DNA from: an uncultured Gammaproteobacteria bacterium
GTDB lineage: Bacteria; Pseudomonadota; Gammaproteobacteria; QNFN01
Assembly (NCBI GenBank): GCA_964195335.1
Contig: CAXMPC010000068.1
Coordinates: 1-59,907 of the forward strand
Reading direction: 5' to 3'
Length of the DNA: 59,907 bases
Shown: positions 1 to 59,907 of the stretch, piece by piece
How the letters are laid out: each line of letters starts with the position of its first letter
Numbering within the stretch: the first letter of the stretch is position 1
Notes under the pieces: model-generated
Told to the model about the DNA's origin: nothing
Seen by the model: the letters and a program-made list of their open reading frames with translations, nothing else
The model's database searches: none
Translations under genes and position numbers: made by a program

Positions 1-122
1 ATCCGTTCGGCCGGCACCCAGAATTCCTCGCCCGGGAATCCGGTGCGTTTCATGACGTGCCCGCCCAGAATCAGGACGAAGACCGGGGTCAATGCCGCGA
101 GGATGGCGTCAAACGGGACCAT
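1..122 (-). CDS. AEC (auxin efflux carrier) family transporter, N-terminal fragment running off the window
   Basis: Minus-strand ATG at 122, 3 nt after the tsaC stop, with GGAG about 7 nt upstream. Reads MVPFDAILAALTPVFVLILGGHVMKRTGFPGEEFW, a hydrophobic N-terminus typical of AEC permeases. Only 40 codons are visible. Confidence 0.45.
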   Translation of the reverse strand, partial: MVPFDAILAALTPVFVLILGGHVMKRTGFPGEEFWVPAER

Positions 123-125
123 CGA

Positions 126-680
126 CTACTCCCCGCGCCACAGGCGGCCGGTCGCCGCATCTCGGATCGTGCTTGGCCCCCGCTCTGGGTCGATCGGCCC
201 GGAGACCATGGCATCGAGCGCGTCGCCGAAGTAGCGCCGGACCGTCAGCGGATTGCGCGCCGGTTGGTGCCCTGCCGGGTTGGCACTGGTCGAGACCAGT
301 GGGCCGGTGAGCCGGCACAGGGCGGCGGCGACCGGGTGTGCCGTGACCCGCACGGCCAGCGTCTGGTGGTCGCCGGTGAGCCATGGCGGCACAGACGGCA
401 GGGCCGGCAGCAGCCAGGTGTGCGGACCGGGCCAGCTGGCGCGGACCGCGGTCATTCCTGCGGCAGCCACTTCGCTGACGTAGGGACGCAACTGGTCGAA
501 GTCAGCGGCTATCACGATCAGCCCTTTGCCCACCGGCCGGCCCTTGAGGGCCAGGAGGTCGAGGACAGCCACCGGGTCCAGGGGATCACAACCGAGACCG
601 TAGACGGCCTCGGTGGGGTAGGAGATGAGGCCACCGTCATGCACCGCCCGGGCAGCGAACCGCAGTCGCCAACCGGGCAC
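126..680 (-). CDS. tsaC: L-threonylcarbamoyladenylate synthase, YrdC/TsaC type
   Basis: 184-aa ORF with YrdC/Sua5 family motifs (ISYPTEAVYGLGCDP, KGRP..KGLIVI, STSANPAG). Confidence 0.85.
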   Translation of the reverse strand: MPGWRLRFAARAVHDGGLISYPTEAVYGLGCDPLDPVAVLDLLALKGRPVGKGLIVIAADFDQLRPYVSEVAAAGMTAVRASWPGPHTWLLPALPSVPPWLTGDHQTLAVRVTAHPVAAALCRLTGPLVSTSANPAGHQPARNPLTVRRYFGDALDAMVSGPIDPERGPSTIRDAATGRLWRGE

Positions 681-688
681 GGTCAGGT

Positions 689-1192
689 TCAGCCCAGCCG
701 GGCCTGCAGGTTGGCGTCCTTGTCCAGCACGGCCTCGGCAGCGGCGGCACGCTCAGACTCCAGGCGTCGGCCCAGGTCGGCATCGGCGGTAGCCAGGATC
801 TGCGCCGCAAGGAAGGCCGCATTCTTGGCCCCGGCCTTGCCGACGGCGACGCAGGCCACCGGAACACCACCGGGCATCTGCACGGTCGACAACAAGGCGT
901 CGAGGCCGGCCAACATTCCGGCCTCGAGCGGCACGCCGATGACCGGCTTGAGGGTCAGGCCGGCCACCGTGCCGGCGAGGTGGGCCGCCATGCCGGCCGC
1001 GGCGATGAAAGCGCCACAACCCCGTGACTCGGCATCCTTGACGTAGGCATGGGTGGCGGCAGGGGTACGATGGGCCGACGTGACTCTCGCCTCGAACGGC
1101 ACATCCAGTCGCCTGAGGACGTCGAAGGTCGCCTCCATCACCGGCAGGTCCGAGTCGGACCCCATCAGAACAGCAACGAACATGTCGGACAT
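689..1192 (-). CDS. purE: N5-carboxyaminoimidazole ribonucleotide mutase
   Basis: 167-aa ORF with VAVLMGSDSDLPVM, SAHRTP and AAGMAAHLAG, which are PurE signatures. Confidence 0.9.
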   Translation of the reverse strand: MSDMFVAVLMGSDSDLPVMEATFDVLRRLDVPFEARVTSAHRTPAATHAYVKDAESRGCGAFIAAAGMAAHLAGTVAGLTLKPVIGVPLEAGMLAGLDALLSTVQMPGGVPVACVAVGKAGAKNAAFLAAQILATADADLGRRLESERAAAAEAVLDKDANLQARLG

Positions 1193-1235
1193 CGCTTAGC
1201 TCTCCTCAGTCTTCAGGTTGGCGTATTGTCCCGAC

Positions 1236-3551
1236 TCAGCCGGCCTCGGCTTCGTCAGCAACCGCCTCGCTGTAGGCACACTCCCGCTGCGGACAGACGC
1301 GCTCGGTGCCGCGGGATTTGGTGGTCTTCAGGGTCAGGATCGGCCAGGCGCACGTCGGGCATGACTCGGCCAGAGGTGCGTTCCAAACGGCGTAATCACA
1401 CTTCGGATAGGTGGAGCAGGAGAAGAACTGCTTGCCCTTGCGCGACTTGCGCGCCATCAGCGTCCCCTTGCCACACTGCGGGCAGGCGACTCCGGTGTCG
1501 ACCGGCCGTTCGAGCGGCTCGATGTACTTGCAGTCAGGATAATTGGCACAGCCGATGAACTTGCCGTAGCGGCCGTTGCGCACCAGCAGGTCGCCGTCGC
1601 ATTTCGGACACTGTCGCCCCTCGACCTTCTCCGGCTCGACGGGGGTCCCGCCATCACCGAGGTCGCGGGTGTAGCTGCACTTGTTCTCCTTGTCGAAAAA
1701 GCCGGTGCAGCCGACGAAACGGCCGCGCTTGCCGAGCCGGATCACCAGCGGGCGGCCGCAACCCGGCTCGGGACATACCTCGTCGAGCGGTTCGCTGGTC
1801 ACCTCGTCGCGCGTGACGGTGCGATTCTTCTCCTCGATGAGGTCGCGGAACGGACCCCAGAACTCGTGCATCAGCGGCCGCCAAGCCTCCTCGCCACGCG
1901 ACACCGCGTCGAGCTCGTCCTCGAGTCTGGCGGTAAAGCCGTAGTCGACGTAACGGGTGAAATGCTGGGTCAGAAAACGGGCGACCACACGGCCGACGTC
2001 GGTCACGAAGAAGCGGCGCTTTTCGATCTGGACGTATTCGCGATCCTGCAACGTCTTGATGATGGAAGCGTACGTCGACGGTCGGCCGATGCCGTGCTCT
2101 TCGAGCGACTTGACCAGGCTCGCCTCGCCGAAACGCGGCGGCGGCTCGGTGAAGTGCTGCTCCGGGCGCAACGCCTTCAGCGCCAGCGTTTCGCCCGCCT
2201 CGACCGGCGGCAGCAGCTTGGCGTCGTCATCGCCCTTGCCGTTGTCGTCGGAACCCTCCCGGTAGACCGCCATGAAGCCCGGGTCGACCACGGTGGAGCC
2301 GGTGGCGCGGAAGCGGTCGCCGGCCCCGGCGGTCATGTCGATTGCCACGGTATTGATGGTGGCGTGGTTCATTTGCGAGGCGACGGCGCGCTTCCAGATC
2401 AGGTCATAGAGCTTGAGCTGGTCCGGCGTCAGGTGGGCCTTCAATGACTCTGGAGTGTGTGTAGAGAGGGTCGGACGAATCGCTTCGTGCGCCTCTTGTG
2501 CGTTCTTCGATTTGGTCTTGAACCGACGCGGCGCGTTGGGCAGCTGGTCGGCGCCGTAGCGTTCACTGATCATGGCGCGCAGTTCTTCGAGCGCTTCGGC
2601 GGCGAGAGTCACCGAGTCGGTACGCATGTAGGTGATCAGACCGACCTGCTCGCCATGACCGATGTCGATCCCCTCGTAGAGCTGCTGCGCAGTACGCATG
2701 GTGCGCTGGGTGGTGAAGCGCAGCTTGCGCGCCGCCTCCTGCTGCAGCGTCGAGGTGATGAAGGGCGGTGCCGGGTTGCGCTTGCGCTGCTTGCGCTCGA
2801 CCTTCTCGACCGTCAGCTGGCTGTTGGCGGCGGCCGTAATGGCCTGCGTCGCCTTGCTGGCGCTGGTTTCATTGTTGAGGTCGAACTGGTCGAGCTTGGC
2901 GCCGTCGTAGTGGGTCAGGCGGGCACTGAATCCCTGCCCTTCCTTGTCGAGGTCGGCGTCGAGAGTCCAGTACTCGCGGGGCACGAACGCCTCGATCTCC
3001 TCCTCGCGCTCGGCGATCATGCGCAGTGCCGGGCTCTGTACACGGCCCGCCGATAGCCCGCGGCGAATCTTTTTCCACAACAGCGGCGAGAGGTTGAAGC
3101 CGACCAGGTAGTCGAGCGCACGGCGTGCCTGCTGAGCGTCGACCAGTTCCTGCGACAGGTCGCGTGGGTGAGCCATCGCCTCGTCGATCGCACGCTTGGT
3201 GATCTCGTGGAACACCACCCGCTGCACCGTCTTATTCTTCAGCACGCCCTTCTCTTCCAGCAGCTGGTGGAGGTGCCAGGAGATCGCCTCACCCTCGCGG
3301 TCCGGGTCGGTCGCGAGGTAGAGGGCTTCAGCCTTGCGCGCCGCCTTGGCGATGGCCTTGACGTGCTTTTCGTTACGCTCGATGACCTCGTAGCGCATGG
3401 CGAAGTCGGCGTCTGTATCGACCGCCCCCTCCTTCGGCACCAGGTCGCGAACGTGGCCGTACGACGCCAGCACCTCGAAATCCTTGCCGAGGTATTTCTT
3501 GAGCGTCTTGCACTTTGCCGGCGACTCGACGATGACCAGATTCTTGCTCAT
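1236..3551 (-). CDS. topA: DNA topoisomerase I
   Basis: ORF 1236-3644. Start moved to ATG 3551 (MSKNLVIVESPAKCKTLKKYLG, the TOPRIM start). The type IA core is followed by four C-terminal CxxC zinc-ribbon repeats. Confidence 0.95.
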   Translation of the reverse strand: MSKNLVIVESPAKCKTLKKYLGKDFEVLASYGHVRDLVPKEGAVDTDADFAMRYEVIERNEKHVKAIAKAARKAEALYLATDPDREGEAISWHLHQLLEEKGVLKNKTVQRVVFHEITKRAIDEAMAHPRDLSQELVDAQQARRALDYLVGFNLSPLLWKKIRRGLSAGRVQSPALRMIAEREEEIEAFVPREYWTLDADLDKEGQGFSARLTHYDGAKLDQFDLNNETSASKATQAITAAANSQLTVEKVERKQRKRNPAPPFITSTLQQEAARKLRFTTQRTMRTAQQLYEGIDIGHGEQVGLITYMRTDSVTLAAEALEELRAMISERYGADQLPNAPRRFKTKSKNAQEAHEAIRPTLSTHTPESLKAHLTPDQLKLYDLIWKRAVASQMNHATINTVAIDMTAGAGDRFRATGSTVVDPGFMAVYREGSDDNGKGDDDAKLLPPVEAGETLALKALRPEQHFTEPPPRFGEASLVKSLEEHGIGRPSTYASIIKTLQDREYVQIEKRRFFVTDVGRVVARFLTQHFTRYVDYGFTARLEDELDAVSRGEEAWRPLMHEFWGPFRDLIEEKNRTVTRDEVTSEPLDEVCPEPGCGRPLVIRLGKRGRFVGCTGFFDKENKCSYTRDLGDGGTPVEPEKVEGRQCPKCDGDLLVRNGRYGKFIGCANYPDCKYIEPLERPVDTGVACPQCGKGTLMARKSRKGKQFFSCSTYPKCDYAVWNAPLAESCPTCAWPILTLKTTKSRGTERVCPQRECAYSEAVADEAEAG

Positions 3552-3671
3552 GCTGCACGTGATCAATAGCGGCCCGACTGGCCGAGAGGGGCCAAGCATA
3601 GGCATCGGAACGGGTGCCGGCAACCATCGCCGGCGGCGGATCAACGCTCCCGGGCGGAGCCCGGGAAGGGA

Positions 3672-4151
3672 TCAGTGGAGGTAGTCGCCGGCCGGATCGC
3701 TCTCGTATACCAGCTCGTGCATCCAGGCGAATGCCGCTTCCTCACCAGGCTCGCTGAAGAGCACCAGCAACACCACCCACTTGACGTGCTCGATTGAGAT
3801 CAGGTCGCCCTCGAGGGCCATCAGACGGTCGATGACCCGTTCGCGGCTGAGCGAGTTGAGCACACCGTTGTGCTCCAGGAACAGCAGGAAACCACGGCAG
3901 CTGGCGTCGAGGCGAACCATCTCGCTGTCGTCGTAGTGGCGCAGGGCAGAGTCGTTGGCGGTGGCACCGAGCGGTTCCGGGCGGTCGGCGAGGTCGCCAA
4001 GCCAGGCGAAGGCCTTGCGGATGTCGTGCAGACGGAAGCCGGCTTGCTGGAGTTCGTCGCGCAGCCCCTCCTCGTCCGGGAGGCGCTCGCCCTCGTCGTC
4101 CATGTAGTGCTCGAACAGGTAGACGAGCAGTTCGAGCACATCGCTCTTCAT
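3672..4151 (-). CDS. smg: Smg protein (DUF494)
   Basis: 159-aa acidic protein (MKSDVLELLVYLFEHYMDDE...) in the conserved dprA-smg-topA position. ATGA overlap with the dprA stop. Confidence 0.85.
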   Translation of the reverse strand: MKSDVLELLVYLFEHYMDDEGERLPDEEGLRDELQQAGFRLHDIRKAFAWLGDLADRPEPLGATANDSALRHYDDSEMVRLDASCRGFLLFLEHNGVLNSLSRERVIDRLMALEGDLISIEHVKWVVLLVLFSEPGEEAAFAWMHELVYESDPAGDYLH

Positions 4152-5272
4152 TGTTTGGCCCCCGGCAGCAGGTTGAAGCGGCCGCCTGGGCCTGATGATA
4201 CATGGCCGCCAAGCTCGAGGGCCAGCAGACGCGCCGCGACCTCGCCAGCACCCAGCCCGGTAGCTGCCACCAGGGCGTCTATGGATGCCAAACCCGCGCG
4301 CAACTCCCTCAGAAGCGAACGGTCCGTCACATCATGTTCAGGCCGCTTCCCTCCTGCTTCAGATCGCAAGGCCGCTGGAGCCCTCGACCCGGTCACGGCG
4401 GGCAACTCTTCCAGCAGGTCGTCGATGCCTTCCACCAACCTGGCGCCGTCGCGAATCAATGCATGACAGCCCTGGGCCAGGGGGTTGAGGATCGAACCGG
4501 GCACCGCGAACACTTCGCGTCCCTCCTCGGCCGCCAGTCGCGCGGTGATCAGAGAGCCGCTGCGCGGCGCCGCCTCCACCACCAGCACACCGAGCACCAG
4601 GCCGGCGATGATCCGGTTGCGGCGTGGGAAGTGGTGTCGCGCAGGTGGCGTGCCCGGCGGGTACTCCGACAGCAGCAGGCCACTTTCGGCGACCCTCCGC
4701 GCAAGCCCTTGATGGCTGCGCGGGTAGATCCGATCCGGACCGCTACCGAGGACGGCGAGGGTGGCACCGCCGGCCTCGAGCGCTCCGGCGTGGGCGGCCC
4801 CGTCAATACCAGATGCCAGCCCGCTGACGACCGCGAAACCGGCGTCCGCCAATTCGCCGGCGAATCGACGCGCCAGGGCCAGGCCGGTGGCAGTCGGGTT
4901 GCGGCTGCCGACCACGGCCACTCCGGGCCGGGCCAGTGCCTCGCGTCGTCCCTCCAGGAATAGCAGCAACGGCGGGTCGGCCGTGGCGAGAAGAGCCGGC
5001 GGGTAATCGGCGCAGGCGAGGGTCAGGAGGCTCCGTCCCGGGACCTCGAGCCAGGCGAGATCGACGGCAGCCGCCGTACGGTCGGCGCGCCGCAACGCAC
5101 GCCGGGCGGGTGCAGGGACGCCAAGTTCGCGCAGCCGTGCGTCAGTGGCGCTGAGTAGCACCTCGGGATCGGGACAGCGGTTGAGCAGCCGGCGCAGGGT
5201 ACGCGGGCCAAGCCCCGGCACCCGGTTGAGCGTCAGCCAGTCACCGGCATCGTCCGGCAGAACAGCGTCCAT
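4148..5272 (-). CDS. dprA: DNA-processing protein DprA
   Basis: 374 aa with the DprA Rossmann core (VAVVGSRNPT, SGLASGIDGAAH, FPRRNRIIAGL). Confidence 0.9.
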   Translation of the reverse strand: MDAVLPDDAGDWLTLNRVPGLGPRTLRRLLNRCPDPEVLLSATDARLRELGVPAPARRALRRADRTAAAVDLAWLEVPGRSLLTLACADYPPALLATADPPLLLFLEGRREALARPGVAVVGSRNPTATGLALARRFAGELADAGFAVVSGLASGIDGAAHAGALEAGGATLAVLGSGPDRIYPRSHQGLARRVAESGLLLSEYPPGTPPARHHFPRRNRIIAGLVLGVLVVEAAPRSGSLITARLAAEEGREVFAVPGSILNPLAQGCHALIRDGARLVEGIDDLLEELPAVTGSRAPAALRSEAGGKRPEHDVTDRSLLRELRAGLASIDALVAATGLGAGEVAARLLALELGGHVSSGPGGRFNLLPGAKQ

Positions 5273-5342
5273 GCGTGGGTCACCTCAGCACTTCCCTGTG
5301 CATGAGTGACGGCCCGGCCTAACGGCCGGACCGGGATTGGTA

Positions 5343-6425
5343 TCAGGGCGTGCCGACCTCGTCGTTGATGTGCAGCGGCGCCTCTTCCTTCATCACCAGG
5401 CCGTAGCTGACCCGGTCGAAGGTGCGGTAGATCATGATCAGGCCGGAGCGCTCGCGCGGGATGATGACCAGCTTGCGCTTCTCACCTGGGGGCAGATCCA
5501 CACAGCCCTCCTTGCGCTTGATGTAGATGTGGCAGTCGCCGATGTTCTCGGTCGGGTCGACGATGCCCTTGCTCGCGGTGTAGGCAACCAGCACGTGGCC
5601 GGCCTCGACACCGTCATTCGCCCCACGGTCGATGATCACGGTGTCGTACTGACCGATCAGGTCGACGACATCCGGGGCCGAGATGATGTGCGCCTGGAGA
5701 TCGAAACCGGGCGCCCGCGGGTAGAAGTTACGCGGCAGATTGGCATCCGTGGCTTCGACCAGGCGGTCGCTGACATGGATCTCGCGGTTGGTGCTGGTAA
5801 TGTCGACCTTGGCCGGGTCACCGGGCGTATCCAGGACGGCATCACCGGTATGGGTGATGTGGAAACCGAGGACCTCGCCGGTGGTGAAATCACGCAGTTC
5901 GTCACCGGGGCGGAAGATCAGGTACTCGAGCGGTGCGCCCTCGTCGAGAGAACGGACGTAGGCCCGGGTGCCCTCGTCACCGATCACCCGGTCCTCGCGG
6001 AAATGAACGATGTAGGGCGCGGCTTCGATCTCCTCGCGGCTCATGATCACCCGGTCACGCCGGAGGAACGGCAAGATGAACTCCAGCGGAATCGCCGGAA
6101 GGGCGTCGTCGAGTTGTGTGCTGCGTATCTGGGGCGAGAGCTTGCCGTCACCGCGACGGAGCATCGGACGACCGTCGACCCAGACCAGGTAGAGCTTGTC
6201 ACCCGGATAGATCAGGTGGGGGTTCTGGACCTGCGGATTGACGTACCAAATCTCGGGCCAGAGCCATGGCTGTTCCAGGAACATCGTGGAGATGTCCCAG
6301 AGCGTGTCGCCCTTCTTGACTACGTACTCCGTTGGCGCGTCGGAGCGCAGCAGGACATCCTGGGCGGCGACCGTACCAACGAGCACGATTCCCGCCAGCA
6401 CCCCAAGCAACCTGGAAATGAACAT
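5343..6425 (-). CDS. LysM peptidoglycan-binding domain protein
   Basis: 360 aa with a signal-like N-terminus and a LysM motif (YVVKKGDTLWDISTMFL...NPHLIYPGDKLYL). Conserved position divergent from def. Confidence 0.8.
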   Translation of the reverse strand: MFISRLLGVLAGIVLVGTVAAQDVLLRSDAPTEYVVKKGDTLWDISTMFLEQPWLWPEIWYVNPQVQNPHLIYPGDKLYLVWVDGRPMLRRGDGKLSPQIRSTQLDDALPAIPLEFILPFLRRDRVIMSREEIEAAPYIVHFREDRVIGDEGTRAYVRSLDEGAPLEYLIFRPGDELRDFTTGEVLGFHITHTGDAVLDTPGDPAKVDITSTNREIHVSDRLVEATDANLPRNFYPRAPGFDLQAHIISAPDVVDLIGQYDTVIIDRGANDGVEAGHVLVAYTASKGIVDPTENIGDCHIYIKRKEGCVDLPPGEKRKLVIIPRERSGLIMIYRTFDRVSYGLVMKEEAPLHINDEVGTP

Positions 6426-6493
6426 CGCAGCGATCCCTCGGTCGTTATTATCTGAAGATAATCCAGTAAAACAGTACGGCCACTAGTGTAGCG

Positions 6494-6499
6494 TATAAT
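6494..6499 (+). promoter_or_regulatory. Candidate -10 hexamer (TATAAT) for the def operon
   Basis: Exact TATAAT in the AT-rich divergent spacer, 57 nt upstream of the def ATG. No convincing -35. Confidence 0.3.
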
Positions 6500-6555
6500 T
6501 CCGTACCGGACTGGCAAATGCTAGTTCAATCCGAAAGATACCACCGAAACCTCTG

Positions 6556-7059
6556 ATGGGACTACTAAACGTACTGCACTTCCCCGACCCCCGGCTGCGC
6601 ACACGCGCGATCCCGGTCGAGGACGTCGACGAAACGGTCAGGCAACTGGTCGACGACTTGTTCGAGACCATGTACAGCGCCCCGGGCATCGGCCTGGCCG
6701 CGACCCAGGTCAATATCCACCGCCGGGTGATCGTGATCGACATCTCCGAGACCAAGGATCAACCGCTCTGCCTGATCAACCCCGAGATCACTGCCAGCGA
6801 TGGCATCGAGGAGATGGAAGAGGGTTGCCTGTCGGTGCCCGGGGTGTTCGAAAAGATCAACCGTGCCGACCGGATCACCGTCCGCGCCCTCGACCGCGAA
6901 GGAGCGACCTTCACCCTCGACGTCGACGGTCTGCTGGCGATCTGCATCCAGCACGAGATGGATCACCTCGAAGGCAAACTGTTCATCGACTACCTCTCCG
7001 AGCTCAAGCGCACCCGTATCCGCAAACGCCTGCAGAAACTGGAGCGCCAGACCCTGTGA
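6556..7059 (+). CDS. def: Peptide deformylase
   Basis: 167 aa with the three metal motifs [13 protein letters not shown] and HEMDH. Confidence 0.95.
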
Positions 7060-7087
7060 GCACCGACCCAGAGACGCCCGCCTGCCC

Positions 7088-8032
7088 ATGACCACGAATC
7101 CACAGCCTCTGCGGGTGGTCTTCGCCGGCACACCCGACTTCGCCGTGCCGACCCTCGAGGCGCTTATGGTTGCCGGTCATGAAGTGGTGGCGGTCTACTC
7201 GCAACCGGACCGGCCGGCCGGTCGCGGCCGCCAGCTGCGGCCGAGCCCCGTGAAGCAGGCCGCCCTTGCCAACGATATCGAGGTGCGTCAACCGTTGTCC
7301 CTACGCGACCTCGAGGCACAGCAGGCGCTGGCCGCGCTCGAACCCGACGTCATGGTGGTCGTCGCCTACGGCCTGATCCTGCCGACACCCGTGCTGGCCG
7401 CTCCCCGTCTCGGCTGCATCAACGTCCACGCCTCGCTGCTGCCGAGGTGGCGCGGCGCGGCGCCGATCCAGCGTGCCCTGCTCGCCGGCGATACCGAAAC
7501 GGGCGTCACCATCATGCAGATGGAACAGGGTCTCGATACCGGCCCGATGCTGGCCAGGGAAGCATTGCCAATCGACGCCACGGACACGGCCGCGACCCTG
7601 CACGACCGGCTCGCGAGCATTGGTGCCCGGCTGCTGGCAGCCACCCTGCCGGCACTCGATCGCGGCGAGTTGGTCGCCGAGATCCAGGATCCGGAACTCA
7701 CCACCTACGCCGAAAAACTGACCAAGGTTGAGGCACGCCTCGACTGGCAGTCCTCGGCAACGGCCCTCGATCGCCAGGTACGTGCGCTTGATCCCTGGCC
7801 GGTGGCCGAGGCCCACCTCGACGACAAGCCGCTGCGCATCTGGCAGGCCACACCGCTGCCTGGCCATGACGGGCCACCTGGACGGATCGTCCAAGCCGGC
7901 CCTGAAGGCATCGATGTCGCTTGTGGCGAAGGACTGCTGCGACTGCTGCGGTTGCAACTCCCCGGCAAACGCCCGGTCAGCGCGGGCGACTTCGCCAACG
8001 GCCGCGCGGCCCTCGGCCTGATCCTGGACTGA
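7088..8032 (+). CDS. fmt: Methionyl-tRNA formyltransferase
   Basis: ORF 6800-8032. Start moved to ATG 7088 (MTTNPQPLRVVFAGTPDFAVP). Contains the HASLLPRWRGAAPIQ motif. Confidence 0.95.
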   Translation: MTTNPQPLRVVFAGTPDFAVPTLEALMVAGHEVVAVYSQPDRPAGRGRQLRPSPVKQAALANDIEVRQPLSLRDLEAQQALAALEPDVMVVVAYGLILPTPVLAAPRLGCINVHASLLPRWRGAAPIQRALLAGDTETGVTIMQMEQGLDTGPMLAREALPIDATDTAATLHDRLASIGARLLAATLPALDRGELVAEIQDPELTTYAEKLTKVEARLDWQSSATALDRQVRALDPWPVAEAHLDDKPLRIWQATPLPGHDGPPGRIVQAGPEGIDVACGEGLLRLLRLQLPGKRPVSAGDFANGRAALGLILD

Positions 8033-8039
8033 GACCACT

Positions 8040-9338
8040 ATGCAGGTCCGAGCCGCGGCCGCGCGCGTACTGGCCCGGGTGATCCGCCACGGCGCCTCGC
8101 TCGACAGCGCCCTCCCCGAAATACTGCAGAAGGTCGCAGCCGAAGACCGTGCCCTGGTCAGCGAACTCAGTTACGGCACGCTGCGTTGGCAGCCACGCCT
8201 GGCGGCGCTTGCCACGAAGTTGCTACATCGTCCGCCGCGGGCCAAGGACAGTGACATCGCTGCGCTGCTCCTGCTGGGCCTCTACCAGCTCCAGCACACA
8301 CGCATCCCGGCCCATGCCGCCGTGGCCGAGACCGTCGCCGGCGCCGGCGCCCTGGGCAAGCGCTGGGCGGCCGCCATGATCAACGCTTCACTGCGACGCT
8401 ACCTGCGCGAGCGTGAAACCCTCGATGCGGCGGTCGACACGGACCCCGCCTGCGCCCTGGCCCACCCCCCTTGGCTAATCGATCGGTTACAGGAGGCCTG
8501 GCCTGACGCCTGGGCCGCAGTCGCCACAGCCAACAACGCCCGTGCGCCGATGGCCCTGCGTGTCAACCTCGTCCAGGGCACGCGCTCCGACTACCTGGCA
8601 CGCCTGACCGCGAACGGCCACCAGGCCGCGCCGATCGCCCACACGAAGACCGGGCTGACGCTGACCAAGCCATGTGACGTCACCGATCTGCCGGGTTTCG
8701 CCACCGGTGCCGTATCGGTCCAGGACGGTGCCGCGCAGCTCGCCGCCCCGCTGCTGGCGCCACCGCCAGGCGGGCGGGTGCTCGACGCCTGCGCCGCCCC
8801 CGGCGGCAAGACGGCGCACCTTGGAGAGTGGCAGCCGCAACTCGGCACCCTGCTGGCGCTCGACCACGCCGAAGCGCGACTCGCGCGACTGCGCGACAAC
8901 CTGGCGCGTACGGGCGTCGAGGCTACGGTGATGGCGGCCGATGCCGGCGACCCGAGCGACTGGTGGAATGGTGAGACGTTCGACGCCGTGCTGCTCGATG
9001 CCCCGTGCTCCGGCAGTGGCGTCATCCGGCGTCACCCCGACATCAAGCTGTTGCGCCGCGCCAGCGATTTGCCGCAACTGGCCGCAAATCAGGCGCGCAT
9101 GCTCTCGGCGCTGTGGCCACTGGTCGCACCCGGTGGGCGCCTGCTGTATGCTACATGCTCGGTGCTTCCGGAAGAGAATGACTTGCAGATCAGCAACTTC
9201 CTGGCGGCACACGCGGATGCACAAGAGGACGAAATCGCGGCCGACTGGGGTCATGCCTGCCGCCATGGCCGGCAGATTCTGCCGGGAGAGGACACCATGG
9301 ACGGCTTCTACTACGCGCGCCTGGTCCGCCGGGCGTGA
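8040..9338 (+). CDS. rsmB: 16S rRNA (cytosine967-C5)-methyltransferase
   Basis: 432 aa with a NusB-like N-terminus and a SAM methyltransferase domain (LDACAAPGGKT, DAPCSGSGV, YATCS). Confidence 0.9.
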   Translation: MQVRAAAARVLARVIRHGASLDSALPEILQKVAAEDRALVSELSYGTLRWQPRLAALATKLLHRPPRAKDSDIAALLLLGLYQLQHTRIPAHAAVAETVAGAGALGKRWAAAMINASLRRYLRERETLDAAVDTDPACALAHPPWLIDRLQEAWPDAWAAVATANNARAPMALRVNLVQGTRSDYLARLTANGHQAAPIAHTKTGLTLTKPCDVTDLPGFATGAVSVQDGAAQLAAPLLAPPPGGRVLDACAAPGGKTAHLGEWQPQLGTLLALDHAEARLARLRDNLARTGVEATVMAADAGDPSDWWNGETFDAVLLDAPCSGSGVIRRHPDIKLLRRASDLPQLAANQARMLSALWPLVAPGGRLLYATCSVLPEENDLQISNFLAAHADAQEDEIAADWGHACRHGRQILPGEDTMDGFYYARLVRRA

Positions 9339-9375
9339 ACGGACCGCGCGCCTTGCGACCATCGGCAAGACTGCC

Positions 9376-9987
9376 ATGACCGACAGGAGGCCAGGCCGTT
9401 CCCGTAGACACGCCGGAAAGCTGGCGTGGGCGGTGCTGCTGGTTGTCTCCCTGTTGGCGCCCTTACCCATAATGGGGTTGGCGGCGGACGGCGATAAGGC
9501 TCGTTTCACCGTACTCGAGGCCAGCACCCGGCTGGTCAGTGAGGTCTACCTGCTCGATGCCCGTATTGCCTTCGACTTCAGTCCCGAGGCGATAGAAGCA
9601 CTCGACAACGGCGTCCCGCTGACAGTCGAGCTGCAGATCGAGGTGCTGGAGACAAGCGACTTGCTCTGGGACGGCACCGTCGCCACCCTGAGCCAGCGCG
9701 ACAGCATCGAGTACCGTGCCCTCGCCGACCTGTACCTGGTCACCAACCTCAACACCGGCGAATTGAGCAGCCATACCAACCTCGGGGCCGCCCTCGCGGT
9801 GCTCGGCCAGGTAGTGAATTTTCCCATGCTCGACCGGCGGTTGCTGCGCGTCGGCTCCAGTTACAGCGCGCGCCTGCGCGCCCGCCTCGACGTCGAATCA
9901 CTGCCCTTGCCCCTGCGGCCGATGGCCTACCTGAGCAGCCGCTGGGGTCTGACCAGCGATTGGCACGAATGGCCACTCACCCCCTGA
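9376..9987 (+). CDS. DUF4390 domain protein
   Basis: Start at ATG 9376 inside ORF 8941-9987. Signal peptide followed by FTVLEASTRLVSEVYLLDARIAFDFS. Conserved position between rsmB and the NtrY-like kinase. Confidence 0.7.
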   Translation: MTDRRPGRSRRHAGKLAWAVLLVVSLLAPLPIMGLAADGDKARFTVLEASTRLVSEVYLLDARIAFDFSPEAIEALDNGVPLTVELQIEVLETSDLLWDGTVATLSQRDSIEYRALADLYLVTNLNTGELSSHTNLGAALAVLGQVVNFPMLDRRLLRVGSSYSARLRARLDVESLPLPLRPMAYLSSRWGLTSDWHEWPLTP

Positions 9988-12200
9988 AACGCCTCGCCTC
10001 CGGGCCACTGCCGGCGGTCACGCTGGTGGGGCTGCTGTTGGTCTCGCTGTTCATGATGAGCGAGTCGACACAGAACTCGGCGCAGTTCGGGCGCCTGTAT
10101 GTCTGGCTGCTCGGCCTCAACATTGCCGGCCTGGTGGTTCTGGTCGGCCTGATCCTGGCCAACCTCTACCGCCTCTCCCGTCAGATACGGCAGCAGACCG
10201 CCGGGGCGCGCCTCACCCTGCGCCTGGTGGTGATATTCAGTGTGCTGGCGCTGGCCCCGGTCAGCCTGCTCTACTACTTTTCGCTCCAGTTCCTGCACCG
10301 CGGCATCGACAGCTGGTTCGATGTTCGCGTCGAGGAGGCACTGACCGACAGCCTCGAACTCGGCCGGTCGTCGCTGGACCTGAACATGCGCGTGGTACTG
10401 CGCTGGCAACAATCGCTGGCGGAACAGCTGGTCGACACCACCGAAGGCCAGTCGACCTTCATCCTCGACGAGCTGCTTTCCAGCAGCGCCGCCTCGGACC
10501 TGACCTTGCTTGGCGACAACGGCCGCATCATCGCCTCAAGCAGCACCGATCCGACGGCGCTGGTGCCGAGCCAGCCAGGAGAGGACATCCTGCTGCTGGT
10601 GCGCGAGCGCCAACCGTACGTCGGCCTCGACCAGATCCGTGATCTTGGATTGTCCGTCCGCGTGGTGGTGCCGATCGAGGTCGCCGGCAGCACCGAGCTG
10701 CGTATGTTGCAGGGCCTCTACCCGGTGCCCGAACGGATGAGCGAACTGGCCGATACGGTCGAGGAGGCGTTCACCAAGTACCGCGAACTGGCCTACCTGC
10801 GCACCCCGCTTAAGTACAGCTTCACCCTGACACTGTCACTGGTGCTGCTGTTCGCCCTGCTTGCTGCGGTCTGGCTGGCGTTCCTCTCCGCACGCCGCCT
10901 GACGGCTCCGATTCGTGACCTGGTTACCGGCACCCGTGCGGTGGCGGCCGGCGATTACAGCCAGCGGCTGCCTCAACCCGATAACGACGACCTCGGCATG
11001 CTGGTGCGCTCGTTCAACGAGATGACCCGGCGCATCGCTCAGTCACATGACGAAACCCAGCGCAGCCAGCGGCTGGTGGAGCAGCAGAAGGCCTACCTCG
11101 AAGTCGTCCTGGGTAATCTCTCCAGCGGCGTGCTCAGCATCGACCACGACCTGGCGCTGCGTACCGCCAACAGTGCCTCCGAGCAGATTCTCGACGTACC
11201 GCTGTGCGACTGCCTCGGGCAGACCCTCGAACAGATCGCTTCCGACTATGAGCACCTGCAACCGCTGTACAAGGCGTGGGACGAGCGTGCCCGGCTCGGT
11301 GTCGGCCTCGCCTGGCAGGAGGAGGTCACGCTGTTCGGCGCACGTGGTCGCCAGGTGCTGATCTGCCGCGGCACCACCCTCGCTGCCAGCGACCCCGAGC
11401 ATGCCGGCCAGGTGTTGGTCTTCGACGACATCACCACCCTGATCCAGGCCCAGCGCGACGCCGCCTGGGGCGAGGTGGCGCGTCGCCTGGCGCACGAAAT
11501 CAAGAACCCCCTGACGCCGATCCAGCTCTCGGCCGAACGCTTGCGGCACAAGTACTCGCCAACGATGGCGCCCGACGACCGCGAGGTGCTCGAGCGCCAC
11601 ACCGAGACCATCGTCCAGCAGGTCGAGCTGATGAAAGGGATGGTCAACGCGTTCAGTGAATACGCGCGTCCGCCACAACTGGCACGCAACCCCCTGTCAC
11701 TCAACCCGTTGGTCGAGGAACTGGTCGAACTCTACCGTGGCAGCGAGGCCGGGGTGACGCTCGACGCCGATCTCGATGCGTCGCTGCCCACTGTCATTGC
11801 CGATGCCGGACGCATGCGCCAACTGTTGCACAACCTGATCAAGAACGCCTTCGAGGCCCTGACTGACCAGGTGGGTGGCCGCGTCGCCATCCGCACCCGC
11901 ACGCGCCACACCAGCGGCGGTCAACTGGCGGAGTTGCGCATCAGCGACAACGGCCCCGGGATCCCGGACACGGTTCGCGAACGACTGTTCGAGCCCTACA
12001 TGACCACCAAGCTGCGCGGCACCGGCCTCGGCCTGGCGATCGTCAAGAAAATCGTCGAGGAGCACGGTGGTATGATCGACGTCAAAGAACCCCGCAGCGG
12101 CGGTGTGTCGATTTCGATACGACTGCCGGTCGCCATAGCCGAGGGGGCAGCACCCACGAACGGGGCGCCACCACATCCACCTGACGCGCGTCACGCCTGA
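9960..12200 (+). CDS. NtrY-like sensor histidine kinase (TM-HAMP-PAS-HisKA-HATPase)
   Basis: 746 aa with N-terminal TM helices, H-box HEIKNPLTPI, and N/G boxes (NLIKNAFEA, DNGPGI, GTGLGLAIV). Alternative start at ATG 9969. Confidence 0.8.
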   Translation: MARMATHPLKRLASGPLPAVTLVGLLLVSLFMMSESTQNSAQFGRLYVWLLGLNIAGLVVLVGLILANLYRLSRQIRQQTAGARLTLRLVVIFSVLALAPVSLLYYFSLQFLHRGIDSWFDVRVEEALTDSLELGRSSLDLNMRVVLRWQQSLAEQLVDTTEGQSTFILDELLSSSAASDLTLLGDNGRIIASSSTDPTALVPSQPGEDILLLVRERQPYVGLDQIRDLGLSVRVVVPIEVAGSTELRMLQGLYPVPERMSELADTVEEAFTKYRELAYLRTPLKYSFTLTLSLVLLFALLAAVWLAFLSARRLTAPIRDLVTGTRAVAAGDYSQRLPQPDNDDLGMLVRSFNEMTRRIAQSHDETQRSQRLVEQQKAYLEVVLGNLSSGVLSIDHDLALRTANSASEQILDVPLCDCLGQTLEQIASDYEHLQPLYKAWDERARLGVGLAWQEEVTLFGARGRQVLICRGTTLAASDPEHAGQVLVFDDITTLIQAQRDAAWGEVARRLAHEIKNPLTPIQLSAERLRHKYSPTMAPDDREVLERHTETIVQQVELMKGMVNAFSEYARPPQLARNPLSLNPLVEELVELYRGSEAGVTLDADLDASLPTVIADAGRMRQLLHNLIKNAFEALTDQVGGRVAIRTRTRHTSGGQLAELRISDNGPGIPDTVRERLFEPYMTTKLRGTGLGLAIVKKIVEEHGGMIDVKEPRSGGVSISIRLPVAIAEGAAPTNGAPPHPPDARHA

Positions 12201-12214
12201 GCCAGCATCCACCG

Positions 12215-13585
12215 ATGTCGAAGCCCTACATCCTGGTCGTTGACGACGAACCCGCCATCCGCGATCTGGTCAAGGAGATTCTCGACGACGAGGGCTACGA
12301 GGTGGCCATCGCCGAGGGTGGCCAGGAGGCCCGCCAGGCGATGCGCACCCGCCGCCCCGACCTGGTCCTGCTCGATATCTGGATGCCCGATCTCGACGGC
12401 ATCTCGCTGCTCAAGGAGTGGGCCAGCGAAGAGAGCCTGCCCTGCCCGGTGATCATGATTTCGGGCCACGGGTCGGTCGAAACCGCGGTCGAGGCGACCC
12501 GGCTCGGCGCCTACGATTTCATCGAAAAACCACTGTCGATGGCCAAGCTGCTGGTCACCGTCGAGCGTGCCCTCGAGGCCGACAAGCTGCAGCGCGAAAA
12601 CCTCGACCTGCGCCAGCACGAGCCGGCGCTGGTGGAACCGGTCGGCCGCAGCCCGACCGTGCAGCGGCTGCGCGAACAGGTCAGGCGCATCGCCGAGCAT
12701 GACAGCTGGGTTCTCATCACTGGCGAGTCGGGCAGCGGCAAGGAGACCTTCGCCCGCTATCTGCACGCCTGCAGCGGCCGTCGCAGCGGGTCGTTCGTCG
12801 ACGTCGGCGTTGGCGCCATCGCCGGCGAAAATGCTGCGGTCGAGCTGTTTGGCAACGAGAATCCCGACGGCACGGTCCGTTACGGGCGCCTGGAGCAGGC
12901 CAACGGCGGCACACTGTTCCTCGACGAGGTCGCCGACATGGCCGGCGAGACCCAGACCCGCCTGCTCAGCGCCTTCGAGACCCGTGCCGTAATCCGTGTC
13001 GGTGGCAGCGAAGCGGTGCCGATCGACGTGCGCATTGTCGCCGCCAGCCATGCCAACCTGGAGCAACTGGTCAAGGAGGGACGTTTCCGCGAGGACCTCT
13101 TCTACCATCTCAACGTGGTGCCGGTGTACATCCCACCGCTGCGCGAGCACCGTGAGGACGTGCCGGAGTTGCTCTCCTTCTACGTCGACCGCTTCGTCGA
13201 GCGCGAGGGCCTGGCCTACCGTCACTTCAGCGTCGCCGCACAGAACCGGCTGCGCCACTACGACTGGCCAGGCAACGTCCGCGAACTCAAGAACATGGTG
13301 CAGCGGCTGCTGATCCTCGGCCACGGCGACGAGATCGGCGCCGACGAGATCGAGGCGACACTGACCGCGGTGCCAACACCGGCGGCTCCGAGCGACATTG
13401 GCCTGCCGCTCGACCTGCCGCTGCGCGAGGCCCGAGAGCAGTTCGAGCGGGTCTACCTGCAGCACCAGTTGCGCGAGTGCGAAAACAACGTCAGCCGCCT
13501 CGCCGAACGCGTTGGCATGGAACGCACCCACCTCTACCGCAAGCTGCGCGCGCTCGGGATCGAGACCCGCCGCTCTGGCAAGTAG
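12215..13585 (+). CDS. NtrX-like response regulator (REC, AAA+ and Fis-type HTH domains)
   Basis: 456 aa with a REC domain (VVDDE...LLDIWMPDLDG), Walker A GESGSGKE and a C-terminal HTH. The GAFTGA loop is replaced by NPDGTVRY. Confidence 0.85.
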   Translation: MSKPYILVVDDEPAIRDLVKEILDDEGYEVAIAEGGQEARQAMRTRRPDLVLLDIWMPDLDGISLLKEWASEESLPCPVIMISGHGSVETAVEATRLGAYDFIEKPLSMAKLLVTVERALEADKLQRENLDLRQHEPALVEPVGRSPTVQRLREQVRRIAEHDSWVLITGESGSGKETFARYLHACSGRRSGSFVDVGVGAIAGENAAVELFGNENPDGTVRYGRLEQANGGTLFLDEVADMAGETQTRLLSAFETRAVIRVGGSEAVPIDVRIVAASHANLEQLVKEGRFREDLFYHLNVVPVYIPPLREHREDVPELLSFYVDRFVEREGLAYRHFSVAAQNRLRHYDWPGNVRELKNMVQRLLILGHGDEIGADEIEATLTAVPTPAAPSDIGLPLDLPLREAREQFERVYLQHQLRECENNVSRLAERVGMERTHLYRKLRALGIETRRSGK

Positions 13586-13637
13586 CCCCGGTGCAAACTA
13601 GAATGTTGCATTGCAACATAGCGGAAAGGCCGATGGC

Positions 13638-15011
13638 ATGAAGATCATCATCCTCGGCGCGGGACAGGTCGGGACGTCGGTGGCCGAGATCCTCGCCTCC
13701 GAAGCCAACGACATCACCGTGGTCGACAAGAACACGGCCCTGCTGCACGACCTGCAGGACCGCTTCGACCTGCGCACCGTGTACGGACATGCTGCGCACC
13801 CGCGCACACTGGCGCGCGCCGGTGCCGAGGACGCCGACATGGTGCTGGCGTTCACCAACAGCGACGAAACCAACATGGTCGCGTGCCAGATCGCCTACAC
13901 GCTGTTCCGCACACCGACCAAGATCGCCCGCATTCGCTCGCAGGAGTACTCGTCGCGACCCGAGATCTTTGCCCAGGACGCGCTGCCGGTCGACGTCCTG
14001 ATCAGCCCGGAACAGCTGGTCACCGAATACATCGAGCGGCTGATCGAACACCCCGGGGCGCTGCAGGTGCTCGATTTCGCCAACGGCTTGGTGTCACTGG
14101 TCGGAGTCAAGGCCTACTACGGTGGTCAGCTGGTCGGTCACGAATTATCGACGCTGCGCCAGCACATGCCCGGCGTCGAGACCCGGGTCGCGGCTATCTA
14201 TCGCAAGAGCGGTGCCATCCTGCCCAAAGGCGACACGGTGATCGAGGCCGACGACGAGGTCTTCTTCATCGCCGCCAAGCAGCATATCCGCACCGTCATG
14301 GGCGAGTTGCGCAAGCTCGACCGACCGATCAAGAGCATCATCCTGGCTGGCGGTGGCAACATCGGCAAGCGCCTCGCGCAGAGCCTTGAGCGCCACTACC
14401 AGGTCAAGATCATCGAGCGCGACGAGGAGCGGGCACGCCAGATCTCCGAGGATCTCGAGCGCACCATCGTCCTGCGTGGCGATGCCGCCGACGAGGAACT
14501 GCTGCTCGACGAAAACATCGAAAATACCGACGTCTTCTGCGCCATGACCAACGAGGACGAGGCCAACATACTGTCGGCGATGCTGGCCAAGCGCCTTGGC
14601 GCTCGCCAGGTGATGGCGCTGATCAACCGCCTCTCCTACGTCGACCTGGTCGAGAGCGGTTCGATAGACATCGCCATTTCGCCGCAGCAGGCGACCATCA
14701 GCGGACTGCTGACCCACGTCCGCCGTGGTGACGTGGTCGTCGCCCACTCGCTGCGCCGAGGTGCCGCCGAGGCGATCGAGGCGGTGGCTCACGGCGACAC
14801 CCGCAACTCGAAAGTGGTCGGCCGGCGGGTCGAGGAGATCAAGCTACCGGCGGGCGCCACCATCGGCGCCATCGTGCGCGGTGACCAGGTGATGATGGCC
14901 CACCACGACACGGTCATCGAGGCCGAGGACCACGTGATCATGTTCCTGGTCGACAAGAACAAGGTGCCCGATGTCGAGCGGCTGTTCCAGGTCGGCGTCA
15001 CCTTCCTCTGA
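13638..15011 (+). CDS. trkA: Trk potassium uptake protein TrkA
   Basis: Start at ATG 13638 ([12 protein letters not shown]). Two tandem RCK/NAD-binding repeats. Confidence 0.95.
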
Positions 15012-15047
15012 CGGCCACGGGCCCACGCTTCCGAGGACCGACCCGCC

Positions 15048-16499
15048 ATGCACCCCAACGCGATCCAGCGCATCCTCGGCCTGCTGCTGGCGACCTTCAG
15101 CACCACCATGCTGCCGCCCCTGGCGGTCTCGCTCATGGTGGGCGACGAGGCCCACCTCGCCTTTGCCTACGCCTTCGCCCTGATCCTGGTAGTCGGCCTG
15201 GTCTGCTGGTTCCCGGTGCGCCACAAGCGCAGTGAGCTGCGCCTGCGCGACGGCTTCGTCATTGTCGCGCTGTTCTGGGCGGTGCTCGGTTCCTCCGGCG
15301 CGGTGCCGCTGGTCATCGCACACAATCCTCATCTGTCACTGACCGATGCGCTGTTCGAGTCGATCTCGGGCCTGACCACGACCGGGGCGACGGTACTGGT
15401 CGGCATCGACGACCTGCCGGTGTCGATCCTCTGGTATCGCCAGCAGCTGCAGTGGCTGGGAGGGATGGGCATCATCGTCCTCGCCGTCGCCATCCTGCCG
15501 ATGCTCGGCATCGGCGGCATGCAGCTCTACCGGGCCGAGACGCCGGGGCCGATGAAAGACAACAAGATGACCCCGCGCATTACCGAGACGGCCAAGGCGC
15601 TGTGGTACATCTACCTCGGCCTGACCATCGCCTGCGCCGTGGGCTACTGGCTCGCCGGCATGAGCGGCTTCGATGCCATCGCCCACAGCTTCTCGACCGT
15701 GGCCATCGGCGGCTTCTCCACCCATGACGCCAGCATGGGCTACTTCGACAGCGCGCTGATCGAGACCGTGGCGGTGGTCTTCATGTTCATGTCGGGGGTC
15801 AACTTCGCGCTCCACTTCATCTCCTGGCGGCGCATGTCGACCAATCCGTACCTCAACGACCCAGAGTTCCGCGCCTATTTCACCGGCCTGGCAATCGTCG
15901 CCGTGCTGACCACCGCGTCACTGTTCCTGACCGGGACCTTTGGCAACTTCGGTAGCGCCCTGCACCACGGCATCTTCCAGGCGGTGTCGATCGGCACCAC
16001 GACCGGTTTCACCACCACGGAATACTTCGCCTGGCCGATCTTCCTGCCGGTGCTGCTGCTGTTTTCGAGCTTCATCGGCGGTTGCGCGGGCTCGACCGGC
16101 GGCGGGCTGAAGGTGATCCGCTTCCTGCTGCTGATCAAGCAGGGGATACGCGAGATCCAGCGCCTGATCCATCCGAACGCGCAGATCCCGGTCAAGATCG
16201 GCAACAAGGTCCTGCCGGAAAGGGTCATCCAGGCGGTGTGGGGTTTCTTCGCTGTCTATGTCGCCAGTTTCAGCGTCATGCTGCTGGTACTGATGGCGAC
16301 TGGGCTCGACCAGATCACCGCCTTCTCCGCCGTCGCCGCCTGCCTTAACAACCTCGGTCCAGGCCTGGGAGATGTCGGGCTCAACTACGCCGGCATCAAC
16401 GACCTCGCCAAGTGGGTGCTGTCGCTGGCGATGCTGCTCGGGCGCCTCGAGATCTTCACCCTGCTGGTGCTGCTGACGCCCACCTTCTGGCGGCCCTGA
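15048..16499 (+). CDS. trkH: Trk potassium uptake protein TrkH
   Basis: 483-aa polytopic membrane protein with TrkH motifs (SGLTTTGATV, GTTTGFTT, CLNNLGPGLG). Confidence 0.9.
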   Translation: MHPNAIQRILGLLLATFSTTMLPPLAVSLMVGDEAHLAFAYAFALILVVGLVCWFPVRHKRSELRLRDGFVIVALFWAVLGSSGAVPLVIAHNPHLSLTDALFESISGLTTTGATVLVGIDDLPVSILWYRQQLQWLGGMGIIVLAVAILPMLGIGGMQLYRAETPGPMKDNKMTPRITETAKALWYIYLGLTIACAVGYWLAGMSGFDAIAHSFSTVAIGGFSTHDASMGYFDSALIETVAVVFMFMSGVNFALHFISWRRMSTNPYLNDPEFRAYFTGLAIVAVLTTASLFLTGTFGNFGSALHHGIFQAVSIGTTTGFTTTEYFAWPIFLPVLLLFSSFIGGCAGSTGGGLKVIRFLLLIKQGIREIQRLIHPNAQIPVKIGNKVLPERVIQAVWGFFAVYVASFSVMLLVLMATGLDQITAFSAVAACLNNLGPGLGDVGLNYAGINDLAKWVLSLAMLLGRLEIFTLLVLLTPTFWRP

Positions 16500-16580
16500 G
16501 GCCACCAACTGAAGTGTCATCGCACTGGTTGGTGTTATTCTCGCCATAGCAATGCCGGCCACTGCACGGAGCCTGGCTGA

Positions 16581-17612
<1,032 letters not shown>

Positions 17613-17673
17613 CGGGGATCACCTGCAGGATGCGGGTGACCACAGGAAACATACCGGCAGGGGACGCCAGGTC

Positions 17674-19752
17674 ATGAAAGATATCGATCTCTCCAATCCG
17701 GAGCTTTTCGTCAATCGGGAGCTGAGCCTGCTCGAGTTCAACCGGCGCGTGCTCGACCAGGCCAAGGACGGGTCGACCCCGCTGCTCGAGCGATTGCGCT
17801 TCCTCTGCATCTCCAGCCGCAACCTCGACGAGTTCTGCGAAGTGCGCGCCGCCGGCGTCAAGCAGCAGATCGACCTCGGTGTGCTGACCAGCGGCCCCGA
17901 CGGTCTGACCCCACACGAGCAGCTCGAGAAGATCAGCACCATCGGCCACGAGCTGGTTGCGGAACAGTACCGGGTACTCAACGACGTGCTGCTGCCGCTG
18001 ATGGAACAGCAGGGTATTCATGTCCTCAAGCGTTCGCAGTGGGACGCCAGGCTGACCGGCTGGGTCAAACGCCACTTCGATAACGAGGTGCTGCCGGTGC
18101 TGACCCCGATCGGGCTCGACCTGGCCCACCCGTTCCCACGGGTGCTCAACAAGTCGCTGAACTTCATCATCGCGCTCGAGGGCAAGGACGTCTTCGGTCG
18201 CGACAGCGGTCTGGCCGTGCTCCAGGCGCCGCGCTCGCTGCCGCGCGTGATCCAGGTGCCGAAGAGTTACTCCTCGAGCGACAATGGCCTGGTCTTCCTG
18301 TCGTCGATCATCCATGCACATATCGAGGAACTGTTCCCGGGCATGACCGTGACCGGCTGCCACCAGTTCCGCGTCACCCGCAACAGCGACCTCTTCGTCG
18401 ACGAAGAGGAGGTCGACGACCTGCTGCGTGCGCTGCAGGGCGAACTGCCCGGCCGTCGTTACGGCGACGCGGTCCGGCTCGAGGTCGCCGACGACTGTCC
18501 GCGTCACCTCGCCCGCTTCCTGCTGGAGAAGTTCGAGCTCTCGGAAGACGACCTCTACCTGGTCAACGGCCCGGTCAACCTGAACCGGCTCATGACCATC
18601 CCCGACATGGTCGACCGCCCCGACCTGAAGTATCAGCCATTCACGCCGAGCCGGCCGGCACGGCTGACGCACAAGCAGAACATGTTCGAGGCGATTGCCG
18701 AGGGCGACATGTTGCTGCACCACCCCTACGAAGCGTTTTCGCCGGTGCAGGACCTGGTGCGCCAGGCTGCGGTCGACCCCGCGGTGCTGGCGATCAAGCA
18801 GACCATCTACCGCACCGACACCGACTCGACACTGGTCCAGGCCCTGGTCGACGCCGCCCGTGCCGGCAAGGAAGTGACCGCGGTGGTCGAACTGCGCGCC
18901 CGCTTCGACGAGGAGGCCAACATCGGCCTCGCCACGCGGCTGCAGGAGGCCGGCGCCCATGTCGTCTATGGCGTGGTCGGCTACAAGACCCACGCCAAAC
19001 TGCTGATGATCGTCCGCCGCGAGGGACGCAAGCTGCGCCGCTACGTCCACCTCGGCACCGGCAACTACCACGCCAGCACCGCGCGCCTCTATACCGACTA
19101 CGGCCTGCTGACCTGTGACAAGGAGATCGGCGAGGATGTGCACAAGCTGTTCCAGCAGCTCACCGGGCTCGGCCGGATCACGCGCCTGAAAAAACTGCTG
19201 CAGTCACCCTTCACGCTGCACAAGCGCATGATCGAACTGATCGAGCACGAAACCGAGGCAGCTCGCGCCGGCAAGCCGGCACGGGTGTTCGCACGGATGA
19301 ACTCGCTGGTGGAGCCGAAAATCATCCAGGCGATGTACCGCGCTTCCCAGGCCGGGGTGAAGATCGACCTGGTGGTGCGTGGCATCTGCTGCCTGCGCTC
19401 CGGCATTCCCGGGGTGTCGGAGAACATCCGCGTACGCTCGGTGGTCGGCCGCTTCCTCGAGCACTCGCGGATCTTCTGTTTCCACAACGACGGCGACCCG
19501 CTGGTCTACGGCTCCAGTGCCGACTGGATGGACCGCAATTTCTTCCGCCGCGTGGAGAGCTGCTTCCCGGTCGAGGATCCCAAGCTGCGCAAGCGCATCA
19601 TCAACGAGTCGCTCGAACTCTACCTCACCGACAACGTCCTGGCCTGGGATCAACAGCCCGACGGCAGCTACCTGCACTGCGAGACGGGCCGGCGCAAGCC
19701 GGTCAACGCCCAATCCTCCCTGCTCGGGCAACTCGCTGAGCGGGTCCGCTGA
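17674..19752 (+). CDS. ppk: Polyphosphate kinase 1
   Basis: Start at ATG 17674 (MKDIDLSNPELFVNRELSLLEFNRRVL). 692 aa; the PPK1 family call rests on this conserved N-terminus, which I recognise from PPK1 proteins, and the typical length. Confidence 0.95.
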   Translation: MKDIDLSNPELFVNRELSLLEFNRRVLDQAKDGSTPLLERLRFLCISSRNLDEFCEVRAAGVKQQIDLGVLTSGPDGLTPHEQLEKISTIGHELVAEQYRVLNDVLLPLMEQQGIHVLKRSQWDARLTGWVKRHFDNEVLPVLTPIGLDLAHPFPRVLNKSLNFIIALEGKDVFGRDSGLAVLQAPRSLPRVIQVPKSYSSSDNGLVFLSSIIHAHIEELFPGMTVTGCHQFRVTRNSDLFVDEEEVDDLLRALQGELPGRRYGDAVRLEVADDCPRHLARFLLEKFELSEDDLYLVNGPVNLNRLMTIPDMVDRPDLKYQPFTPSRPARLTHKQNMFEAIAEGDMLLHHPYEAFSPVQDLVRQAAVDPAVLAIKQTIYRTDTDSTLVQALVDAARAGKEVTAVVELRARFDEEANIGLATRLQEAGAHVVYGVVGYKTHAKLLMIVRREGRKLRRYVHLGTGNYHASTARLYTDYGLLTCDKEIGEDVHKLFQQLTGLGRITRLKKLLQSPFTLHKRMIELIEHETEAARAGKPARVFARMNSLVEPKIIQAMYRASQAGVKIDLVVRGICCLRSGIPGVSENIRVRSVVGRFLEHSRIFCFHNDGDPLVYGSSADWMDRNFFRRVESCFPVEDPKLRKRIINESLELYLTDNVLAWDQQPDGSYLHCETGRRKPVNAQSSLLGQLAERVR

Positions 19753-19777
19753 AGCGGACGGAAGCACCGCGGCGCGT

Positions 19778-21865
19778 GTGAACGACGAGACCGCGTCACC
19801 CGCCGAACGCCTGCCGCTGACCACGCTCGATCGGGTCGGGCCGCGCGTCGCCGAACGCCTCGCGCGTCTCGACCTGCATAGCGTCCAGGACCTGCTGTTC
19901 CATCTCCCGCTGCGCTACGAAGACCGAACCACCCTGGTGTCACTGGGCGTGCTGCGACCCGGACAGGCGGCACGGGTCCGTGGTGAGGTCGAGCTGGCAC
20001 AGGTCCAGTTCGGCCGGCGCCGGGCGCTGCTGGTCCGCATCGCAGACGGCACCGGTGCGCTGACGCTGCGCTTTTTCCATTTCAGCCGCCAGCAACAGCA
20101 GGGCTTCCAGCGCGGGGCACCTATCGAGTGCTTCGGCGAGGCGCGCCCCGGCCCGGCCGGTCTGGAGATGGTCCACCCAGAGTACCGCCTCGGCACCCAG
20201 GCCGAGCAGCCGGCCGCGACCACGCTGACCCCGGTCTACCCGGTCACCGAGGGGGTGCGACAGCCGACTTTACGCAACCTGGTCGGCCAGGCGCTCGCCC
20301 TGGTCACCTCCGGCCGCGCCGTCATCCACGAATGGCTGCCACCGGGACTGCGGCAGCGTTACGCCCTGCAACCACTGACCGACGCGGTGCAGCGCATCCA
20401 CGCGCCGCCACTGGGTGAGGCCTCGTCCACCACGGCCGAGCCGCTGCGCCACCGTCTCGCTTTCGAAGAACTGCTCGCCCACCAGCTCAGCCTGCGTCAA
20501 CTGCGCAATCGGCTGCAGGAGTACGCCGCGCCACCTCTGGCGCCACCTGGAAAGCTGTTCAACGCCCTGCGTACCAGCCTGCCGTTCACGCTGACCGGCG
20601 CCCAACGGCACGTGATCACCGAGATCCAGGCCGACCTCGCCCGCGGTTGCCCGATGCTGCGCCTGTTGCAGGGGGATGTCGGTTCGGGCAAGACCGTGGT
20701 CGCCGCCGCCGCCGTGCTGCAGGCGGTCGAGGCCGGGTGGCAGGCCGCCATCATCGCTCCGACGGAGCTTCTCGCCGAGCAGCACGCCGGCAACTTCCGC
20801 CACTGGCTCGAGCCGCTGGGCGTCACTACCGCGTGGCTCGGCGGACGCATCTCCAAGGGCGAGCGCCGCGCCACGCTGGCCGCGTTGGCCGACGGCAGTG
20901 CCCAGGTGGCGATCGGCACCCACGCGCTGTTCCAGGCTGAGCCGGCATTCGCACGCCTCGGGCTGGTAGTGGTCGACGAGCAGCACCGTTTCGGCGTCCA
21001 CCAGCGGCTGGCGATGCGCGACAAGGGGGTCGACGGTGACCGTCGTCCGCACCAGCTGATCATGACCGCGACGCCGATTCCGCGCACCCTGGCGATGGCC
21101 GCTTACGCCGATCTCGACCTGTCGGTGATCGATGAGCTGCCGCCCGGGCGCAAGCCGGTCACCACCGTCGCCCTGCCGTCACGGCGGCGCGACGAAGTGG
21201 TGACCCGGGTACGCGACGCCTGTGCCGAGGGGCACCAGGCCTACTGGGTCTGCACCCTGATCGAAGAGTCCGAGGCGCTCGAGGCCGAAGCCGCGGAAGT
21301 GACCGCGGCCGGCCTCGCCGAGGCGCTGCCGGAGTTGCGCGTCGCCCTGGTGCACGGACGGCTGAAGAGCGAGGACAAGCAGGCCGTGATGAGCGCCTTC
21401 AAGGCCGGGGCGATCGACCTGCTGATCGCAACCACAGTGATCGAGGTCGGCGTCGACGTGCCCAACGCTACCCTGATGATCATTGACAACGCCGAGCGGC
21501 TCGGCCTGGCCCAGCTGCACCAATTGCGCGGCCGTGTCGGTCGCGGCGGTGAACAGAGTTTCTGTGTTCTGCTCTACCGCGAGGGACTGAGCCAGAACGC
21601 GCGCCGCCGCCTGGAGGTGCTGCGCGAGAGCCAGGACGGCTTCGCCATTGCCCGCCGTGACCTGGAGATCCGCGGCCCGGGCGAAGTGCTCGGCACGCGC
21701 CAGACCGGTGAACTGCAACTGCGTGTCGCCGACCTGCTGCGTGACCAGGCCCTGCTTGCCAATGTCCAGCAGTGCGCCGAGACCCTGCTTGCCGACCACC
21801 CCGAGTCGGTCGAACCACTGATCACGCGCTGGCTTGGCGCCCGCACCCGCTATGGTGATGTCTAG
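19778..21865 (+). CDS. recG: ATP-dependent DNA helicase RecG
   Basis: Probable GTG start at 19778, 26 nt after the ppk stop. Wedge domain plus SF2 helicase motifs (GDVGSGKT, DEQHRFG, MTATPIPRT, HQLRGRVGRG). Confidence 0.9.
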   Translation: MNDETASPAERLPLTTLDRVGPRVAERLARLDLHSVQDLLFHLPLRYEDRTTLVSLGVLRPGQAARVRGEVELAQVQFGRRRALLVRIADGTGALTLRFFHFSRQQQQGFQRGAPIECFGEARPGPAGLEMVHPEYRLGTQAEQPAATTLTPVYPVTEGVRQPTLRNLVGQALALVTSGRAVIHEWLPPGLRQRYALQPLTDAVQRIHAPPLGEASSTTAEPLRHRLAFEELLAHQLSLRQLRNRLQEYAAPPLAPPGKLFNALRTSLPFTLTGAQRHVITEIQADLARGCPMLRLLQGDVGSGKTVVAAAAVLQAVEAGWQAAIIAPTELLAEQHAGNFRHWLEPLGVTTAWLGGRISKGERRATLAALADGSAQVAIGTHALFQAEPAFARLGLVVVDEQHRFGVHQRLAMRDKGVDGDRRPHQLIMTATPIPRTLAMAAYADLDLSVIDELPPGRKPVTTVALPSRRRDEVVTRVRDACAEGHQAYWVCTLIEESEALEAEAAEVTAAGLAEALPELRVALVHGRLKSEDKQAVMSAFKAGAIDLLIATTVIEVGVDVPNATLMIIDNAERLGLAQLHQLRGRVGRGGEQSFCVLLYREGLSQNARRRLEVLRESQDGFAIARRDLEIRGPGEVLGTRQTGELQLRVADLLRDQALLANVQQCAETLLADHPESVEPLITRWLGARTRYGDV

Positions 21866-21866
21866 A

Positions 21867-22796
21867 ATGCAGCCGCCCAAGACCCAACCGCCCGATCCGC
21901 AAAAGGCCCCGGCAACGCTGCCGCCGTCACCATCGTGGCTCGAGCGCCTGCGCCGCTATGCCTTGCTGATCCGCTTCCACCGCCCGATCGGCACCCTGCT
22001 GCTGCTCTGGCCCTGCCTGTGGGCGCTCTGGATCGCCGCCGAGGGGACGCCAGACACGCTGGTGCTGGTGGTCTTCGTCGCCGGCACTTTCCTGATGCGC
22101 TCGGCCGGTTGCGCCATCAACGACTACGCCGACCGCGACTTCGATGGCCAGGTCGCTCGCACCCGTGACCGCCCGCTGGCCGCCGGCCTGGTCACGCCGC
22201 GCGAGGCGCTGGCCGTCGCCGCCGCCCTAAGCCTGGTCGCGTTCGTCCTGGTGCTGTTGATGAACTGGCTGACCATCGCCCTGGCGGTCGTCGGCCTGCT
22301 GCTGGCAGCCAGCTACCCGTATGCCAAGCGCTACACCTACCTGCCCCAGGTGCACCTCGGCGCCGCTTTCGGCTGGGCGGTACCGATGGCCTTTGCCGCC
22401 CAGTCCGGTGCCCTGCCACCGATCGCCTGGCTGCTCTACCTCGCGGCCATCCTCTGGGCGACCATCTACGACACCATGTACGCCATGGCCGACCGCCATG
22501 AAGACCTGAAGATCGGCCTCAAGTCGACGGCGATCCTGTTCGGCGATGCCGATCTGACCATCCTCGCCCTGCTGCAAGGGCTGTTCGTGATCGACCTGGC
22601 GCTGGTCGGTCAGCAGGCCGGGCTCGGGCTGCCCTACGCCGTGAGCCTCGCCGTCGCGGTCCTGTTCATGATCTACCACCAGCGGCTGATCGCCGAGCGT
22701 GAGCCGGCCGACTGCTTCCGTGCCTTCCTCAACAACAACTGGCTCGGCATCGCCATCACCGCCGGTGTCATCGGCGACTACGCACTGCGCGGCTGA
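21867..22796 (+). CDS. ubiA: 4-hydroxybenzoate polyprenyltransferase
   Basis: ATG 21867 lies 1 nt after the recG stop. UbiA prenyltransferase motifs (NDYADRDFD, YDTMYAMADRHED). Confidence 0.9.
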   Translation: MQPPKTQPPDPQKAPATLPPSPSWLERLRRYALLIRFHRPIGTLLLLWPCLWALWIAAEGTPDTLVLVVFVAGTFLMRSAGCAINDYADRDFDGQVARTRDRPLAAGLVTPREALAVAAALSLVAFVLVLLMNWLTIALAVVGLLLAASYPYAKRYTYLPQVHLGAAFGWAVPMAFAAQSGALPPIAWLLYLAAILWATIYDTMYAMADRHEDLKIGLKSTAILFGDADLTILALLQGLFVIDLALVGQQAGLGLPYAVSLAVAVLFMIYHQRLIAEREPADCFRAFLNNNWLGIAITAGVIGDYALRG

Positions 22797-23002
22797 CGCC
22801 AGCCCGGAAAACACACCAGCCGGAGAATGGCTGCGTGGTTGTGATTGACCCCCGCTGGAAACTAACGACCTCGGGCGTGGATACAGGAGTGGCCGCACGC
22901 ATCCGTCGTTCTGCTATCCCAGCTCTGGCGGCTTTTCGCTCCAGAACGGCGCCAGTCTGGCCTCGGCCCGCGAGTTCCCGGGATACTGGTGAGATTTCCG
23001 GG

Positions 23003-23713
23003 CTAGTCACGCGACGCGCGCGCGACACACCAGACCTCGACTCGTTCCGCCCCGGCCGCGGCAACCACGCGCGCCAGTTCGGTGACGGTGTGCCCGGTGG
23101 TAACGACGTCATCGATCAGGGCCACCCGGCGTCCCCCAACCGGCGTATTGACGGCAAAGGCACCGCGCACGTTACGCCTGCGCGCGACCGCGTTCAGCCC
23201 ACTCTGCGCCGCTGTATCACGCAGGCGACGGCAGCCGTCCGCCACCAGTCTCACACCGAGGCGCTGCGTGATCGGCCGCGCCAACTCCAGTGCCTGGTTG
23301 AAGCCACGCTCGCGCTGGCGACGAGGGTGGAGCGGCACCGGCAACAGCAGCTCGGGCCGGGGCCCGTTCACCGTGACGAGGTGCCTGGCCAACAGTTCAC
23401 CGAGCAGGCGCGCGTGGCTCAACCGCTGGCCGAACTTGAGTTCCTGGACCAGGCGGTCGAGCGGAGGACCATAGACGAAAGCGGCGTGGGTGGCAGCGAA
23501 CGGTGGCCGCCGCTGCCGGCAACGACCGCAGTCAGTGGCCGGCGCCGCGTCCGGGAGTGGCAAGGCACAGGTCGGGCAGGCGACTCCGGCGCGAGGTAGC
23601 GCCACGGCGCAGTCATGGCAGAGGTCGTAGCGGTCAGCACCTGGGCCACCGCAGAGCAGACAGCGGGGCGGGAAGAGTGCAAACTGGAGCTTTTCAAGCC
23701 AATTGTAAACCAT
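23003..23713 (-). CDS. comF: ComF family protein (amidophosphoribosyltransferase-like)
   Basis: 236 aa with an N-terminal zinc-finger-like CLLCG...CHDC...CPTC...CGRC and a C-terminal PRT motif (VALIDDVVTTGHT). Confidence 0.8.
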   Translation of the reverse strand: MVYNWLEKLQFALFPPRCLLCGGPGADRYDLCHDCAVALPRAGVACPTCALPLPDAAPATDCGRCRQRRPPFAATHAAFVYGPPLDRLVQELKFGQRLSHARLLGELLARHLVTVNGPRPELLLPVPLHPRRQRERGFNQALELARPITQRLGVRLVADGCRRLRDTAAQSGLNAVARRRNVRGAFAVNTPVGGRRVALIDDVVTTGHTVTELARVVAAAGAERVEVWCVARASRD

Positions 23714-23735
23714 CGCGATCCTTCGCGGTTGACAG
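23703..23735. promoter_or_regulatory. Candidate BirA operator (bioO)
   Basis: TTGTAAACC-N15-GGTTGACAG. The left half equals the E. coli bioO half-site TTGTAAACC. The right half matches GGTTTACAA at 7 of 9 positions. The site overlaps the comF start codon and the bioB -35. Confidence 0.55.
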
Positions 23736-23756
23736 CGGCTTCCTGCCGCTTACCAT
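23729..23756 (+). promoter_or_regulatory. Candidate sigma70 promoter of bioBFHCD
   Basis: TTGACA (23729-23734), a 16-nt spacer, then TACCAT (23751-23756). About 55 nt upstream of the bioB ATG. Confidence 0.45.
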
Positions 23757-23810
23757 GAGGCGCCCGCACGATCCGTGTGGGCTATTTCACGATATCAGGG
23801 CCACCACATC

Positions 23811-24848
23811 ATGACCATCCGCCACGACTGGAGCCGCGACGAGATCGTCGCCCTGTTCGAACGACCGCTGAACGACCTGCTGTTCACCGCCCAGGGCCTG
23901 CATCGGCAGCACCACGATCCCGATGCCATCCAGGTCAGCGCCCTGCTCAGCATCAAGACCGGTGCCTGTCCCGAGGACTGCGGATACTGCCCACAGAGCG
24001 CCCACCACGACACCGGCCTGGAGAAGGAAAGGCTGCTGGCAATCGATGAAGTCATCTCCGCCGCCGGGCGGGCGCGAGATGCCGGAGCGACCCGCTTCTG
24101 CATGGGCGCCGCCTGGCGCAGCCCGCGTGATGCCGACATCGAACTGGTCGCCAGCATGGTGCAGGAGGTCAAGGCACTGGGACTGGAGACCTGCCTGACC
24201 CTCGGCATGCTGACCGACACCCAGGCCACGGCACTGCGCGCGGCCGGCCTCGACTACTACAACCACAATCTCGACACCTCCCCCGAGTACTACCCGGAGG
24301 TCATCACCACCCGCAGCTACGACGACCGCCTGCGCACCCTCGAGGCGGTGCGCTCGGCCGGCCTGTCGGTCTGCTGCGGTGGCATCGTCGGCATGGGCGA
24401 GACCCGCGACGACCGGGCCGGACTGCTGCTGCAACTGACCAACCTGGCCCAGCACCCGGAGAGCGTGCCGATCAACAACCTGGTCAAGGTGCCAGGTACG
24501 CCGTTGGCCGACGTTCCCGACCTCGACCCGTTCGAACTGGTGCGCACCGTCGCCATCGCCCGCATCCTGATGCCGGCCTCGGTAGTGCGCCTGTCGGCCG
24601 GGCGCGAGCAGATGAGCGACGAGCTGCAGGCACTCTGCTTCCTCGCCGGGGCCAACTCGGTGTTTCACGGCGAGCAGCTGCTGACCACACCGAACGCCTC
24701 GCCGGCGCGTGACGCCGACCTGTTCGCCCGCCTCGGGCTGCGCGGCAGCGACCATCCCGAGCATGACCACAGCGGTGGCACCGACCGTGGCCCCCTGCTC
24801 TACGGCACAGCATGTGCCAGCGAGGGCACGGCGTCCGGGCCGGCGTGA
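23811..24848 (+). CDS. bioB: Biotin synthase
   Basis: Start at ATG 23811. Radical [11 protein letters not shown] motif and the conserved BioB core. Confidence 0.95.
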
Positions 24849-25987
24849 CCGATCTCGCCGCGGCCCTGCGCCGCCGGCAGGCCGAGGGACTCTACCGCAG
24901 CCGCCGCACCGTCACCGGTGTTCCCGGGCCTGAACTCGAGGTCGACGGCCGCCGCCTGCTCGCCTTCTGCAGCAACGACTACCTCGGGCTCGCCGGCGAC
25001 CCGCGCATCGCCGCCGCACTGGCCGAAGCCACGACCCGCTGCGGCAGCGGCAGCGGCGCGGCCCACCTGGTCTGCGGCCATCACACCGAGCACGCAGCGC
25101 TGGAGCGTGACCTTGCCACCTTCACCGGTCGGCCGCGCGCGCTGCTCTTCTCCACCGGCTACATGGCCAACCTCGGCACCATTGCCGCGCTGGCCGGACG
25201 CGGCGACAGCGTCGTCGGCGACCGCCTCAACCACGCCTCGCTGATCGACGGCGCACGGCTCTCCGGGGCCCGGATTCTGCGCTACCGTCACGCCGACCCG
25301 TCCGACCTGGCGGCGCAACTGGAGCGTGCCCCGGGACAGAGCCTGGTTGCCACCGATGGCGTCTTCAGCATGGACGGCGATGTCGCTCCGCTGACCGAAC
25401 TCGTGGCCGTTTGCCGGAAGCACGACGCCCGGCTGCTGGTCGACGATGCTCACGGCCTCGGCGCTACCGGCCCCGGGGGACGCGGCAGCACCGCGCCGTA
25501 CAGCGTCGACGAGGTACCGCTGCTGGTCGGCACCCTGGGCAAGGCGTTCGGCACCTTCGGCGCCTTCGTCGCCGGCTCCGAAGAGCTGATCGAGACGCTT
25601 ATCCAGCAGGCACGCCCGTACATCTACACCACCGCACTGCCACCCGCGGTCGCTGCCGCAACCCGGGTCAGCCTGCGTATTGCGGCTGAGGAAACGTGGC
25701 GTCGCGAACGGCTCACCACCCTGATCGCCCGGTTCCGGGACGGCGCCGAGTCGCTGGGACTCGAGCTGCTGCCATCGACCACTCCGATCCAGGCCCTGCT
25801 GCTCGGCGACGCCAGCCGCGCCCTCGCCGCCAGCCAGGCCCTGGAAGCGCGCGGCCTGCTGGTCACTGCCATCCGCCCACCCACGGTGCCAGCGGGGACC
25901 TCCCGACTGCGCATTACCCTGTCGGCGACCCACGACGAATCCCAGGTCGACCACCTGCTCGAGGCCCTCGAGACGTTGCCGCGATGA
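24845..25987 (+). CDS. bioF: 8-amino-7-oxononanoate synthase
   Basis: GTG 24845 overlaps the bioB stop (GTGA). PLP aminotransferase class II with the GTLGKAFG lysine motif. Confidence 0.9.
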
Positions 25988-26739
25988 CGCCCCTCCATGT
26001 CACCACCCTCGGCTCCGGCCCACCGCTGGCGATGGTCCACGGCTGGGGTTTCGACGCCAGCGTGATGCGACCCCTGGCCGAGCGGCTGGCACCGGCGCGG
26101 ACGGTCCAGCTGGTCGATCTGCCGGGGCATGGTGGCAGTCGTGACATGACAATGGCGACCGACCTGGCCGGCCTCGCCGACCAACTCGACGCCACGCTAC
26201 CGGAGACTCGCGACTGGGTCGGCTGGTCGCTCGGCGGCCTCGCCTGCCTGCAGCTGGCCCTGAAGCGACCGGGCCGCCTGCGCCGCCTGGCGCTGGTCGC
26301 CACCACGCCACGCTTCACCAGCGGACCCGGCTGGTCCGATGCCCTGCCAGCGGCAGAGCTCGAGGCCTTCAGCGACACGCTGGTCATGGACCCGGCCGCA
26401 ACACGGACGCACTTTGCCGGCCTGGTCGCCCACGGCGATCGTGCCGGGCGCGACGTGCTGCGCTCCCTACGAGACGCCCTCGACTCCATTCCGGCCCCGG
26501 CCGCCCTGGCGACCGGCCTGGACCTGCTCGCCCGCAGTGACCTGACCGCCGACGCCGACCCGGTGCCAACGCTCTGGCTGCTCGGCGACGGCGACGCCCT
26601 GGTCCCGGCCGCAGTGGCCGACCACCTTGCCTCCCTCGCCGACGCCCGAGTTGAACTCCTCCCTGGAACGGGCCACGCCCCGTTCCTGTCGGCGACGACG
26701 CGCTGCGGCGACCTGATCGGGACGTTCATGGATGAGTGA
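25984..26739 (+). CDS. bioH: Pimeloyl-ACP methyl ester carboxylesterase
   Basis: ATG 25984 overlaps the bioF stop (ATGA). Alpha/beta hydrolase with nucleophile elbow GWSLGG. Lies between bioF and bioC. Confidence 0.8.
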
Positions 26740-27595
26740 AACCAAGGCCTGGGCCCTCGACCGGCGCGCCGTCCGCGCCTCGTTCGAACGGGCCGCCACC
26801 AGTTACGATGCCGCCGCGGTACTGCAGCACGAGGTCGGTAACCGGCTGCTCGAACGGCTGGACCTGATGCGGCTCGAACCACGACTGGCGGTGGATCTCG
26901 GCTGCGGCACCGGGCGCCAGACCGCCGGGTTGCGCCACCGCTACCCGGAAGCGACCGTGGTCGCGGTCGATCTTGCCGAGGGGATGTTGACCGAGGCGCG
27001 ACGGCGCGACATGCCCGGACCGGCGCCGGGATGGCTCTGCGCCGACGTCACCGCCCTGCCACTGGCCGAACGCAGCGCCGACCTGCTCATCTCCAACCTG
27101 ACGTTGCAGTGGTGCCTTGACCCGGAGGCGCTGTTCACCGGCCTGCTCCGGGTGTTGCGCCCCGGCGGACTGCTGCTCTTCTCCACCTTCGGTCCAGACA
27201 CCCTCGGTGAATTGCGCGCCAGCTGGGCCGAGGTCGACGACCGCAATCATGTCAACGCCTTCTTCGACCTGCACGACATCGGCGACGCCCTGGTGCGGGC
27301 GCACTTCGCCGACCCGGTGATGGACTGCGAGCGGATCACCCTGACCTACCCCGACGTGGTCGGTCTGATGCGCGATCTCAAGGCGATCGGAGCCCACAAT
27401 GTCACCGAAGGGCGACCCCGCGGGCTGACCGGGCGCCGGGCGCTGGCGACGCTGGCCGACGCCTATGCCACCTTCCGCCGCCCCGACGGCACGCTGCCGG
27501 CAACCTACGAAGTGGTCTACGGCCATGCCTGGCGCGCGCCAGCCGACCAGGGCGAGACGGCGCTGCCGGCTGCCGCGCTGCGCCGCCCGCGATGA
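26732..27595 (+). CDS. bioC: Malonyl-ACP O-methyltransferase
   Basis: 287 aa with SAM methyltransferase motif I (VDLGCGTG). Operon position supports the call. Confidence 0.85.
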   Translation: MSETKAWALDRRAVRASFERAATSYDAAAVLQHEVGNRLLERLDLMRLEPRLAVDLGCGTGRQTAGLRHRYPEATVVAVDLAEGMLTEARRRDMPGPAPGWLCADVTALPLAERSADLLISNLTLQWCLDPEALFTGLLRVLRPGGLLLFSTFGPDTLGELRASWAEVDDRNHVNAFFDLHDIGDALVRAHFADPVMDCERITLTYPDVVGLMRDLKAIGAHNVTEGRPRGLTGRRALATLADAYATFRRPDGTLPATYEVVYGHAWRAPADQGETALPAAALRRPR

Positions 27596-28290
27596 GCACC
27601 AGCGGCCTGTTCATCACCGGGACCGACACCGGCGTCGGTAAGTCGCTGGTCGCCGGAGCGCTGATGCTGCGGCTGCGCGAAGCTGGCCTGCAGGTGGCCG
27701 GTCTGAAGCCGGTCGCCGCCGGCTGCCGCGCCACCTCCGAAGGCCTGCGCAACGACGACGCCGAACTGCTGGCACGGTGCGCCTCGCGACCATGGCCCTA
27801 CACCACCATAAACCCCTACGCCCTGGCCCCAGCCGTCGCCCCGCACCTGGCCGCAGCTGAGGCGGGCGTGATCCTCGAGCTGGCGCCGCTGCGCGGCGCC
27901 TTCGAAGAACTTGCGGCGGCGTCCGACGCCGTGGTCGTCGAGGGAGCCGGCGGCTGGTTGGTGCCACTCGACGACCACCTGACCCTGGCCGACCTCGCGG
28001 TCGATCTCGGCCTCGACGTCGTGCTGGTGGTCGGCCTGCGCCTCGGCTGTATCAACCACGCGTTGCTGACCGCTGCCAGTATTGCCGGTCACGGCCTGCG
28101 GCTGGCCGGTTGGGTCGCCAACACCATCGACCCTCAGGTCGAGCGTGCCACGGAGCAGCTGGCAACACTGACCGCGCGCCTTGACGCACCCTGCCTCGGC
28201 ACCCTGCCGCACAAGGTCGAAGCGACCCCTGAGACGATCGCTCCCCGACTCGACATCAGCCCGCTCGGAATCGGGCCGACCGCCACATAG
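27592..28290 (+). CDS. bioD: Dethiobiotin synthase
   Basis: 232 aa with P-loop GTDTGVGKS. ATGA overlap with bioC. Confidence 0.9.
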   Translation: MSTSGLFITGTDTGVGKSLVAGALMLRLREAGLQVAGLKPVAAGCRATSEGLRNDDAELLARCASRPWPYTTINPYALAPAVAPHLAAAEAGVILELAPLRGAFEELAAASDAVVVEGAGGWLVPLDDHLTLADLAVDLGLDVVLVVGLRLGCINHALLTAASIAGHGLRLAGWVANTIDPQVERATEQLATLTARLDAPCLGTLPHKVEATPETIAPRLDISPLGIGPTAT

Positions 28291-28427
28291 TTGCTACAAG
28301 TCAAACAGAACAAGCACGGCTTGAGGGAGAATCGGGTCAGGAGACCGTGTTGGGCCAATATCTCGTGTGACACTCGCACGGCCCCTCACCGACAGCGACG
28401 GCGGTCAACGGCACAGGGAACCACAGG

Positions 28428-29327
28428 ATGAATTCGACCGATCTTCTCGTTCCGCGCCTCGGTAGCGTCAACTGGCGCAGCTACTACGAGATCACCAAAC
28501 CGAAAGTGGTGATGCTGATCCTGTTCACCGCGCTGGTCGGAATGCTGCTCGCCACCGATGGCATGGTCCCGCTGCAGACGCTGCTGGTCGGGCTGACCGG
28601 CATCGGTCTGGCGGCCGCCAGCGGGGCCGCCATCAACCACCTGTTGGAGCAACGCATCGACGCGGTGATGGCGCGTACGCACCGGCGGCCACTGCCGAGC
28701 GGTCGCCTCGACTCACTCAGCGCGCTGCTGTTCGCGGTAACCCTGGGGCTGCTGTCGATGCTGTTGCTGGTGTTCTTGATCAATCCGCTGACCGCCCTGC
28801 TGACGCTGTTCTCGCTGGTCGGCTACGCGGTGATCTACACCCTGTTCCTCAAGCGGTCGAGCCCGCAGAGCATCGTCTGGGGCGGGCTCGCTGGCGCGGC
28901 CCCGCCTCTGCTCGGCTGGGTGGCGGTCACCGGCGAGATCCATCCCCACGCCCTGCTGCTGGTGCTGATCGTCTTCACCTGGACACCACCCCATTTCTGG
29001 CCGCTGGCGATCCACCGCCGCGAAGACTACGCCCGTGCGGGTCTGCCAATGCTGCCGGTGACCCACGGAGTCGACTACACCAAGCAGCAGATCCTGATCT
29101 ATGCGGTCACGCTGCTGGCCGTGACCCTGCTGCCCTTTGCGACCCACATGACCGGCGCCCTCTACCTCGCGGGGGCCGTCCCGCTCGGCATCATCTTCGT
29201 CTGGCATGCACTGCGGCTCTACCGCAGCGACGACGACCGCTACGCGATGCCGATGTTCAGCTACTCGATTGTCTACCTGGCCGCGCTGTTCGGACTTCTG
29301 CTGGTCGATCATTACCTGCCGTACTGA
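28428..29327 (+). CDS. cyoE: Protoheme IX farnesyltransferase (heme O synthase)
   Basis: 299-aa polytopic protein of the UbiA superfamily with the CyoE/CtaB-specific WTPPHFW motif. Confidence 0.9.
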   Translation: MNSTDLLVPRLGSVNWRSYYEITKPKVVMLILFTALVGMLLATDGMVPLQTLLVGLTGIGLAAASGAAINHLLEQRIDAVMARTHRRPLPSGRLDSLSALLFAVTLGLLSMLLLVFLINPLTALLTLFSLVGYAVIYTLFLKRSSPQSIVWGGLAGAAPPLLGWVAVTGEIHPHALLLVLIVFTWTPPHFWPLAIHRREDYARAGLPMLPVTHGVDYTKQQILIYAVTLLAVTLLPFATHMTGALYLAGAVPLGIIFVWHALRLYRSDDDRYAMPMFSYSIVYLAALFGLLLVDHYLPY

Positions 29328-29363
29328 ACCGGCCCAGCGCAACGCAGGCCGCCGCCGCGGGCG

Positions 29364-29927
29364 TCAACCGATACGCGAGGTGCGCATCAGGCGCCGCAAG
29401 TCATCGAGCAGCCCTCGCGAGGCGGGCGGCACCGGGTAGCGCATCATCAGGTTGCCCAGCGGATCGATCAGGAACAGCTCACGCATCGACCCCGGAGCAC
29501 CTGGCAGGCTGGCCCGCAGGCGGGCCAGTCCCGGCTGCGAGGTCTCGACTACCCGCAGACGCGGATCCTGCGCCGCTGGCATTTCCATCGCCGGCAACCC
29601 GCCATCAGTCACCACGATCCGTTGCAACCGGTCAGCATGCTTGCCCAATGCGACGTGCAACTGGTGCAAGCCATGCAGCAGCCGCGCGGTGTCATCGGTA
29701 TGCGGCCGCGGCACGAGGACCAGCAAGGTCCACTGCCCGCGCAGCGTCTCCGGCGCCAGTTCCGTGGGCAGGTCAGGCGCGTAATCGCCTGGCAACAGCA
29801 GCGGTTCCACCAGCGTGCCGTAATGACTGCTCTGCGGGCGCCAGACATCGGCTTGCCCGAACAGCAGCCATGCCGCGACCAGTGGACCGAGAAACACCAG
29901 CCCCAGCAGCACCAGCGCCCATGGCAT
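29364..29927 (-). CDS. Membrane-anchored protein of the cytochrome oxidase biogenesis cluster, function unknown
   Basis: ATG 29927 (MPWALVLLGLVFLGPLVAAWLLF, a signal anchor). Alternative GTG start at 29960. Follows SURF1, as the uncharacterised gene does in Pseudomonas-type cox clusters. No CxxxC motif. Confidence 0.5.
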   Translation of the reverse strand: MPWALVLLGLVFLGPLVAAWLLFGQADVWRPQSSHYGTLVEPLLLPGDYAPDLPTELAPETLRGQWTLLVLVPRPHTDDTARLLHGLHQLHVALGKHADRLQRIVVTDGGLPAMEMPAAQDPRLRVVETSQPGLARLRASLPGAPGSMRELFLIDPLGNLMMRYPVPPASRGLLDDLRRLMRTSRIG

Positions 29928-29949
29928 GCGACGTTGCTTCACCACGGAA

Positions 29950-30705
29950 TCACTCGTCACCTTCCACCTTCCTTGTGTGCACGGCCGCGTAAAGTACCAG
30001 CAGGGTCAGCGCCAGCCCGAACCACTGCACGGCATACCCGGTGTGCCGCTCGGGACCGATCACCACCGGGCGCCACTCGCGCACCAGGTCGGCATCGCCG
30101 CTGTCGCCTTCCATGACCAGCAACGACAGCAGCGGGTAGCCCAGGTCGTGTTCGAGGGCCACCTGATCGAGCCGCTGCACCACCCGCGGCCAGCCGGTCG
30201 TTTCCGGCCCGTCGGGACCCAGGCGCAGTCCAGCGGACGGGACGGTGTCGAGTTGGCCGGTGACCGTCAAGCGACCTTCGCGCGACGGGATCGATGGCAG
30301 GTGGTCGCGGGTCGGACCGAGTCGGACCCAGCCGCGGTCGACGAGCACGCTGCGCCCGTCGTCGAGCCGCAGCGGTGTAAGCAGGTGATAGCCAGCCACT
30401 CCCCGGTAGGTGCGATTATCGAGAAACAACGTGTGGGCCGAGTCGAAATACCCGTCGAGCTCAACCCGGCGAAAGCGCCACGCTGACGGTTCCAGATCAT
30501 GCGGCAACGTGTTCAGAGGTCGATCCTCGCCGCGGGACGCGTGTGCATCGAGCAGCGCACGCTTCTGCGTGGCGCGATCAAGTTGCCAGAGACCGAGGCC
30601 TACCAGCAGTGGCAGCAGCAGCGCTACCGCGATCGACGGGACCAGGCGCGGCGCGAAGCGCCAGTTGAGAAGTTGCAGATTGAACCGCCGACGGCTCTGT
30701 TCCAT
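29950..30705 (-). CDS. SURF1 family cytochrome oxidase assembly protein
   Basis: 251 aa with two terminal TM helices and the GLWQLDR motif typical of SURF1/Shy1. Confidence 0.85.
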   Translation of the reverse strand: MEQSRRRFNLQLLNWRFAPRLVPSIAVALLLPLLVGLGLWQLDRATQKRALLDAHASRGEDRPLNTLPHDLEPSAWRFRRVELDGYFDSAHTLFLDNRTYRGVAGYHLLTPLRLDDGRSVLVDRGWVRLGPTRDHLPSIPSREGRLTVTGQLDTVPSAGLRLGPDGPETTGWPRVVQRLDQVALEHDLGYPLLSLLVMEGDSGDADLVREWRPVVIGPERHTGYAVQWFGLALTLLVLYAAVHTRKVEGDE

Positions 30706-30767
30706 TCCATTCGCTCGACTTTGCGTATGCTATATTTTGGACAACTTCGAGCTTTGAGGCCTGCGTC

Positions 30768-30968
30768 ATGTCCTACCGTCTGGTTGTCATCGCGGCCCTC
30801 ATACTGATTATTCTCAGCCTCGGCAGTGCCCTCTACTACCTGGTCGTTGACAAGGGCCGTGGTGATCGGACGGTTCGCGCGCTGACCGTGCGCGTTGGCA
30901 TTTCGCTGGCGCTGATCCTGTTCCTGCTGATCGGCATGGCGACCGGCCTGCTGCAGCCACCGCTCTAG
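30768..30968 (+). CDS. Twin transmembrane helix small protein (DUF2909)
   Basis: 66 aa with two hydrophobic helices. Conserved small gene of cox clusters. Confidence 0.7.
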   Translation: MSYRLVVIAALILIILSLGSALYYLVVDKGRGDRTVRALTVRVGISLALILFLLIGMATGLLQPPL

Positions 30969-31060
30969 TTTACTGCACCCTATACCGCCCCACCGGGATC
31001 CCGCGTGCCGCTTGAGGCTGCCCCTGCTCGGCGGCCGGGGATGGTGTCGATCCAGGGGCC

Positions 31061-31933
31061 CTACAAATAGTAGACGACGATAAACAGGCACAGCCAGACC
31101 ACGTCGACGAAGTGCCAGTACCAGCTGGCTGCCTCGAAGGCGAAATGGTTTTCCGACGTGAAATGGCCCTTGGTCGCCCGCCACAGCATCACCCCGAGCA
31201 TGATCGCGCCGATGGTGACGTGTGCCCCATGGAACCCGGTGAGCATGTAGAACGTGGTGCCGTAAATCCCTGAGCTGAGCTTGAGGTTCAGTGCCTCGTA
31301 GGCGTGGATGAACTCGTAGACCTGCAGACCGAGGAACAGCACACCCAGCGCGACCGTCATGGCCAGGCCGTTGATCAACTGGCGACGGTTGTTCCGCTTA
31401 AGTCCCCAGTGTGCCCAGGTAACAGTGCCGCCGCTGGAAACCAGGATCAGGGTGTTGATCGCCGGGATACCCCAGGCGCTGACCACCCCGGTCGCCTGGT
31501 CGAAACCGGATCCGGGCAGGGTGAGCAGTGGCCAGGTCGCCTGAAAATCGGGCCACAGGATCTGGTTGGTCATCTCCTCGGCACCGGCACCACCGAGCCA
31601 TGGCACCGATAGCGCCCGGGCGTAGAACAGCGCGCCGAAGAAGGCGGCGAAAAACAGCACCTCTGAGAAGATGAACCACGCCATGCCCCAGCGGTAGGAG
31701 CGATCAACCTGGGCATTGTAGAGGCCGCTTTCACTTTCAGCGATCACCTGGCCGAACCAGCCGACCAGCGTGTAGGTGAGCACCAGGCAGCCCGCCAGGA
31801 AAATCGCCCACGCGATGCCATGGCCGTGCAGGACGTTGGCCATGCCGATCGCCATGCCGAACAGGCCGAGCGACCCGAGGATCGGCCAGCGGCTCGGTTC
31901 GGGGGTGTAGTAGCCACCGTCAATTGCACTCAT
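31061..31933 (-). CDS. coxC: Cytochrome c oxidase subunit III
   Basis: 290 aa with seven TM helices and a C-terminal WYWHFVDVVW motif. Confidence 0.95.
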   Translation of the reverse strand: MSAIDGGYYTPEPSRWPILGSLGLFGMAIGMANVLHGHGIAWAIFLAGCLVLTYTLVGWFGQVIAESESGLYNAQVDRSYRWGMAWFIFSEVLFFAAFFGALFYARALSVPWLGGAGAEEMTNQILWPDFQATWPLLTLPGSGFDQATGVVSAWGIPAINTLILVSSGGTVTWAHWGLKRNNRRQLINGLAMTVALGVLFLGLQVYEFIHAYEALNLKLSSGIYGTTFYMLTGFHGAHVTIGAIMLGVMLWRATKGHFTSENHFAFEAASWYWHFVDVVWLCLFIVVYYL

Positions 31934-31977
31934 GGCTGGTCCTTTTTGATTCCGTTGAGCCGTTCGACCGCCGGCGG

Positions 31978-32571
31978 TCAGCGATGGTTGTCAGGGATGG
32001 CGGCCAGCGCGACAGGATCGCTGCCCGGCGCCGCGAAAAACGTGTAAGAGAGCGTCATCGTGGTGACCCCCGCGGGCAGGTCGGGGTCGATGACGAACAC
32101 CGCCGGCATCTCACGCCGTTCGCCGGCGGCGAGCGTCTGCTGAGAAAAGCAGAAGCACTCAGTCTTATTGAAGTAGCGCGAGGCGACCGTCGGCGCGACA
32201 CTTGGCACTGCCTGCGCGACGATCGTCTGATCGGTCAGGTTCTCGGCCACGTAGTGGATTCGCCGGGTCTCACCGGGGTGGACCTGGATCTTGTGGATTC
32301 CCGGCTCGAAACGGAAAGGCAGGTCACCGTTGAGGTTGGCGACGAACTCGACGTTGATAATCCGGCTCGTGTCGACCCGGTCGGCCCGCACTTCGCTCGT
32401 TTCGATGCGCCCGGTCTTGCCATTGAGCCCGGTGATGTCGCAGAAGACGTCGTACAACGGGACCAGTGCGAAGCCGAATGCGAACATCGCGACGGTCGCC
32501 AGTGTCAGGCGTGTCGCCAGCCGCCGGTTGGCCACCCGGAGGTGCTGCGAATCTTTGGGCGCTTCGCTCAC
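31978..32571 (-). CDS. ctaG: Cytochrome c oxidase assembly protein CtaG/Cox11
   Basis: 197 aa with one TM helix and the copper-binding region KTECFCF. Confidence 0.9.
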   Translation of the reverse strand: MSEAPKDSQHLRVANRRLATRLTLATVAMFAFGFALVPLYDVFCDITGLNGKTGRIETSEVRADRVDTSRIINVEFVANLNGDLPFRFEPGIHKIQVHPGETRRIHYVAENLTDQTIVAQAVPSVAPTVASRYFNKTECFCFSQQTLAAGERREMPAVFVIDPDLPAGVTTMTLSYTFFAAPGSDPVALAAIPDNHR

Positions 32572-32587
32572 TGTTTAAGCGTCCCGG

Positions 32588-34171
32588 TCACTTCACCTGC
32601 GGTGGGGTGGTGAAGCTGTGGTACGGCGGCGGCGAACTGATCGTCCACTCGAGCCCGTGCGCGCCCTCCCAAACCGTGTCGGTGGCCTTGGCCCCACCGC
32701 GGATGGTCCGCACCAGCAGGACCAGGAACAGCAATTGCGAAAAGCCGAACATGAACGCACCTATCGACGACAGCATGTTGAAGTCGGCGAACTGCAGCGC
32801 GTAGTCCGGAATCCGCCGCGGCATCCCGGCGAGCCCGGTGAAATGCATCGGGAAGAAGGTGAGGTTGACGCCGATCACCGACAACCAGAAGTGCCAGTTG
32901 GCAAGCTTCATGCTGTACATGTTGCCAGTCCATTTAGGCAGCCAGTAGTAGACCCCGGACATGATCCCGAACACCGCGCCCGGGACCAGCACATAGTGGA
33001 AGTGAGCAACGACGAAGTAGGTGTCGTGGTACTGGAAATCGGCCGGCACGATCGCCAGCATCAGCCCGGAAAAGCCGCCAATCGTGAACAGCACGACGAA
33101 CGCCAGCGCAAACAGCATCGGCGGTTCGAAGGTCAGCGAGCCGCGCCATATGGTCGACACCCAGTTGAACACCTTCACCCCGGTCGGTATGGCGATCAGC
33201 ATGGTCGTGTACATGAAGAACAGTTCGCCGGCAACCGGCATGCCGACCGCGAACATGTGATGCGCCCAGACGATGAACGACAACCCGGCGATCGAGGCGA
33301 TCGCGATGATCATCGAAGTGCGGCCGAATATTTTCTTGCGGGCAAACGCGGGGATGATCTCGGAGACGATCCCGAACGCCGGCAGGATCATGATGTAAAC
33401 CTCGGGATGACCGAAGAACCAGAACACGTGCTGGAACATCACCGGGTCGCCACCGCCCGCGGCATCGAAAAAGCTGGTACCGAAATGACGGTCGGTCAGC
33501 AGCATCGTTACCGCACCGGCGAGCACCGGCATGGCGGCGATCAACAGGAAAGCCGTGATGAACCATGACCAGACGAACAGCGGCATCTTCATCAGCGTCA
33601 TCCCCGGCGCGCGCAGGTTGAGGATGGTCGCAATGATATTGATCGCCCCGAGAATCGACGAGATCCCCATCATGTGCACCGACAGTATGAAAAAGTCGGT
33701 GCTCGGCGGCCCGAAGGTGCTCGACAGTGGCGCGTAGAAGGTCCAGCCGAAGGCCGGTGCCCCCCCCTCCATGAACAGGGTGCTGAGCAGTGTCAGGAAC
33801 GCGAACGGCAGGATCCAGAAGCTCCAGTTGTTGAGCCGCGGGAAGGCCATGTCCTGCGCGCCGAGCATCATCGGGATCTGCCAGTTGGCCAGTCCGACGA
33901 ACGCCGGCATCACCGCACCGAAGACCATGATCAGCCCGTGCATCGTGGTCATCTGGTTGAAGAAATGTGGATCGACGAATTGCAGGCCGGGCTGGAACAA
34001 CTCGGTGCGAATCACCAGCGCCATGGTTCCACCGATCAGGAACATCAGGAAGCTGAACCAGAGATACAGCGTGCCGATGTCCTTGTGATTGGTGGTGAAC
34101 AGCCAGCGGGTAATGCCGTAAGGCTTACCGTGATGGTCGTCGTGCTGCATTTCGTGGGACGTCACACTCAT
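32588..34171 (-). CDS. coxA: Cytochrome c oxidase subunit I (aa3 type)
   Basis: Start at ATG 34171 (MSVTSHEM). All six canonical histidines are present: H78, H255 in [10 protein letters not shown]304/H305 and H390/H392. Confidence 0.95.
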
Positions 34172-34193
34172 TTGTCCGGGCTCCTGATGTGCA

Positions 34194-35315
34194 CTAGCGT
34201 GCCGCCTTGACCTGCGCGGGCTGGACCGCGTCACCCGTCGCGTTGCTCCACGAATTGCGTTCGTAGGTGATGACAGCCGCCAGGTCACTGTCGCTCAACT
34301 GCGCAGCAAAAGCCTGCATCGCTGTACCGGTCTTGCCTTGCATGACGATCTCCAGGTGAGCCTCCAACGGGCCGATGGCGATCGCGCTGCCATCAAGCGC
34401 CGGGAACGCTCCGGGCACGCCCATGCCGGTCACCTGGTGACAGGCAACACAGGCACGGCCATAGACCTCCGCGCCCTGTTGCATCAGCCGCTCCATGGTC
34501 CAGGTTTCCTCGGCCGCCTGCTGGGCGGCGACCACCGCCTGCTTTTGATCGGCGACCCAGCTGTTGAAATCGGCCTCCGAGCGCGCGTCGATGACCACCG
34601 GCATGAAGCCATGGTTGATGCCACACAGTTCGGCACACTGGCCGCGGTAGATGCCCGGTTCGTCGATGGTCGCCCACGAGGCGTTAATGAAGCCCGGCAC
34701 CGCATCCCGCTTGACCCCGAGATCGGGCGACCAGAAGGAGTGAATGACGTCGTTGGAGGTGATCAGGAAGCGGATCTTCTTGTTGACCGGCACCACCATC
34801 GGATTGTCGACCTCGAGCAGGTAGTGTTCACTTTTTTCCTGGGTGTTATTGATCTGCTCCGGCGGCGTGGCCAGGTTGCTGAAGAAACCGATGTCATGAT
34901 CGAGGTAGTCGTACTTCCACTTCCACTGGTAGCCGGTAACCTGGATGGTGATGTCCGGATCGCCGGAGTCCTCGATCGCCAGCAGCGTACGCGTTGCAGG
35001 AATGGCCATCCCAACCAGGATCAGGAACGGAATCACCGTCCACAGCACCTCGATCGTCACGTTCTCGTGAAAATGCGCTGCCTTGGCCCCGGCCGACTTG
35101 CGGTGCTTGAATATCGAGTAAAACATCAACCCGAACACGACCACACCGATCACCACGCAAACCCAGGTGATCAACATGTGCAGGTCGTAGATTTCGCGGC
35201 TGAGAGTGGTCACCCCCTGCCGCATGTTCAGTGACGAGTCGGCCAGCGTGACCGCGGGCAGCAGCGCCGTGACAACGACGAGCGCGCGGGCGGCCATTCG
35301 CAAGAATGCCATCAT
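34194..35315 (-). CDS. coxB: Cytochrome c oxidase subunit II with a fused C-terminal monoheme cytochrome c
   Basis: Start at ATG 35315 with AAAGG upstream. CuA motif HSFW...[12 protein letters not shown] and a C-terminal CVACH heme c site. Confidence 0.9.
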
Positions 35316-35683
35316 TGCAGAACCTTTCTGACGGTTGAGTGCGCAAGATGAGGACGATTTCGGACTGAGCACGCGCTACTCATTTGACGATAGAGGAGAT
35401 CGAGCCGCGTCATCGGCGGTGAGAGATTGGTGCAGGTTGTGCCTGGCGTGAAGAAAATTGAACGCCAGATATCACTTCAAAGCCGGGCTCCACAAAGATG
35501 TACTCGGGATACCGTTGAACGTGCAGGAGCCAAGCGGGTACTGGCAGCATGATCATGGCCGGAGTCTAGGCGGAACGGAATGCGCCGTCGACGAACGCGA
35601 GCCTTTTTACTGCTTCAGATCAAAATGTAGTCAACGTCGGATGGATTACGCTCAAGCCGCTCGCCAGGCCGGGAGGGCACCGC

Positions 35684-37057
35684 TTAGCTGCGCGTCGGCT
35701 GCCGGGAGTGCATCGCCGAGTAGCAGACCACCAGAAACAGCAGCATGCCGATAACCGCCAGCAGCCGGCCGAGGTCGCTCAGGCTGGCGGCGACAGCGTG
35801 CCCGGCACCGTCATTGAGCGATTCTTCGAGCAGTGCTGACCAGATCGGCCCAGCGACCAGCAGCAACTGCCCACCGGCATAGAGCCACGGCTGAACCCGT
35901 GCCAGCCGTCCCTCCGGCGCACGGTAGCCAAGCCGCGGCAACAGGAGGTAGGTAACCCCCATCAGCGCCAGGGTCACGCCACCGATGACACCCTGTGAGT
36001 GCGCCGGGGTCACCGCGTTGAAACCGGCGATCAGCCAGCCGATGCCACCGCCGATGCCTAGCAACAGCAGCGAAGCGTAGAGCGCCGAGCGTGCCGGTCG
36101 ATCAGTCAGGTCCGCGCGCGGTCCGGTCAGGATGCCAAGCAACACCATCAGGCCGACCGGCACGGCGGGCCACAGGCTGCCCCAACGCATCAGCGTGGTG
36201 TACAGGGCCCGCTGCTCGCCGGAACCGGCGACGTGCATGATCTCGATCAGCGGTACGCCGAGGAATGGAAGCACGCCGCTCAACAGCAGCATGGTCGTCA
36301 CCCGCGGACCGCCGAACAGGCGCAGGCCGGTACCGGCGGCGAGCCAGATCCAGCCGGTCAATGCCAGCGCCGCGTAGGCGAACTGCAACACGTGGCCGGT
36401 GGGCCAGAACATGATCTCGTAGCGCAGCAACGGATTGCCGATCACCGGCATCTTCAAGCCGGTTCGCGCGGCGGTGAACGCGGCCAGTACGGTCGCGCAG
36501 GCGACCAGCAGCAATCCGGCGGAGACCGGGTTGCGGTGCGCCGCCTCGAGGCCGCCTTGCATGCAGAGGAAGGCGCGCAAGGCGATGCCCACGGCGAACA
36601 GTGCCAGACCGCCGAGGAACAGCGGACTGGCCAGCACCGGGATGTAGCTGCTGAGCACCGGCATGCCGGTGCCGGTAAACGGCGTCGCCAAGATAAACGC
36701 GGTGCCGGTGGCGGCCAGGGCGAAGGCGCGCCTGCCCCAGGTGCCACGTGGCCCGTCGCGCAGCGTCCACAGGAAACCGGAAAAGGCGAGGAACCAGACC
36801 AGCACCGAGAGATCGGCATGGATGACCAGGGCGAGACGGAACAGGTTACCGTCGGGCAGCCACTCCTGCGCCCCGGGAATGCGCAAAATTACCAGCAGTA
36901 CCGCGAACAGGCCGGCCACAGCGAACGCCGCCAGCCCGAGGAGCAGCCAGCGCCGGGCCGCTGGCAGGTGGGCGTCGGGTACGGCGATGGCCCAGCCACC
37001 ACTGCTAGAATGCGCGGGCTCGGCCGCCGAATCAGAGTTATTTTCCATGGGCGCCAT
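35684..37057 (-). CDS. Polytopic membrane protein with degenerate heme-copper oxidase subunit I-like motifs
   Basis: About 457 aa and about 12 hydrophobic segments. LVIHADLSVLVWF, FWPTGHVLQF (compare WFFGHPEVY), IEIMHVAG and TPAHSQGVIGG fall in HCO-like order. Start is ambiguous (TTG 37069, ATG 37057 or ATG 37048). Confidence 0.5.
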   Translation of the reverse strand: MAPMENNSDSAAEPAHSSSGGWAIAVPDAHLPAARRWLLLGLAAFAVAGLFAVLLVILRIPGAQEWLPDGNLFRLALVIHADLSVLVWFLAFSGFLWTLRDGPRGTWGRRAFALAATGTAFILATPFTGTGMPVLSSYIPVLASPLFLGGLALFAVGIALRAFLCMQGGLEAAHRNPVSAGLLLVACATVLAAFTAARTGLKMPVIGNPLLRYEIMFWPTGHVLQFAYAALALTGWIWLAAGTGLRLFGGPRVTTMLLLSGVLPFLGVPLIEIMHVAGSGEQRALYTTLMRWGSLWPAVPVGLMVLLGILTGPRADLTDRPARSALYASLLLLGIGGGIGWLIAGFNAVTPAHSQGVIGGVTLALMGVTYLLLPRLGYRAPEGRLARVQPWLYAGGQLLLVAGPIWSALLEESLNDGAGHAVAASLSDLGRLLAVIGMLLFLVVCYSAMHSRQPTRS

Positions 37058-38057
37058 TGTAAGCAACAAACGTGTGCGACTGCGCCTGCCGGCGCTGCTG
37101 CTGACAGCACTCGCCCTCGCCGTCGTGACCTTCGGTGCCTACGTCCGCCTCTCCAACGCCGGTCTCGCCTGCCCCGACTGGCCCGGTTGCTACGGCCAAC
37201 TGACGGTCCCCCAGGCGGAAACCCTGCCGGCTGACGATCCGTTGCTGCAGGTGCGAAAGCTCGAGCCAGCCAAGGCGTGGAAGGAGATGGGCCACCGCTA
37301 CCTGGCTGCAACCCTCGGCCTCGGTATCGTCATCGTCGCCGCGGTCGCGCTGCGCCGGCGCGGATTCGCCGCGTCACGGTTGCCGCTGGCGCTGGTAGTC
37401 CTGGTGGTGCTCCAGGGACTGCTCGGCATGTGGACGGTGACCCTGCTGGTCAAGCCGGCCATCGTCACCCTGCACCTGCTCGGCGGCTTGGCGACAACCG
37501 CCCTGCTCTGGTGGCTCTACCTCGTGGAAGGCGGCGCTCGGGGCTACCCCAAGCCGCTCGGGTGGCTACGCCACTGGGCCTGGCTGGCACTCGCTCTGCT
37601 GGTGGTCCAGATCATGCTGGGAGGCTGGACCAGCACCAACTACGCGGCATTGAGTTGCACCGAGTTCCCGACCTGCCTTGGCGGTCGCTACCTGCCACCA
37701 GCCGATTTTGGCGAGGCGTTCGTCCTCTGGCGCGGCACCGGCACCAATTACGAATTCGGTGTGCTCGACGCCGAGGCGCGCACCGCCATCCACCTGGCAC
37801 ACCGCTTCGGCGCGCTGGTGGTGCTGGCGATCATCGGCGGGCTGGTGGCGGCGCTGCTGGGACGGCCGGCGCTGCGCGGGCCGGGACTGCTGCTCGGCGG
37901 TCTGCTGCTGGTACAGGTCGGCCTCGGCATCGCCAACATCATCGGCGGCCTGCCGCTGGTCTCCGCGGTGGCGCACAACGGCAACGCCGTGCTGCTGGTA
38001 CTGACGCTGCTGACCGTGCTGTGGAGGCTGCGCGCGCCGCCGGACGCGTTCGACTAG
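37047..38057 (+). CDS. ctaA: Heme A synthase (COX15/CtaA)
   Basis: ATG 37047 (alternative GTG 37074). TM-rich, with FGAYVRLSNAGLACPDWPGC and conserved His residues (HRYLA, HLLGG, HLAHR, AHNG). Confidence 0.85.
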   Translation: MGAIVSNKRVRLRLPALLLTALALAVVTFGAYVRLSNAGLACPDWPGCYGQLTVPQAETLPADDPLLQVRKLEPAKAWKEMGHRYLAATLGLGIVIVAAVALRRRGFAASRLPLALVVLVVLQGLLGMWTVTLLVKPAIVTLHLLGGLATTALLWWLYLVEGGARGYPKPLGWLRHWAWLALALLVVQIMLGGWTSTNYAALSCTEFPTCLGGRYLPPADFGEAFVLWRGTGTNYEFGVLDAEARTAIHLAHRFGALVVLAIIGGLVAALLGRPALRGPGLLLGGLLLVQVGLGIANIIGGLPLVSAVAHNGNAVLLVLTLLTVLWRLRAPPDAFD

Positions 38058-38839
38058 AAGCCGCGTGCCTCGCGCACCGCCTCGTAGGCCTGGCGGATCT
38101 CGTGGGTCTTCTGGGTCGCCATTTTCATCATCTCTTCGGGCAGCCCCTTGGCGACCAGCTTGTCCGGGTGGTGCTGGCTCATCAGCCGCCGGTAGGCACG
38201 CTTGACCTCGGCATCGGTGGCCGTTTGATCGACGCCGAGAATGGCGTAGGCGTCGCTGAGGATCGGGCGCTGGGTCGGGCGGGTCTGCTGATGATGGTTC
38301 CCGGCGCGGAACATCGCCTCGAGGGCGTCCAACTCGGCACGCGCCAGGCCGAGGTGATCGCAGATCCGCTCCAGCACCCGCCGCTCGGCGGTGTGCAGGT
38401 TGCCGTCGGCCAGTGCCGCCTGCAGCTGGATCTCAAGAAACATGCGCAGCAGGTTGCGTCGCCGGTGGGCCTCGCGACGGAACTGGTCGAGGACGTCGTC
38501 GAGCGGGAAGTCGGCCCGCTTGCCCTCGTTGAAGAGTTTCCTGGCCGCCTGGCGCATCTGCGTCGCCAGGTCCATCCGCGCCATGACCCCCTCGGCCAGC
38601 GCGATCTCGTCACGGGTGACCTGGCCGTCGGCCTTGGCCATGTGACCCATGACCGAGAAGGTGGCGGTGAAGAAAGCGAGCTGCACCCGCTCGGTGTCGC
38701 CGGGTGCACTACGTTCATAGCCGACCCGCTTCACTCCCTTGTCGAACTGGTGACCGAAGGCCGCACCGAGGACGGCGCCCAGGGCACCGCCGAACATGAA
38801 TCCGAACGTTCCACCGATCACCTTGCCCCACCAGCTCAT
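38054..38839 (-). CDS. djlA: Co-chaperone DjlA
   Basis: ATG 38839 with GGAGG upstream. N-terminal TM helix (MSWWGKVIGGTFGFMFGG), TerB-like middle region and a C-terminal J domain with HPDK. Confidence 0.85.
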   Translation of the reverse strand: MSWWGKVIGGTFGFMFGGALGAVLGAAFGHQFDKGVKRVGYERSAPGDTERVQLAFFTATFSVMGHMAKADGQVTRDEIALAEGVMARMDLATQMRQAARKLFNEGKRADFPLDDVLDQFRREAHRRRNLLRMFLEIQLQAALADGNLHTAERRVLERICDHLGLARAELDALEAMFRAGNHHQQTRPTQRPILSDAYAILGVDQTATDAEVKRAYRRLMSQHHPDKLVAKGLPEEMMKMATQKTHEIRQAYEAVREARGF

Positions 38840-38888
38840 GCCCACCCTCCATTCCGGTTTCGCGACAGCATAACAAGTGGCGGCGCCC

Positions 38889-39365
38889 TCAGTCGGCCCT
38901 GGCCGCCAGGTAACGGGAAACGATGGCGTAGGCCGTGTCGTAGGCTGCCGGATGGCCGCTGGCGCGTGGACCGGCGACATTGAGGACGCCGACGTGACGG
39001 GTATCGACGAAGGCTGCCAGCTGCGCGACGGCCTGGTCGATGCTGCATTCGTCGGCGTCGATCACCAGCGGCGGACGCCCCAACCGCTGACAATCGGCCA
39101 GGGTCGCCGCCGTGCCTCCGCTCGGGGCTCCAAAAGTAATGATCAGCGTGGCGTCGCTGTCACGCACGTTCTGCCGCGTGCGCTGACGATAACCACCCTC
39201 CGGAAGCTCGCGCAGCGGGTAGCGCTCCGGAATGTCACCATCCTCGGCAAGGCGACCTTGCGGACACCAGCCACCGCACGGGCAACCATGATCGAGTGCC
39301 GCGTCGAGGGCACCCCGGTCGACCCCGGTCTGGCCACCGGAAACGATACGAAACAAGCTGCTCAT
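38889..39365 (-). CDS. Putative molybdenum carrier family protein (YpsA/SLOG-like)
   Basis: 158 aa. IVSGGQTGVDRGALDAALDHGCPCGGWCPQGRLAEDG and RYPLRE match the MoCo-carrier family pattern. Confidence 0.75.
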   Translation of the reverse strand: MSSLFRIVSGGQTGVDRGALDAALDHGCPCGGWCPQGRLAEDGDIPERYPLRELPEGGYRQRTRQNVRDSDATLIITFGAPSGGTAATLADCQRLGRPPLVIDADECSIDQAVAQLAAFVDTRHVGVLNVAGPRASGHPAAYDTAYAIVSRYLAARAD

Positions 39366-39456
39366 CGCCTCCAGCTCAAGCCTCCGTGCCTGCGATCCGA
39401 ACTGCTATAGTAGCGCGGCGCGCGGCGGCCGCCGCGCCAACCACCATTGCAGATCG

Positions 39457-41565
39457 ATGCCAGCCACGATGGGAAGCGACGACGACCACGGCATGACCGG
39501 AGAGAACGTCAACGACGCCACCACGGCACAACTGCTGCACGCCGTCGCGCACACCGACGACATGGTCCTGCTGCTCGACGACCAGGGCCGCATCACCTAC
39601 GCCAACGAACGCGCCGTCGCCATCTACGGCCACTCGCGCGACCAACTGCTCGCACTGACCATCCACGACCTCGATCCCGATTTCCCGGCCAGCACCTGGG
39701 AACAACACTGGGCCAGCCTGAAACGCTGCGGCACACTGACCGTCAACGTCCGTCACCGGACCCGCGATGGCCACCTCCTGCCGGTCGAGTTGAAAGATAC
39801 CCTGGTCGAGCTCGACGGCAGGGTGTATTCGATCGTCGTCGTCCGCGACCTGTCGCACCGACCGGGCAGCGAAGAGCGCGCCCAACTGATGAAATTCTCG
39901 GTCGACCACATCGACGAATCGGTCTTCTGGATCGGCCCGGACGCACGCGTGGTCTACGCCAACGACGCCGCTTGCCGCAACCTCGACTACGCCAGTGACG
40001 AACTGATCGGCCTGTCGGTCAGCGAACTCGACCCCAACTTTCCCGAGGAGATCTGGCCGCTGCACTGGGAGGAGCTCAAGGAGCGCCAACGCCTGCACTT
40101 CGAGACTCATCACCAGCGCCGCGACGGTTCGATCTACCCGGTCGAGGTGACCGCTAACTTCATCCAGATCGGCGAGCGTGAGTTCAACTGCGCCTTCACC
40201 CGCGACATCACCGAGCGCAAGGCGGCCGAAGGACAGCTGCGCAAGATGGCGACCCACGATTCGCTGACCGGGCTGCCCAACCGCACGCTGCTCGGCGACC
40301 GCATCGACCGCGCGCTCAGCTACGCGGCACGCTACGACTCCCGTATCGCCGTGCTGTTCCTGAACATCGACCGCATGCAGCAGGTCAACATGGACCACGG
40401 CCACCCGATGGGTGACCAGGCACTCGCCGCCGTCGCCAAGCGCCTGCAGACCCCGCTGCGCAGTATCGACACCGTGGCCCGTTGGAGTGGCGACACCTTC
40501 GTCGTGTTGATCCCGGACCTGGTGGAACCGGAATACGCCGGCGACGTCGCCCAGAGGATGCTCGACGCCCTGCACCTGCCACTGACCATCGACAGCATCT
40601 CGCTTTCGCTTACCGCGAGCATCGGCATCGCGCTATACGCACAGGACGGTCACGACCCCGAAACGCTGTTCAAGAACGCCGACATCGCCATGTACCGGGC
40701 CAAGGAACTGGGTGGCGACTCGATGCAGTACTTCAGCGCCGACCTAGACCCGGACACCGCGGATCACATCGCGCGCCTGCTCGAGCTACGTCAGGCGATT
40801 CGCAACGATCAGCTGAGCCTTCATTACCAACCGATCATCGATGCCAGTGACGGCCGCCTGGTGGGTATCGAGGCGCTGGTCCGCTGGGACCATCCGACGC
40901 AGGGCCTGCTGCTGCCCACGGCGTTCCTCGACACGGCCGAGGAGTCCGGCCTGATCATCGAACTCGGCCAATACGTCCTCAAGGCCGGTTGCGCGCAACT
41001 GCGCGCCTGGCGCGACGCCGGACTGCAGGTGCCTACGCTGACCATCAACCTGTCGCTGCGCCAGTTGCGCGATACCGAGTTGATCCATACCGTGCAGCAA
41101 GCCCTGGAGCACCACGGCCTGCAGCCGGGCGATCTGGTGTTCGATCTGCCGCCGAGCCTGTTGGCCAGCGACGGTGGGCTGCTGCTCAAATCCGTAAAGG
41201 AACTGATTGGACTCGGTTCCGGGTTCGCATTTGATGACATCGGTCGCTCGGCAACCCATCTTCACGTGCTGCAGCAGCTCTCGCGCGGCACGGTGAAACT
41301 CGACTCACGGCTGATCGCCTCGCTCGAAAAAGAGGAGGACACCCTGGCGTTGGTCGATGCCCTGACCCGTGCCGCGCACCGACTGGGCACACAGGTGTTG
41401 GCCGAAGGGGTTGAGAATACCGCCCAGCTCGAGCAGGTCCGCTCCCTCGGCTGCGACCTGGTCACCGGGTTCTTCACCGCACGCCCGATGCCGGCCGAAG
41501 AGGTCGCCGACTGGATCGGCCATCGTGCCGAAACGGCGCTCAACGAAAAAGTGACCGAAGGCTGA
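39457..41565 (+). CDS. PAS-PAS-GGDEF-EAL signalling protein (GGDEF motif degenerate)
   Basis: 702 aa with two PAS repeats. GGDEF domain carries SGDTF in place of GG(D/E)EF but keeps RSID (RxxD). EAL domain has EALVRW, DDIG, KLD and EGVE. Confidence 0.9.
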   Translation: MPATMGSDDDHGMTGENVNDATTAQLLHAVAHTDDMVLLLDDQGRITYANERAVAIYGHSRDQLLALTIHDLDPDFPASTWEQHWASLKRCGTLTVNVRHRTRDGHLLPVELKDTLVELDGRVYSIVVVRDLSHRPGSEERAQLMKFSVDHIDESVFWIGPDARVVYANDAACRNLDYASDELIGLSVSELDPNFPEEIWPLHWEELKERQRLHFETHHQRRDGSIYPVEVTANFIQIGEREFNCAFTRDITERKAAEGQLRKMATHDSLTGLPNRTLLGDRIDRALSYAARYDSRIAVLFLNIDRMQQVNMDHGHPMGDQALAAVAKRLQTPLRSIDTVARWSGDTFVVLIPDLVEPEYAGDVAQRMLDALHLPLTIDSISLSLTASIGIALYAQDGHDPETLFKNADIAMYRAKELGGDSMQYFSADLDPDTADHIARLLELRQAIRNDQLSLHYQPIIDASDGRLVGIEALVRWDHPTQGLLLPTAFLDTAEESGLIIELGQYVLKAGCAQLRAWRDAGLQVPTLTINLSLRQLRDTELIHTVQQALEHHGLQPGDLVFDLPPSLLASDGGLLLKSVKELIGLGSGFAFDDIGRSATHLHVLQQLSRGTVKLDSRLIASLEKEEDTLALVDALTRAAHRLGTQVLAEGVENTAQLEQVRSLGCDLVTGFFTARPMPAEEVADWIGHRAETALNEKVTEG

Positions 41566-41581
41566 TCTGCCGCTCGCGACA

Positions 41582-42508
41582 ATGCGCCGTACCGCCTACC
41601 TGACCCACGCCGACTGCCACCGCCACGCCATGTTCGATGGCCACCCGGAGGCGCCGTCACGCCTTGGTGCGATCGAGGACCGGCTGATCGCCAGCGGCCT
41701 GCTCGACCTGCTGCGCTACCACGAAGCGATCCCGGCCACGCGCGACCAACTGGCCCGGGTCCACAGCGAGGCCCACCTCGACCGTCTCGAGGCACTGGCG
41801 CCGACCGACGACGAGCTGGCCGAGGTCGATCCCGACACCTGGATGAATGCAGCTACCCTCGACGCCGCCCATCGTGCCGCCGGGGCGGTGGTACGCGCCG
41901 TCGACCTGGTGCTCGCAGGCGAAGCCGACAACGCCTTCTGCAATGTCCGTCCGCCAGGTCACCACGCCGAACGCCACCAGGCGATGGGCTTCTGCTTCTA
42001 CAACAACATCGCCGTTGGTGCCGCCCACGCGCTGGCCGCCCACGGCCTGAAGCGCGTGGCCATTGCCGACTTCGACGTCCATCATGGCAACGGCACCGAG
42101 GTGATCTTCGCCGACACCAGCCAGGTACTGGTCTGCTCGACCTACCAGCACCCGTTCTACCCCTACACCGCCCCGCTCGAACGGGAGACACTGATCCACT
42201 GTCCACTGCCTGCGGGTACCGGCGGCATGGGCTTCCGCGCCGCGGTTGAAGAGCATTGGCTGCCGGCCATCGACGCCTTCGCCCCCGAGCTGATTCTGGT
42301 GTCGGCCGGGTTTGACGCCCATCTCGAGGATGACATGGGCGGCATGCAGCTTGTGGAGTCGGACTACGCCTGGGTCACCAGCGAACTGGTCGAACTGGCG
42401 GCGCGCCACGCCAATGGGCGCCTGGTTTCGGCGCTCGAGGGGGGCTACGCCCTGTCGGCACTCGGTCGCAGCGCCGCGGTGCACGTGCGGGCGATGTTGG
42501 GTATCTAG
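41582..42508 (+). CDS. Histone deacetylase family (Zn-dependent) deacetylase
   Basis: 308 aa with PPGHHAE, DFDVHHGNGT, SAGFDAH and EGGY motifs. Confidence 0.9.
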   Translation: MRRTAYLTHADCHRHAMFDGHPEAPSRLGAIEDRLIASGLLDLLRYHEAIPATRDQLARVHSEAHLDRLEALAPTDDELAEVDPDTWMNAATLDAAHRAAGAVVRAVDLVLAGEADNAFCNVRPPGHHAERHQAMGFCFYNNIAVGAAHALAAHGLKRVAIADFDVHHGNGTEVIFADTSQVLVCSTYQHPFYPYTAPLERETLIHCPLPAGTGGMGFRAAVEEHWLPAIDAFAPELILVSAGFDAHLEDDMGGMQLVESDYAWVTSELVELAARHANGRLVSALEGGYALSALGRSAAVHVRAMLGI

Positions 42509-42541
42509 CCGGAAACGCCCGACACGGGATGGCACCGGTTC

Positions 42542-42783
42542 TGCAAGAGGGCCGTCCACGGCCCGATGGGTAGCGGTTACGGCACAGGCCGAATCGCGGC
42601 GTGTACCCGTAAAGGGCATAAAGACGCCGCTCCTACAAGGAGGGCGCCTGTAGGAGGGCCGCCCACAGCCCGATGGGCGGTGATTACGGCACAGGACGGA
42701 TCGCGGCGTGTACCCGTAGCTGCTCCTACGAGGATGGCGCCTGTAGGAGGGCCGCCCACGGCCCGATGGACGGTGGCTGCGCC
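42542..42783. repeat. Structured intergenic tandem repeat (two full copies of about 70 bp plus one partial copy), REP-like
   Basis: Copies at 42542-42611, 42649-42718 and 42742-42783, about 85 percent identical by eye. Each begins TG(C/T)A(A/G)GAGGGCCG(T/C)CCAC(G/A)GCCCGATGG and contains hairpins (GGGCCG/CGGCCC). Linkers form CTCCTAC...GTAGGAG inverted repeats. Confidence 0.85.
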
Positions 42784-42796
42784 TCTCCCCGTCTCG

Positions 42797-45493
42797 TCAG
42801 AGCTTCAACCGCACGACGGTGACATTCTCTTCGCTGTCGTGCTCGGCACTGAAGCCGAGCGCCCGTGCCAGACTGATCATCGGTCGGTTGTCCGGCAGGA
42901 TCTGGCCGATGATCTCGGGCGTACCCCGCGCCCTGCAGTAGTCGATCATCTTCTGCATCAGCTTGCGACCGAGTCCCTGGCCCTTGAGATCCGAGCGGGC
43001 AATGATCGCGTATTCGGCCACGGTGTTGTCCGGGTCGGTCAGGGTACGGACCACGCCGAGCGTTTCCTGTTCGCCGCGCTCGCCCTTGGCCGTGGCAATG
43101 AACGCCATCTCACGGTCGTAGTCGATCTGGGTCAGCCGCGCCATCTCCCGGTGGCTCATGCGGCTGCTGACGACGCCGAAGAACCGGTAATAGATGTCCT
43201 GTGGCGACAACTTGTCGAGGAAGGTGTAGTGCGCCGTTTCGTCCTCGGGGCGGATCGGTCGCAACAGCACGTCACGGCCGTCCTTGAGCTTGAAATGCTC
43301 CTCGAGATCCTCCGGATAAGGACGGATCGCCAGCCGCTCCGGGCCGCTGCACTCGGCCGGCGCCACGCTGATCCGGGCATCGAGCGCCAGCACCCCCTCG
43401 GGTCCGGCAAACAGCGGATTGATGTCGAGCTCGACGATTTCCGGCAGGTCGATCATCAACTGGGCGACCTTGATCAGCGTCAGGCAGATGGCGTCGAGGT
43501 CGGCCGCCGGCGTGTCGCGGTAGCCTTCGAGCAGCTTGTAGATCCGGGTGCGAGTGATCAGCTCACGCGCCAGGCTCATGTTCAGCGGCGGCAGGGCCAC
43601 GGCACGGTCGGCGATCACCTCCACCGCCGTCCCGCCCTGGCCGAACAGCAACACCGGGCCGAAGATCGGATCGGTGGTGGCGCCGATGATCAGCTCCTGC
43701 GCCCCCTTCATGCGCGCCATCTTCTGCACCGTGAAGCCCGGCGTCGGCACGTCAGGAAAGGCCTCGGCGACACGACCGAGAATGCCCTTGGCGGCGCTGC
43801 TGACGGCATCGGCACTGTCGAGATCGAGCACCACGCCGCCGACATCGGACTTGTGGCTGATCTGGTCGGAGAGCACCTTCAGCGCCACCGGGAATCCCAT
43901 GCGCTGCGCCGTCGCCGCGGCACTGGCCGGATCGGCGACCACGTGAGTTTCGACCACCGGGATGGTGTACGAAGAGAACACCGCTTTCGCCTCGGCCTCG
44001 CCGAGCATGCTCCGCCCGGCCGCCAGCGCACTTTCGATCACCAACCGCGCCGTCGCCGTGGCCGGCTTGAACTCCTCGGGCGCCGTCGGCGGCGTCTGGG
44101 TCAGCAGTTCCTGGTTGCGACGGTAGTTGACGATATGCATGAACGCCCCCACCGCACCTTCCGGGGTGCGGTAGGTGGGGATGTCGGCCGCAGAGAAGAG
44201 ATCACGCGCCTCGACGACGGCGTTCTCACCCATCCAGTTGGTCAGCACGTACTTGCCGTGCTTGCCCTTCATCTTTTCCAGGGTGTCGAGCACCGCCTGC
44301 GCCCCCACGGTGCTCGAGGCGATCGCCGTCGGCGCATGCATCACCAGTACCGAGTCGACCTCCTTGGCCAACAAAAGGATCTCCAGCGCGGCGGCGTAGC
44401 GGCTGCCTGGGGCGTCACCGATGATGTCGATCGGGTTGCTACGTGACCAGTTAGACGGCAGCACGGCGTCAAGCTTGGCAATAGTGGCCTCATCGAGTTC
44501 GGCCAGCGTACCGCCAATATCGATCAGCCGGTCGACCGCCATGACGCCTGGACCACCGCCGTTGGTCATGATCGCCAACCGCTCACCCTGCTGGCGTCTC
44601 AGCGAGGGCCGCGCCAGGGTCTCGACCGCGGCGAACAGTTCATGGAAGGTGTACACGCGCAGCATGCCGGCACGACTGATCGCCGCATCGTAGACATTGT
44701 CGGCCCCGGCCAGGGCCCCGGTGTGTGACGCCGCCGCCTTCGCCCCCTCGGCGACGCGGCCGGCCTTGATCACCACCACCGGCTTGATCCGGGCCGCGGC
44801 CCGGGCCGCCGACATGAAGGTACGGCGCTCGTGGATCGACTCGATGTAGAGCAGGATTGCATGCGTTCCGGGATCGCCGGCAAGGTAGTCGAGGGCGTCG
44901 CCGAAATCGACGTCGAGGGCGTCACCGAGCGAAACGAAGTGCGAGAAGCCGATGTTCTTCGACGCGGCCCAGTCGAGCACCGAGGTCGCCAGCGCCCCGG
45001 ACTGTGAGATGAAGCCGATCTGGCCAGGCGCGGCCCGTACGTGCGAAAAACTGGCGTTGAGGCCGGAACCCGGCACCAGCAGGCCGAGGCAGTTGGGCCC
45101 GATCAGGCGCATGCCGTGCTCGCGGGCGCGCTCACGCAGCCGTTGTTGCAGCGACACGCCCTCCTCGTCCTCGTGGGCACCGAGGCCGGCGGTGATGACG
45201 ATGGCGGCGCGCGTGCCGCGTTGACCGAGCTCGTCGATGAGACCCGGAACCGTCGGTGCCGGGGTGCAGATCACCGCCAGGTCCGGGGTCAGCGGCAGGC
45301 TGGCGACGTCAGGATAGGCGAGGACCCCGGCGATGGAGTCGTGTTTCGGATTGACCGGCATGATCGGGCCGGAGAAGCCGGCCTCGAGCAGGTTGCGCAT
45401 CAGCACCGTACCGACCCGCTGCGGGCGGTTCGAGGCGCCGATGACGGCAATCGACTTGGGGCGGAAGAGGTATTCGAGGTTCCTGACGCTCAT
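42797..45493 (-). CDS. Pat-like protein acetyltransferase (ADP-forming acyl-CoA synthetase-like domains plus C-terminal GNAT)
   Basis: ATG 45493 (MSVRNLEYLFRPKSIAVIGAS). CoA-binding and ATP-grasp domains. C-terminal GNAT motif QGLGRKLM. Confidence 0.9.
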   Translation of the reverse strand: MSVRNLEYLFRPKSIAVIGASNRPQRVGTVLMRNLLEAGFSGPIMPVNPKHDSIAGVLAYPDVASLPLTPDLAVICTPAPTVPGLIDELGQRGTRAAIVITAGLGAHEDEEGVSLQQRLRERAREHGMRLIGPNCLGLLVPGSGLNASFSHVRAAPGQIGFISQSGALATSVLDWAASKNIGFSHFVSLGDALDVDFGDALDYLAGDPGTHAILLYIESIHERRTFMSAARAAARIKPVVVIKAGRVAEGAKAAASHTGALAGADNVYDAAISRAGMLRVYTFHELFAAVETLARPSLRRQQGERLAIMTNGGGPGVMAVDRLIDIGGTLAELDEATIAKLDAVLPSNWSRSNPIDIIGDAPGSRYAAALEILLLAKEVDSVLVMHAPTAIASSTVGAQAVLDTLEKMKGKHGKYVLTNWMGENAVVEARDLFSAADIPTYRTPEGAVGAFMHIVNYRRNQELLTQTPPTAPEEFKPATATARLVIESALAAGRSMLGEAEAKAVFSSYTIPVVETHVVADPASAAATAQRMGFPVALKVLSDQISHKSDVGGVVLDLDSADAVSSAAKGILGRVAEAFPDVPTPGFTVQKMARMKGAQELIIGATTDPIFGPVLLFGQGGTAVEVIADRAVALPPLNMSLARELITRTRIYKLLEGYRDTPAADLDAICLTLIKVAQLMIDLPEIVELDINPLFAGPEGVLALDARISVAPAECSGPERLAIRPYPEDLEEHFKLKDGRDVLLRPIRPEDETAHYTFLDKLSPQDIYYRFFGVVSSRMSHREMARLTQIDYDREMAFIATAKGERGEQETLGVVRTLTDPDNTVAEYAIIARSDLKGQGLGRKLMQKMIDYCRARGTPEIIGQILPDNRPMISLARALGFSAEHDSEENVTVVRLKL

Positions 45494-45574
45494 GACTTGC
45501 TTGTCCCAATGAATTTGACGCCCAAAGACATTAGGGGGCGTCGTGTTTTTGCACTGCAACATTATAGCCGAGGG

Positions 45575-46525
45575 ATGGTGAAAGTTGGGCTACAGTTAAG
45601 GTGCATGGATGCTGATGGAAGGATCGCAGGACGTTCGCCGGTGGCCGGCAGGGGTCCGTTCGACCTCGCCGACGAGGACGCCTACCGCCGTTGGCGTGAA
45701 CTGAAGCTGGCCACGGCCCCGCAGCGACTCGACGAACTGACGGTCGAGATCCGCGATCTCGAACACCCTACAGTCGCCGAACGTGGCGCCCTGCTGGAAC
45801 GGATCAGGCGGGCCAACATGGCCCTCTACCACTGCGGCCTGACCGAGAACCGTGGCTCTGTGCTGCGTTTCGCCGAGCATTTCGGCCTGCTCCACCTCGA
45901 CCGCAACCCGGCCACCGAAGACGACGGCCTGAGCGCCATCCAGGTCCAGGCCGAGCGCCAATCTAGCGAGTTCATTCCCTACACCGACCGGGCGATCCGC
46001 TGGCACACCGACGGCTACTACAACCCGCCCGAGCGACAGATCCGCGCCTTCATCCTGCACTGCGTGCGGCCGGCGTCCGAGGGTGGTGTCAACCGCCTAC
46101 TCGACCCCGAGTTGCTCTACCTGCGCCTGCGTGATGAGGATCCAGACCTGGTCGCCGCGCTGATGCACCCGGCGGCGATGATGATCCCGGCCCATATCGA
46201 GGAGGGCGTCGAGCTACGACCGGAACAGAGCGGCCCGGTTTTTTCAGTTTTGACCGGGGGCCCGCGCCCGGCGCTGCACCTGCGCTACACCGCTCGCACC
46301 CGCAGCATCCGCTGGCGCGACGGCCAGGCCACACGTACAGCGGTCGCGCGCCTGGAGGCGTTGCTGGCCGATCCGCTATCCGGTGCCTTCGAACACCGCC
46401 TGGGCCCCGGCGAGGGCATTCTCTGCAACAACGTCTTGCACAGTCGCAGTGCCTTCCATAACGGTACATCGGATGGACGGCTGCTCTACCGCGCCCGTTT
46501 CCACGACCGCATAACAGGCACCTGA
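45575..46525 (+). CDS. TauD/TfdA family Fe(II)/2-oxoglutarate dioxygenase
   Basis: In-frame part of ORF 45041-46525 beyond the pat start. HxD facial triad in RWHTDGYY and a distal His in NVLHSRSAF. Start uncertain (ATG 45575 or 45605). Confidence 0.7.
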   Translation: MVKVGLQLRCMDADGRIAGRSPVAGRGPFDLADEDAYRRWRELKLATAPQRLDELTVEIRDLEHPTVAERGALLERIRRANMALYHCGLTENRGSVLRFAEHFGLLHLDRNPATEDDGLSAIQVQAERQSSEFIPYTDRAIRWHTDGYYNPPERQIRAFILHCVRPASEGGVNRLLDPELLYLRLRDEDPDLVAALMHPAAMMIPAHIEEGVELRPEQSGPVFSVLTGGPRPALHLRYTARTRSIRWRDGQATRTAVARLEALLADPLSGAFEHRLGPGEGILCNNVLHSRSAFHNGTSDGRLLYRARFHDRITGT

Positions 46526-46529
46526 AACG

Positions 46530-46560
46530 ACGAAGGCCGGGACTGGGTCCCGGCCTTCGT
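46530..46560. terminator. Bidirectional intrinsic terminator hairpin
   Basis: Perfect 14-bp stem ACGAAGGCCGGGAC / GTCCCGGCCTTCGT with a 3-nt loop. Lies 4 nt after the TauD-family stop and 23 nt after the dsrA-like stop, with short T runs on both sides. Confidence 0.75.
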
Positions 46561-46583
46561 TAGGCGTTCGTTTGATCAGGCGC

Positions 46584-47819
46584 TCAGCCAGCCTTTTTGC
46601 GCGCGAACCACTTCTCCGCCTCCTCGTCCCAGCCGTCGGTACGAACGTAGGGATTGGTGCGCGGGTGGTTGATCATGTTCGGGTCGATCTCGACGCCGAC
46701 CCCTTCGAGGAAGTTGGCCAGGCCGATGCGCTCGATCATTTCGCCGGTACGCTCGTGCTCGAGGGCGTTTTCGGCAAAAAAGTCGATGACGCGCCCACCG
46801 AGGTCGTTCAGCGCCTCGTAGTCCTCTTCGGTGTCGAGCGGCATGAACGGCACGATGACCGTACCCAGCAGGTCGCCGATCTTCAGCGTGCGCTTGCCGC
46901 CGATGAGCACCGTCGCACCCTTTTCGTCACCCGGAGCGAGCGCCTTGGTCATGACGTTGAGGCAGTGCATGCAGCGCACGCAGCTCGGATTGTCGACCTC
47001 GAGCGTGTCGTCGTCGTTGAGGCTCAGGGCGTTGGTTGGGCAGCGGCTGATGACGTTGTCGATGACGTGCTTGCGCCCCTTGCGTTCGACGAACGCCTTG
47101 ACCTCGGCCTGATCGACCTTCATGTCATCCTTCCAGGTGCCGATGACGGCGAAGTCGGCGCGCTGCACCGAGTTGACGCAGTCGTTGGCGCAGCCGGAAA
47201 ACTTGAACTTGAACTTGTACGGCAGCGACGGGCGGTGCATGTCGTCGAGGTAGGTATTGATGATCTGCCGATGCGCCTTGGGCTCGTCGTAGCAGCTCAT
47301 CTCGCAGCGGGCGTGGCCGACGCAGGAGGCCGCAGTGCGCAGCGCGGGGCCGGCACCGCCGAGGTCGAAACCGAGTTCGTTAATCTCGTCGAACGCCTTC
47401 TGCACATTCTCGGTAGTGCAGCCCTGAAACATGATGTCGCCGGACTGGCCGTGGAAGGCGATCAGGCCCGAGCCGTGCTTCTCCCAGATGTCGCACATCT
47501 TGCGCAGCGTCCCGGAATCGTAGTGGAACCCGGGCGGGGGCATGACGCGAAGGGTGTGAAACTCCGACGACTCGGGAAACTTGTCGGCCACCTCGGAGAA
47601 GCGCGGGATGATTCCACCGCCGTAACCGAAGACGCCGACGGTACCGCCCTTCCAGTAGCCCAGGCGCGTCTCGTAGGAGTGCTCGAGTTGCCCGAGGAGG
47701 TCGACCATCATCGGATTGTCGTCTTCTGCCAGCCGCTTGAGGCCGGTCACGAAGCTCGGCCAGGGGCCGGTCTCCAGCTCGTCGAGCATCGGGGTCGGGT
47801 GCATCTCTTTGGTCGCCAT
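46584..47819 (-). CDS. dsrA: Dissimilatory-type sulfite reductase alpha subunit (reverse DsrA-like), stand-alone
   Basis: ATG 47819 with GAGG 8 nt upstream (MATKEMHPTPMLDELETGPWPSF). Contains GQLEHSYETRLGYWKGGTVGVFGYGGG and PSLPYKFKFKFSGC. Siroheme-[4Fe-4S] ligands CVGHARC plus CANDC. Ferredoxin insert CP...CVRCMHC. Confidence 0.85.
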   Translation of the reverse strand: MATKEMHPTPMLDELETGPWPSFVTGLKRLAEDDNPMMVDLLGQLEHSYETRLGYWKGGTVGVFGYGGGIIPRFSEVADKFPESSEFHTLRVMPPPGFHYDSGTLRKMCDIWEKHGSGLIAFHGQSGDIMFQGCTTENVQKAFDEINELGFDLGGAGPALRTAASCVGHARCEMSCYDEPKAHRQIINTYLDDMHRPSLPYKFKFKFSGCANDCVNSVQRADFAVIGTWKDDMKVDQAEVKAFVERKGRKHVIDNVISRCPTNALSLNDDDTLEVDNPSCVRCMHCLNVMTKALAPGDEKGATVLIGGKRTLKIGDLLGTVIVPFMPLDTEEDYEALNDLGGRVIDFFAENALEHERTGEMIERIGLANFLEGVGVEIDPNMINHPRTNPYVRTDGWDEEAEKWFARKKAG

Positions 47820-47839
47820 CGGCATAACCTCGGTCGCGT

Positions 47840-47868
47840 CGTATAAAGGGCATTCTGACAATCGTCAA
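47840..47868 (-). promoter_or_regulatory. Candidate sigma70 promoter of the dsrA-like gene
   Basis: Minus strand TTGACG (47868-47863), a 17-nt spacer, then TATACG (47845-40). The implied 5' UTR is very short, so this is weak. Confidence 0.3.
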
Positions 47869-47928
47869 GATAGATGGGACAGGACGCCCGGTAAAGTCCG
47901 ACCAAATAGGTACGGTATTATTCAATGG

Positions 47929-48360
47929 CTACCCCCAATTGGGTAGACGGGTCGCGGACGAGCGCCGCCAGAGGCGCGGCGAAGTCGTCACCCCCTCCCC
48001 TCCGAGCAGGATCGCGATGGCCTCGCGCCGGGGTCGCAACACCTGTTCCAGCTTGTCACGCAACAACGAACCGCTGGCCGTACTGCGCGCGAACACCGGG
48101 TAGCAGAGCGCCTCCTGGCAACCGGCCAGCATCTGCAGGGCATCCACCTCGTCCACCAGCTCCGGGACCGCCGCAAGCAGCATCGCGGCCACCGGGTCGG
48201 AACCGGCCCCAGGATCACGCTCGGTGACGCCGCCCTAATCACCGGCGTGTGCTGGCCGGCACTCGCGCTGGTGAACTCGCGACCGAGGATCTGGATGGCC
48301 TGGGCCGGCCGCATAGGGTTGCTGCCGTCGAACCATGCCCCGGGTTAACAAGATCCGTGC
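47929..48360 (-). pseudogene. Decayed, frameshifted coding remnant of unknown family
   Basis: Two consecutive segments with coding-like GC3 bias in different frames: PGAWFDGSNPMRPAQAIQILGREFTSASAGQHTPVI..., then after about 48195 AAMLLAAVPELVDEVDALQMLAGCQEALCYPVFARS.... No intact ORF spans them, and there is a stop directly upstream. Confidence 0.35.
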
Positions 48361-48362
48361 CC

Positions 48363-48836
48363 TCAGGTGACCTCGAAGACGTCGAGAATGACCCCTTCGG
48401 CGTGCCGCCCGGCACGGGCGACGGCGACCACGCCGTTGAGCCAGCGGTAGTTCGAATGGCCGCAGGAGAAGCGTGGCGTGGTACGGAAGTAGTAGTTCGC
48501 CGGGTCGACCCAGGCGCCTTCGGCGAGCCGCGCCATCACCTCGGGCGGGCCGTGACGCAGCCCCCAGTTGGTCACCTCGATCAGCGCACCGTCGTCGGTC
48601 TGCAGCGTGTAACGTGCCTCGACCTCGGTGACATCATCACGGCGCAGCATCTGCCAGTCGGCGCCGCCGGGGAGCACCCGGCCGGCGAGCCGTGGGCCAC
48701 GAAAGCTGCCACCGGTGATCGGTATCACTCGTCGTGTACCGGCCGCGAGTTCGCCAACCACCAGCGGCGCGTCGATGGTCACCTCGGCATGGTAGAGCAG
48801 GCGCAAGCCGGGAATGTTGGAACCTGTTTCAGCCAC
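48363..48836 (-). CDS. DUF3237 (UPF0311) family protein
   Basis: 157 aa with a GTG start that overlaps the upstream gene by 8 nt. The pattern G.RRVIPITGGSF.GP.L.G.VLPGGADWQ is typical of DUF3237. Confidence 0.75.
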   Translation of the reverse strand: MAETGSNIPGLRLLYHAEVTIDAPLVVGELAAGTRRVIPITGGSFRGPRLAGRVLPGGADWQMLRRDDVTEVEARYTLQTDDGALIEVTNWGLRHGPPEVMARLAEGAWVDPANYYFRTTPRFSCGHSNYRWLNGVVAVARAGRHAEGVILDVFEVT

Positions 48837-49296
48837 CGGGCTTACCCACCATCAGTATCAATGCCGCCAGCGCGGTGAGGTTCGCCACTCCTGAGGCCAG
48901 CAGCCAGATACGACTCATCCGGCGATAGGTCTCCGGGAGCGGTCCGTCACCCGCGCCACGGGCCAGCACGCGCAACTGCCGCTGCAGTGGCACCAGGACC
49001 ACCGCCCAGGCCAGGGCAGCGACCAGGAACAGGATGATGCCGCCGGAAAGCCAGCCTTTTTCTGCCAGTTGACCCGTACTCAGCGCGAGCATCCCGCCCC
49101 CGCCGACCAGAAGCAAGAGCGCCCCGCTGGCGGTGAAGCGCAGGTCGCCCGCGACCAGGCCATCGAGAGTAAATGCAGCCAGCCGCGCCTCGCCGTTACG
49201 ATCGGCGCGCCTCTTCCACCAGCCTGCAAGCAGCAGGCTGCCGATGAACAGCACCGCACCGGCGACGTGCAGGACCAAGAACAGAGAGTAGCTCAC
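48829..49296 (-). CDS. DUF2269-like integral membrane protein
   Basis: GTG 49296 lies 13 nt after the Rieske gene stop. About 155 aa with four hydrophobic helices (VSYSLFLVLHVAGAVLFIGSLLLAGWW...). Confidence 0.5.
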   Translation of the reverse strand: MSYSLFLVLHVAGAVLFIGSLLLAGWWKRRADRNGEARLAAFTLDGLVAGDLRFTASGALLLLVGGGGMLALSTGQLAEKGWLSGGIILFLVAALAWAVVLVPLQRQLRVLARGAGDGPLPETYRRMSRIWLLASGVANLTALAALILMVGKPGG

Positions 49297-49309
49297 CCGG
49301 ATGGCCGCC

Positions 49310-49936
49310 TCACCAGTGGGCCAGGAGCAGGCCGTCCTCGACCTTGTGCTCGAAGCGGCGCAGCGGGCGCGACCCCTTGGCGATACAGTCACCGCTGTCT
49401 AGATCGAAGACCCACTCGTGCTTGGGACAGGTCAGGCGCAGGCCGTCGACGGCCAGGTGCGGGATGTCGGTCACCTGGTGTGGGCAGCGGCCGTCGTAGA
49501 CACGCAGTTCCTCACCAGTTCGGTAGACGAACACGCCGCGACCGTCGGCCTCCAGGCGCACCGGTTCACCGTCCGGGATCTCGGCCACCGGGGCCAGGTC
49601 GTGCCAGCCCGGTTCGGCGTCGAGGTTCTCCGGGCGAAACTCGGGGATGTCCATCTCCAGCAGGATGTCGGTGGCCCAGACGATCTTGGCCAGACCGAGG
49701 ACCGGAAAGGCCATCAGCAACGCATCGATGATCTCGTTCGGGGTGGCGCCGTTGCGCAGCGCGCGGGTCAGGTACTGGCGGAAACCGCCCTCGGTCTGGA
49801 CCGCGACCTTGGTGATTACCGAGATTAGGTCACGGCTGCGGGTGTCGAGGTGATCACCGGCCTTCTTCAGGAAGGTGAAATAGCTCGTCATCGCCTCCGG
49901 TCGGGTCTTGATCAGGTAGTTCAGTGCGTCGCTCAT
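49310..49936 (-). CDS. Carboxymuconolactone decarboxylase (AhpD-like) domain fused to a Rieske [2Fe-2S] domain
   Basis: ATG 49936 with GGAGG upstream. N-terminal CMD-like helical domain with no Cys. C-terminal CPH-x16-CPKH Rieske motif. Confidence 0.75.
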   Translation of the reverse strand: MSDALNYLIKTRPEAMTSYFTFLKKAGDHLDTRSRDLISVITKVAVQTEGGFRQYLTRALRNGATPNEIIDALLMAFPVLGLAKIVWATDILLEMDIPEFRPENLDAEPGWHDLAPVAEIPDGEPVRLEADGRGVFVYRTGEELRVYDGRCPHQVTDIPHLAVDGLRLTCPKHEWVFDLDSGDCIAKGSRPLRRFEHKVEDGLLLAHW

Positions 49937-50008
49937 CGTGGCCTCCAAGCCGGTGCAATCGATGGCTTATGAGCATAGCCGAGGCTGCGGGACCGTCCAT
50001 GACCGCCG

Positions 50009-50569
50009 TCAGTCACACCCCTTGGCCCACCGGGTCAACGTCTGCTCGATGACCACCTGGTGGCGCAGGGGTGTGAGCAGCCAGAGGCGTCGCAGGCTGG
50101 GAGGAGGCGTCGTCAGTAGGGTCTCGTGCAAGATCCCGAGTGCCCGTTGCGGGTCGAGATCGCCGTGAACCGTGCCGAGCAACGGCAACGCCAGCCGCGC
50201 GACGGCATGGTGGCGGCAGCGTGCCGCAATCTCGGTCAGCGCCATCGCGACCACATCGGCGACTACCAGCGGTTCGGCCTCGAGATCGACCACCACGGCA
50301 TGCCAGCGTCGCCCGTGACTCGCGACGCTACCGAGTGTCGCCGGGGTGTCGAAGGCCAGTGCTGTATGCAGGCGCACCGGGTGCTCTGGCAGGGACGGAC
50401 GCCACTCTGGAGACGCGCCGAGGACCCGCCAGCGGTCCTCTTCGACGACGTGCCGATCGACAGGAAACGGGGCTTCTTCGGGAGGTGCCGCGACCAGTTC
50501 GAGATCACCGTGACACCACCTGGTGCGACGCCCCCCGGCGAGCAGCCGCAGCCTGGGCGCAGGATTCAC
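50009..50569 (-). CDS. Hypothetical protein (possible degenerate macro-like fold)
   Basis: In-frame part of ORF 50009-50695. Provisional GTG start at 50569, 19 nt after the lipoprotein stop. No confident family. The C-terminal LALPLLGTVHGDLDPQRALGILHETL is reminiscent of macro domains. Confidence 0.4.
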   Translation of the reverse strand: MNPAPRLRLLAGGRRTRWCHGDLELVAAPPEEAPFPVDRHVVEEDRWRVLGASPEWRPSLPEHPVRLHTALAFDTPATLGSVASHGRRWHAVVVDLEAEPLVVADVVAMALTEIAARCRHHAVARLALPLLGTVHGDLDPQRALGILHETLLTTPPPSLRRLWLLTPLRHQVVIEQTLTRWAKGCD

Positions 50570-50588
50570 GATCTGCTCACGTGACGCC

Positions 50589-50798
50589 TCATCGGGCGAG
50601 GCACTCCTGGTCAAACTGGCGCTGCAGTTCGCTGCGTCGCACCGGCTGATTCGCCGCTTCACCCATCTGCCTGCTGAGGTCTGAGCAGTGGGCACTCAGC
50701 CTCGCCTGGGACTCCTCTGTCCTGCCCTCGGGTAGCGTGCAGCCACCCAGCCATGTCGCCAGCAGTAAAATCAACAGTAGGTCTCGCTTCACTTTCAT
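50589..50798 (-). CDS. Small lipoprotein
   Basis: ATG 50798 with GGGAG upstream. MKVKRDLLLILLLATWLGGC lipobox. 69 aa with two further Cys. Confidence 0.6.
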   Translation of the reverse strand: MKVKRDLLLILLLATWLGGCTLPEGRTEESQARLSAHCSDLSRQMGEAANQPVRRSELQRQFDQECLAR

Positions 50799-50880
50799 CT
50801 CCCGGCTGTAACGTCCCGCCGACGGCGGTGACCTAACCCAAAGATTAGCGCTTCGCCATGGTGACGGGTACAGACGGGTA

Positions 50881-52206
50881 TCAGTCGCTCTCCAGCGGAG
50901 CGGCAAGTCGTTGCGAAACGCGGCGATAGAGCAGGCTGGCCGCCCAGAGGTTTCGCGCCAGCAACAGGAACGAAACGCCAAGCACCAGGGCAAACGGGTA
51001 GATCAGCGGATCGGGCCAGAGCACGGCCAACGGCAACAGGACCACCGCACCGGCGTGGGCGCGGAACTGGCGCCGGCTGACGGCATCCGGCAGCACCTGT
51101 TTCATGTGCGGGATCTTGAAACCGGTGCCCATCCGGCCGCTGTGCAGCAGGCCGTTCTGCAGGTGGAACCAGACCAGGAACGGCACGATCTTGTAGAGCA
51201 TGCCGTTGATCACCGACAGCGCGAAACCGACGACCAGGCCGGCGCCGAGCAGCAGTACCGTGCGCGGGTCATTGATCCACTCCGGGGCCGCGCGTGTGAC
51301 GACCCAGAACAGCAGGGTCACCAGCAGGCAGCCCATGCCCAACCGCCAGAAACTGAAGGTGACATCCGGCAGCCGCCGCTTGCGCTGCCGTTGCAGGTCG
51401 AGCGTGACCAGGGCGAACGCAGCATTGCCGAGCACCAGCACGACCGCAGCCAGGACGCCGGCCTGGGCCGCCGCCGGCCACGCCAGCGCCAACGTCCACA
51501 GGACGAGGGCCGCGAACACCAGTCGGTTGAGGTGACGTGTCAGCCATTCGGGGTATTCCGGTGTCATCTGGAACATCGGCACCACCTGGAAGGCGACCCC
51601 GCTCACCAGGATGCCGATCCAGCCGAGCAGGGCCCAACCGGCGTGCAGGTCGGTCACGACGCCACGCTGCAGGGTGACACCGCTCCAGCCGTGACCGGCG
51701 AGCAGCCAGAAGCCGAGACTCGCCGCCACTGCCAGTGCCATTATCGCCAGGGTCATGCCGCGAACGGCGGCGTGGCGGCGTGGAGCACGCGCCAGACTGT
51801 GGGCCGCCGCCGCGACCAGCGCCGCGACCGCGCCGGCGAGCAGCAGCGCGGCCGCCTGCAGCAGGCTCGGGGCCGGCAGGGTGAAACCGAGCGCCAGCGT
51901 GGCCGTACCGGCAACCAGCAGCGTGTGCACCACCGTCGCGACGATCACCGGACGCGCCACAGGGGCACCGGCGACCACCGGCAGCATCTGCAACATGGCG
52001 CCAAACATCACCATCGTCAGTACACCGAGGGTGAACAGATGGGTCAGGGCGAGCATGCCCGGCGTCCAGCGCGACTGCAGCAGGTCGGGCCCGGACCAGA
52101 GGAGCAGCGCCACCGCGGCAATTCCGAACAGTGGCGCGGTCATGAAAAAACGGAACGGGGCATTGACCGGCGGCGCCTGTTCCAGCGCCAGGCCCGGGTA
52201 ACTCAC
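50881..52206 (-). CDS. Polytopic membrane protein, NnrS-like by context and weak motif resemblance
   Basis: 441 aa and about 12 TM helices. GTG start 1 nt after the DUF2249 stop. PFRFFMTAPLFG and LTHLF..G...MFG loosely recall NnrS GFRPFFL and H.HE..FG. Confidence 0.45.
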   Translation of the reverse strand: MSYPGLALEQAPPVNAPFRFFMTAPLFGIAAVALLLWSGPDLLQSRWTPGMLALTHLFTLGVLTMVMFGAMLQMLPVVAGAPVARPVIVATVVHTLLVAGTATLALGFTLPAPSLLQAAALLLAGAVAALVAAAAHSLARAPRRHAAVRGMTLAIMALAVAASLGFWLLAGHGWSGVTLQRGVVTDLHAGWALLGWIGILVSGVAFQVVPMFQMTPEYPEWLTRHLNRLVFAALVLWTLALAWPAAAQAGVLAAVVLVLGNAAFALVTLDLQRQRKRRLPDVTFSFWRLGMGCLLVTLLFWVVTRAAPEWINDPRTVLLLGAGLVVGFALSVINGMLYKIVPFLVWFHLQNGLLHSGRMGTGFKIPHMKQVLPDAVSRRQFRAHAGAVVLLPLAVLWPDPLIYPFALVLGVSFLLLARNLWAASLLYRRVSQRLAAPLESD

Positions 52207-52207
52207 C

Positions 52208-52468
52208 TCAGGCGTCCGCGGCAGCGGCCGTGGCGACCGGGTCGTCGCGACGCCAGATCAGCACCTCGTAGGGTGTCGTCGCACCGGTCTGGCAGCGCCA
52301 GGCGCATCCGAGTTGCTCGAGCATCGGGTAGAGCGGAAACGGTTCGCGCTGGTGGAGCACGCGCAGGTACTCTCCCGGGGCCAGCTCGCTGGCGGCCTCC
52401 AGCGTGCGCTCGAGCGGCTCGCAGGGCTCGAGCCCGGAGACATCGAGGCGCCGCTCACGTGCGGACAT
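52208..52468 (-). CDS. DUF2249 domain protein
   Basis: 86 aa. RLDVSGLEPCEPLERTLEAASELAPGEYLRVLHQREPFPLYPMLEQLG fits the DUF2249 pattern. Confidence 0.65.
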   Translation of the reverse strand: MSARERRLDVSGLEPCEPLERTLEAASELAPGEYLRVLHQREPFPLYPMLEQLGCAWRCQTGATTPYEVLIWRRDDPVATAAAADA

Positions 52469-52471
52469 CAG

Positions 52472-52909
52472 TCAGGCCGCGGCCCCGAGCTGCCGGGCAA
52501 AGGCGGTGGCGCCTTCACCAAGAGCCTGGTCGGTCATCGGGTAGACGATCTCCTCCTCCTTGAGGTTGTGCTGTTGCATCAGGATGTTCAGGGTCTCGGC
52601 AACACCGAGCGCCTCGTCGCCATCCCGTGCGGTAATGGCCGCACGCAACTCCTCGAACAGGCCACGCATCTGATCGTGCTCCATGCGCATGATCCGGGTC
52701 GGACCCATGGCCATGCCCGTCAGGCGCTCGAACTCCGGAAACACCTGTGTCTCCTCCAGTTCGAAATGGTGGGTCATGCCTTCGAGGTACGTCTCCAGGC
52801 CGGCCGTAGCCGTATCCCAGTCGCCCTCACCGGCCGCCGCCTCGAGCGCGGCGAACAGGTCGTCGCAGCGGCGGTGGTCATGGGACATGTAGGTTGTCAC
52901 ATCACTCAT
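52472..52909 (-). CDS. Hemerythrin domain protein
   Basis: ATG 52909 (MSDVTTYMSHDHRRCDDLF). His/Glu-rich four-helix pattern (HHFELEE, MEHDQM, QQHNLKEEE). Confidence 0.8.
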   Translation of the reverse strand: MSDVTTYMSHDHRRCDDLFAALEAAAGEGDWDTATAGLETYLEGMTHHFELEETQVFPEFERLTGMAMGPTRIMRMEHDQMRGLFEELRAAITARDGDEALGVAETLNILMQQHNLKEEEIVYPMTDQALGEGATAFARQLGAAA

Positions 52910-52967
52910 CTCTAAACTCTCCGTATCGTGTCGACTGGCACTATCCCCCGGCACGCTGGCATCGGCA

Positions 52968-52981
52968 TTGATGAACATCAA
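52968..52981. promoter_or_regulatory. Perfect FNR/Dnr-type box TTGAT-N4-ATCAA
   Basis: TTGATGAACATCAA. On the minus strand it is followed by exactly 22 nt, then GATAGT (52945-52940). This places the box at about -41.5 of a promoter reading into the hemerythrin gene. Confidence 0.75.
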
Positions 52982-53012
52982 GAGCCGCTTGCCGCTCCGG
53001 CGGACGAGCGCT

Positions 53013-53708
53013 ATGGTGCCCGGCAACATGACCCACGACGACCTCACCACCACCCTGGGCAAAATCCCGCTGTTCGCGAGTCTCGACGACGACGAACTGG
53101 GGGTGATCTCGCACGCGACCCATCACCATCGCCTGCTCCGTGGTGAAATGCTGTTCCAGAAAGGCGACCCGGCGCTCGGCTTCTACTACCTCGTCGAGGG
53201 GCAGGTGAAGCTGGCCCTGCTGGCGCCCGACGGCCAGGAGAAGGTGATCCAGCTGATCGAGCCCGGCATGACCTTCGGTGAAGCGGTGATGTTCATCGAA
53301 CGCCCGTTTCCCGCCTACGCCGAAGCGCTGCGCGCCAGCCAGTTGCTGTTCATTCCGCGCACGCCGCTGATCGAGGCGCTCAACGGCAACCCGGGCTTCG
53401 CCCTCAAGCTTCTCGCCGGGCTCAGCACCAGGCTGCACGGCATGGTGAACGAAATCGAGGCGCTGTCGACCCGCAACGCGACCCAACGGGTCATCGGTTT
53501 CCTGGTCGCCGACCGCGGCCACGACGACCCGGACACCCTGGCCCTGCCAGCAAGCAAGGCCCTGATCGCCTCGCAACTGAACCTGACACCCGAGACCTTC
53601 TCGCGTGTCCTGCACGACCTGCAGCAACGGCAGCTGATCGAGGTCGACGGGCGGACCATCCGCCTGCTCGACCGCGACACCCTACTCGGCCAGGAAGAGC
53701 CGGGCTGA
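53013..53708 (+). CDS. Crp/Fnr family regulator, Dnr/NnrR-like (no N-terminal Cys cluster)
   Basis: ATG 53013 (alternative 53028). cNMP-binding fold and an HTH with the E--SR recognition motif (TPETFSRVL). No FNR-type cysteines. Confidence 0.85.
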   Translation: MVPGNMTHDDLTTTLGKIPLFASLDDDELGVISHATHHHRLLRGEMLFQKGDPALGFYYLVEGQVKLALLAPDGQEKVIQLIEPGMTFGEAVMFIERPFPAYAEALRASQLLFIPRTPLIEALNGNPGFALKLLAGLSTRLHGMVNEIEALSTRNATQRVIGFLVADRGHDDPDTLALPASKALIASQLNLTPETFSRVLHDLQQRQLIEVDGRTIRLLDRDTLLGQEEPG

Positions 53709-53753
53709 GCAGACGGCACCGGTGGCCGGGTTTCCCGGCGGCACTCCTGCTAC

Positions 53754-55055
53754 TTACTTGAGCAGCTGGGTGGCCTTCTCTACATCGGCAAGGTTGAGAG
53801 TCCCCACGGCCTGTTTCAGTGAGACGTTGCTGAGAACGTAGGCATGGCGCGCGACATCGTAGTCGCGCTTGGCCTGGAACAGGTCACGCTGGGCATCGAG
53901 CACGTCGACAATGGTGCGCGTGCCGACCTCGAAGCCGGCCTGGGTGGCGTCGAGGGCACTCTGGTTCGAGACCACGGTCTGTTGCAGGGCCGAAACGGCG
54001 GAGATCGACGCAATCACCGTGCGGAAGGCATCCCGTGTCTGTTGCCCGACGAAACGCCGCTGCTGCTCGTAGAGTTCGTTGGCCTCGACCAGTCGCGACT
54101 CGGCCTCGCGGGTGCGAGATGAAACCAGCCCGCCGGTGTAGATCGGCAGGTTCAGTTCCAGGCCGATGGCACCTGTCTCCAGGTCACTGTTGAAGGTACT
54201 CTTGGTGTTGTTGTCGCCATAGCGAGCAAACAGGTCGACCGTCGGGTAGTGGTCTGAACGGCGGACCTCGATTTCGTCACTGGCCACGTTGACGCCGAAC
54301 TGTGCCGCGAGCAAGGTCAGGTTGCCCTCGTAGGCCTGGGCGACCCATCTTTCCATGTCATCGGGTTCAGGGCGGACCAGCGGTACCTCTTCGTCGAGTT
54401 CGGCAAGTTCGCCGACGGACTGGCCGGTGATGACGCGCAGCGATTCGCGCGCGCTGTCGAGCTCGTTCTGGGTCACGATCTCCTCGGTGACAACCCGATC
54501 GAAACGCGCCTGTGCTTCATGGACGTCAGTGATCGCTATCAGTCCCACTTCAAAGCGCTGCTTGGTCTGATCGAGCTGTCGTGCCGTGGCCTCCTTGTCA
54601 GCGCGCACGGCTTGTAGATCGACCACCGAGTTGAGGACGTTGAAGTAGAGCCGCGAGGCACGCACGATCAGGTTCTGCTCCTCGAACGTGTAGCTGACCT
54701 CCGCCTGCTTGGCCCGGTTCGATGCCTGGCCCTGGCGCAGCCACGCCGCACGGTCAAACACCGGCTGCAGCAGGCTTAGGGAGTAACTGTTGCCGTTGAA
54801 GCTATCCGATGGAAAGTTTTCCGGATTCGAGTAGTTCCTTGCCACATCGGCGCCGAGAAAAATATTTGGCAGGTACTCGGATCGCGCCTGCGGGATCACC
54901 TCACGTACGGCCTCGAGCTCGGCCGCAGCCGCGCGCAGCTGGCGATCCTCAACCTGGGCCAGGCGGTAGACGTCGAGCAGGTTCTCGGCGACAGCGGACG
55001 ACGTGCCAGCCAGCAGGGCCAGGAGCACGGCAACGGGTGCAGTGTGACGGATCAT
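53754..55055 (-). CDS. tolC: TolC family outer membrane channel
   Basis: 433 aa with a signal peptide and two tandem OEP repeats (LLDVYRLA...; typical TolC heptads). Confidence 0.9.
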   Translation of the reverse strand: MIRHTAPVAVLLALLAGTSSAVAENLLDVYRLAQVEDRQLRAAAAELEAVREVIPQARSEYLPNIFLGADVARNYSNPENFPSDSFNGNSYSLSLLQPVFDRAAWLRQGQASNRAKQAEVSYTFEEQNLIVRASRLYFNVLNSVVDLQAVRADKEATARQLDQTKQRFEVGLIAITDVHEAQARFDRVVTEEIVTQNELDSARESLRVITGQSVGELAELDEEVPLVRPEPDDMERWVAQAYEGNLTLLAAQFGVNVASDEIEVRRSDHYPTVDLFARYGDNNTKSTFNSDLETGAIGLELNLPIYTGGLVSSRTREAESRLVEANELYEQQRRFVGQQTRDAFRTVIASISAVSALQQTVVSNQSALDATQAGFEVGTRTIVDVLDAQRDLFQAKRDYDVARHAYVLSNVSLKQAVGTLNLADVEKATQLLK

Positions 55056-55283
55056 GACGCAACGGTTCCCTTGTTTGGTCAGGAGGGGCGTGACCGCCCG
55101 GTCCTATTGTGACCCATCTTCGCCACGATGCCAGTCTGACGGGCAGTTGATGCGCGTCCAAGATCAATTGATCTGGATCAGGTTCCGCGCGCTTCCTTGC
55201 CACACCAGTTGACGGCCAGGGGGGCGACTGGTTGAATAACCTACCAGTTAAGTTGGTTTTTGTCCGCTACCGGAGTCTGCACC

Positions 55284-55736
55284 ATGCGACTTTCGACCAA
55301 GGGGCGCTACGCCGTCACCGCCATGTTCGACCTGGCCCTGCACGAGCAGGACGGGCCGGTCCCACTTACCGAGATCTCCACCTGCCAGACGATCTCGCTC
55401 TCCTACCTCGAGCAGCTCTTTGCCAAGCTACGCAAGCATGAGCTGGTGGTCGGCGTCCGCGGCGTCGGCGGCGGCTACCGCCTCGCCCGACCCGCGACCG
55501 AGATCTCCATCGCCGACATCCTGCGAGCCGTCGACGAGAAGGTTGATGTCTCCCGCGCCGCGCAAAAAGGCGACCCGGCCCAGGCTCTGTGGATCGAATT
55601 CAGCGAGCAGCTCTACTCCTATCTCGACCACCGCACCCTGGCCGACTGCATCAGCAGCCCATACGCCCTGCGCATCTCCGCCCGCCAGGACGGCGAACAC
55701 GCTCGCGGCATCCCCACCCGTCAGAACGCCGCCTGA
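55284..55736 (+). CDS. Rrf2 family regulator, IscR-like but lacking the cluster-ligand cysteines
   Basis: ATG 55284 with GGAG 8 nt upstream. MRLSTKGRYAVTAMFDLAL...ISLSYLEQLFAKLRK winged HTH. The ligand loop reads VDVSRAAQKGDPAQALW, with no Cys. Confidence 0.85.
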   Translation: MRLSTKGRYAVTAMFDLALHEQDGPVPLTEISTCQTISLSYLEQLFAKLRKHELVVGVRGVGGGYRLARPATEISIADILRAVDEKVDVSRAAQKGDPAQALWIEFSEQLYSYLDHRTLADCISSPYALRISARQDGEHARGIPTRQNAA

Positions 55737-55752
55737 TACGCCAAACCTCGCG

Positions 55753-55784
55753 ATCACCACGTCGCCAAGCGGCGACGAGGTGAT
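55753..55784 (+). terminator. Candidate terminator hairpin after the Rrf2 gene
   Basis: 14-bp stem with one mismatch (ATCACCACGTCGCC / GGCGACGAGGTGAT) and an AAGC loop, followed by TCTCATCT (a weak U tract). Confidence 0.4.
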
Positions 55785-55896
55785 TCTCATCTCCTGACCG
55801 CGGCATCTCCACGACGCAACGACCGGTTCGCCATCGGGGGATAGCGTCGTGATTGAAGCCGGATCGTGCCAGACGTGGATGGGTGACGTGTACAGC

Positions 55897-56199
55897 TCAG
55901 ACGCAGCCGGTCGGTTTCGGCAGGCCGCCGTACTTGGTGATCGGCTTCATCGGTCCGGTCATCCACAGGTCGAACAGGGCCCGGGTGTCTACACCGAGGT
56001 ACCTGGCAAACTTGCGCACCGGCGGGACCGAGGCATTACCGTCGTAGTATTCGCGCGCCTTCAGTACCTGTTCCCAGCGGTCGCCATCGAGCTCGATGCC
56101 ATCGCCCTCGGCCATGGCGTGGGCCACGACCTCGCTCCAGTCGTTCATATCCTCGAGGTAACCGTCGCCGTCGCGTGCCGGCAGTTGGATGGCGGTCAT
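55897..56199 (-). CDS. tusE: TusE/DsrC family sulfur relay protein (single-Cys, TusE type)
   Basis: ATG 56199 with AGGAG upstream. C-terminus GGLPKPTGCV. Thr occupies the position of the second DsrC cysteine. Confidence 0.85.
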   Translation of the reverse strand: MTAIQLPARDGDGYLEDMNDWSEVVAHAMAEGDGIELDGDRWEQVLKAREYYDGNASVPPVRKFARYLGVDTRALFDLWMTGPMKPITKYGGLPKPTGCV

Positions 56200-56366
56200 A
56201 TGGGTGGCTCCTGTTCTCATGGTTGCACTGGTCAATGGCGCCACAGTAGATAATATCAGACTATTTTAGTCAACTATCCACGATGGGGGAGGCTGGGTCC
56301 ACCACCCGGGTGGCTTGTGGTATACAGGCCGCTGCCCCGCACCCGGTTTTATCAAGGAGTAAGCAA

Positions 56367-56777
56367 ATGAGGCTCGGCGCCCAGCTCATCTTGATCGCCG
56401 CCCTGTTCACACTGCTGCTCGGCGGCTGTAGCGGGCTCGAGGAGAATCGGCGCAACTCCAACTTCGGACTGCAGCTCCTCTCCTACGAGAATGCGGTGCG
56501 TTGGGGCGACTACAAGCGTGCCGCCAACTACCTCAAGCCGGGCTTACTCATGGAACCGATCGACTTCGATTCCTACGACGGCATCGAGATTGCCGACTGG
56601 AAGGTGCGTAATACCATCAACAGCGAAGACGGGAACCAGACCACGCTGGAATTGCGCATCCATTACATTCGCAAGGGCGAGGCGCAGGTACGCAAGATCG
56701 ACCGGGTGCAAACCTGGGAGTACGACAAGGAAAGCAAGCGCTGGTGGCTGATTACGCCGTTTCCGAAATTCGATTAA
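56367..56777 (+). CDS. Lipoprotein of unknown function
   Basis: ATG 56367 with AAGGAG upstream. MRLGAQLILIAALFTLLLGGC lipobox. 136 aa. Confidence 0.6.
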   Translation: MRLGAQLILIAALFTLLLGGCSGLEENRRNSNFGLQLLSYENAVRWGDYKRAANYLKPGLLMEPIDFDSYDGIEIADWKVRNTINSEDGNQTTLELRIHYIRKGEAQVRKIDRVQTWEYDKESKRWWLITPFPKFD

Positions 56778-56799
56778 CTACGCACTGACTGCAACCGGG

Positions 56800-57336
56800 T
56801 CATTTCCAGACCTCCGGCACGACCTCCACACTTGAGTCGCCGTCAGCGAGCCAGGCCATACCACCGTCGATGGTGCAATCGAGCCGCATACTGCGCTGGG
56901 CCAGTCCGGTCAGGGCCGCCGACACCTCGGCCGGGATGTTGACCACCTTCAGATTGGCGCGACGACCGAGTGCCTCAGCGTTCCGGGCCCACCACAATTC
57001 GGCAGCGCGCCCGCCGTAGGTAACCACCACGACCTGTCCGGCCCGTCCGCACGCCTGGCGCAGCCTACGCTCGTCGGGCAGCCCGGTTTCGATCCAGAGC
57101 GCGAGACTGCCGTCGGGCTCGTGCCGCCACAGGTCGGGCTCATCGTCACTGGACAGGCCGCGAGTGAATGCCAGATCCGGGTCGGCATGAAGCGCGAACG
57201 CCAGCAACCGCACCATCATCCGCTCGTCGGTCTCCGACGGATGGCGAGCGAGCGTCAGCGCATGGGCGGCGTAGTAGTGACGGTCAAGATCGCTGACCTG
57301 GAGCTCGGCCTTGAAGATGGTCGCCTTGAGGGCCAT
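56800..57336 (-). CDS. yaeQ: YaeQ family protein
   Basis: 178 aa. MALKATIFKAELQVSDLDRHYY...LTLARHPSETDERMMVRLLAFAL is the characteristic YaeQ N-terminus. Confidence 0.85.
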   Translation of the reverse strand: MALKATIFKAELQVSDLDRHYYAAHALTLARHPSETDERMMVRLLAFALHADPDLAFTRGLSSDDEPDLWRHEPDGSLALWIETGLPDERRLRQACGRAGQVVVVTYGGRAAELWWARNAEALGRRANLKVVNIPAEVSAALTGLAQRSMRLDCTIDGGMAWLADGDSSVEVVPEVWK

Positions 57337-57344
57337 GTGAGCGG

Positions 57345-57593
57345 TCAGTAAGACGCGATGGCGCGCAGGGCGATGTAAGGCACGATATTGAAAAAGAAGA
57401 TCGCCAGCTTGAAGGCCAGCATGCCGCCGTAATGGATGGCGTCGAAGGTCGACTCCTCAAGCCTGAACCAGCGGCGATGCATGCGCAGGACCCAATCACG
57501 AGCAAAGGCCAGAAAGCCGAACCACCAGAGCAGAATGGCGAAATTTATCAGCGTGCACCAGCCGAGGAATGCACGGATCAGTTCAGGCTCCAT
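57345..57593 (-). CDS. Small membrane protein (DUF6868-like)
   Basis: 82 aa with AGGAG 8 nt upstream and 2-3 hydrophobic helices. The family name is from memory only. Confidence 0.5.
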   Translation of the reverse strand: MEPELIRAFLGWCTLINFAILLWWFGFLAFARDWVLRMHRRWFRLEESTFDAIHYGGMLAFKLAIFFFNIVPYIALRAIASY

Positions 57594-57671
57594 GGGCCAT
57601 CTCCTTGTCAGGCGGGACGCGACAGCGGCCCGCCATAGACGACGGTCGCAAAGGATTGCGGGCCAGGGTGC

Positions 57672-58319
57672 TCACGCCGGGCATGGCTGGCCATCGAGCA
57701 GGTCGTCGACCTTGTACTTCGGGGTGCATGCCAGTCGCTGCATGACCGGAAACGAGACCGGGGCAAGGCCGTAGCGACGATCGATCTCCTCGAGCATGCC
57801 GAGCCAGAGGCGGGCCGTCATCTCAGCATCGGCCAGGGCGCGGTGAAAGACACCGTCGTTAGGGATGCCGCGCCAGCGCACCAGGCTGCCCAGTTTGTGG
57901 TTCGGGGCATCCTGGTAGACCCGCCTCGCTACCAGCATCGAGCAGGCGAATTCACCAGCATAGTCACGCTGGATGCGCGACAGCTCGGCATCGAGAAAAC
58001 GCCGGTCGAAGGAGGCGTTGTGAGCCACGAGGTTGTGCCCGCCGATGAAATCGGCGAACTCCCCCATCACCTCCTCGCAACCCGGGGCATCACGCAACAT
58101 GGCGTTGCTGATGCCGGTGTAGGACTCGATGAACGGGCTGATTCGGAGCCCGGGATTCATCAGCCGCTGGAAGCGCTCGGTGATGCGTCCCTGTTCGACC
58201 ACCACGGCACCGATCTCGATCGCGCGGTCTCCCTGGTTCGGCGACAGACCGCTGGTCTCGAAGTCGAGTACGACGACCGTGTCGGCCGCCGGGTTTGGCG
58301 TAGCCTGCGCAACCGTCAT
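57672..58319 (-). CDS. DEDDh 3'-5' exonuclease (DNA polymerase III epsilon-like)
   Basis: 215 aa with Exo [11 protein letters not shown], Exo [11 protein letters not shown] and Exo III H..LADAE. The start overlaps the upstream stop (TGATG). Confidence 0.85.
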
Positions 58320-58984
58320 CAGACCAGCCCCTCGCCCGTGACGAAATAGGAGATCGCGTCGGCGATCAGCGCCAGCCCGATCAGCAGCAGCAGTAACGGC
58401 ATCATCACCTTGCTGATCCGCTCGAGAACACCGTTGATCCGATCGAGGATCGGACGGCTACGTTCGCCAAGCACGGCGACCAGCACCGGTACCACAACGA
58501 ATGGCAGCGCGTAGAGAATGTTGTAGGCGACCAGCGTCAGCACCGCCCCGGCGGTGGCGAGATCGGCCTTGAGCATCTGGTCGACGGCGGCGAAATACGG
58601 CAGCGCGAACGGGATGCCGACGAAGTTGACCACCGCACCGAACCCGAACGCCTTGGCCGGAGTCAGCTGGCCACTCACTTCGGGTTCACGCTTCTGCTGG
58701 GGCCGGGTCGACCGCCAGCCGACCCAGAGCAGCAGCAGGCCGACCACCAGGCTGATGACAAAATCGATGGCATGCGGATTCGCCAGCCGGTCGGACACCT
58801 TGTCGATGCCCAGTGCGACGACGAATCCGGCGGCAAGGTAGGCGGCCGTGTGGCCGAGCAGCAGCATGCTGCTGGTTAGCACCGGACGCCCAGCCCCGGC
58901 GGCGTAGACCATGAACGCGAACAACACCGGGTTGACCACGTCGGCCAACAGGATCGGCGTCAGGGTGGTCCACAATTCGATCAT
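58319..58984 (-). CDS. GAP family (Sap-like) membrane protein
   Basis: 221 aa with six hydrophobic helices and a central charged loop. The family assignment is tentative. Confidence 0.5.
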
Positions 58985-59218
58985 CGATACGTCATCCCGG
59001 TGCCTTCCACGCGAAGCGCCTGGTACGGATGCCCGTCACCGGGAAAGGCCCCTGGTCAGTCCATCTCGAACCCCGAGGCATCGAGTCAACTGGCAAGGTT
59101 AGCGAAACTGGATGACGAAGAAAACGGGAACCCCGAAGCTCCCCGTGGGGCTGCCGACAGTCGCTGAAGGCGCCACCCGGAGCCGTATGCCGATGGCGGC
59201 AAACGTTCCGGTCAGGCT

Positions 59219-59416
59219 TCAATCAGTTGGAGGCTGGGTCACATCGTCGGATTCGGACTGGGACGGGAGGGCGCTGTCGTCGGTCTCAGGAGTCGATTCG
59301 GCAGCCTCCTTCTCGGCTTTGGCGGCGAGCTTGGCCAGTCGTTTGGCTTCCTTTTTCTCGGCTTTGGCCTTGGCTCTGGCATTACGTTCGAACGAATAAT
59401 TGGGTTTTCGCGCCAT
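59219..59416 (-). CDS. Small charged protein, basic N-terminal half and acidic C-terminal half
   Basis: ATG 59416 with AGGAG upstream. MARKPNYSFERNARAKAKAEKKEAKRLAKLAAKAEKE, then an acidic Ser/Asp/Glu tail. 65 aa. Confidence 0.5.
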   Translation of the reverse strand: MARKPNYSFERNARAKAKAEKKEAKRLAKLAAKAEKEAAESTPETDDSALPSQSESDDVTQPPTD

Positions 59417-59619
59417 AGGGCATGTACTCCTGGCGAAATGGGGAACAGTCGTCGATAAGCAGGCATCAGGTGATGCGAGTGCCGTTGAAATTAAAGGGGG
59501 CGACTCGGCCGACGGTGCCAACGTTCCCTGAAAGGGCACCACTGTCACCGTCGAAACCGAGTCCAGACGTGATCGTCTGCCCCCTGGCCAGCCCTAAAGA
59601 GAGGACTGACCCAGGCCCG

Positions 59620-59823
59620 TCAGGCCTCCTTGAGATCAGAAGCCGCCTGCTTGCCGCGCTCCGTGGTGACCTCGTAGCTGATGCGCTGCCCTTCCGCCAG
59701 GGAACCCATGCCAGCGGCTTCGACAGCGCTGATGTGGACGAACACGTCCTTCGAGCCGTCTTCCGGCTGAATGAACCCGAAACCCTTCGCAGGATTGAAC
59801 CATTTGACAGTACCAGTAGCCAT
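59620..59823 (-). CDS. cspA: Cold-shock protein, CspA family
   Basis: ATG 59823 with GGAG upstream. [30 protein letters not shown] contains the RNP1 and RNP2 motifs. Confidence 0.95.
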
Positions 59824-59907
59824 TGGAAACTCCGTATACATTAATAGCCGCGCCAAATCGGGCGCGGAGACGAGCAATCGTGTCGAAGTGGGTATCCAGA
59901 CGGTGCA

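What the first reader, a model, noticed from the sequence alone, without database searches (positions are those of the whole stretch)
46584..47868. Stand-alone, apparently intact reverse-type DsrA gene with no dsrB or other dsr genes
The 411-aa product carries long stretches that I recognise from sulfur-oxidiser DsrA: TPMLDELETGPWPSF, GQLEHSYETRLGYWKGGTVGVFGYGGG, SGDIMFQG and PSLPYKFKFKFSGC. It keeps every cluster-ligand set: C-x5-C (CVGHARC) plus C-x3-C (CANDC) for siroheme-[4Fe-4S], and CP...C-x2-C-x2-C (CVRCMHC) for the ferredoxin insert.

Characterised DsrA always works with its paralog DsrB, which is encoded immediately downstream, usually followed by dsrEFHCMK. Here the gene is monocistronic. 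A strong terminator follows 23 nt after the stop, then a convergent unrelated gene. Upstream lie 0.5 kb of decayed ORF and a possible promoter of its own. Every other ORF in the window is accounted for by another family. So there is no dsrB within 12 kb on one side or 46 kb on the other.

Three explanations are possible: a relic of a disrupted dsr operon that is still intact, a paralog serving a distant dsrB, or a DsrA acting alone or as a homomer in a new role.
Basis: partly seen in the sequence, partly recalled or inferred. Interest (0 to 1): 0.75.

Follow-up and report, generated by a model that had tools for sequence, protein, structure and literature searches.

The report
Unlinked extra copy of dsrA
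This is a real, intact sulfur-oxidiser dsrA gene kept under selection away from dsrB, but related genomes hold a full dsr operon elsewhere, so it is most likely a spare alpha subunit, as already reported in Thiobacillus denitrificans and some phages.

Summary
Window 46584-47819 (-) encodes an intact 411-aa oxidative-type DsrA (TIGR02064, 577 bits against a cutoff of 393). The 59.9-kb contig contains no dsrB, dsrEFH or two-Cys dsrC.

It is not a relic. The same dsrB-less arrangement and synteny occur in 21 contigs of the lineage. Pairwise dN/dS is 0.07-0.25. The protein keeps all 151 near-invariant rDsrA positions and evolves no faster than operon-linked sister copies. A ~110-nt upstream block, with a palindrome found in all 21 contigs, survived two independent deletions of the genes upstream.

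It probably does not act alone. Two NCBI MAGs of this lineage (GCA_009937385.1 and GCA_033722135.1) carry the solo locus on one contig and dsrB-EFHCMKLJOPN on another. Operons with that DsrB type start with their own dsrA, which is 79-81% identical to this one and forms its sister clade.

dsrB in this particular genome was not seen. Unlinked dsrA copies are already reported in Thiobacillus denitrificans and as phage auxiliary genes. I also found them in Thiohalomonadaceae MAGs and in one alphaproteobacterial MAG. This is a new member of a known but unexplained kind, of moderate interest.

The parts
46584..47819 (-). dsrA2: an intact 411-aa oxidative-type DsrA (sulfite reductase alpha subunit) that is not linked to dsrB
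   Evidence: TIGR02064 scores 576.8 bits against a cutoff of 392.85. Pfam finds NIR_SIR and NIR_SIR_ferr. The match to 3mm5_A is 1e-113. dN/dS against orthologs is 0.07-0.13. None of the 151 near-invariant rDsrA columns deviates.
47820..47928 (-). Conserved non-coding region upstream of dsrA2. It holds a GAGG Shine-Dalgarno at 47828-47831. A possible -35/-10 pair (TTTACC, 17 nt, TATCTT) is my reading of invariant alignment columns.
   Evidence: Five orthologs align with long invariant runs, although the coding dS is 0.26-0.62. The block was retained after two different upstream deletions. There is no Rfam match at E <= 1 in this block, and the consensus sigma-70 scan made no call. The promoter assignment is inferred.
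47855..47868 (-). Palindrome TTGACGATTGTCAG (TTGAC-N4-GTCAG), 36-49 nt before the start codon. It is a candidate operator or Crp/Fnr-type site.
   Evidence: The pattern TTGASRWWTGTCAG is present in the window and in 20 of 20 other loci of the clade. It is absent from 93 other loci, including all canonical dsrA upstream regions. Its function is inferred only. The window shows no enrichment of the motif.
47929..48192 (-). Remnant (last 87 codons) of a 372-391-aa gene of unknown family that directly precedes dsrA2 in relatives
   Evidence: It aligns to the 3' end of L095:8759-9877 and L005:5240-6415. No Pfam or NCBIfam family matches the full-length relatives.
48238..48314 (-). Remnant (first 77 nt) of a MoxR-like AAA gene. 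It marks the far edge of a ~3.1-kb deletion that removed the AAA-DUF2201-X cassette.
   Evidence: blastn of the window against L095 shows that L095 6553-9625 is missing from the window. L004 has a different deletion, 5989-9685.
46531..46559 (.). G+C-rich hairpin (13-bp stem, 3-nt loop) between the convergent dsrA2 and TauD-like genes. It is a probable two-way terminator with a weak U tail.
   Evidence: The fold energy is -36.7 kcal/mol, z = -5.3, and 0 of 200 shuffles fold as well. The consensus terminator scan did not list it.
45641..46525 (+). TauD/GBBH-like Fe/2-oxoglutarate dioxygenase gene, convergent with dsrA2. The start coordinate is approximate.
   Evidence: Pfam TauD matches at 7e-19. 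There are weak NCBIfam hits to TmpA, TMLD and GBBH. Homologs lie next to dsrA in 50 further loci, nearly all just upstream and divergent from canonical dsrA.

Best explanation
The gene is dsrA2, a selectively maintained and separately transcribed paralog of the alpha subunit of reverse (oxidative) dissimilatory sulfite reductase.

The organism's lineage also carries a full dsr operon elsewhere: dsrA1-dsrB-dsrEFH-dsrC-dsrMKLJOP-dsrN. DsrA2 most likely assembles with the operon-encoded DsrB into an ordinary alpha-beta sulfite reductase. It could do this either as an extra supply of the alpha subunit or as an alternative isoform expressed from its own control region.

Shown here:
- the protein's identity and intactness;
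- the absence of dsrB on this contig;
- conservation of the solo state and of the upstream block;
- purifying selection;
- the solo locus and a dsrB operon together in two related MAGs.

Inferred:
- that this particular genome has the operon;
- that DsrA2 physically pairs with DsrB;
- that the palindrome is a regulatory site.
For: (1) It is a bona fide DsrA.

(2) The solo state and synteny (CMD-Rieske, DUF2269, DUF3237, [AAA-DUF2201-X], dsrA..., TauD, Pat, HDAC) are conserved in L001, L002, L004, L005, L095-L102 and L103-L110. No dsrB lies within the sequence held on either side.

(3) dN/dS is 0.07-0.25 within the clade, comparable to 0.07-0.13 for canonical pairs.

(4) Zero of 148 and zero of 151 near-invariant rDsrA columns are changed. 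There are no clade-specific replacements beyond those shared with the canonical sister clade. It evolves no faster than the operon-linked sister: 25 against 43 unique changes, p = 0.03.

(5) Assembly GCA_009937385.1 has the solo locus on JAACFL010000073.1 and dsrB-EFHCMKLJOPN on JAACFL010000079.1. Assembly GCA_033722135.1 has them on JAWVZO010000262.1 and JAWVZO010000037.1. Those DsrB proteins are 98-99% identical to the DsrB of L086, whose operon begins with its own dsrA, 79% identical to this one.

(6) The solo clade is monophyletic (100% bootstrap) and sister to those operon-linked copies (72%).

(7) There are precedents. An alphaproteobacterial MAG has both a canonical (L017) and a solo (L020) copy, and the similarity is confined to the coding sequence. 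T. denitrificans has two unlinked dsrA copies besides dsrAB (PMC2702494).
Against: The window is a single 59.9-kb MAG contig. The rest of its genome could not be read, so dsrB in this exact organism is not shown.

The two supporting MAGs are bins, and binning can mix strains. In both, the operon contig starts inside dsrB, so their own operon-linked dsrA1 is not seen directly.

There are no expression, proteomic or interaction data. Sequence conservation cannot prove that DsrA2 binds DsrB.
Confidence: 0.75

Rival explanations
1. Split operon. This dsrA is the organism's only dsrA. The dsr operon elsewhere starts at dsrB, so the gene is simply the relocated alpha subunit and not an extra copy.
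For: In both MAGs with co-occurrence, the operon contig begins inside dsrB, so no operon-linked dsrA is seen. The solo copy is the more conservative of the two paralog clades.
Against: Contigs carrying the same DsrB type show a full dsrA directly upstream: 97-100% identical DsrB in L003, L086 and L087, and a 357-aa partial dsrA in L088. L111 is 92% identical in DNA to L086 across the operon, yet the solo DsrA is only 79% identical to L086 DsrA. That pattern fits paralogs and not a relocated ortholog.
Confidence: 0.1
2. A function independent of DsrB. DsrA2 would act as a monomer or homodimer, or with a non-DsrB partner, in a new role. One possibility is sulfite handling linked to the neighbouring TauD-like dioxygenase or the MoxR/VWA cassette.
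For: The gene is transcriptionally separate with its own conserved upstream region. Relatives have an AAA-DUF2201-X cassette just upstream on the same strand. All ligands for its own siroheme-[4Fe-4S] and ferredoxin clusters are kept. Phages also carry dsrA without dsrB.
Against: There is no sequence signature of a changed partner: zero deviations at near-invariant rDsrA columns and no clade-specific replacements. A dsrB operon is present in related MAGs. The upstream cassette was lost twice without loss of dsrA. In solved DsrAB structures each active site is built from both subunits (established knowledge, not tested here).
Confidence: 0.08
3. A non-functional relic of a disrupted dsr operon that has not yet decayed.
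For: The flanks show deletions and insertions: loss of the AAA-DUF2201-X cassette in the window and L004, an ISL3 transposase next to dsrA in L005, and a toxin-antitoxin pair in L002. A TauD-like gene that normally neighbours canonical dsrA lies adjacent.
Against: The gene is intact in all 21 contigs of the clade, apart from copies cut by a contig end, with dS up to 0.6 and dN/dS of 0.07-0.25. The upstream block is conserved. The rate of change is no higher than in operon copies.
Confidence: 0.04
4. A prophage-borne or mobile auxiliary dsrA, like the rdsrA of SUP05 phages.
For: Phage Lau218 encodes a DsrA that is 61% identical and has no dsrB. Two IMG/VR contigs encode relatives at 67-68% identity.
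Against: Pfam hits across the window are cellular genes (topA, rsmB, trkAH, hemB, ppk, recG, bio genes, aa3 oxidase) and none is a phage family. The chromosomal synteny is stable across the lineage. No phage-specific (PHROGs) scan was run.
Confidence: 0.02

Closest known systems
Unlinked dsrA copies of Thiobacillus denitrificans ATCC 25259 (Beller et al. 2006, as reported in Loy et al. 2009, PMC2702494)
   Same: They are oxidative-type dsrA paralogs, 78-83% identical to the operon copy, not followed by dsrB, in a genome that also has a clustered dsrAB operon. Here the solo copy is 79-81% identical to the operon-linked sister copies, and related MAGs carry the operon.
   Different: The lineage differs: uncultured Gammaproteobacteria here, Betaproteobacteria there. 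Here there is one solo copy at a conserved locus with its own conserved upstream block. I could not read the T. denitrificans loci, so synteny and common origin were not compared. The function is untested in both.
Phage auxiliary rdsrA (SUP05 podophage Lau218; Kieft et al. 2021, PMC8190135)
   Same: dsrA is carried without dsrB, and the product is presumed to work with host DsrB. Kieft et al. note that DsrB has never been found as a phage auxiliary gene.
   Different: The window gene is chromosomal, sits in stable cellular synteny, and is only 61% identical to the phage protein.
Canonical rDsrA of the dsrABEFHCMKLJOPN(RS) operon (Allochromatium vinosum type)
   Same: The family, length, cluster ligands and near-invariant residues are the same. 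It is 70-81% identical to operon-linked DsrA of Gamma- and Alphaproteobacteria.
   Different: There is no adjacent dsrB or dsr accessory gene. It is a separate transcription unit whose upstream palindrome is absent from canonical dsrA upstream regions.
Other solo dsrA loci found here (Thiohalomonadaceae MAGs L041, L043, L050, L061; alphaproteobacterial MAG L020)
   Same: All are intact dsrA with no dsrB within the sequence held downstream (about 4.7-10 kb), under strong purifying selection (dN/dS 0.02-0.08). In L041 and L043 the same Pat acetyltransferase and deacetylase pair lies next to the gene, as in the window.
   Different: They sit in different places on the DsrA tree: a single clade of all solo copies has 0% bootstrap support. 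They lack the window clade's upstream palindrome. Whether those MAGs also have dsrB is known only for the MAG of L020, through its canonical locus L017.

Membership tests
DsrA (dissimilatory sulfite reductase alpha subunit, TIGR02064) | Scores above the curated equivalog cutoff, and better than the DsrB model | tested here: met
   dsrA scores 576.8 bits against a cutoff of 392.85. dsrB scores 141.3 against a cutoff of 341.5.
DsrA (dissimilatory sulfite reductase alpha subunit, TIGR02064) | Siroheme-[4Fe-4S] ligands (C-x5-C ... C-x3-C) and the ferredoxin-domain cluster ligands (CP ... C-x2-C-x2-C) | tested here: met
   CVGHARC, CANDC, RCP and CVRCMHC are present in the translation and align to 3mm5_A and 2v4j_A.
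DsrA (dissimilatory sulfite reductase alpha subunit, TIGR02064) | Basic substrate-binding residues of the alpha subunit (A. fulgidus Arg98, Arg170, Lys211, Lys213; residue roles recalled from the literature) | tested here: met
   FHTLR, ALRTAAS and PYKFKFK align to the corresponding A. fulgidus residues. The roles of these residues were not re-verified here.
DsrA (dissimilatory sulfite reductase alpha subunit, TIGR02064) | Encoded immediately upstream of its partner dsrB | tested here: not met
   No DsrB-like sequence occurs anywhere in the 59.9-kb contig. The same holds within the sequence held for the 20 related contigs. This is a feature of gene order, not of the protein.
DsrA (dissimilatory sulfite reductase alpha subunit, TIGR02064) | Forms an alpha2-beta2 complex with DsrB | not testable with these tools
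   Only indirect evidence is available: all near-invariant rDsrA columns are kept, and dsrB operons are present in two related MAGs.
Oxidative (reverse) type rDsr of sulfur oxidisers | Groups with DsrA from operons that carry dsrEFH and dsrL and lack dsrD | tested here: met
   The closest operon-linked relatives (L003, L086, L089, L091, L111, L113) have dsrEFH, dsrC, dsrMK and a DsrL-like 638-646-aa Fe-S flavoprotein. No gene was called between dsrB and dsrE.
Unlinked dsrA paralog coexisting with a dsr operon (T. denitrificans type) | The same genome also has dsrAB plus accessory dsr genes | tested here: inconclusive
   This was shown for two related MAGs, with DsrA 93% and 96% identical to the window's. 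It was not shown for the window's own genome, which could not be accessed.
Phage auxiliary metabolic dsrA | Located in a phage or prophage genome | tested here: not met
   The neighbours are cellular genes in stable synteny, and Pfam found no phage families. No PHROGs scan was run.
Pseudogene or relic | Frame disruption or relaxed selection | tested here: not met
   The frame is intact. dN/dS is 0.07-0.25. The relative-rate test shows no acceleration.

The most novel reading that the evidence does not exclude
DsrA2 does not need DsrB. It would work as a homomer, or with a new partner, as a stand-alone siroheme enzyme with its own regulation. The repeated appearance of dsrA-only copies in bacteria and phages would then reflect that independent activity, and not a supply of alpha subunit.
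Probability: 0.08. Interest if true: 0.85.

Novelty: new member of a known kind. Interest (0 to 1): 0.4.

Why it matters
dsrA and dsrAB are widely used as marker genes for sulfur-cycling potential. An intact dsrA that is routinely found away from dsrB has two practical consequences.

- A dsrA hit on a short contig does not locate a dsr operon.
- Counts based on dsrA can overestimate the number of dsr operons in lineages with extra copies.

Biologically, dsrA-only copies recur in several places: this lineage, Thiohalomonadaceae, an alphaproteobacterial MAG, T. denitrificans and SUP05 phages. In the lineages analysed here they are under strong purifying selection. dsrB has never been reported duplicated alone. 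This asymmetry suggests the alpha subunit is the limiting, damage-prone or condition-specific part of the enzyme. That idea could be tested in T. denitrificans. It is an incremental point and not a new system.

Tried and rejected
1. Window's own record. I looked it up to find its MAG, but the record is hidden. I used accession neighbours and assembly ids of cluster members instead.

2. Genome-collection scan. It returns only the best 80 of 563 loci and depends on exact peptide patterns. The absence of a second dsrA from QNFN01 or DATCZX01 in that list is therefore not evidence.

3. Single ancient solo paralog. I considered this because the Pat/HDAC pair also neighbours the solo dsrA in L041 and L043. 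The DsrA tree gives 0% bootstrap support for one clade of all solo copies. Gene conversion could hide common ancestry, so this remains unresolved.

4. In-situ deletion of dsrB and the genes after it. In Thiohalomonadaceae the solo and canonical loci share no flanking synteny. In the window clade no trace of dsrB remains after the stop codon.

5. Rfam and sigma-70 scans of the upstream block. Neither called anything there. The one weak Rfam hit (SorX, E = 0.62) lies downstream of the gene.

6. Regulon search with the palindrome in the window. It found no enrichment: 10 matches against 5 +/- 2.9 expected.

7. Second palindrome, CTACCC-N6-GGGTAG at 47929-47946. It is the last codons and the stop of the upstream gene (LPNWG*), so coding explains its conservation.

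8. Beller et al. 2006. The paper is not held in the library. The T. denitrificans precedent therefore rests on Loy et al. 2009.

9. Structure prediction. I did not run it. A monomer model cannot discriminate between the hypotheses, and multimers cannot be submitted.
Full report
**1.
The minus-strand ORF at 46584-47861 most likely starts at the ATG at 47819. A GAGG lies 8 nt upstream, and orthologs begin MATKEMH at the same point.

NCBIfam's dsrA equivalog model scores 576.8 bits against a cutoff of 392.85. The dsrB model reaches only 141. Pfam finds the NIR_SIR and NIR_SIR_ferr domains. The best solved relative is A. fulgidus DsrA at 1e-113. Residues I recall as the alpha subunit's substrate-binding Arg/Arg/Lys/Lys align as conserved; their roles come from memory of the literature, not from a test here.

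tblastn with DsrB, DsrE, DsrF and DsrH from a canonical operon finds nothing in the window. The one DsrC-family gene (55897-56244, minus strand) has a single C-terminal Cys, so it is TusE-like.

The rest of the contig holds ordinary chromosomal genes: topA, rsmB, an NtrYX-like pair, trkAH, hemB, ppk, recG, bio genes and an aa3 cytochrome oxidase operon. The window is a whole 59,907-bp NCBI MAG contig.

**2. The solo state is a conserved feature of the lineage, not an accident of this contig.**
The closest proteins are 86-96% identical. They sit in the same neighbourhood and never have dsrB: L001, L002, L004, L005, L095-L102 and L103-L110.

The shared gene order is CMD-Rieske, DUF2269, DUF3237, [MoxR-like AAA, DUF2201, a 372-391-aa protein of no known family], dsrA. 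A variable insertion follows, and then a convergent TauD-like gene, a Pat-type acetyltransferase and a deacetylase.

The closest relative, L004, lost the cassette through a different deletion. Both deletions stop roughly 300-360 nt before the dsrA start codon.

**3. The gene is under selection, and so is its upstream region.**
Nei-Gojobori dN/dS within the clade is 0.07-0.25, with dS of 0.26-0.62. Canonical pairs give 0.07-0.13.

The window protein deviates at none of the 148 (or 151) columns that are at least 97% invariant in 72 operon-linked rDsrA sequences. The few clade-typical replacements at less conserved columns are mostly shared with the canonical sister clade. Relative-rate tests show the solo copy is not accelerated. 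If anything the operon-linked sister is faster: 25 against 43 unique changes, p = 0.03 in two of five tests.

The 109 nt between the upstream gene's stop and the dsrA start contain long invariant runs across five orthologs. They include the palindrome TTGAC-N4-GTCAG. It is present in the window and in all 20 other loci of the clade. It is absent from every canonical dsrA upstream region examined.

No Rfam family matches the block at E <= 1, and no consensus sigma-70 promoter was called. Invariant TTTACC-17-TATCTT hexamers just upstream of the palindrome are a plausible weak promoter. That reading is my inference.

Downstream, a 13-bp G+C hairpin (46531-46559) separates dsrA from the convergent gene. 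Its U tail is weak.

**4. The lineage has dsrB elsewhere.**
Searching with the DsrB of the nearest canonical operon (L003) found a 37-member DsrB cluster. The solo DsrA cluster has 35 members.

Accession numbers pointed to shared genomes: NCF10391.1 (DsrA) with NCF10459.1 (DsrB), and MDX1595212.1 with MDX1593504.1. Look-ups confirmed both pairs.

| Assembly | Solo locus | dsr operon contig |
|---|---|---|
| GCA_009937385.1 | JAACFL010000073.1 | JAACFL010000079.1 (dsrB-dsrEFH-dsrC-dsrMKLJOP-dsrN) |
| GCA_033722135.1 | JAWVZO010000262.1 | JAWVZO010000037.1 (same operon) |

Their solo DsrA proteins are 93% and 96% identical to the window's. Their DsrB proteins are 98-99% identical to L086 DsrB.

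Operons with that DsrB type begin with their own dsrA (L003, L086, L087, L088). That dsrA is 79-81% identical to the window's and forms the sister clade of the solo copies. Solo monophyly has 100% bootstrap support and the sister relation 72%.

L111 is 92% identical in DNA to L086 along the operon, yet the DsrA proteins differ by 21%. So the two dsrA types are paralogs, not orthologs. The likeliest picture is a lineage-specific duplication: dsrA1 stayed in the operon and dsrA2 sits alone.

There are caveats. These are binned MAGs. In both, the operon contig starts inside dsrB. The window's own genome could not be inspected.

**5. Mechanism.**
DsrA2 keeps every position that canonical alpha subunits keep, and a dsrB operon is present in the lineage. 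I therefore take it to be a working alpha subunit that pairs with operon-encoded DsrB. It would act as extra supply or as a separately regulated isoform (confidence 0.75).

The operon-linked sister copies carry seven changes at otherwise near-invariant columns: F131L, F143W, D144E, S175A, E179S/T, G209A and D276R. Some lie next to the cluster-binding cysteines. So the solo copy is the more conventional of the two. This hints at a division of labour, but I cannot say what it is.

The rivals are ranked as follows.
- A split operon, in which dsrA2 is the only dsrA: 0.1.
- A DsrB-independent function: 0.08. No sequence signature supports it.
- A relic: 0.04. Selection contradicts it.
- A phage or mobile auxiliary gene: 0.02. 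The context is cellular and stable.

**6. Comparison with what is known.**
Loy et al. [quoted passage not shown] They cite Beller et al. 2006, which I could not open.

SUP05 phages carry rdsrA without dsrB; Lau218 DsrA is 61% identical to this one. Kieft et al. 2021 remark that DsrB has never been seen as a phage auxiliary gene (PMC8190135).

Another is in an alphaproteobacterial MAG that also has a canonical operon (L020 and L017). There the two copies are 97% identical in DNA over the coding sequence only.

On the DsrA tree these solo copies do not form one clade: 0% bootstrap support. So dsrA-only copies have arisen, or been homogenised by gene conversion, several times.

**7. Verdict.**
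The gene is a true member of the DsrA family. It fails only the gene-order criterion (section 1). It is a new example of a phenomenon already recorded but never explained: unlinked dsrA paralogs.

The third is unsupported but not excluded.

Interest is moderate (0.4). The result is useful for interpreting dsrA marker data. It also gives a testable idea that the alpha subunit is the limiting or condition-specific part of rDsr. It is not a new kind of system.

Noticed in passing
window ~45641-46525 (+); canonical loci such as L010:8905-9678, L066:8736-9581, L089:482-1372: A TauD/GBBH-like Fe/2-oxoglutarate dioxygenase gene has homologs next to dsrA in 50 further loci. Nearly all lie just upstream and divergent from canonical dsrA in Alpha- and Gammaproteobacteria, sometimes with a DUF6967 gene. 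To my knowledge it is not part of the described dsr cluster. In the window clade it is convergent and downstream instead.
   Followed up: partly
L095:6476-9877 (also L005:4013-6415, L103-L110); remnants at window 47929-48192 and 48238-48314: In most relatives a MoxR-like AAA ATPase, a DUF2201 (VWA/metallopeptidase-like) protein and a 372-391-aa protein of no known family lie directly upstream of the solo dsrA on the same strand. The window and L004 lost this cassette by two different deletions. Each deletion spared the dsrA upstream region.
   Followed up: partly
L041:9998-15005, L043:2864-7856 compared with window 41582-47819: In two Thiohalomonadaceae MAGs the solo dsrA also lies next to a Pat-type CoA-ligase/GNAT acetyltransferase (46-47% identical) and a deacetylase (53-54% identical). 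Their DsrA proteins nevertheless belong to a different branch of the tree. This could be shared ancestry masked by gene conversion, or coincidence. It is unresolved.
   Followed up: partly
L020:3397-4660 compared with L017:10004-11267 (same MAG, CAWKJW01): A solo and an operon-linked dsrA in one alphaproteobacterial MAG are 97% identical in DNA from about codon 14 to the stop codon, and unrelated outside that span. This looks like a recent duplication or a gene-conversion tract limited to the coding sequence.
   Followed up: partly
DsrA of L003, P0005, L086 (operon-linked sister clade); window residue numbers 131, 143, 144, 175, 179, 209, 276: The operon-linked paralogs of this lineage carry seven replacements at columns that are at least 97% invariant in other rDsrA. 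Among them are S175A and E179S/T beside the C-x5-C motif and G209A before C-x3-C. The solo copy has none.
   Followed up: partly
L061:9998-13326 and L050:220-4747: In these Thiohalomonadaceae contigs the solo dsrA and the CitMHS transporter gene after it have GC3 of about 0.66-0.73. The Tad-pilus genes upstream have about 0.45. This suggests the pair arrived by horizontal transfer.
   Followed up: no
window 55897-56244 (-): A DsrC/TusE-family gene with only the terminal Cys (…KYGGLPKPTGCV), so TusE-like and not DsrC. It lies next to an Rrf2-family regulator gene (55260-55736). The same gene is present in L004.
   Followed up: yes
window 50881-53708; L095:1165-3982: A conserved group lies 3-6 kb upstream of dsrA2 across the lineage: a Crp/Fnr-family regulator (FtrB/FixK-like), a hemerythrin and, in relatives, DUF2249 and a 439-aa protein with no family. 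The regulator is a candidate binder of the TTGAC-N4-GTCAG palindrome. This was not tested.
   Followed up: no
L005:8009-9235; L002:1937-2536; L001:1736-6677: The gap between the solo dsrA and the TauD-like gene is a hot spot for insertions. It holds an ISL3 transposase in L005, a Phd/ParE toxin-antitoxin pair in L002, and an EAL response regulator plus hybrid histidine kinase in L001 and L095-L110. The window has none of these.
   Followed up: partly
L111:1-531, L113:1-748, and partial DsrB proteins P0260, P0261, P0267, P0268: Many contigs of this lineage break inside dsrB. Operons are therefore often seen without their dsrA, probably an assembly effect of conserved or repeated dsr sequence. 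This could make operons look as if they lack dsrA.
   Followed up: no
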